Part shown: positions 1 through 20,000 of the stretch, piece after piece
How positions within the stretch are numbered: the first letter of the stretch is position 1
Layout of the letters: each line of letters starts with the position of its first letter
DNA from: an uncultured virus (IMG/VR IMGVR_UViG_3300040815_001293)
Taxonomy: Duplodnaviria; Heunggongvirae; Uroviricota; Caudoviricetes
DNA length: 20,000 bases
Virus record (IMG/VR): IMGVR_UViG_3300040815_001293
Reading direction: 5' to 3' (one strand)
Position numbers and translations under genes: made by a program
Notes under the pieces: model-generated
Told to the model about the DNA's origin: nothing
Database searches by the model: none
What the model saw: the letters and a program-made list of their open reading frames with translations, nothing else

Positions 1-1
1 A

Positions 2-865
2 TTAGAAGAAGGCGTAAATGATGTAGATAAAATTCTTCAACTTACAAATGAACTTTACAATGAACTAGTTGATTTCCAAAATGAAGAAACTGATGAGAAC
101 GTAGAAGATCTTGTTGGACACCTAGCAGAATTTAAGGCTAAACTTGAAGGTGATACGGGATCATTTTCAGAAGATAAATTTGATGGATACAAAATTCACC
201 GTTTAGGCGAGTTACAGAAAAAAATTGACGACGTTGCTAAAGATATTAGATTACTAGGCAAAACAGATTCAATGCCAGGCGCCACAGGTGCTGGTGATTT
301 AACAGATCAACTTACTACAATGAATGATGCAATACAAATGTTGCAAGACGTTGTTGAAAGAGCAAACAGTATTGTACCTGATCCATTAAAAAATTATGAT
401 GGTACTCCAAAAACTGAAGAAACAGTTGAAGAAAAAATAACAAACAGCGAGGAACAAAAAATGGAAACAACCAAAAAAGACACAGTTGAAGTTGCTGTAG
501 AAGATTTGGCGAGAGTATTAGAACTCGCTGGATTAAAAGCAGAAGCAGAAGAAAAAGATTTTGATTTTTCAAAAGATAATTTAGAATTATGCGATACCTG
601 TGATAAACCAATTGACAAATGCGATTGTGAAGGACACGATCACAAGGCTGAAGAACTAGCACCAACTCAGGCAAACAACGAAGTTGAACTTGACGAGTAT
701 AGTAACTCTCCAGACGAAGAGTACTTCGATACAGACACACAATTAAACAAAATGTCAGGCGGATTAAACGGTCCAAAGAAACAATTCAAAAAAGAATACC
801 CAGGTGACAATCCGTTAGCAGTAGATTTACAAGATAAACTTGCTAAAATGTTATCTAGTATGTAA
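2..865 (+). CDS. Acidic phage protein, 5'-truncated, possibly head/internal virion protein
   Basis: The frame of ORF 272..865 is open from position 2 (LEEGVNDVDKILQL...), so the true start lies upstream of the window. Very E/D-rich; contains LARVLELAGLK and a CDTCDKPIDKCDCEGHDH Cys/His cluster. Confidence 0.75.
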   Translation, partial: LEEGVNDVDKILQLTNELYNELVDFQNEETDENVEDLVGHLAEFKAKLEGDTGSFSEDKFDGYKIHRLGELQKKIDDVAKDIRLLGKTDSMPGATGAGDLTDQLTTMNDAIQMLQDVVERANSIVPDPLKNYDGTPKTEETVEEKITNSEEQKMETTKKDTVEVAVEDLARVLELAGLKAEAEEKDFDFSKDNLELCDTCDKPIDKCDCEGHDHKAEELAPTQANNEVELDEYSNSPDEEYFDTDTQLNKMSGGLNGPKKQFKKEYPGDNPLAVDLQDKLAKMLSSM

Positions 866-873
866 TTTCTATC

Positions 874-1104
874 ATGGCTGATAAGTCGTTTGAAAGCGAA
901 TTAGAAGATTTAAAAAGATTAGCAGGGGTTGGTTCATATTCTGGATTGACCCCTTACTCATCTGTAGAAGAAAATGTTGGCAGTCTTGCTAACAAATTAT
1001 CTAAAGTACAAAAGAAAAGAAAAATACAACCAGGCACAGAAGCATGGTTTAGACTTTGGTTTAGTAAACCTTGGTTAACAGGTGAAAAACCTTACGACGA
1101 TTAA
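874..1104 (+). CDS. Small hypothetical phage protein (ELEDLKRLAGV motif; C-terminal IQPGTEAWFRLWF)
   Basis: 76-aa ORF starting 8 nt after the previous stop, with phage-like codon usage. Confidence 0.75.
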   Translation: MADKSFESELEDLKRLAGVGSYSGLTPYSSVEENVGSLANKLSKVQKKRKIQPGTEAWFRLWFSKPWLTGEKPYDD

Positions 1105-1640
1105 TCAGAAAATTTGTGTTGTTCAGTAACACTAATATATTGTAACCATTTAGGGTGTTTAATTTTAAATGGCATTTTACGTCTAAGAGTTGCAAGGTTA
1201 TAGTAGTCGGGCTTATACGGCGTATTTAAGGGTCTAACGTTAGTTTTATCGCCCTTCTTAACATTACAAGACATACAAGCAGTAGTGCAATTTTCCCAAC
1301 TAGTTTTACCACCCTTGCTAATTGGAATGATGTGGTCAATAGTTAGTTCTTTAGGATTAAAAGTATCAGCACAATATTGACATTGAAACATATCACGTAG
1401 ATACATATTATGTCTAGCAAATCGAATAGTTTTTTGAATGGGAAAATAGTCGTTAAGAGCTACAACGGCAGGTACATTAAATTCCATATTAGGACTATGC
1501 ACTTGCCAGTCTTGGTACTCATCAACTACTTTAACCCTGTCTAAATAGCATAATTTTATAGCAGATTGCCATGAAATTAGACTTAAAGGCAGTACACTTA
1601 AAGGTTGATAGTTTCCGTTTAGAACCAAACAGTCAGACAT
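1101..1640 (-). CDS. HNH endonuclease (McrA-like, Zn-binding)
   Basis: RDMFQCQYC...LTIDHIIPISKGGKTSWENCTTACMSCNVKKG gives CxxC + HNH + CxxC; N-terminal LVLNGNYQPL is typical of stand-alone HNH proteins. Only convincing minus-strand gene in the window. Confidence 0.92.
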   Translation of the reverse strand: MSDCLVLNGNYQPLSVLPLSLISWQSAIKLCYLDRVKVVDEYQDWQVHSPNMEFNVPAVVALNDYFPIQKTIRFARHNMYLRDMFQCQYCADTFNPKELTIDHIIPISKGGKTSWENCTTACMSCNVKKGDKTNVRPLNTPYKPDYYNLATLRRKMPFKIKHPKWLQYISVTEQHKFSD

Positions 1641-1646
1641 CGTTGT

Positions 1647-1662
1647 TATTTACCGATAAATA
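1647..1662. promoter_or_regulatory. Back-to-back T4-like late promoter boxes (TAAATA on both strands)
   Basis: tattta (1647-1652; TAAATA on minus strand, 6 nt before the HNH ATG) - ccga - taaata (1657-1662, plus strand). Resembles the T4 late consensus TATAAATA. Confidence 0.55.
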
Positions 1663-1710
1663 CAATAGTAATATGTGTATATTATACTTATAAAAAATAG
1701 GAGAAGTCAA

Positions 1711-1929
1711 ATGTTCAAATGGATCACAAACATTTTTGCAGTAACACCTAGAGAGATCAAAAAAGAAAAACCTCTAGTATTAGTACCTAGCAAAAAAGAT
1801 CTTGCCAAGTTAACTAAACAAGGTTTAGAAGACTTAGGAAGAAAACACAAAATAGAATTAGACCGAAGAGAAACAAAAGATAAACTTGTAAATAAATTAC
1901 ACAAGCATATCAAAAGTTTAAATAATTAA
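1711..1929 (+). CDS. Small basic protein with Rho-N/HeH-like helix-extended-helix motif
   Basis: AGGAG at 1699-1703 favours ATG 1711 over the ORF-track start at 1675. LAKLTKQGLEDLGRKHKIELDRRETKDKLVNKL fits the HeH/Rho_N pattern. Confidence 0.65.
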   Translation: MFKWITNIFAVTPREIKKEKPLVLVPSKKDLAKLTKQGLEDLGRKHKIELDRRETKDKLVNKLHKHIKSLNN

Positions 1930-1938
1930 GAGATATAA

Positions 1939-3513
1939 ATGACATACAAAGCCCTCGACGGCGTATTAGTAAAAAAGCCACATCAGAACCAACGTTGGAC
2001 TGAAGAACAGTTAATAGATTTTAAAGAGTGTGCAGATTCTAACACAGGACCTGCTTATTTTTTAGGTAAGTATTTTCATATTCAGCACCCTGTTGACGGC
2101 AAGATTCTTTATAAACCATACAAGTATCAAGAAACTTTAGTCAACAGTTATCACTCTAATAGATTTAGTATTAATTTATTGAGTAGACAAATGGGAAAAA
2201 CTACAACTGCGGCTGGATACTTGTTGTGGTATGCTATGTTTGTACCAGACAGTACTATATTAATTGCGGCACACAAATATTCAGGTGCTCAAGAAATCAT
2301 GCAGAAGATTCGATACGCATATGAACTTATGCCAGATCATATTAGAGCGGGGGTAACAAGTTACAATAAAGGCAGTATAGAATTTGAAAACGGAAGTAGA
2401 ATTGTAGCACAAGCAACAACAGAAAACACAGGACGTGGTATGAGTATTACGTTATTGTACTGTGATGAGTTTGCGTTTGTAAGACCAACTATTGCAAAAG
2501 AGTTTTGGACAAGTATTTCACCAACATTAGCAACTGGTGGTAAAGCAATTATTACAAGCACACCTAACAGTGATGAAGATCAGTTTTGGTTATTGTGGAC
2601 AGAAGCAAACAGGACTATTGATGATTACGGACATCCTTTAAAAGATGGAATAGGGATAAACGGATTTTTTGGCTTTAAAGCATTATGGCGAGAACATCCT
2701 GACAGAGATGATGAATGGGCTAAAGAAGAATTAGGTCGTATTGGAGAAGAACGTTTTAAACGTGAAATGGACTGCGAACCAATTATATTTGATGAAACAT
2801 TAATCAATGCAATTAGATTAGCAGAGATGGAAGGTAAAGAGCCAATTGAAAGACAAGGTCAAGTACGTTGGTTTAAAAAACCTAAAAAAGGCAGTATATA
2901 CTTAATAAGTTTAGATCCAAGTTTAGGAACGGGTGGAGACAATGCGGCAATACAGGTTATAGAAATGCCTTCACTAGAGCAAGTTGCAGAGTTTATGCAC
3001 AATAAGACACCTATTGTACAGCAAATAAAAATAATGAAAGAAATAGGTGAGTATCTAGTACAGCAAATAGATGAACCTAATGATGTTTATTACAGCGTTG
3101 AAAACAATACGCTAGGAGAGGCGGCACTAGTTACAATACAAGAAATTGGTGAAGAAAATATACCAGGTTTCTTTATTAGTGAACCTAAAGGACATGGTAA
3201 TAGCAAAAGGTTTCGTAGAGGATTTAATACAACACATAAATCAAAAATCTCAGCCTGTGCTAAATTAAAGAGTTTAATTGAAACTAAAAGATTAACTATT
3301 AATAGTAGACCTCTGATATCAGAACTAAAGTCATTTGTGGCTGTGGGCAGTAGTTATCAAGCCAGACCAGGAGAAACTGACGATTTAGTTATGTCTTTAG
3401 TACTAGCAATACGCATGAGTATGGTGTTAAAGAAGTATGATGCTGGTATAGATGAGCTTTTAAGCGACAATTTTGACGATATAGTAGAACCCATGCCTAC
3501 ATTAATGTTATAA
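1939..3513 (+). CDS. terL: Terminase large subunit, T4 gp17-like
   Basis: Walker A SRQMGKTT, Walker B LLYCDEFAF, coupling motif ITSTPN, RNase H-like nuclease acidic residues (SLDPSLG, VENN, DDLVMSL). Confidence 0.96.
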   Translation: MTYKALDGVLVKKPHQNQRWTEEQLIDFKECADSNTGPAYFLGKYFHIQHPVDGKILYKPYKYQETLVNSYHSNRFSINLLSRQMGKTTTAAGYLLWYAMFVPDSTILIAAHKYSGAQEIMQKIRYAYELMPDHIRAGVTSYNKGSIEFENGSRIVAQATTENTGRGMSITLLYCDEFAFVRPTIAKEFWTSISPTLATGGKAIITSTPNSDEDQFWLLWTEANRTIDDYGHPLKDGIGINGFFGFKALWREHPDRDDEWAKEELGRIGEERFKREMDCEPIIFDETLINAIRLAEMEGKEPIERQGQVRWFKKPKKGSIYLISLDPSLGTGGDNAAIQVIEMPSLEQVAEFMHNKTPIVQQIKIMKEIGEYLVQQIDEPNDVYYSVENNTLGEAALVTIQEIGEENIPGFFISEPKGHGNSKRFRRGFNTTHKSKISACAKLKSLIETKRLTINSRPLISELKSFVAVGSSYQARPGETDDLVMSLVLAIRMSMVLKKYDAGIDELLSDNFDDIVEPMPTLML

Positions 3514-3519
3514 AAAAGG

Positions 3520-3525
3520 TAAATA
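3520..3525 (+). promoter_or_regulatory. Putative late promoter TAAATA directly before the 823-aa gene
   Basis: ggTAAATAgtaatATG: box lies 5 nt before ATG 3531, leaving no room for an SD. Confidence 0.55.
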
Positions 3526-3530
3526 GTAAT

Positions 3531-6002
3531 ATGCAAATACACAACAAAGTAGCCAACGATTTATATGGCATTTTAGCCAAGAAGTTTACTAAATTGACTA
3601 TTGCAGATAGTCAAGCAGTAACTACAGTTGAACCATCAGAAGGTAGAATTTTTACTTTAGAATATGGGGCAAGTGGTAAAAGTTATGGCAGTGTCACTGT
3701 AAACGTAGTAGATCCTAACTCTTTAGTAGTTTATTATAATACTAACATTAGTGAAGATATGCGTTACAATGATAAAAAAGATTGGTATGCTTTTTTAAAA
3801 GAATTAAGATATTTTTCTAAAAGAAATTTAATGAGTTTTGATGTTCGTAATATTGGTAAGCAACAGTTAGATAAAACTGATTATGCTTATATAAAATCTA
3901 ACGATAATAGTTATGATAGTTCAGAAGTAACTTTTGAAAGTAAATTAACAGGCACATTAAAAACATCATATCAACCATTTGGTGAAAATGTTAAATTAGT
4001 TATTAAACATAAAACACCAGTTGATGAAACTGTACGTGGTTCTAGAAGTAGAAGCATACATAGTTTGTATATAGAAAATGCCGACCAAGGAAGATTTAAA
4101 CTTCCTTTTAAAAGTTTAATTGCCGCGAGAGCAATGGCAAATCACGTTGCAAACAACGGATCATATGATGATGAAATTGGACAGCACATACATGAAATAA
4201 CACAAGAAGCCTACGATTTAACAAGGTTTGTTAAAACTTTCAGACGTGCTGATAACTTTGCTGAACAAGATGAAGCACAGAAAATTATTGAACAAGCAAA
4301 ACAACGTTATCAAGGTATTAGAGAAACTTTAAAAAGTTTATCAAAGCCTAAAGGATACGCAAGTTATGTAGAACAATATAAACCAACAGAAGATAATGTT
4401 GAACAAGCAGACTTAGATGAAATTAGAGGAAAGTTAGTTCGCATTCAAAAAGATAATATAGTAGACACAATACTGCCAAATTTGGCTAGAGGGATTAATA
4501 AAATGAAAGTACAAGAAACTGATAAATCTTTAGCACACAATCTTGCAAAAGATCCAAGTGCTAATTTAGAATTACGTCCGCATCCAGAAGAAGATGCAGA
4601 TATTAAAAACTATATGGCTCATATCAAAAAGATGATCATAAGAAAAGACAAAACTTCTGAAAATCCACAAGATGGTATTGTTAGAAAAATTATTATGTCG
4701 TTAGCAAAACGTACTGTTGACGATGCACTTTCTTTACAAATAAGTGATTTAGGTTCTATGGACAGTAAAGAAGATAAAACAGCGGCTTATCAGTTAGCCT
4801 CTAAATATTTAAAAGGCAAAGTTTCAGAGATCCCATTTGCTAGTAAAACTAAAGCAAAAACAGAAGAAGATCAATACGAAAGTATAATGAATAATTTATC
4901 AGAAGGTACTTGGGCAATTCCAGATACTGAAGAAGCAGTAAATAAACTAGAAAGTTTGATGGCAGATGTACTTCCCCTCGGTGCAGAAGGCGACAACGCA
5001 ACTAGTACAATGTACGGTATTATTGGTGATGATGAGTTATTTGATAACTTAGGAGACGCAGGAGATAAAGATCCACAAGGTGATGCTCGTCCAATTATTT
5101 GTGCATGGGTAAAAGAAAATTTAGATGGATACGATATACCAGCAGAATTAAACAGTAAAATCCATGATATTTGCAACAAGTTTACAGGTGTTGCAGAAGG
5201 TGGAGTTAAGAGATCATTAGAAGATGACGCTGAAAATTTAAGCAAAGAAGAGTTTATGAAAAAACATGGCGGACCTAATGCAGATGATGAGTCAGCATCC
5301 AATTTCTATGACAACTATAATGGTGTAGATGAAGCAGAAGTTCCAGAAGGAAACGAATTCACAGATGCTAGAAAAAAAGCCATTGATGCAGGTGAAACAG
5401 AATTTGAAGTAGATGGCAAGAAATATAAAGTTACTGGTGATACATCAGATGAGAAAAAGCAAAATGAAAACGTTGTAGACAACGCCGCTGATTCTGAAGG
5501 TATAGAAGAAATAGCAGATGCAATTAAATTCCGTATTACTGCAAATCCAGAAACATTTGAAAAGATATTAAAACATACAGATATGCAAACACTATTATCG
5601 GCAATCGAAAGTGTTGCTGAATTCCATGCTCCAATGGAGGAGTTAGGATCAAGCGATATTAGTGCTATGGTTAAAGAAGTGATGCAAGATTTAGGTGTTA
5701 AAGAAGAATATATTTTTAATGGCGAAAAAGTTGAAGAAGCACAAAGCCCGGCGCAAAAAGCCGCTTTTGAAAAAATGCTTGCCGCTAAAAAAGGTAATAA
5801 AAAAGACGATAGTAAGGAAGAAGAAAAAGAAGACGTTAAAGAAGAAGACGCTTATGACGGAACTCCTGAAGAAGTTAAAAAACTAAAAGCAAAAGAAAAA
5901 GCCGAAAAAGAAGAAGACAAGAAGAAAACTGAAGAATCAGTTGAAACACCGGCTGATCAGCATTTAGTAGACGAAATCTTATTTTTAGCAGGGTTGAAAT
6001 AA
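3531..6002 (+). CDS. Large phage protein with globular N-terminal half and acidic, modular C-terminal half; probable virion/head-associated protein
   Basis: 823-aa ORF directly after terL. Many (V/L)xE(G/A/E) sites, an EGNEFTDARKKAIDAGETEFEVDGKKYKVT module, a K/E-rich tail, and ends DEILFLAGLK. Function is inference. Confidence 0.7.
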   Translation: MQIHNKVANDLYGILAKKFTKLTIADSQAVTTVEPSEGRIFTLEYGASGKSYGSVTVNVVDPNSLVVYYNTNISEDMRYNDKKDWYAFLKELRYFSKRNLMSFDVRNIGKQQLDKTDYAYIKSNDNSYDSSEVTFESKLTGTLKTSYQPFGENVKLVIKHKTPVDETVRGSRSRSIHSLYIENADQGRFKLPFKSLIAARAMANHVANNGSYDDEIGQHIHEITQEAYDLTRFVKTFRRADNFAEQDEAQKIIEQAKQRYQGIRETLKSLSKPKGYASYVEQYKPTEDNVEQADLDEIRGKLVRIQKDNIVDTILPNLARGINKMKVQETDKSLAHNLAKDPSANLELRPHPEEDADIKNYMAHIKKMIIRKDKTSENPQDGIVRKIIMSLAKRTVDDALSLQISDLGSMDSKEDKTAAYQLASKYLKGKVSEIPFASKTKAKTEEDQYESIMNNLSEGTWAIPDTEEAVNKLESLMADVLPLGAEGDNATSTMYGIIGDDELFDNLGDAGDKDPQGDARPIICAWVKENLDGYDIPAELNSKIHDICNKFTGVAEGGVKRSLEDDAENLSKEEFMKKHGGPNADDESASNFYDNYNGVDEAEVPEGNEFTDARKKAIDAGETEFEVDGKKYKVTGDTSDEKKQNENVVDNAADSEGIEEIADAIKFRITANPETFEKILKHTDMQTLLSAIESVAEFHAPMEELGSSDISAMVKEVMQDLGVKEEYIFNGEKVEEAQSPAQKAAFEKMLAAKKGNKKDDSKEEEKEDVKEEDAYDGTPEEVKKLKAKEKAEKEEDKKKTEESVETPADQHLVDEILFLAGLK

Positions 6003-6011
6003 ACCCTGTTA
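5986..6011 (+). terminator. Hairpin over the stop codon of the 823-aa gene, possible terminator
   Basis: tagcagggtt (5986-5995) / aaccctgtta (6002-6011), with a T-run upstream and an A-run downstream; no + strand U-tract directly after the stem. Confidence 0.4.
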
Positions 6012-6027
6012 TAAAAAACTACTAGTT

Positions 6028-6058
6028 TTTATCATCTATTAATCTTAGATGATAAATA
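6028..6058 (+). promoter_or_regulatory. 11-bp inverted repeat overlapping a late-promoter box upstream of the transporter operon
   Basis: tttatcatcta (6028-6038) N7 tagatgataaa (6046-6056); TAAATA at 6053-6058. Confidence 0.45.
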
Positions 6059-6307
6059 CTTTTAGTTAAGCAATATCAATTAATTTTAAGTGCAATACTT
6101 AAAAAAGATAAATTGGTAAAATAAAAAAAATTCCAAACGACAAAACAAGAGACTGAAAATGATATACTCAATTCTGGCTTTTTTATATAAAAACTCTCCA
6201 GACAATATTATCTACTCTTATTCTGTGTAATTGCACAGAGTTTTTAGTATGGGCTAACGGGTTGTAAAAGACCCAATATTAATGTAGTAAAACAAAGGAG
6301 AACATTT

Positions 6308-7363
6308 ATGTTTAAAAGACTACTACTTTCAGCAATCCTATCCTTAGGTATTGTTTCTTCAGCATTCGCTGATTATACACTAATCGTTCCTCAAGCACCT
6401 GGTAAAGGTACTTCAGTATGGAGCGAAATTATTGCAAAGAACTTAGAAAAGTTCGTTGGTGAGCCAGTAGTGGTACGCCATATTCCAGGAGCAAGAGATA
6501 TTCCTGGTTTCAATAAATTCCACAATGACCTACGTTTTGATGACAAAACAATTATGGTTGCACATGGTGGAAACGGTGTATCATACTTACTAGACAAAGT
6601 TGATTACAATTATTTCGATTATGAACTAATTGGATCAATGAACAATGATATTGTTCTTGGCAAACACGCAGGAGCAAAAGAAAAAGAAGGTACATGGACA
6701 ATCGCAGGCGGATCAGGTTTTGAACCAGATGCGGCGGCAGTTGCTATGTTACTATGCGGACCTCAAGGCAACAACACAGTAGACGACTATCTAAAATGTT
6801 GGAGAGAACGTGTAATTTGGGTTAACGGTGTATCAGGCGGAGAGAAACGTCTTGGTTTTAAAAATGGCGAATTTGATGTAGCCAGAGAATCACCTGCGGC
6901 TTGGAAACGTTTTTACGAAGGTATTGAAGGTAATGAATTATGGTTTACACACGGTATTCTAGATTTAGAAAACAATGTACAAATTCCAGATCCAAACTTT
7001 CCTAATACTCAGTTTGAAGATGTTTATGAATCACTATGGGGCGAACAGCCATCAGGCGATTTATACAATGCATACAAACTTACTCGTAATTGGAGAGATG
7101 CAATTCAAAAATCACTTTGGATGAACAAAGGAAACCCAAATGCGGCAAAAGTTAAAGCGGCTGTAACTGAAATGATCAACGATCCAGTTGCAAGTGCAGA
7201 AATTTATGCAAAGACAGGCGAGTACCCTTGGATCCAAGAAGGCCCAGAATTATTAGCGGCACTGAAATCATTGATTACAGAAAAAGCTCTTAAAGATGCG
7301 GTTAAGTGGAATCAAGAAGCATACGGCTTCCCATCAATCTATAAACCTGAACTTTTAAAGTAA
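6308..7363 (+). CDS. tctC: Tripartite tricarboxylate transporter periplasmic substrate-binding protein (TctC/Bug-like)
   Basis: Signal peptide ending AFA|D; YTLIVPQAPGKGTSVWSEIIAKNLEKFVGEPVVVRHIPGA matches the TctC N-terminal pattern (IVPxxPGGxxD...LGQPVVVENxPGA); AAGGAG RBS; adjacent to tctA. Confidence 0.8.
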   Translation: MFKRLLLSAILSLGIVSSAFADYTLIVPQAPGKGTSVWSEIIAKNLEKFVGEPVVVRHIPGARDIPGFNKFHNDLRFDDKTIMVAHGGNGVSYLLDKVDYNYFDYELIGSMNNDIVLGKHAGAKEKEGTWTIAGGSGFEPDAAAVAMLLCGPQGNNTVDDYLKCWRERVIWVNGVSGGEKRLGFKNGEFDVARESPAAWKRFYEGIEGNELWFTHGILDLENNVQIPDPNFPNTQFEDVYESLWGEQPSGDLYNAYKLTRNWRDAIQKSLWMNKGNPNAAKVKAAVTEMINDPVASAEIYAKTGEYPWIQEGPELLAALKSLITEKALKDAVKWNQEAYGFPSIYKPELLK

Positions 7364-7375
7364 AGGAATAGAACT

Positions 7376-8881
7376 ATGGATTATGTTATCTGGGCGTTAA
7401 TTGGCACCTGTTATGGAATGCTAGTTGGTATTATACCTATCGCAGGTGTAACTACCGCCCTGATAACTGTCTTTAGCATGGGAGCATACTTTATGGCTGA
7501 CCCCTATTTGGGGTTAGTCTTTCTTACTGCAATCGTGGCAAGTTGTGCCAGTGCAGATAGTTATACAAGTATTCTAACAGGTATACCAGGTGCTAGTACG
7601 ACAGCGGCTTGTGTTATTGATGGTTATCCAATGGCAAAGAAAGGCCAGGCGGCAAGAGCAATGGGAATTGCTATTACTGACTCTACATTTAATGGAGTTA
7701 TATTCGCGGCATTAACTTTCTTTTTACTTCCTTATTATGGGAAGGTTATCGTATTATTTGGACGTCCAGAGTTTCTGGGATTCATGACAATGGCCCTAGC
7801 CTGTGTAGGCTTTGTGGCAAGTAAAAATGTATTTTTAAGTATCTGTGCAATCATATTTGGATTAGCAGTGGGTATGGTAGGAGAAGATGTTGTAAGTAAT
7901 CCTAGACTGACATTTGGTTGGGAATATTTACAAAATGGAATTGGTATGGTAGTTTTACTATCAGGATTATTTGGAGTTCCAGAATTATTAGATGGATTTA
8001 GAAAAAAATTAAAATCAGCGGCACCGCCAATGGAAGGCAATTACTATGAAGGCTTAAAAGAAGGCTTTGGAGATTGTAAAAAGAATTGGCGAGACATGGC
8101 CCGAGGCGGAATAATTGGTTTTGTTACTGGTTTACTACCAGGTGTAGGAGGAGCAGTAGGAGACTTTTTGGCGTATGGAGCCACAAAAGCCGCACATAAA
8201 GAAAAACAAGAGGTTCCATTTGGCTCAGGTAACCCAATTGGATTATTAGGTTGCGAAGGCGCCAACAACGCACAGAAAGTATCTAGTATGATACCTGCTT
8301 GTTTGTTCGGTATTCCTGCGGCACCATTTGCCGCTATGGTTATGGCAATCTGTATGTACTTCGGTATGGAGATTGGCACACCTAGTCTACTAGATGATTT
8401 ACAGTTCACAAATAGTTTAGCATTTGGTTATATATTTGGAACTATCGGTGTAGCACTATTAAGTATATTCTTATATAAATGGATTCTTAAAATATTAGAA
8501 GTTCCTTTTTGGATATATGCTACATTTATTTTAGCAGTGATTGTTTATGCTAATATGCAATACACAGGCGGCTGGGAAGACTTGGCACTGTTAACAATTT
8601 TAAGTGCAATTGGATGTGTATGTAAACACTTTAATATCAGTAGACCAGCAATTCTTGTTGCATATGTTGTAGCATTTAAAATTGATGAATACTTTTGGGG
8701 AACATTACAATTATACGGATACAAACAATGGAAGCCAGGCTTAACTTCTATGGAAGGATTTAGATGGGGAGAATTATTTAACATCTACAATCATCCTATC
8801 TTTCTTGTATGTATTGTAGTTGCACTAGGCATATTCATAAATAGTTTAGTAAGAAAAGATAAAGGATTGGATTATACATAG
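7376..8881 (+). CDS. tctA: Tripartite tricarboxylate transporter large membrane subunit (TctA family)
   Basis: 501 aa, multi-pass hydrophobic; TctA hallmarks SILTGIPG, VIDGYPMAKKGQA, GLLPGVGG, EGANNA, FGIP. Confidence 0.92.
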   Translation: MDYVIWALIGTCYGMLVGIIPIAGVTTALITVFSMGAYFMADPYLGLVFLTAIVASCASADSYTSILTGIPGASTTAACVIDGYPMAKKGQAARAMGIAITDSTFNGVIFAALTFFLLPYYGKVIVLFGRPEFLGFMTMALACVGFVASKNVFLSICAIIFGLAVGMVGEDVVSNPRLTFGWEYLQNGIGMVVLLSGLFGVPELLDGFRKKLKSAAPPMEGNYYEGLKEGFGDCKKNWRDMARGGIIGFVTGLLPGVGGAVGDFLAYGATKAAHKEKQEVPFGSGNPIGLLGCEGANNAQKVSSMIPACLFGIPAAPFAAMVMAICMYFGMEIGTPSLLDDLQFTNSLAFGYIFGTIGVALLSIFLYKWILKILEVPFWIYATFILAVIVYANMQYTGGWEDLALLTILSAIGCVCKHFNISRPAILVAYVVAFKIDEYFWGTLQLYGYKQWKPGLTSMEGFRWGELFNIYNHPIFLVCIVVALGIFINSLVRKDKGLDYT

Positions 8882-8882
8882 A

Positions 8883-9629
8883 ATGAAACATCAAACTAAT
8901 TGGAATAAAACTTTACAACCTGCAGATGATTATGAAAGTAGTTGGGATTGGACAGTTGCACACAGTGAATACCATTTCGATGACAATGTCAAAGACCAAG
9001 AAGGTGATTGGTTTAAAGTATTAGGGAGATTTGATAATCCAAGTCTGTGGAAAGAAGAAACAGATAGATTAAAAAAAGATTCAACTAAGGCAATTAATTG
9101 GCAAACAAGAAAGTTTTTTGGAGATTCTCCAAAAGAGTCACCAATGTTAAAGCAAGAAGAATATGATATTGCACAAGGCGGCGGCGACCCTAAAGAACTT
9201 ATGTTAACTAACATGACAGATGAGTTAGAGAATTATCCTACACTTTTAAAAATGAAAGAGCATTTTGGTGTTATTGGAGATCAGAACGAATTTAAAGTCC
9301 GTTGTCACACTCAATTAACTGGACAGATGTTCAACTTGCATATTGACAAATTATGGGATCGTTGTTTAGAAGATCCAGAAAAAATATGTCGTATTACATT
9401 TTTCTTAGAAGATTGGAAACCTGGACAATTTTATATGTATGGTAATTATATATATGAACGTTGGAAAGCCGGCGAAGCACATATTTTTGATTGGCCCAAT
9501 GTACCACACGCAACGGCTAATACAAGTAGTTACCCGAGACCTATTATTCAGATTACAGGATTAAAATCTGAAAAGACTAGAGAAATTATTGCTAACGGTT
9601 CACGTGACACAGTATGGACACTAGAGTAA
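8883..9629 (+). CDS. 2OG-Fe(II)/cupin-fold oxygenase (Asp/Asn beta-hydroxylase-like)
   Basis: HxD...H facial triad (LHIDK...PHATAN), WKAGEAHIFD strand and distal Arg (YPRPIIQITG). Confidence 0.7.
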   Translation: MKHQTNWNKTLQPADDYESSWDWTVAHSEYHFDDNVKDQEGDWFKVLGRFDNPSLWKEETDRLKKDSTKAINWQTRKFFGDSPKESPMLKQEEYDIAQGGGDPKELMLTNMTDELENYPTLLKMKEHFGVIGDQNEFKVRCHTQLTGQMFNLHIDKLWDRCLEDPEKICRITFFLEDWKPGQFYMYGNYIYERWKAGEAHIFDWPNVPHATANTSSYPRPIIQITGLKSEKTREIIANGSRDTVWTLE

Positions 9630-9642
9630 GAAGTGGTAGAAA

Positions 9643-10284
9643 TTGAAACCAATACTAACAATAATGACAGGACCACAAGGTAGTGGTAATCATCTATTCA
9701 GTAAAGCATTAGGTCAAAATAAAAATATTTTTGCATGGCCTAGTTTACAAGAAAAGTATTGGGAAGGGCACGACTTAGAACCATTTGCAGAATATTGGAA
9801 ACACCCTAGTAGATTAAACAGATTTGACTGGACTCAAAGTTATCATTATGCAACAAGTATCAGTTGTCCATATTTTGATGATGGTAAAGAAACTATTCCA
9901 AATTATAAAAAATTTACAAAAGAAGCAAGTAAATATGCAAATATCCAATTTGCTATTATTGGTAGAGATAAAAACATATTAGAATTACAACAAGCGAGAG
10001 TAAGGGGTAAACTTACTACTCCTTTTTTTATGAAAGAGATTGAATATATAATCTCAAATTATAAAACAATTTTTGCAAGTCAAGAGTTATTATACCTGTA
10101 TAAATTATCTTATTTAAATTGGTTAGAAACAGAAATAGGGTTATTGCCATTAGAACTAACTACTAATGATACTATACTTTTAAAAATATTGAATACTGAC
10201 GCCAATGCAAAATATATATCACAAGCAGAGTCGAAATTAGACGAAACAATAAAATTAGCAAGTAGTAAAAAAGGTGCAATATGA
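9643..10284 (+). CDS. Sulfotransferase-like P-loop protein (TTG start)
   Basis: N-terminal IMTGPQGSGNHLF resembles a degenerate 5'-PAPS-binding loop (GxxRSGT) and IIGRD resembles the 3'-phosphate-binding RDP motif; adjacent to an APS kinase. Confidence 0.5.
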   Translation: MKPILTIMTGPQGSGNHLFSKALGQNKNIFAWPSLQEKYWEGHDLEPFAEYWKHPSRLNRFDWTQSYHYATSISCPYFDDGKETIPNYKKFTKEASKYANIQFAIIGRDKNILELQQARVRGKLTTPFFMKEIEYIISNYKTIFASQELLYLYKLSYLNWLETEIGLLPLELTTNDTILLKILNTDANAKYISQAESKLDETIKLASSKKGAI

Positions 10285-10724
10285 AAATTTTAATATTTGG
10301 CTTGCCCGGTAGTGGAAAAACTACACTAGCAAAGCCAATGGCGGACTTACTCGGTGCAATACACATTAATGCAGACGAAGTACGCAAAACTTATGATGAC
10401 TGGGACTTTAGTTTAGTAGGTCGTTTAAGACAAGCCCAACGTATGCGTCATTTAGCAGACGGTGTTGTTATGGCAGGAAAAATTGCTATAGCAGATTTTG
10501 TTTGTCCTACTGAACAAGCACGAAAAGAATTCAATCCAGATTATACAGTTTGGATGAATACTATAAAAGAAGGTCGTTATGAAGACACGAATACTATGTT
10601 TGAAGATCCACTTCATTATGATTATCATGTAGCAGAATGGTTTACTGATACACATCAACAACTTTCAGCAGTTATAAAAAATTATATCCTTAGAAAAGAA
10701 AATAAGCCTACAGGGAGATTATAA
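10281..10724 (+). CDS. cysC: Adenylylsulfate (APS) kinase-like protein
   Basis: GLPGSGKTT P-loop, NADEVR, DFSLVGRLRQ, ADFVCP...R and FEDP mirror the CysC motifs; ATGA overlap with the upstream gene. Confidence 0.8.
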   Translation: MKILIFGLPGSGKTTLAKPMADLLGAIHINADEVRKTYDDWDFSLVGRLRQAQRMRHLADGVVMAGKIAIADFVCPTEQARKEFNPDYTVWMNTIKEGRYEDTNTMFEDPLHYDYHVAEWFTDTHQQLSAVIKNYILRKENKPTGRL

Positions 10725-11113
10725 TGTTTGACTGGAAAAAACCAACAACACAAATGTTAGGCAGATGGCAACCTTGGCACGATGGTCATACAGAGCTTTT
10801 TAAACGTGCATTAGCACAATCTGGACAAGTGATTATTATGGTAAGAGATGTACAAGGAGCAGATGCTGGTATGGGTAATACTGATAATCCTTTTGATTTT
10901 AACCAAGTTGTAGTCAATATACGCAATGGTTTAGAAAAGCATGGATTTACAATGAATCAAGAGTATATTGTTATGAAAGTACCTAATATTATCGACATAA
11001 GTTATGGTAGAGGTGTAGGTTACACATTTACAGAACATGACTTAGGAAAAGAAATACATAACATTAGTGCAACAAAAATCCGTGCAAATATGCGGAATTC
11101 TGGTAAATTATAA
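10724..11113 (+). CDS. HxGH-family nucleotidyltransferase (cytidyltransferase-like)
   Basis: GRWQPWHDGH and C-terminal ISATKIR; TAATG stop/start overlap with cysC. Confidence 0.8.
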   Translation: MFDWKKPTTQMLGRWQPWHDGHTELFKRALAQSGQVIIMVRDVQGADAGMGNTDNPFDFNQVVVNIRNGLEKHGFTMNQEYIVMKVPNIIDISYGRGVGYTFTEHDLGKEIHNISATKIRANMRNSGKL

Positions 11114-11131
11114 AAAAAGATAAAAAACCGG

Positions 11132-11160
11132 TTGACTTTGATTACCCAATACTGTATATT
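11132..11160 (+). promoter_or_regulatory. Sigma70-type promoter driving the non-coding element
   Basis: TTGACT (11132-11137) - 17 nt - TATATT (11155-11160), preceded by an A-tract. Confidence 0.7.
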
Positions 11161-11166
11161 AATAAT

Positions 11167-11395
11167 TAACAACTAACACAAAAGTCTTTATAAAACTTTT
11201 GAGTTTGTGGCGGAACAACTCTTCGGCAGAGGGGTAACGCACACTAATTCTTTTTAGGCGCCCGAGTGGGTAGGTTTAAGAGGAGGTGGTTCTAGTATAT
11301 TTCATATCTAAACCTTGCAAAAAATAGATGTGATCTGCTATTAGAAAGTTGGGGGTGAGTTCACAGCAAGGCCCTCCGAACAGTTAGTTGTAACA
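11167..11395 (+). ncRNA. Putative structured non-coding RNA of unknown family
   Basis: No meaningful ORF; about 52% GC over 11201-11290 by hand count versus a strongly AT-rich background; terminal helix acaactaac (11169-11177)/gttagttgt (11383-11391) encloses several hairpins; bounded by two promoters. Confidence 0.6.
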
Positions 11396-11421
11396 ATTAT
11401 TTCACATTCAGAAAAAAAAGG

Positions 11422-11450
11422 TTGACTTTGGATAAGAAGATAAATATAAT
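11422..11450 (+). promoter_or_regulatory. Composite promoter for the SSB gene: sigma70-type plus embedded late box
   Basis: TTGACT (11422-11427) - 17 nt - TATAAT (11445-11450), with TAAATA at 11441-11446. Confidence 0.75.
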
Positions 11451-11537
11451 TGTTAGCAGTACATCAGGAAGGTGTACAAATTGCTATCATAGGCAATATT
11501 ATTAATAACATAACTAGGCAAAAGAGAGGCATATATT

Positions 11538-12551
11538 ATGGCATCATTAGCAGATATCCGTGCGAAACTACAAGCACAGGACACCCGCTCACAAGGCGGA
11601 AACCGCGGCGGCGACAACGCAATTTTCCCACATTGGAACATTTCAGAAGGACAAAGTACAACACTTCGTTTTCTTCCAGATTCCAATTCACAAAACACAT
11701 TTTTCTGGGCCGAACGAGCAATGATTCGTTTACCGTTCCAAGGCATTAAAGGACAAGTAGATAGTAAACCTATTACTGTTCAAGTACCTTGTATGGAAAT
11801 GTGGGAACCAGTAGGTTCTTGTCCAATTCTAGCAGAAGTTAGACCGTGGTTTAAAGACAGTTCTTTAGAAGACATGGGTCGTAAGTATTGGAAAAAGAAA
11901 TCTTATGTATTCCAAGGTTTTGTGCGTGATAATCCATTAGATGAGGAATCTCCAGAGAATCCAATTCGTAGGTTTATTATGGGACCACAATTATTCAACA
12001 TTATCAAGGCATCTTTAATGGATCCTGATATGGAAGAATTACCAACAGATTACAATAAAGGAATTGACTTCCGTGTTGTAAAAACTTCTAAAGGTGGTTA
12101 CGCAGATTATTCAACTTCTAATTGGGCAAGAAAAGAAACTGCTCTTTCTGAAGAAGAACAAAAAGCGATTGAAACATATGGTCTATATGACTTAAATGAT
12201 TTCCTTCCTAAAAAACCTAATGAAGCCGAAGTTGGCATTATCAAACAAATGTTTGAAGATAGTGTCGATGGTAAGGCATATGACTCTGAAAAGTTTGGAC
12301 AATATTTCCGACCTTCGGGAGTACAACTACCGGACAATGGTAGTGCTAAAACAGTAGAAGCGGCTCCAACGCCAACTCCTACTGCAACTCAGACATCTGC
12401 TCCAGCAGAAACTGTGTCTGCTCCACAAGTTGAAGCAGTTGCAACTCCGGTTGCGGCACCTGTGGCAACACCGGCCCCAGCAACATCAGGTGGTGAATCA
12501 GGACAACGTGCTGAAGATATTTTAGCAATGATTCGTTCAAGACAACAGTAA
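11538..12551 (+). CDS. 32: Single-stranded DNA-binding protein, T4 gp32-like
   Basis: LRFLPD, VPCMEMW...CPIL, KYWKKKSY, GIDFRVVKTSKGGYADYSTSNW match the gp32 core; lies upstream of uvsX. Confidence 0.88.
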   Translation: MASLADIRAKLQAQDTRSQGGNRGGDNAIFPHWNISEGQSTTLRFLPDSNSQNTFFWAERAMIRLPFQGIKGQVDSKPITVQVPCMEMWEPVGSCPILAEVRPWFKDSSLEDMGRKYWKKKSYVFQGFVRDNPLDEESPENPIRRFIMGPQLFNIIKASLMDPDMEELPTDYNKGIDFRVVKTSKGGYADYSTSNWARKETALSEEEQKAIETYGLYDLNDFLPKKPNEAEVGIIKQMFEDSVDGKAYDSEKFGQYFRPSGVQLPDNGSAKTVEAAPTPTPTATQTSAPAETVSAPQVEAVATPVAAPVATPAPATSGGESGQRAEDILAMIRSRQQ

Positions 12552-12557
12552 TAAATC

Positions 12558-12590
12558 TAGGGAGGCGACTTCGGTCGTCTCCTATTTTTA
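12558..12590 (+). terminator. Intrinsic terminator with C(UUCG)G tetraloop
   Basis: ggaggcgac TTCG gtcgtctcc (12561-12582) followed by tattttt; UUCG loops are typical of T4-like terminators. Confidence 0.85.
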
Positions 12591-12606
12591 ACGTGAGAGA
12601 TAAAAC

Positions 12607-13665
12607 ATGGCAAAACCGTTTGACGTAAGTAAATTTCGTAAAGATATTACGAAAAGTATTGATGGTTTAAGTATTGGCTTTAATGATCCAACAGATTGGA
12701 TTAGTACAGGAAGTTATGCATTAAACTATCTAGTAAGTGGAGACTTTTATAAAGGTCTTCCGTTAGGAAAAGTAAGTGTATTCGCAGGAGAATCAGGAGC
12801 AGGTAAAAGTTACTTTGCATCTGGTAATGTAATTAAGTCTGCACAAGAACAAGGTATCTTTGTAGTATTAATTGACTCTGAGAATGCATTAGATGAAACG
12901 TGGCTAAAAGCATTAGGCGTAGACACAAATGAAAGTAAACTATTAAAATTAAGTATGGCAATGTTAGATGATGTTGCTAAAACTATTAGTACGTTTATGA
13001 AAGATTATAGAGATATGCCTGATGGCGAAAGACCAAAGGTATTATTTGTAATTGACTCATTAGGTATGATGATGACACCAACAGAACTTAATCAGTTTGA
13101 TAGTGGTGACATGAAAGGCGATATGGGTCGTAAAGCAAAAGCTCTAAAGGCATTAGTAACAAACTGTGTTAATATGTTTGGTAGTTACAATGTAGGGCTA
13201 GTAGCAACAAACCACACTTACCAATCACAAGATATGTTTGATCCAGATGATAAAATATCTGGTGGACAAGGCTTTATATATGCTTCAAGTATTGTTATTG
13301 CAATGAAGAAGTTAAAACTAAAAGAAGACCTTGACGGAAACAAAGTAAGTGATGTACGTGGTATTAGAGCAGGTTGTAAAGTAATGAAAACTCGTTACAG
13401 TAAACCGTTCGAAGGTGTACAAGTAAAGATCCCTTATGAAACAGGAATGGATCCTTACAGTGGACTTGTTGAATTGTTTGAAAAAGCCGGCTTACTTAAA
13501 AAGCAAGGCAACAGACTTGCATACAAATCAAAAGATGGAACAGAAGTTATTGAGTTCCGTAAAAACTGGACAGGCGAAAAACTTGAGATTGTAATGAAAG
13601 ACATTACATCTGGAGACACAGTTTTAGATACTGAAGAAGTAACCGAACCAGTTACAGAAGAATAA
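12607..13665 (+). CDS. uvsX: RecA-like recombinase UvsX
   Basis: Walker A GESGAGKS, IDSENALD, Walker B FVIDSLG, GDMGRKAK, TNHTY, SGGQG. Confidence 0.93.
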   Translation: MAKPFDVSKFRKDITKSIDGLSIGFNDPTDWISTGSYALNYLVSGDFYKGLPLGKVSVFAGESGAGKSYFASGNVIKSAQEQGIFVVLIDSENALDETWLKALGVDTNESKLLKLSMAMLDDVAKTISTFMKDYRDMPDGERPKVLFVIDSLGMMMTPTELNQFDSGDMKGDMGRKAKALKALVTNCVNMFGSYNVGLVATNHTYQSQDMFDPDDKISGGQGFIYASSIVIAMKKLKLKEDLDGNKVSDVRGIRAGCKVMKTRYSKPFEGVQVKIPYETGMDPYSGLVELFEKAGLLKKQGNRLAYKSKDGTEVIEFRKNWTGEKLEIVMKDITSGDTVLDTEEVTEPVTEE

Positions 13666-13674
13666 GGAGACCTT

Positions 13675-13905
13675 ATGGAAGAGGATATGCTACCAGAAAT
13701 TTGGAATGTATTAAAAGAATATATTCCGGCAAAAGATAAAGTTACTGCGGCAGATCATTGGGTATCATCTTTAATTGACTTAGGTGTTAGCGACGAAGCA
13801 TTAAAAGAATTGTCTAAAGAAGACAACTATATTCGCGATGCAGTTCTGAACGCAGTACCAGATGAGGATTTTGACGATGACGAAGATCCGTATGGAGAAG
13901 AATAA
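13675..13905 (+). CDS. Small acidic hypothetical protein
   Basis: AAGGAG RBS; 76 aa with DEDFDDDEDPYGEE tail; TAATG coupling to uvsY. Confidence 0.8.
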   Translation: MEEDMLPEIWNVLKEYIPAKDKVTAADHWVSSLIDLGVSDEALKELSKEDNYIRDAVLNAVPDEDFDDDEDPYGEE

Positions 13906-14360
13906 TGAGTTGGTATGGTAAAGTAACACACGACATATCGAAGTTACCAGATTTTATTTTACACTTTGAAAGTGAACTTGAAGATGCAAAAAAAGATGTA
14001 GGTATCTACGGTATTGTAGAAAAAAGTATTCGTGCTTTACCAGGAGTAACTGAGCATCGTTTTAATCAACTACAAGAAGTTGAAGCGGTGCTCAACCATC
14101 TCAATATTCAATTAAGAAAAATTCGAAGAAAACATTTTCAAAAATATCTTGAAACATATCAAAGAGCATTAACAAGTCGTGATGCTGAAAAGTATGTTGA
14201 TGGCGAAGATGAAGTTATTGACTTTGAAACATTAATAAATGAAGTTGCGTTATTGCGTAATAAATGGCTTGGAATAATGAAAGGCCTGGATGCAAAACAA
14301 TGGCAACTAGGACACATTGTTAAACTTAGAACAGCCGGAATGGAAGATGTATCATTATAA
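13905..14360 (+). CDS. uvsY: Recombination mediator UvsY-like protein
   Basis: Helical 151 aa; ALTSRDAEKYVDGEDEV...MKGLDAKQWQLGHIVKLRTAG resembles the UvsY C-terminus; located next to uvsX and gp32. Confidence 0.75.
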   Translation: MSWYGKVTHDISKLPDFILHFESELEDAKKDVGIYGIVEKSIRALPGVTEHRFNQLQEVEAVLNHLNIQLRKIRRKHFQKYLETYQRALTSRDAEKYVDGEDEVIDFETLINEVALLRNKWLGIMKGLDAKQWQLGHIVKLRTAGMEDVSL

Positions 14361-14649
14361 TATAAGTAAAAAAGCAGTAGAAATACTGTCAGAATACAAT
14401 AAATTCTCAAAAGAGTATAGTAAATATGTTACCGCACTTACTGAAGAAGATAATGAGAATCCAAATTGTGTAAAATTTAAACAACAAAAACATACATTGG
14501 ATCAACTAGCAGACGATTTAAATCGTAGTTTTAAAAAAGTAAGTTCAAATGTATTTGACAAAAAGATAACAAATACAGAACGTAAGTTAGAACAAGTAAA
14601 AGTTGATTTCATGAAGGGAATGTTAAATAATGGATTTCTTATTAAGTAA
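14347..14649 (+). CDS. Hypothetical coiled-coil protein
   Basis: In-frame ATG at 14347 overlapping the uvsY end is more plausible than the ORF-track start at 14317; fills the gap to the next gene. Confidence 0.6.
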   Translation: MYHYNISKKAVEILSEYNKFSKEYSKYVTALTEEDNENPNCVKFKQQKHTLDQLADDLNRSFKKVSSNVFDKKITNTERKLEQVKVDFMKGMLNNGFLIK

Positions 14650-15382
14650 CCCAGCCAATTCTAGACTACACAGTCTTAATTTTTTAAATCAAATATACGG
14701 ATATCCTGAAATGCTAGAAAGCATTGACAGTGTATTAGATGTTGGAAGTCGTGATGGACACGATGCATTTTGGTGGGCAATGTGTGATGATGGAGATGAA
14801 CAAAATCCAATACCTCTTAATATTAATGTTACTGCATTAGATAAAAATCCTGTTTGGAATACAGATTTTGAACATAAAAATATTAATAAAGTAAAAGGCG
14901 ACTGGGATGAAATTACATTTGATAAAAAGTTTGATGTAGTTTGGGCTCATAGTGTTTTACAAGAAGCAAAAGATCCATTAAAATTTTTACATAAAATGAA
15001 TGAAGTTTGTTCAGACGGGGGAGTTTTATGTTTAAGTTTTCCAAGTAATGTTAATACCTTTTATGGAGAACCTGATCATAGAGTGTATGATACTGCAACA
15101 CATCATATTACTATTGTAAGTTTAATTCATATGTTGGCACTGAGTGGTTTTAATACGAGAGACGGATTTTTACATAAACAACCTAATACTAACATCATTA
15201 ATGCATTTGTTTACAAAGATTCAAATGAAGTTTATGATTATAATGAAAAAACAATAAGCGATTTACTAGATTTAATGCCTGAAGTTTGTTCTGAACAAAT
15301 AAACAAATTTGGGTATTTAACAAATAAAGGATTGCTATTAAAATGGTTATCTGGTACCATTGTAGACTACTCAAACGTCTAA
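14630..15382 (+). CDS. Class I SAM-dependent methyltransferase
   Basis: Motif I VLDVGSRDG, VTALD, FDVVWAHSVL, DGGVLCLSFP. Confidence 0.82.
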   Translation: MDFLLSNPANSRLHSLNFLNQIYGYPEMLESIDSVLDVGSRDGHDAFWWAMCDDGDEQNPIPLNINVTALDKNPVWNTDFEHKNINKVKGDWDEITFDKKFDVVWAHSVLQEAKDPLKFLHKMNEVCSDGGVLCLSFPSNVNTFYGEPDHRVYDTATHHITIVSLIHMLALSGFNTRDGFLHKQPNTNIINAFVYKDSNEVYDYNEKTISDLLDLMPEVCSEQINKFGYLTNKGLLLKWLSGTIVDYSNV

Positions 15383-15413
15383 TATATTGTAGCACAACTA
15401 GATAAGTACTTAT

Positions 15414-16187
15414 ATGAAGAAACTTGTGCTAGTAACGGGCGGATTTGACCCCTTACACGACGGACATATATCCTATTTTATTGATGCTAAAAAACTCGGA
15501 GACAAGTTAATTGTAGGCGTTAACAGTGATGAGTGGCTCAGACATAAAAAAGGCAAAGAGTTTCAAAGCCTAAACATTCGTAAAACAATCATAAAACATT
15601 TAGACATGGTATCTGATGTCATCGAGTTTGATGACAGTGATGGCACTGCCTCCGGTGCTATAGAACTCTTACTAAAAGAGTACCCGCATGATGAAATCGT
15701 TTTCGCCAATGGAGGAGACCGGGTAGAAGAATCAACACCTGAAGTTAAAAAATTTGCATCTAAAGACAGAGTGTCATTTAAATTCAATGTAGGTGATGAA
15801 AAGAAATATGGTTCTCGCGATTTCCTTGCTTCTTGGGTAAATGCAAAAACAGATAGACCATGGGGTCATTATAAAATTTTATATAGAGACGACGGTGTTA
15901 AAGTAAAAGAGATTGTAATTAATCCAGGTAAGTCTTTATCATACCAAAAACATAATCTTAGAAGTGAACTTTGGCTAGTTACTAAAGGTGACGTTGCTAA
16001 TAATATTGAACACCCAGAAGATCCAAGACTAATTCATCAGCAAGTACTACACAAACACGAGTTCACAAACATAGAACCAAATACTTGGCATCAGTTAAAT
16101 AATCCTAGTACAGAAGATGTAAAACTTGTAGAAATACAATACGGCGAAAAGTGTACCGAGGAAGATATAGAACGTAAAGATGAATAG
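15414..16187 (+). CDS. Cytidylyl/adenylyltransferase (RfaE/TagD-like) fused to a type II mannose-6-phosphate isomerase-like cupin
   Basis: N-terminal VTGGFDPLHDGH, GVNSDEWL, FANGGDR; C-terminal RPWGHY...SLSYQKHNLRSELW...WHQLNNP...VEIQYG...EEDIER. Preceded by gaTAAGTActtatATG. Confidence 0.85.
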   Translation: MKKLVLVTGGFDPLHDGHISYFIDAKKLGDKLIVGVNSDEWLRHKKGKEFQSLNIRKTIIKHLDMVSDVIEFDDSDGTASGAIELLLKEYPHDEIVFANGGDRVEESTPEVKKFASKDRVSFKFNVGDEKKYGSRDFLASWVNAKTDRPWGHYKILYRDDGVKVKEIVINPGKSLSYQKHNLRSELWLVTKGDVANNIEHPEDPRLIHQQVLHKHEFTNIEPNTWHQLNNPSTEDVKLVEIQYGEKCTEEDIERKDE

Positions 16188-17004
16188 TATTAGAACATCA
16201 CAGTGTAAACATGGAAAGTTTTCTTACTTTACTAATGATACTATCATTGGGAAAAGTTTAGATATGTACGGCGAATACTGTGAACAAGAATTTATAGTAA
16301 TGTCGCACATGATACAACCAACGGATTTTGTATTAGACATTGGAGCAAACATAGGACTACATACAATATGGTTTGCCAAACACGCATTTCAAGGACAGAT
16401 AAGTTCTTTTGAACCAAACGAGTTCAGTAGAGAATTGTTATATAAAAATTTAGCAAACAATCAAACTTCAAACGTGCAAGTGTATAATAATTGTATAGGA
16501 GACAAAATCTCTTCAGTTTTTATAAGTTCTTATAGTCCACATATTCCAGGAAACTATGGAGAATGTACAGTACTAAACAAACGTTCTGGACCTTTTCACA
16601 CTTCGCAAATGGTTACTATTGACGGATTGCAACCAATAAAGGCAGACTTTATAAAGATAGATGTCGAAGGTTATGAAAAAGAAGTAATTATAGGTGCTCG
16701 CGAATCTATTAAAAAATTTAAACCAGGAATGTTAATTGAAGTTAATGACAATAAAGAACATATAGACTTTTTATGGAATGAACTAGTACCACAGGATTAC
16801 TTATTATGGTGGTTACCAGTTAGAAATTATAATCCAAATAACTTTAGAGGTGAGAAGAACAACATCTTTTTAAACAGTGGTGTTATAAATGTTGTTGCCT
16901 GCCACAGATCAAAAGCACAAGTTAATACATTAGATAAGATATTAACACCTATACAAGGTGCAGACGATACCTACATAAAAATGCATAAAAGATTACAGTA
17001 CTAG
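16180..17004 (+). CDS. FkbM-family methyltransferase
   Basis: VLDIGANIGLHT, SFEPN, FIKIDVEGYE. Confidence 0.9.
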   Translation: MNSIRTSQCKHGKFSYFTNDTIIGKSLDMYGEYCEQEFIVMSHMIQPTDFVLDIGANIGLHTIWFAKHAFQGQISSFEPNEFSRELLYKNLANNQTSNVQVYNNCIGDKISSVFISSYSPHIPGNYGECTVLNKRSGPFHTSQMVTIDGLQPIKADFIKIDVEGYEKEVIIGARESIKKFKPGMLIEVNDNKEHIDFLWNELVPQDYLLWWLPVRNYNPNNFRGEKNNIFLNSGVINVVACHRSKAQVNTLDKILTPIQGADDTYIKMHKRLQY

Positions 17005-17014
17005 CAAATAACTA

Positions 17015-17043
17015 TTGACTTTTTGAATTATTGAGTGTATTAT
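17015..17043 (+). promoter_or_regulatory. Sigma70-type early promoter
   Basis: TTGACT - 17 nt - TATTAT, followed by an AAGGAG RBS for the gene at 17077. Confidence 0.6.
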
Positions 17044-17076
17044 AACACTTATAGTAATTAGACAAGGAGTCAAATA

Positions 17077-17280
17077 ATGGTAAGCAAGTATATAGTTCGT
17101 TATAAAACAGACGAAGATCCTAGAAGTAGAGAAGTTATCATGTTGGCTAATAGTCAAACAGATGCAAAATCTCAACTCATTGATGAATTCTCAGGTGTTG
17201 ATTACGTTAATATTTTAAGTATTGAAAGTCAAGTATCTACTGCGGAATCTCGTAAAAAAGCAGAAGAATTTTTTATGTAA
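17077..17280 (+). CDS. Small hypothetical early protein
   Basis: 67 aa with its own promoter, AAGGAG RBS and downstream terminator. Confidence 0.75.
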   Translation: MVSKYIVRYKTDEDPRSREVIMLANSQTDAKSQLIDEFSGVDYVNILSIESQVSTAESRKKAEEFFM

Positions 17281-17306
17281 AATTAAATAAAATTAAATAA
17301 AATATT

Positions 17307-17333
17307 AAAGCCTTATAAATTAAGGCTTTTTTT
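17307..17333 (+). terminator. Intrinsic terminator
   Basis: aaagcctta-taaat-taaggcttt followed by a T-run; preceded by a short tandem repeat (taaaattaaa x2.5, 17278-17303). Confidence 0.8.
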
Positions 17334-17340
17334 ATGGGTA

Positions 17341-17408
17341 AAAAGGTTGACAGATAGGACAAAGATGCTATTATATAAGAGTAAGTTAATTAATAGGAGA
17401 TAAAAAAT
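17341..17408 (+). promoter_or_regulatory. Early promoter + RBS cassette, copy 1
   Basis: AAAGG-TTGACA (17347-17352)-16 nt-TATTAT (17369-17374) with TGn extension, then aagttaa and AGGAGATA. Confidence 0.8.
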
Positions 17409-17774
17409 ATGAACGTTTTACTTAAACAAGCAGTTGAACAAGTTGTTGAAACAATGAAACAAGATTATATTCGTTGGTCAACACATGATGGTAAAAAGCC
17501 GTTGAGCGGTTATAATCAAGAAGTTGTTGATAATTGGAATATTGAAATTAAAGAAGGTCAAAAATATATCAAACTTATCAAAAAAGATCATAAGAGTTCA
17601 TATGGCGGTGGTAGTGTAAACGGCTTTATTGTTAAAACTCCTACTAAAGGTTTTGTAGAAGGCGATATGCTTAAGGCGGCTAGTTATAATATGCCAGCAA
17701 CAAATTTTAAACGTGGTAACGTTTATGAAGATGCTAACAATGGTTCTATTGCAAGTTGGACAGGAATTAGTTAA
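17409..17774 (+). CDS. Phage hypothetical early protein
   Basis: 121 aa; GQKYIKL...GFI...GDMLKAASYNMPA...RGNV pattern is of a kind seen in T4-like phage small proteins; strong RBS. Confidence 0.75.
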   Translation: MNVLLKQAVEQVVETMKQDYIRWSTHDGKKPLSGYNQEVVDNWNIEIKEGQKYIKLIKKDHKSSYGGGSVNGFIVKTPTKGFVEGDMLKAASYNMPATNFKRGNVYEDANNGSIASWTGIS

Positions 17775-18283
17775 TGGATACAGAGTTTATTGAAAGGGCA
17801 AAGCAATTTGCCCGTAAGGCACATAATGGACAATTCCGTAAATACACAGGCTTACCTTATGTTACTCACACAGAAGAGGTAGCAAGTATTGTCGAATCTT
17901 ATAACGGCAGTAAGGAAATGATTGCCGCGGCTTTATTGCATGATACAGTGGAAGATACAGATGTAACTGTAGAGGATATTAGGAATGAATTTGGCAATTC
18001 AACTGCTGATATGGTCAAGTGGTTAACAGACACAAGTAAACCAGAAGATGGTAACCGACAAGTTCGTAAAACTATTGACAGGAATCGGTTAAGTCAATCA
18101 CCGGCGGCTGTTCAATTAATCAAAGCGGCTGACATGATTAGCAATGGTAAAGATATTATGGTAAATGATCCAAAGTTTGCCAAGGTATACATTGGGGAAA
18201 TGAAGTTGTTGTTAAATTCAATGACTAAGATTCATTCAATGGATATATACAATGAAGCAAAAGGAGTTGTAGATGCAATATGA
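17774..18283 (+). CDS. HD-domain hydrolase, Mesh1/SpoT-like small alarmone hydrolase family
   Basis: AHNGQFRKYTGLPYVTH, AALLHDTVEDT and LIKAADMISN match the RelA/SpoT hydrolase (HD_4) motifs; no synthetase domain. Confidence 0.85.
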   Translation: MDTEFIERAKQFARKAHNGQFRKYTGLPYVTHTEEVASIVESYNGSKEMIAAALLHDTVEDTDVTVEDIRNEFGNSTADMVKWLTDTSKPEDGNRQVRKTIDRNRLSQSPAAVQLIKAADMISNGKDIMVNDPKFAKVYIGEMKLLLNSMTKIHSMDIYNEAKGVVDAI

Positions 18284-18476
18284 AAGTCAAGTACCTGATA
18301 AGGTACTAGTGCATTGTACAGATAATGGGAAAGAATGGGAAGGTACTGTTCTTTCTTCTTATAATGGTGTTGTTAAGGTTTTGTTAGAAGGCGTTTCTCT
18401 TAATTTTAATCAATATAAGAAAAAGAATCTGTATGTTGCTAATTTTAGTGGAATGGAACTAACAATTTCACTGTAA
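18273..18476 (+). CDS. Small hypothetical protein (beta-rich)
   Basis: 67 aa; AAGGAG upstream inside the HD gene; overlaps its stop. Confidence 0.7.
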   Translation: MQYESQVPDKVLVHCTDNGKEWEGTVLSSYNGVVKVLLEGVSLNFNQYKKKNLYVANFSGMELTISL

Positions 18477-18479
18477 ACA

Positions 18480-18800
18480 ATGCAGATAGATTTACACGGA
18501 TATACAAAACACGATGCATGGAAACGATTTAAGAATCATGTAGAAATATGTGACTTAAATGGTCTTCGTAAATTTGTGGTTATTACTGGATATGGTGCAA
18601 TATATGACGAATTGCCCAAGTGGTGTGAAGCAATATCTTGTATATCTGAGGTAAAAACTATGCTACCAAACCGTGGATCCTACCAAATTATACTAAAAAA
18701 GAAGAAAAAAGATTTAAAAGTTTCTATAACCTCAAAAAACCCAGTAAAATCAACGGTTAATATAGCACCTTTATTAAAGAAATGGGGTTCTAAAGGTTGA
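18480..18800 (+). CDS. Stand-alone Smr (MutS2 C-terminal) domain protein
   Basis: IDLHGYT...A, VVITGYG and NRGSYQIILKK match the Smr signature motifs. Confidence 0.82.
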   Translation: MQIDLHGYTKHDAWKRFKNHVEICDLNGLRKFVVITGYGAIYDELPKWCEAISCISEVKTMLPNRGSYQIILKKKKKDLKVSITSKNPVKSTVNIAPLLKKWGSKG

Positions 18801-18858
18801 CAGATTCGCAAAAGATGTTATTATAATAGTATAAGTTAACAAAAAGGAGATACTAAAA
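18792..18858 (+). promoter_or_regulatory. Early promoter + RBS cassette, copy 2
   Basis: AAAGG-TTGACA (18797-18802)-16 nt-TATTAT (18819-18824), aagttaa, AGGAGATA; near-copy of 17341-17408. Confidence 0.8.
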
Positions 18859-19296
18859 ATGGCGTTTATTAATAAAGAAGATGTTAAAGCAATTAGAAAC
18901 GAACTTAAGAAACAATATCCTAATATTAAGTTTAGTGTAAGAAAAGATCACCATTCAAGTGTACAAGTTACACTATTGTCGGGTGATGTTGACTTTTATG
19001 ATGGATCTTTAGATTTCTTTGACAGGTATTCACAAGAAATTACACCATTTCCAGGTTCAGCACAAATTAACCAATACCATACACATTATTATGGTATACA
19101 TAAACCTTTATTTGATAACATATACGAAATATGTAAAACTGCTCCAATTAACGGAAACGGTTATCATAAAAACAAAGGTTGGTTTGATGATTCAGACGCA
19201 ATGACAGATTATTTCCACACTGCATATTATATTAACATTAGTGTTGGTGCTTGGAACAAGAACTATGAAGTTACTAAACAAAAGATGGCGGCATAA
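18859..19296 (+). CDS. LPD29-like (large polyvalent protein domain) early protein
   Basis: AIRNELKKQYPNIKFSVRKDHHSSVQV at the N-terminus and FDDSDAMTDYFHTAYY at the C-terminus resemble LPD29-type proteins. Confidence 0.55.
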   Translation: MAFINKEDVKAIRNELKKQYPNIKFSVRKDHHSSVQVTLLSGDVDFYDGSLDFFDRYSQEITPFPGSAQINQYHTHYYGIHKPLFDNIYEICKTAPINGNGYHKNKGWFDDSDAMTDYFHTAYYINISVGAWNKNYEVTKQKMAA

Positions 19297-19300
19297 TAAA

Positions 19301-19371
19301 AAAGGTTGACACTATAGCAAATGGTGTTATTATTAATAATATAAACATAAAACGACGAATAGGAGAAATAT
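19301..19371 (+). promoter_or_regulatory. Early promoter + RBS cassette, copy 3
   Basis: AAAGG-TTGACA (19306-19311)-16 nt-TATTAT (19328-19333) with TGn; AGGAG at 19361-19365. Confidence 0.75.
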
Positions 19372-20000
19372 ATGAATAGTTACGTTTTAGTTAAAGAAGG
19401 TTCTTACAGGAACCAAAAGATAAAAAACAAAGTCTTTCCGATGATTAAGAATGTACAGGAAAGTAAAACAGGAATGTTTATTACTGTTGATGGTACAGAA
19501 GGCTTTGGTTCAGATAAAATTAGGGTAAAGATTAAATCCCCTACTGCAATTACTTTCGTTGATAGGTCAGAGTATGCTACTCAAGTTGAAGCATCTACAC
19601 CTAAAGAAAGTTCAAAACTTACTGCTAAAGATGAAAAGAGAATCGTTGAAATCGAAGATAGGTTTGAAATCCTAAATGAGATGACAGGTGCTCTTAAGAA
19701 TAATGACGTTAGGGCAATGATTGTTACAGGACCTCCAGGTGTTGGTAAATCATACGGAGTTGAAACAACACTTGAAGAACAAAGTGGTTTCGATGACCTT
19801 GCTGGTAATAGAAAGTTTGAGTTTGTAAAAGGTGCTATGACGGCATTAGGTTTATATGCTAAACTTTATGAGTATAGTGCAAGAGGTAACGTAGTTGTAT
19901 TTGATGACTGTGATAGTGTATTACTAGATGACCTTGCATTAAACATTTTAAAGGCGGCACTTGATAGTGGTACTAGACGTAAAATTTATTGGAATGCTGA
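19372..20000 (+). CDS. AAA+/P-loop ATPase, 3'-truncated (absent from the ORF track)
   Basis: Manual translation from ATG 19372 (MNSYVLVKEGSYRN...) is open to the window end; Walker A IVTGPPGVGKS, Walker B VVVFDDCD, NILKAALDS. Confidence 0.88.
   Translation, partial: MNSYVLVKEGSYRNQKIKNKVFPMIKNVQESKTGMFITVDGTEGFGSDKIRVKIKSPTAITFVDRSEYATQVEASTPKESSKLTAKDEKRIVEIEDRFEILNEMTGALKNNDVRAMIVTGPPGVGKSYGVETTLEEQSGFDDLAGNRKFEFVKGAMTALGLYAKLYEYSARGNVVVFDDCDSVLLDDLALNILKAALDSGTRRKIYWNA

Follow-up and report, generated by a model that had tools for sequence, protein, structure and literature searches.

Dedicated sets of genes that combine PAPS supply with a sulfotransferase include NodP/NodQ with NodH and the bifunctional PAPS synthases. 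The olefin synthase/CurM type offers a precedent for the sulfation of a hydroxyl that is thereby activated for elimination. TTT systems, such as TctCBA, those of the Bordetella Bug proteins, and the SlcHFG sulfolactate importer, combine a TctA permease with a binding protein, whose gene stands first in the operon (PMC5812351). In viruses, Roux et al. (2014) reported tctA together with 2OG-Fe(II) oxygenase genes on marine SUP05 viral contigs and presented it as a putative auxiliary metabolic gene, with its role given as unknown; for tctA the study gives a domain hit only, and it does not describe a cassette, a binding protein, a gene with the sulfotransferase fold, or a kinase–nucleotidyltransferase pair (PMC4164917).

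The DNA analyzed here, referred to as the window, is a 20,000-nucleotide stretch of a marine jumbo myovirus. It carries six ORFs, all on the + strand, that span positions 6308–11113 and encode a TctC-like protein, TctA, p248, p213, a kinase, and a nucleotidyltransferase. As in TTT systems, TctA has a full-length PF01970 domain, the binding-protein gene comes first, and the adjacent secreted protein has the size of TctC and a profile that matches only Bug/TctC proteins in the PDB. Unlike them, the cassette has no TctB gene, its binding protein is not matched by PF03401, and the operon is virus-encoded and joined with tailoring enzymes. It also resembles the NodP/NodQ–NodH type of set, as it encodes an activating enzyme alongside a kinase of the APS-kinase type and a sulfotransferase-like protein. 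However, the activating enzyme is a 129-aa NMNAT-like HxGH protein rather than Sat or CysDN, the kinase stops short of the profile's C-terminal half (APS_kinase), and the transferase is without a sulfotransferase sequence signature. In Ralstonia phage phiRSL1, ORF238 (APS_kinase, E 2.7e-15), which is 37% identical to the window kinase, is likewise found in a gene string with a Sulfotransfer_2 gene, ORF232 (E 3.9e-21). In contrast to the window, the phiRSL1 string has no transporter, p213, or p248; the C-terminal part of ORF238 is not an HxGH domain, and its neighbors are TET-associated glycosyltransferases.

Layout of the locus and the importer

The cassette lies between packaging and structural genes (TerL, 1939–3513; an 823-aa virion protein, 3531–6002) and the gp32 SSB gene (11538–12551), which follows beyond a 424-nt spacer. 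Its surroundings include genes for replication, recombination, and sugar/methyl transfer. The ORFs are separated by gaps of 12, 1, and 13 nt and then by two overlaps, ATGA at 10281–10284 (p213/kinase) and TAATG at 10722–10726 (kinase/nucleotidyltransferase). The ORF calls and the reading of these junctions agree with the original prediction of six co-oriented genes, at most 13 nt apart or overlapping, placed between the terminase region and the SSB gene. All six gene calls also held at the level of superfamily or fold, including the profile-less p248 and p213. A Shine-Dalgarno-like AAGGAG (6296..6301, + strand), read from the sequence, stands 6 nt 5' of the first ATG. Pattern scans pointed to a weak promoter-like site (6182–6211) and a terminator-like hairpin that closes the upstream structural gene (6220–6241). 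Promoter-like sites numbered 26 against 22.4 expected, so such sites are no evidence by themselves. The GC content is 0.33–0.39 within the cassette and ~0.30–0.41 in the rest of the window; thus, the compositional break is not sharp. The cassette is represented in metatranscriptome libraries, whose contigs may derive from DNA carry-over: contigs from four runs match it with 0–1 differences, and two of these contigs bridge the TctC/TctA junction (X1, 6523–7631; X2, 6521–7527).

The first gene (6308..7363, + strand) encodes a 351-aa putative periplasmic solute-binding protein with an N-terminal signal peptide and, by hydropathy, a single N-terminal hydrophobic segment. Searches of the protein against Pfam, NCBIfam, and PHROG profiles gave no match. 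Its family profile matched only BugD 2f5x, 4x9t, and BugE 2dvz in the PDB (E 0.18–0.28), and an Atlas search turned up, at score 0.97, a bacterial cluster in which 17% of the members carry PF03401. The protein is probably a binding protein that is very divergent from the Bug/TctC family. The initial assignment as TctC is sustained by these exclusive PDB matches and by the adjacency to TctA in 31/31 loci, but PF03401 does not recognize the protein. The second gene (7376..8881, + strand) was correctly called TctA. The sequence makes the identity of this 501-aa large permease subunit certain, with a match to PF01970 that covers profile positions 2–422 of 423 (E 2.9e-87, 293.5 bits). It has ~11 hydrophobic segments, one of them C-terminal to the Pfam domain (hydropathy).

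A predicted complex of the binding protein and the permease scored 0.59, and the best of three controls scored 0.00. Among solved complexes, 116 of 157 pass the mark used for such scores, as do 2 of 215 mismatched pairs, and scores of at most 0.60 account for just 18 of the 157 solved complexes, plus both passing mismatches. Contacts agree between runs to 85% or more, with a partner pLDDT of 84 or higher. The modeling thus lends weak support to a pairing of the two proteins.

The conserved core and the oxygenase-fold protein

TctA copies with 78–100% identity occur in 34 IMG/VR loci, several of them near-identical, so the locus counts do not represent independent lineages. Among the informative loci, all found through TctA, a TctC-like gene adjoins TctA in 31/31, p248 lies within 1.5 kb of it in 29/31, and p213 is present within ±8 kb in 28/30 and directly downstream in 24/30. 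TctC-TctA-p248-p213 is a conserved viral core, and the expected co-occurrence in related phages was found for these genes. The kinase–nucleotidyltransferase pair is present in 14 of the 30 informative loci and was not found, with a positive control included, in a relative (322 kb, 90% complete) in which the four core genes are present. This pair is an independently mobile accessory, dispensable for the cassette. A 55% GC contig keeps all six genes in order at 38–59% identity, with the kinase and nucleotidyltransferase fused. The flanks vary among loci (PhoH, ClpB, IF3, Hsp20, radical SAM, or TerL/gp32), which indicates that the block moves as a unit; the close relatives L008, L010, and L011 have the TerL...gp32 flanks of the window.

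The protein p248 (8883..9629, + strand) was assigned from an AF2 model (pLDDT 85.6) and fold searches. In a structure search independent of Foldseek, all 50 matches listed were 2OG oxygenases (Z 11.9–8.6), and H153, D155, H209, and R219 are invariant across 21 sequences (HxD...H...R). A weak tblastn match was obtained with a cyanophage “2OG-Fe(II) oxygenase family protein” (E 2e-4). With a fold Z of ~12 and the invariant motif, the oxygenase call stands, and the model suggests a 2-oxoglutarate/Fe(II)-oxygenase-fold protein with a metal-binding motif. It resembles the prolyl/proline hydroxylase branch (1e5r, PHD2, P4H, 4p7x) in its double-stranded beta-helix (Z 10.7–11.9) and in HxD...H with a downstream Arg, but it differs from this branch in a ~40-residue N-terminal extension and in the lack of any matching model in the Pfam search.

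It is conceivable that the genes are inherited together without acting in a single pathway. The importer would then be a stand-alone auxiliary gene pair for nutrient scavenging, comparable to phage pstS, and the substrate of p248 and p213 would be a macromolecule, such as a protein, glycan, or DNA, and not the imported solute. The nearest folds of p248 include the protein prolyl hydroxylases PHD2, P4H with EF-Tu, and OGFOD1, and those of p213 include tyrosylprotein and heparan sulfotransferases; free-proline hydroxylases, however, score as high against p248 as the protein hydroxylases do. The neighborhood of replication, recombination, and sugar/methyl-transfer genes agrees with separate functions, as does the DNA-modification context of the kinase homologue and sulfotransferase of phiRSL1, which lie amid TET-associated glycosyltransferases. 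Loci L037–L040 have TctA-TctC without p248 or p213. Nevertheless, the four-gene core is contiguous across very different contexts and down to 38–59% identity, a pattern not easily accounted for unless the genes are functionally coupled. Separate functions are considered rather unlikely.

The kinase and nucleotidyltransferase pair

The fifth gene (10281..10724, + strand) encodes a shortened, 147-aa APS-kinase-like P-loop kinase. It exceeds the Pfam cut-off for AAA_33 (35.3 bits) as well as that for APS_kinase (31.1 bits), and it matches the probable APS kinase 2yvu in the PDB (E 2e-6). The CysC call is supported to this extent, but the protein is truncated (APS_kinase profile positions 5–91 of 152) and falls far under the NCBIfam equivalog cut-offs (TIGR00455, 23.9 bits; cut-off 138.7). 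In its family, D32, R35, F43, R48, F73, and P76 are invariant. The last gene (10724..11113, + strand) encodes a minimal, 129-aa nucleotidyltransferase of the HxGH (HIGH) type. Its Pfam matches, CTP_transf_like (E 6.6e-4) and ATP-sulfurylase (E 0.053), are under cut-off. By sequence, this protein appears closest to archaeal NMNAT, not ATP sulfurylase; the nucleotidyltransferase call was right as to the HxGH family, but the resemblance is to the former enzyme. The two proteins correspond to the N-terminal and C-terminal halves of phrog_10255. Phages Salvo and DLP6, like L036, encode the two as a single fused protein; such fusions have the kinase first, an order shared with metazoan PAPS synthase. 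A search for canonical ATP sulfurylase (PF01747) was negative in all five phage genomes tested (0/5), with the control positive in 5/14 genomes.

The pair might instead serve nucleotide-cofactor salvage in a NadR-like manner (nucleoside kinase and NMN adenylyltransferase, yielding NAD+) or make another adenylylated cofactor, with an accidental adjacency to p213 and no link to PAPS. The nucleotidyltransferase best matches archaeal NMNAT (NCBIfam, E 1e-8; PDB, E 5e-4, with GRxQPxHxGH in common), yet its 35 bits against NF002243 are far under the family cut-off of 127. In the top 80 kinase loci of IMG/VR, the nucleotidyltransferase follows in 72 and p213 is present in only 2; the other 78 lie mostly among T4-like replication genes. 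NAD synthase is encoded ~2.5 kb away in one locus, L111, and the core cassette also occurs without the pair. On the other hand, the kinase specifically resembles APS kinase, and its match to AAA_28, the NadR kinase domain, is under cut-off (E 0.0013). Kinase homologues also adjoin Sulfotransfer_2 genes in phiRSL1, in L102 (immediately 3' of the gene, E 2.3e-13), and in L124 (1.5 kb from a Sulfotransfer_2-like gene). Salvage is regarded as unlikely. Sulfotransfer_2 and 2OG-FeII_Oxy_3 genes lie just upstream of TctC in L030. Phage Salvo, which carries the fusion, has no PF03567 or PF13469 match, and a Pfam sulfotransferase was seen near the kinase at one locus over cut-off and one under among the best 80, a count that covers 150 of 278 neighbor clusters. 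What speaks against a self-contained PAPS/sulfation unit is that the pair is optional and mostly travels without a recognizable sulfotransferase.

The sulfotransferase-fold protein and the proposed pathway

The protein p213 (9643..10284, + strand, TTG start) belongs to an uncharacterized, mostly marine-viral family. Structure prediction (AF2, pLDDT 89.1) gave the sulfotransferase fold that had been anticipated. In a wide VIA search of 48,161 chains, ranks 1–12 were all sulfotransferases (Z 11.9–9.2, 162–180 residues aligned), and sulfotransferases were the best Foldseek matches in the PDB and BFVD. The best structural match is PDB 4gox, a sulfotransferase domain of the olefin synthase/CurM type (Z 11.9, 174 residues aligned), at only 8% identity in a comparison of folds; p213 is free-standing rather than a megasynthase domain. 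The sulfotransferase-like call thus holds for the fold, but the cofactor loop is atypical and a sequence family is missing: profile searches and hhalign found no link to any sulfotransferase family (informative Pfam match in 0/45 family members; Sulfotransfer_2 probability 0.1).

It is improbable that p213 is instead a diverged enzyme of the P-loop kinase type or another nucleotide-binding enzyme, which would, for example, phosphorylate the hydroxylated product. The core fold is common to sulfotransferases and P-loop kinases, and kinases begin at Z 8.9, with many at 7.3–8.9, so the sulfotransferase margin is just ~3 Z. Their alignments are shorter, however (~135–150 residues), and a viral-structure library also ranks sulfotransferases first. 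The degenerate P-loop, GPQGSGNH, has other residues in place of the Walker A Lys and Ser/Thr, and this speaks against ATP/Mg phosphotransfer. Against a sulfotransferase, a comparison of motifs, made without residue-level structural alignment, places no Lys/Arg at the usual 5'-phosphosulfate-loop position of sulfotransferases and an invariant Gln in place of the 3'-phosphate-binding Ser.

Mis-assembly of a piece of host DNA into a phage contig is practically negligible as an explanation of the block, even though TTT transporters are typically cellular genes and TctA tblastn matches in a curated phage collection resemble host carry-over, because the block recurs in the 34 IMG/VR loci (one of them on a 342.6-kb contig that has direct terminal repeats and a completeness rating of 100%), its TerL...gp32 flanks are repeated in three relatives, the nearest “bacterial MAG” matches carry the phage genes PhoH, ClpB, DnaJ, GH108, and DUF3310, and no sharp GC break is seen.

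The cassette is real, a conserved phage auxiliary cassette. The proposal of a self-contained pathway for import, hydroxylation, and sulfation with self-made PAPS draws support from the gene set, the folds, and the core conservation, but the kinase–nucleotidyltransferase pair is optional; it is a coherent but unproven reading that we hold tentatively, and in it we infer the substrate, the reaction order, the sulfate chemistry, and the formation of PAPS. The core would be a TctB-less TTT-type uptake system, formed by the secreted TctC-like protein and TctA, coupled to two tailoring enzymes. During infection, the phage would install a high-affinity organic-anion importer of its own, and p248 may hydroxylate the imported compound or a derivative thereof. 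A sulfuryl (or related) group would then be moved by p213 from a 3'-phosphoadenylyl donor onto the new hydroxyl, and in the window phage, the accessory pair might supply this donor as PAPS or a PAPS-like nucleotide. The outcome could be a sulfated product or a hydroxyl activated as a leaving group, and hydroxyl activation of the CurM type would fit the hydroxylase/transferase pair of the cassette.

Anatomy and conservation of the cassette

The original prediction described 6308-11113 as an import, hydroxylation and sulfation operon, and the tight packing on which it was built is borne out by the ORF coordinates and junctions. Six ORFs lie consecutively on the + strand. The TctC-like gene (6308-7363, 351 aa) has an AAGGAG ribosome-binding site before its ATG and is followed after 12 nt by TctA (7376-8881, 501 aa). 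A 1-nt gap separates TctA from p248 (8883-9629), and 13 nt separate p248 from p213 (9643-10284). The kinase gene (10281-10724) overlaps p213 in an ATGA, and the nucleotidyltransferase (NT) gene (10724-11113) overlaps the kinase gene in a TAATG. An HNH endonuclease, TerL (Terminase_6N/6C) and an 823-aa virion protein (phrog_13484) are encoded 5' of the cassette, while a gp32-type SSB, UvsX and UvsY are encoded 3' of it.

The cassette is real, conserved and viral. A TctA scan of IMG/VR yielded 34 loci at 78-100% identity. In loci with sufficient flanking DNA and with matches spanning at least half of the query, counted as contigs rather than independent lineages because several are near-identical, the TctC-like gene was immediately 5' of TctA in 31 of 31, p248 was at most 1.5 kb 3' of TctA in 29 of 31, and p213 was at most 3.2 kb 3' of it in 24 of 30 (within +/-8 kb in 28 of 30); the kinase was present in 14/30 and the NT in 12/30. 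The predicted co-occurrence in related phages is thus seen for a four-gene core in most TctA loci. That the genes are co-inherited while their functions are separate is a somewhat unlikely explanation. The TerL flank of the window is common only to L008, L010, L011 and L033, with gp32 lying 3' in the first three. Elsewhere, the block is surrounded by PhoH, ClpB, IF3, Hsp20, ClpS, radical-SAM, tryptophan dioxygenase and DnaJ genes, and since its genomic context differs in this way, it moves as one unit. In the closest relatives, L010, L011 and L014, an extra insert of approximately 1.3 kb, which the window does not carry, lies between p213 and the kinase.

When a profile of the binding protein was run against species-representative genomes, five MAG contigs were matched. 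One of them (L036, 55% GC) has all six genes in identical order at 38-59% identity, with the kinase and NT joined in one 276-aa ORF. The other four have only TctA and then the TctC-like gene, with obvious phage genes in 2/4. The closest "MAG" matches look viral. The sole bacterial-looking relative is L038 (49% GC), where the pair adjoins YcaO-TfuA, two 2OG oxygenases, a radical-SAM gene and a copy of a family named here after its "PGSRWSG" motif. This P-loop-like family of approximately 175-215 aa has an N-terminal "FFTG-x-PGSRWSG" loop (e.g., L040:1556-2083, L037:2182-2730, L002:2784-3419) and accompanies the TctA/TctC-like genes in 17/39 related loci. A SAM-methyltransferase-like family of approximately 225 aa is found in 28 of the 39, often immediately 5' of the TctC-like gene. 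Neither family was detected in the window (tblastn, nothing better than E 0.33), and the window can therefore be regarded as a reduced core with a kinase-NT accessory.

Parts of the window are present in 18 RNA-library runs. Contigs from four metatranscriptome runs differ at 0-1 positions over the TctC-like gene in all four, and in two of these runs the TctC/TctA junction is spanned by contigs. The contigs also cover gp32 and parts of TctA, p248 and the kinase gene; much of TctA, p213 and NT has no contig cover in some runs, which proves nothing. These contigs show the presence of the cassette in RNA libraries, which is not proof of transcription or of a single transcript.

The phage is a marine jumbo myovirus. 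The TerL is 51% identical to that of the PA5oct/Atu_ph07 jumbo myovirus group, and in IMG/VR the nearest relatives measure 306.7 kb and 342.6 kb, of which the longer contig carries terminal repeats. No near-identical phage records were retrieved by megablast with the whole window, and Rfam and tRNA scans of it gave no RNA genes. Just 5' of the terminase lies the one clear gene on the minus strand, that of the HNH endonuclease (1101-1640, PF01844 E 7.5e-18). In the 424-nt spacer that precedes gp32 (11114-11537), the box GGTTGACTTTG occurs twice in identical form, at 11130 and at 11420, and each copy forms a good sigma-70-like promoter (TTGACT, 17 nt spacing, TATATT/TATAAT; 10 and 11 of 12 matches). 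RNA-library contigs start inside this spacer and cover gp32 well; the spacer has no match in Rfam. Between gp32 and uvsX, at 12535-12606, 70 nt are swapped for 24 other letters in contigs from two RNA-library runs, probably as a strain variant of the intergenic spacer. Three genes 3' of UvsY, at 14630-17004, form a set that is kept in L010 and L014: one product is a SAM methyltransferase, another joins a cytidylyltransferase-like domain (RfaE domain II-like) to a mannose-6-phosphate-isomerase-type cupin, and the remaining one is an FkbM methyltransferase. Homologues of the fusion protein are close to a kinase-NT pair in 6 of 80 kinase loci. At 17774-19296, consecutive genes encode an HD_4 (RelA/SpoT-type HD) protein, a protein of 106 aa with an Smr domain and one with an LPD29 domain, which may act as accessories in stress signalling or nucleic-acid processing.

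The TctC-like and TctA pair

TctA is identified beyond doubt by its sequence: it scores 293.5 bits with PF01970 (cut-off 28.9, E 2.9e-87), and the match spans positions 2-422 of the 423 in the profile. Its partner is far more divergent. The TctC-like protein has one N-terminal hydrophobic segment, consistent with a signal peptide, and no match in Pfam (even at E 10, including PF03401), NCBIfam or PHROGs. A profile built from 15 family members matched three of 177,635 PDB sequences, all of them Bug/TctC proteins (BugD 2f5x, 4x9t and BugE 2dvz), weakly (E 0.18-0.28) and over the N-terminal strand-loop region. In single-sequence PDB searches with the TctC-like protein, p248 and p213, 2dvz was the only match above noise. 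A further lead comes from the ESM Atlas, where a bacterial cluster was retrieved at score 0.97 in which 17% of the members carry PF03401.

The predicted complex of the mature TctC-like protein with TctA scored 0.59 (best of three controls 0.00), within the range up to 0.60 where only 18 of 157 solved complexes and both passing mismatches fall; the mark for such predictions was attained by 116/157 solved complexes and 2/215 mismatches. The runs shared at least 85% of contacts, with a partner pLDDT of at least 84. The modelling thus lends weak support to a complex between the two proteins.

In comparison with the TctCBA organization of TTT systems, the pair resembles TctC/TctA and is not tripartite. 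The gaps of 12 nt and 1 nt leave no space for a TctB ORF between or after the two genes, and no hydrophobic segment is encoded by the genes that come next in the window. The ORFs that adjoin TctA in L037-L040 are likewise without TM segments. TctA itself has one extra C-terminal hydrophobic segment (474-492). According to a review of TTT systems, TctB shows poor conservation, its function is unknown, and archaea possess TctA alone (PMC5812351). From the TctA match, the Bug/TctC-like profile matches and the lack of TctB, the pair can be read as a TTT-type, TctC/TctA-like system.

Tailoring enzymes and the kinase-nucleotidyltransferase pair

The p248 family comprises 246 relatives and has no curated model. 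No match was found in Pfam (E 10), NCBIfam or PHROG, and the family profile gave nothing relevant in the PDB. The AlphaFold2 model, based on a 21-row alignment, is confident (pLDDT 85.6), and in a Foldseek-independent structure search, all 50 of the matches listed were 2OG/Fe(II) oxygenases (Z 11.9-8.6). The best was 1e5r (Z 11.9, rmsd 3.0, 152 aligned), and PHD-type prolyl hydroxylases, P4H, L-proline cis-4-hydroxylase and SnoK were included; Foldseek gave E 1e-5. According to its model, p248 adopts the double-stranded beta-helix fold of 2OG/Fe(II) oxygenases. H153-x-D155, H209 and R219 do not vary among 21 sequences and map to predicted strands, and their positions suggest that H153, D155 and H209 would form the iron triad and R219 would hold the C5 carboxylate of 2OG.

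The 147-aa kinase was originally called CysC. This name holds in so far as PF01583 (APS_kinase) scores above its gathering cut-off (31.1 bits against 21.1; AAA_33 35.3 bits) with a Walker A motif, GLPGSGKT; it does not extend to a full-length equivalog with the C-terminal/lid half. Only profile positions 5-91 of 152 are matched, and the scores against the NCBIfam APS-kinase models are 23.9 versus a cut-off of 138.7 bits (TIGR00455) and 29.7 versus 127 (NF004041). The best specific PDB match is 2yvu, a probable APS kinase (E 2e-6). The 129-aa NT is a HIGH/HxGH nucleotidyltransferase nearest to archaeal NMNAT, with HxGH and ISxTxxR-like motifs. Its scores are below the NMNAT family cut-offs (NF002243, 35 against 127 bits; TIGR01527, 30.3 against 181.2), and PDB NMNATs are matched at E 5e-4 over residues 11-83. 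Membership of the ATP sulfurylase family (Sat, PF01747) was rejected (13.4 bits against 24.3, E 0.053, HxGH stretch only).

The kinase and NT correspond to the two halves of one PHROG, phrog_10255, and Xylella phage Salvo, Stenotrophomonas phage DLP6 and L036 encode them as a single fused protein. The kinase is followed by the NT in 72 of the best 80 kinase loci; IMG/VR contains at least 404 relatives. Among these best 80, p213 and p248 are found in two, and TctA and the TctC-like gene in one. Conversely, the four-gene core occurs without the kinase in a relative of 322 kb that is 90% complete (positive control, 4/5 records). The kinase-NT pair is an independent, mobile unit.

Evidence on a link between this pair and sulfation points both ways. 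In its favour, phiRSL1 ORF238 (APS_kinase E 2.7e-15) belongs to the same gene string as a Sulfotransfer_2 member (E 3.9e-21), a Sulfotransfer_2 gene (E 2.3e-13) lies immediately 5' of the kinase in the IMG/VR kinase locus L102, a kinase homologue and a Sulfotransfer_2-like gene are 1.5 kb apart in L124, and DLP6 encodes a Sulfotransfer_2 protein at another site of its genome. That 0/5 phage genomes yielded a canonical ATP sulfurylase (control positive in 5/14) is also counted in favour. On the other side, representatives of 150 of 278 neighbour clusters of the 80 kinase loci (87 clusters in at least two loci and 63 singletons of at least 170 aa), scanned with Pfam only, gave one clear sulfotransferase (L102) and one sub-threshold Sulfotransfer_1. 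Of 749 neighbour ORFs, the p213 profile matched the two copies already known and no others, neither PF03567 nor PF13469 was matched in Salvo, and phiRSL1 ORF238 is without an HxGH domain. In the reverse direction, from Sulfotransfer_2 loci to the kinase, there were six loci, of which five were non-self and one carried a kinase, a sample too small for counting. The alternative that the pair serves NAD or other cofactor salvage is unlikely, with the NMNAT-like character of the NT on one side and the APS-kinase match and the sulfotransferase neighbours on the other. The phiRSL1 string itself (L041, ORF232-ORF238) combines the APS-kinase-family gene with three TET-associated glycosyltransferases, an APH-like kinase, an NTP transferase and Sulfotransfer_2, and suggests a sulfated glycosyl modification, possibly of DNA.

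The p213 family is larger, with 1,386 relatives at E <= 0.001 and 148 clusters at 50% identity, and is also without a curated model. No match was obtained in Pfam (E 10), NCBIfam or PHROGs, no informative Pfam domain in 45 scanned family members, and nothing by tblastn against the phage collection. The family profile matched no sulfotransferase in the PDB, and hhalign against three Sulfotransfer_2 proteins gave a probability of 0.1. A relationship to the "PGSRWSG" family was tried and rejected, with only 16 N-terminal residues aligned by hhalign (probability 5). The AlphaFold2 model (16-row alignment, pLDDT 89.1) is confident. In a structure search of 48,161 chains, ranks 1-12 were all sulfotransferases (Z 11.9-9.2, rmsd 3.9-5.3, 162-180 residues aligned), including the olefin-synthase ST 4gox (Z 11.9), TPST1/2, NDST1, 3-OST-5 and SULT7A1, and Foldseek against the PDB and viral models also returned sulfotransferases. 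P-loop kinases appeared from Z 8.9 down, with shorter alignments.

Sulfotransferases carry a Lys/Arg in the 5'-phosphosulfate-binding loop and an Arg...Ser in the 3'-phosphate motif, whereas the nucleotide loop of kinases has Lys-Ser/Thr. The p213 loop, GPQGSGNH, contains neither the Lys/Arg nor the Lys-Ser/Thr. R108-D109 is invariant, so that the Arg of the 3'-phosphate motif appears to be retained as R108, and the Ser position (+8), as placed at the sequence level, is an invariant Gln116. With a sulfotransferase fold match, no profile similarity and atypical motifs, the predicted fold of p213 is shown by its model, as expected for the 9643 protein, and its chemistry is only putative. That p213 is a nucleotide-binding enzyme other than a sulfotransferase is a quite improbable reading beside the fold ranking.

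A putative pathway and its meaning

The original gene identifications hold at the fold level, and the import-hydroxylate-sulfate pathway drawn from them is plausible and unproven. The phage would add its own importer for an organic anion, p248 would hydroxylate the imported compound, p213 would move a sulfuryl-type group from a 3'-phosphoadenylyl donor, and the kinase-NT pair, where present, would supply this donor. Taken as a whole, this favoured reading is tentative. The part that concerns PAPS is less secure than it seems at first sight, since the kinase-NT pair is for the most part found where no sulfotransferase can be recognised. A bolder version is doubtful: a self-sufficient pathway with TctB-less viral TTT import of a marine organic anion, hydroxylation, sulfation by a new sulfotransferase family, and a minimal PAPS synthase whose 129-aa NMNAT-like HxGH enzyme would be a new kind of ATP sulfurylase. 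That the block is a mis-assembled host fragment is hardly conceivable, given the 34 IMG/VR loci and the TerL/gp32 flanks shared by relatives.

As predicted, no phage system of this composition was found in the full-text literature, where viral cysC and sulfotransferase genes receive survey-level mentions, although supplementary tables might list such genes. Viral tctA appeared there only in one study and a review citing it. In the relevant passage of that study, viral tctA and 2OG-oxygenase genes are putative auxiliary genes of SUP05 viruses with an unknown role (PMC4164917), a listing repeated in a passage of the review (PMC6359870). Part of a survey of freshwater phages ties viral cysC to larger genomes (PMC10914622).

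The cassette combines known kinds of elements, namely TTT importers, 2OG oxygenases, sulfotransferase-fold enzymes and phage auxiliary cassettes. Where phages carry auxiliary genes for uptake, these mostly encode a lone binding protein. In this cassette, the binding protein is accompanied by a membrane permease, both are tied to tailoring enzymes, and the arrangement is conserved in many large marine phages. Two of these tailoring enzymes come from families without a curated model, and if the kinase-NT pair makes PAPS, it would represent a new sulfate-activation route. Since the importer is tied to tailoring enzymes, the virus would alter both the uptake of the infected cell and the products made from what is taken up.

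Follow-up and report, generated by a model that had tools for sequence, protein, structure and literature searches.

Among phage-associated RNAs, ROOL and GOLLD are large molecules that form RNA-only cages; they are often found near tRNAs, multimerisation through loop contacts has been proposed for them, and their function is not established. Phage T4 provides a smaller example, the pseudoknot lying inside the gene 32 mRNA leader, which is the autoregulatory operator of gp32. The manA RNAs (RF01745), an orphan "riboswitch candidate" since 2010, come closer to the RNA considered here. They were first described as riboswitch candidates occurring in 5′ UTRs, and the pairing of their P4 end loop with their P5 loop was drawn as "pseudoknot?", as worded in the figure legend (Weinberg et al. 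2010, PMC2864571). A cryo-EM preprint (10.64898/2026.07.01.735769) reports that manA RNAs assemble in vitro, via kissing loops, into pentamer-based decamers and a 60-subunit cage, and that manA variants have a common core with differing outer helices. In the literature on manA RNA, no account was found of a subfamily adjacent to genes for single-strand DNA binding proteins (SSB).

The DNA analysed here, called the window, is a 20,000-nt fragment of a large marine phage that also encodes UvsX and UvsY. The nearest viral record (G001) is 34 kb long and estimated to be 10% complete. The main landmarks of the window are the following:

1939-3513, T4-type large terminase gene
7376-8881, plus strand, TctA transporter gene
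10281-11113, plus strand, split kinase/cytidylyltransferase
11132-11160, plus strand, promoter P1, GGTTGACT (-35), 17 nt and TATATT (-10); consensus scan, 10 of 12 matches
11167-11392, plus strand, structured RNA of about 225 nt, supported by fold z-score, match to covariance model R1, covariation and RNA-library contigs
11420-11450, plus strand, promoter P2, GGTTGACT (TTGACT from 11422), 17 nt and TATAAT; 11 of 12 consensus matches
11457-11537, plus strand, conserved SSB leader with the GUUAGCA...UUGCUAUC hairpins, outside the RNA
11538-12551, plus strand, gp32-like SSB gene (phrog_1192, E 3.5e-69)

A gap of 424 nt separates the cytidylyltransferase-like gene from the SSB gene. As the initial annotation had it, the plus strand of 11161-11421 contains no ORF of at least 20 aa (the gap being clear until 11422) and the GC content is locally raised, with a maximum of 0.49 at 11200-11299 in surroundings of about 0.30-0.36.

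Other genes of the window have features of their own. The TctA gene (7376-8881, plus strand) is full-length (PF01970, E 2.9e-87), corresponds to the large subunit of the tripartite tricarboxylate transporter and is an unusual phage auxiliary gene. The adjacent ORFs 10281-10724 and 10724-11113 (plus strand) represent the N- and C-terminal halves of the phrog_10255 "kinase", covering positions 2-115 and 124-228 of the 230 in that profile, and this kinase and cytidylyltransferase-like pair (10281-11113) is a single fused gene in relatives. Two methyltransferase-like genes and a heptose kinase/adenylyltransferase-like gene are clustered at 14630-17004 (plus strand) and may constitute a sugar-nucleotide or DNA-modification module.

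The TTGACT-17-TATATT promoter claimed for the RNA was recovered as a promoter-like site at 11132-11160, putting the predicted start near 11167, and so was the separate promoter claimed for the SSB gene (TTGACT-17-TATAAT, 11422-11450), which promoter P2 serves. Both are instances of the phage's GGTTGAC...TAnnnT motif, present in the window in five copies, all on the plus strand, with 0.2 expected. This arrangement is kept in related RNAs, the distance from the -10 hexamer to the GTGGC core motif being exactly 52 nt in 6 of 7 relatives and a GGTTGAC promoter site lying 3′ of the RNA in 7 of 8. No terminator-like site was found between the RNA and the SSB gene (11390-11537). Elsewhere in the window, the promoter-like sequence GGTTGACA...TATTAT occurs on the plus strand at 17345-17374, 18795-18824 and 19304-19333, with an AAAGATG spacer element common to all three sites, which look like a second flavour of phage promoter.

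The leader that immediately precedes the SSB gene is a conserved element in its own right. It is nearly identical in the closest relative, L003, despite an SSB protein only 82% identical, and it can be folded into nested hairpins, GUUAGCA...UUGCUAUC and GUACA...UGUAC, with a GUUAGCA...UUGCUAU frame that recurs in L166, L169 and L184. This leader may be a gp32 autoregulatory operator.

The RNA itself, with a 5′ end inferred from the promoter and a 3′ end set at the end of the closing helix, is made up of the following elements:

11169-11177, plus strand, 5′ arm of the closing helix, pairing with 11383-11391
11179-11201, plus strand, P0 hairpin of 7 bp
11203-11207, plus strand, 5′ strand of helix P1 (GUUUG), pairing with 11377-11381 (CGAAC) and closing a four-branch junction
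11208-11243, plus strand, P2, a UGGCG/CGCACA stem, an internal loop GGAACAA/GUAAC and an inner hairpin CUCUUC-GGCA-GAGGGG
11249-11281, plus strand, P3, with 11249-11252 pairing with 11278-11281 and a terminal hairpin GCCC-GAGU-GGGU (11260-11271)
11290-11346, plus strand, P4, with an outer stem (11290-11297/11339-11346), an inner stem (11302-11310/11325-11333) and a terminal loop (11311-11324)
11313-11318, plus strand, CCUUGC in the P4 terminal loop, fully complementary to GCAAGG in the P5 loop (11366-11371)
11351-11376, plus strand, P5, GGGGG/CCCUC with a 16-nt loop (UGAGUUCACAGCAAGG), aligning to manA P5
11383-11391, plus strand, 3′ arm of the closing helix, pairing with 11169-11177

The segment 11161-11401 has a minimum free energy of -72.4 kcal/mol (z -4.42), equalled by none of 200 shuffles, and its minus strand folds more weakly (z -3.44). 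The comparison of homologues suggested by the initial annotation bore out an RNA fold. Over 8 distinct lineages of the window type, pairing is kept in 93.3% of cells and both partners change in 21 of 69 pairs, a covariation matched by none of 500 shuffles, and slid controls pair at most 47.6% of cells. In the same lineages the G-U pairs are invariant on the plus strand.

Most of the stems that had been proposed from the sequence hold up in relatives. The closing helix (acaactaac/gttagttgt), which is misaligned by column and was assessed one sequence at a time, reaches at least 8 bp (8-16 bp) in all 7 relatives with a 5′ flank, against 0 of 300 shuffles for each; its proposed extension aataatt/aattatt, which the window shares with L164 alone and which falls on the likely start or ahead of it, is not supported. 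L003, whose RNA is 95% identical to that of the window, carries a compensatory pair in this helix among its few RNA differences. The caaaagt/acttttg stem corresponds to P0, where both partners change in 5 of 7 pairs among 8 relatives, and the tgtggcg/cgcaca stem with its inner hairpin to P2, the most conserved core of the family, which shows compensatory changes in L166 and aligns to manA GUGaCUGAAUAA...UAAgGu. Helix P1, which aligns to manA P1, has 100% of its cells paired and 3 of its 5 pairs changing on both sides. The gccc/gggt stem stands as the terminal hairpin of P3, whose outer pairs change on both sides in 2 of 4 cases within the window type; for helices 5 and 6 taken family-wide the figure is 8 of 8 pairs. 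P5 is the proposed ttggggg/cctccga stem, real but with its register off by one; a G-C pair is replaced by A-U in L194, and family-wide 3 of its 5 pairs show changes in both partners. By contrast, aggttta/taaacct and aatag/ctatt are not supported. They compete with P3 (two compensatory pairs) and with the long P4, which fit the relatives better, and being invariant in 8 relatives they cannot be tested by covariation. In P4, UUCUA/UAGAA becomes UUCGA/UCGAA or UUGGA/UCCGA in relatives, and the inner stem has 98.6% of cells paired, with 3 pairs varying on one side only.

The complementarity of the P4 and P5 loops makes CCUUGC/GCAAGG a candidate pseudoknot or kissing contact. Neither hexamer varies in any of the 8 relatives, although the remaining loop positions do, so that covariation cannot test the pair; of 5000 loop shuffles, 30 produced a loop-loop complement of at least 6 bp. 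The corresponding loops (P4 end and P5) of 15 true manA RNAs are complementary and covary, reading CUGU/ACAG in 12 and AUGU/ACAU in 3. The same comparison in the relatives designated type A below gave ambiguous registers. An invariant, self-complementary UUGCAA palindrome is also present in the P4 loop (11315-11320), overlapping CCUUGC, and the P0 loops of the window (11185-11195) and of L164, L169, L184, L185 and L194 contain lineage-specific A/U palindromes of 6-8 nt (UUUAUAAA, UUAUAA, UAAUUA). Such palindromes could be self-kissing loops but are commonly expected in A/U-rich loops, and those of the P0 loops were for that reason given no weight.

Searching 80 SSB loci with the RNA by blastn and nhmmer returned only near-identical copies; the 77 other loci (SSB proteins 55-70% identical) lack the RNA and have upstream gaps of at most 202 nt, mostly 50-200. 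Its relatives were reached through short patterns. One based on the 37-nt P2 core motif matched at least 81 viral contig stretches, another based on the P3 hairpin matched 10, and a metagenome scan added 3 further lineages; L189, entered three times among the 13 metagenome pattern matches, proved unrelated and was discarded. Contigs of cellular genomes gave 20 pattern matches, of which only one, on a 569-nt MAG contig, is a true member according to R1, with some 50 chance matches expected for the pattern by our own estimate. The isolate phage collection yielded no match for the window region or type A, and type C was matched there by a tRNA only. R1, a covariance model made from 15 family members, recovers the window (199 bits, 11171-11387) and 75 of the 75 family loci searched. 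In an alignment of 54 distinct family sequences fitted to this model, pairing holds in 95.3% of cells and both partners change in 28 of 39 pairs, a result equalled by none of 500 shuffles. R1 found no match in four related large contigs (G002-G005), all of them fragments, for which absence is thus not implied.

The family members occur in several arrangements. The window type is organised as promoter, RNA and second promoter, the downstream gene being SSB in 4 lineages and a head protease in L138. The RNA of types A (45 loci) and B (5 loci) stops 10-20 nt upstream of AGGAGG and an ATG, and type A is followed by a gene for a Pam3 gp33-like protein. Type C (21 loci) is much longer, with R1 matches of up to about 335 nt, and is associated with tRNA arrays, several loci (e.g. 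L087) lying directly 3′ of a tRNA gene. Type C loci such as L087 and L136 share with the window RNA the 5′ core GUGGCGGAACAA...GUAACGCAC and a 3′ element, and R1 scores 22-50 bits on them over the full model. The carrier phages are of unrelated types, ranging from roughly 58 kb to 340 kb, and include a 52-kb contig (estimated 89% complete), a 65-kb contig (83%) and a complete 296-kb genome; the window-type carriers are fragments estimated to be 6-15% complete. One copy is present in each.

The surroundings of some of these loci were also recorded. Type C RNAs have tRNA genes and group I introns at distances of no more than a few hundred bases, the introns scoring 64-75 bits (L088 116-308, L131 527-719, L110 662-835 and L117 347-539). 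The type A RNA of L177 (G008, 3413-4199, minus strand), whose phage measures about 58 kb, occupies a gap flanked by divergent genes, with a DNA helicase gene on one side and, on the other, an operon encoding Pam3 gp33-like, gp34-like and primase proteins.

The initial annotation recognised no known RNA pattern in the sequence and regarded it as possibly a new family. This stood as far as database thresholds are concerned, since the whole window has no Rfam match at gathering score and ARAGORN found no tRNA or tmRNA genes, in keeping with what had been stated. It did not stand entirely, because manA aligns, weakly, over its full length (11191-11386, 13.1 bits, E 0.32, with a gathering score of 55.2) and does so significantly with relatives. 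The manA model matches window-type L166 with 24.4 bits (E 1.5e-4), all 13 type A RNAs with 24.5-35.0 bits (E 1.8e-6 to 7.6e-3) and some type C loci with 14-22 bits (22 in L122), these E-values already accounting for 4227 families. It found no match in three type B loci (L093, L094, L121), in window-type L184 and L194 at E 10, or in L138 and L142 at E 1. When family loci were scanned by E-value, manA alone among Rfam families was placed on the RNA; the window RNA is overlapped by two chance-level matches, mir-2187 and ZEB2_AS1_2. A manA search of five related large contigs returned nothing, these being fragments for which absence is thus not implied. In L107, the type C RNA is followed by a second weak manA-like match (593-682, 20.9 bits, E 0.094), which could be a tandem module.

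The ends of the manA matches agree with the independently found RNA ends, and the alignments include P0, P1, P2, P5 and junction letters. The order of helices is that of manA (a 5′ hairpin, then a junction closed by P1 and bearing P2, P3, P4 and P5), and the junction letters GUG.C.GAA.AA ... UAA.G and UUGG..ACAG..CC are common to both. The P2 internal loop reads GUGaCUGAAUAAaCUU ... UAAgGu in manA, GUGGCGGAACAAC ... GUAACGC in the window and GAAUAA ... AUAAUGC in L166, the loop being 4 nt shorter than in manA. P3 and P4 are unaligned to manA, model positions 66-150, approximately, being unplaced in both the window and L166. In cyanophage P-SSM2, a true manA (181.6 bits) starts right after its own TTGACA...TATAAT promoter and ends 15 nt before the start codon of a purL-like gene.

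The first alternative to be weighed is that the RNA represents a separate, new family whose likeness to manA is due to chance or convergence. The lack of any match at gathering score, the low manA score of the window itself and the unaligned P3 and P4 would fit such a reading, as would the fact that models built here from either family miss the other: R1 detected true manA in 0 of 1 and 0 of 80 loci, and R2, the manA model built here, in 0 of 30 family sources, with a score of only 4.1 bits at the expected position in L113. However, the matches of all 13 type A RNAs and L166 run over the full manA model and point to no other family (E down to 1.8e-6), their ends coincide with the RNA ends, helix order and junction letters are the same, a loop-loop pair is located at the same place, and both groups share the same habitat, in marine phages. 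We consider independent origin unlikely, convergence having about one chance in five by our reckoning, and a real manA-like RNA quite probable. On the strength of the full-length alignment, the significant E-values of relatives and the shared helix order, the sequence is best read as belonging to a phage-restricted family, itself a divergent form within the manA kind; it is filed as such, and not as an Rfam-level member, since neither home-made model finds the other family.

Sequences from RNA libraries bear on how the RNA is produced. The stretch is present in 20 such runs, in all of them as contigs, which indicate presence only, not strand, ends or level, with DNA carry-over possible. In the four runs examined, belonging to four studies, contigs invariably cover the RNA and never the upstream gene at 10846-11028. 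Three of these runs have contigs ending at 11179, 11183 and 11184, that is, 12-17 nt past the predicted start, a weak hint of a start near promoter P1. Two runs have contigs reaching the SSB gene, 11062-11895 in run X1, which begins upstream of promoter P1 and extends into SSB, and 11183-12551 in run X8, which goes from the RNA through SSB, so that the RNA may form the 5′ portion of a long SSB mRNA. The look into metatranscriptomes advised by the initial annotation thereby returned coverage of the RNA in 4 of 4 runs, although two contigs run into SSB and contigs do not give ends or strand. Contig ends at 11373-11377 were considered as RNA 3′ ends and rejected, as they coincide with sequence common to co-occurring variants and reflect assembly breaks. 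Run X1 also contains, beside the window's own variant, a 392-nt contig of a related variant (L166/L194-like flanks) that matches window positions 11300-11377; the two variants within this run mean that several lineages co-occur in one estuary sample.

These contigs are relevant to a second alternative, of slightly lower standing and likewise improbable in our view, in which the RNA would be a cis-regulatory, riboswitch-like leader: transcripts from promoter P1 would carry the fold at their 5′ end and reach SSB, and the sensing of a ligand or protein would tune SSB output. The bridging contigs in 2 of the 4 runs and the lack of a detectable terminator between the RNA and SSB agree with it, and SSB is the downstream gene in 4 lineages. 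Moreover, manA itself was proposed as a 5′ UTR riboswitch candidate (Weinberg et al. 2010, PMC2864571), the P-SSM2 manA ends 15 nt before a start codon, and type A and B RNAs end 10-20 nt before AGGAGG and ATG. Yet in the window the SSB start lies 146 nt beyond the RNA, with a complete promoter (11 of 12 matches) in between, and this promoter, being downstream, would yield SSB transcripts without the RNA. An expression platform, either a terminator or an RBS-masking helix, was looked for and not found, with a promoter standing in between. Nor is there the coherent class of downstream genes that a riboswitch would suggest, given the head protease of L138, the Pam3 gp33-like protein of type A and the tRNA arrays of type C, and the RNA is missing from 77 related SSB loci. 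A processing or stability element, with the closing helix cut by a double-strand RNase or the 5′ structure protecting a long SSB mRNA, would account for the 8-16 bp closing helix kept in 7 of 7 relatives, for the missing terminator and for the contigs bridging into SSB, but is highly improbable, since a simple stem would suffice and a conserved multi-branch core of about 200 nt with invariant loops across unrelated phages exceeds that need.

The best overall explanation, to which we assign a probability of roughly 0.6, is that the plus strand at 11167-11392 encodes a compact, structured, non-coding manA-like RNA of about 225 nt made from its own promoter. The view of a discrete multi-helix RNA with its own promoter, and not simply an SSB leader, was already that of the initial annotation; covariation, the fixed position of the -10 hexamer, the second promoter and the RNA-library contigs speak for it. 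In the proposed model, the RNA would be transcribed from the sigma-70-type promoter P1, and SSB from promoter P2 further downstream. Fold, family, placement of the promoters and presence in RNA libraries are all shown by the data. A long closing helix joins the 5′ and 3′ ends of the molecule, enclosing P0 and the P1-closed four-branch junction of P2-P5, and the CCUUGC of the P4 end loop could pair with the GCAAGG of the P5 loop. The manA core (P0, P1, P2, P5 and the junction letters) is shared, with different outer helices P3 and P4. The RNA might be released from read-through transcripts by cutting at the long closing helix, and might then assemble with its own copies through loop-loop contacts, as manA does in vitro.

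The RNA probably acts in its own right and not as an SSB switch, a view we infer from the next gene having its own promoter, from the variety of the next genes and from the enlarged relatives in tRNA arrays; taken together, the two promoters and these enlarged relatives argue against a simple cis-regulatory role. Self-assembly as its mode of action, a reading drawn from one preprint and from analogy with manA, is put forward tentatively, as somewhat less probable than not. More doubtful still is the broader proposal that the manA kind would be a superfamily of phage "structural" RNAs, not riboswitches, made independently from their own early promoters or within tRNA arrays; its SSB-adjacent subtype, marked by the invariant CCUUGC/GCAAGG loops and the self-complementary UUGCAA, would form an RNA-only oligomer or cage while jumbo marine phages infect their hosts.

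What is new with respect to manA is a diverged subfamily that has the manA core, different outer helices, its own promoter and a second promoter before the next gene. The at least 81 viral contig stretches with the core motif indicate that the Rfam manA model misses a sizeable share of the manA kind in marine viromes. The subfamily also offers naturally occurring variants with which to ask what elements of the fold determine the geometry of assembly.

In comparison with the other known systems, ROOL and GOLLD are several-fold larger than the window RNA and unrelated to it in sequence and fold, and no match to either was found in the window at Rfam gathering score. As at T4 gene 32, a gp32-type SSB gene is preceded here by a structured RNA; unlike the T4 leader, the manA-like RNA is located 5′ of the SSB promoter, and the proximal leader at 11457-11537 is a separate conserved element. 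Of the features of a stand-alone sRNA gene, the fixed-position promoter is present and no terminator-like site was detected. The window RNA differs from manA in its loop-loop letters (CCUUGC/GCAAGG, manA having CUGUA/UACAG), in an extra closing helix of at least 9 bp, in the sequence and length of P3 and P4, and in its occurrence beside SSB in jumbo-phage-like contigs. It also differs from the 5′ UTR position of manA by the 146 nt and promoter P2 that precede the SSB ATG, the start-codon-adjacent position being matched by its type A and B relatives. In common with manA, it is found in marine phages, starts just 3′ of its own sigma-70-type promoter, falls within about 190-220 nt, has a P2 internal loop resembling the GAA.AA/UAA of manA and a P5 that begins with UUGG and bears ACAG in its loop, and presents a P4 end loop complementary to the P5 loop, a candidate contact.
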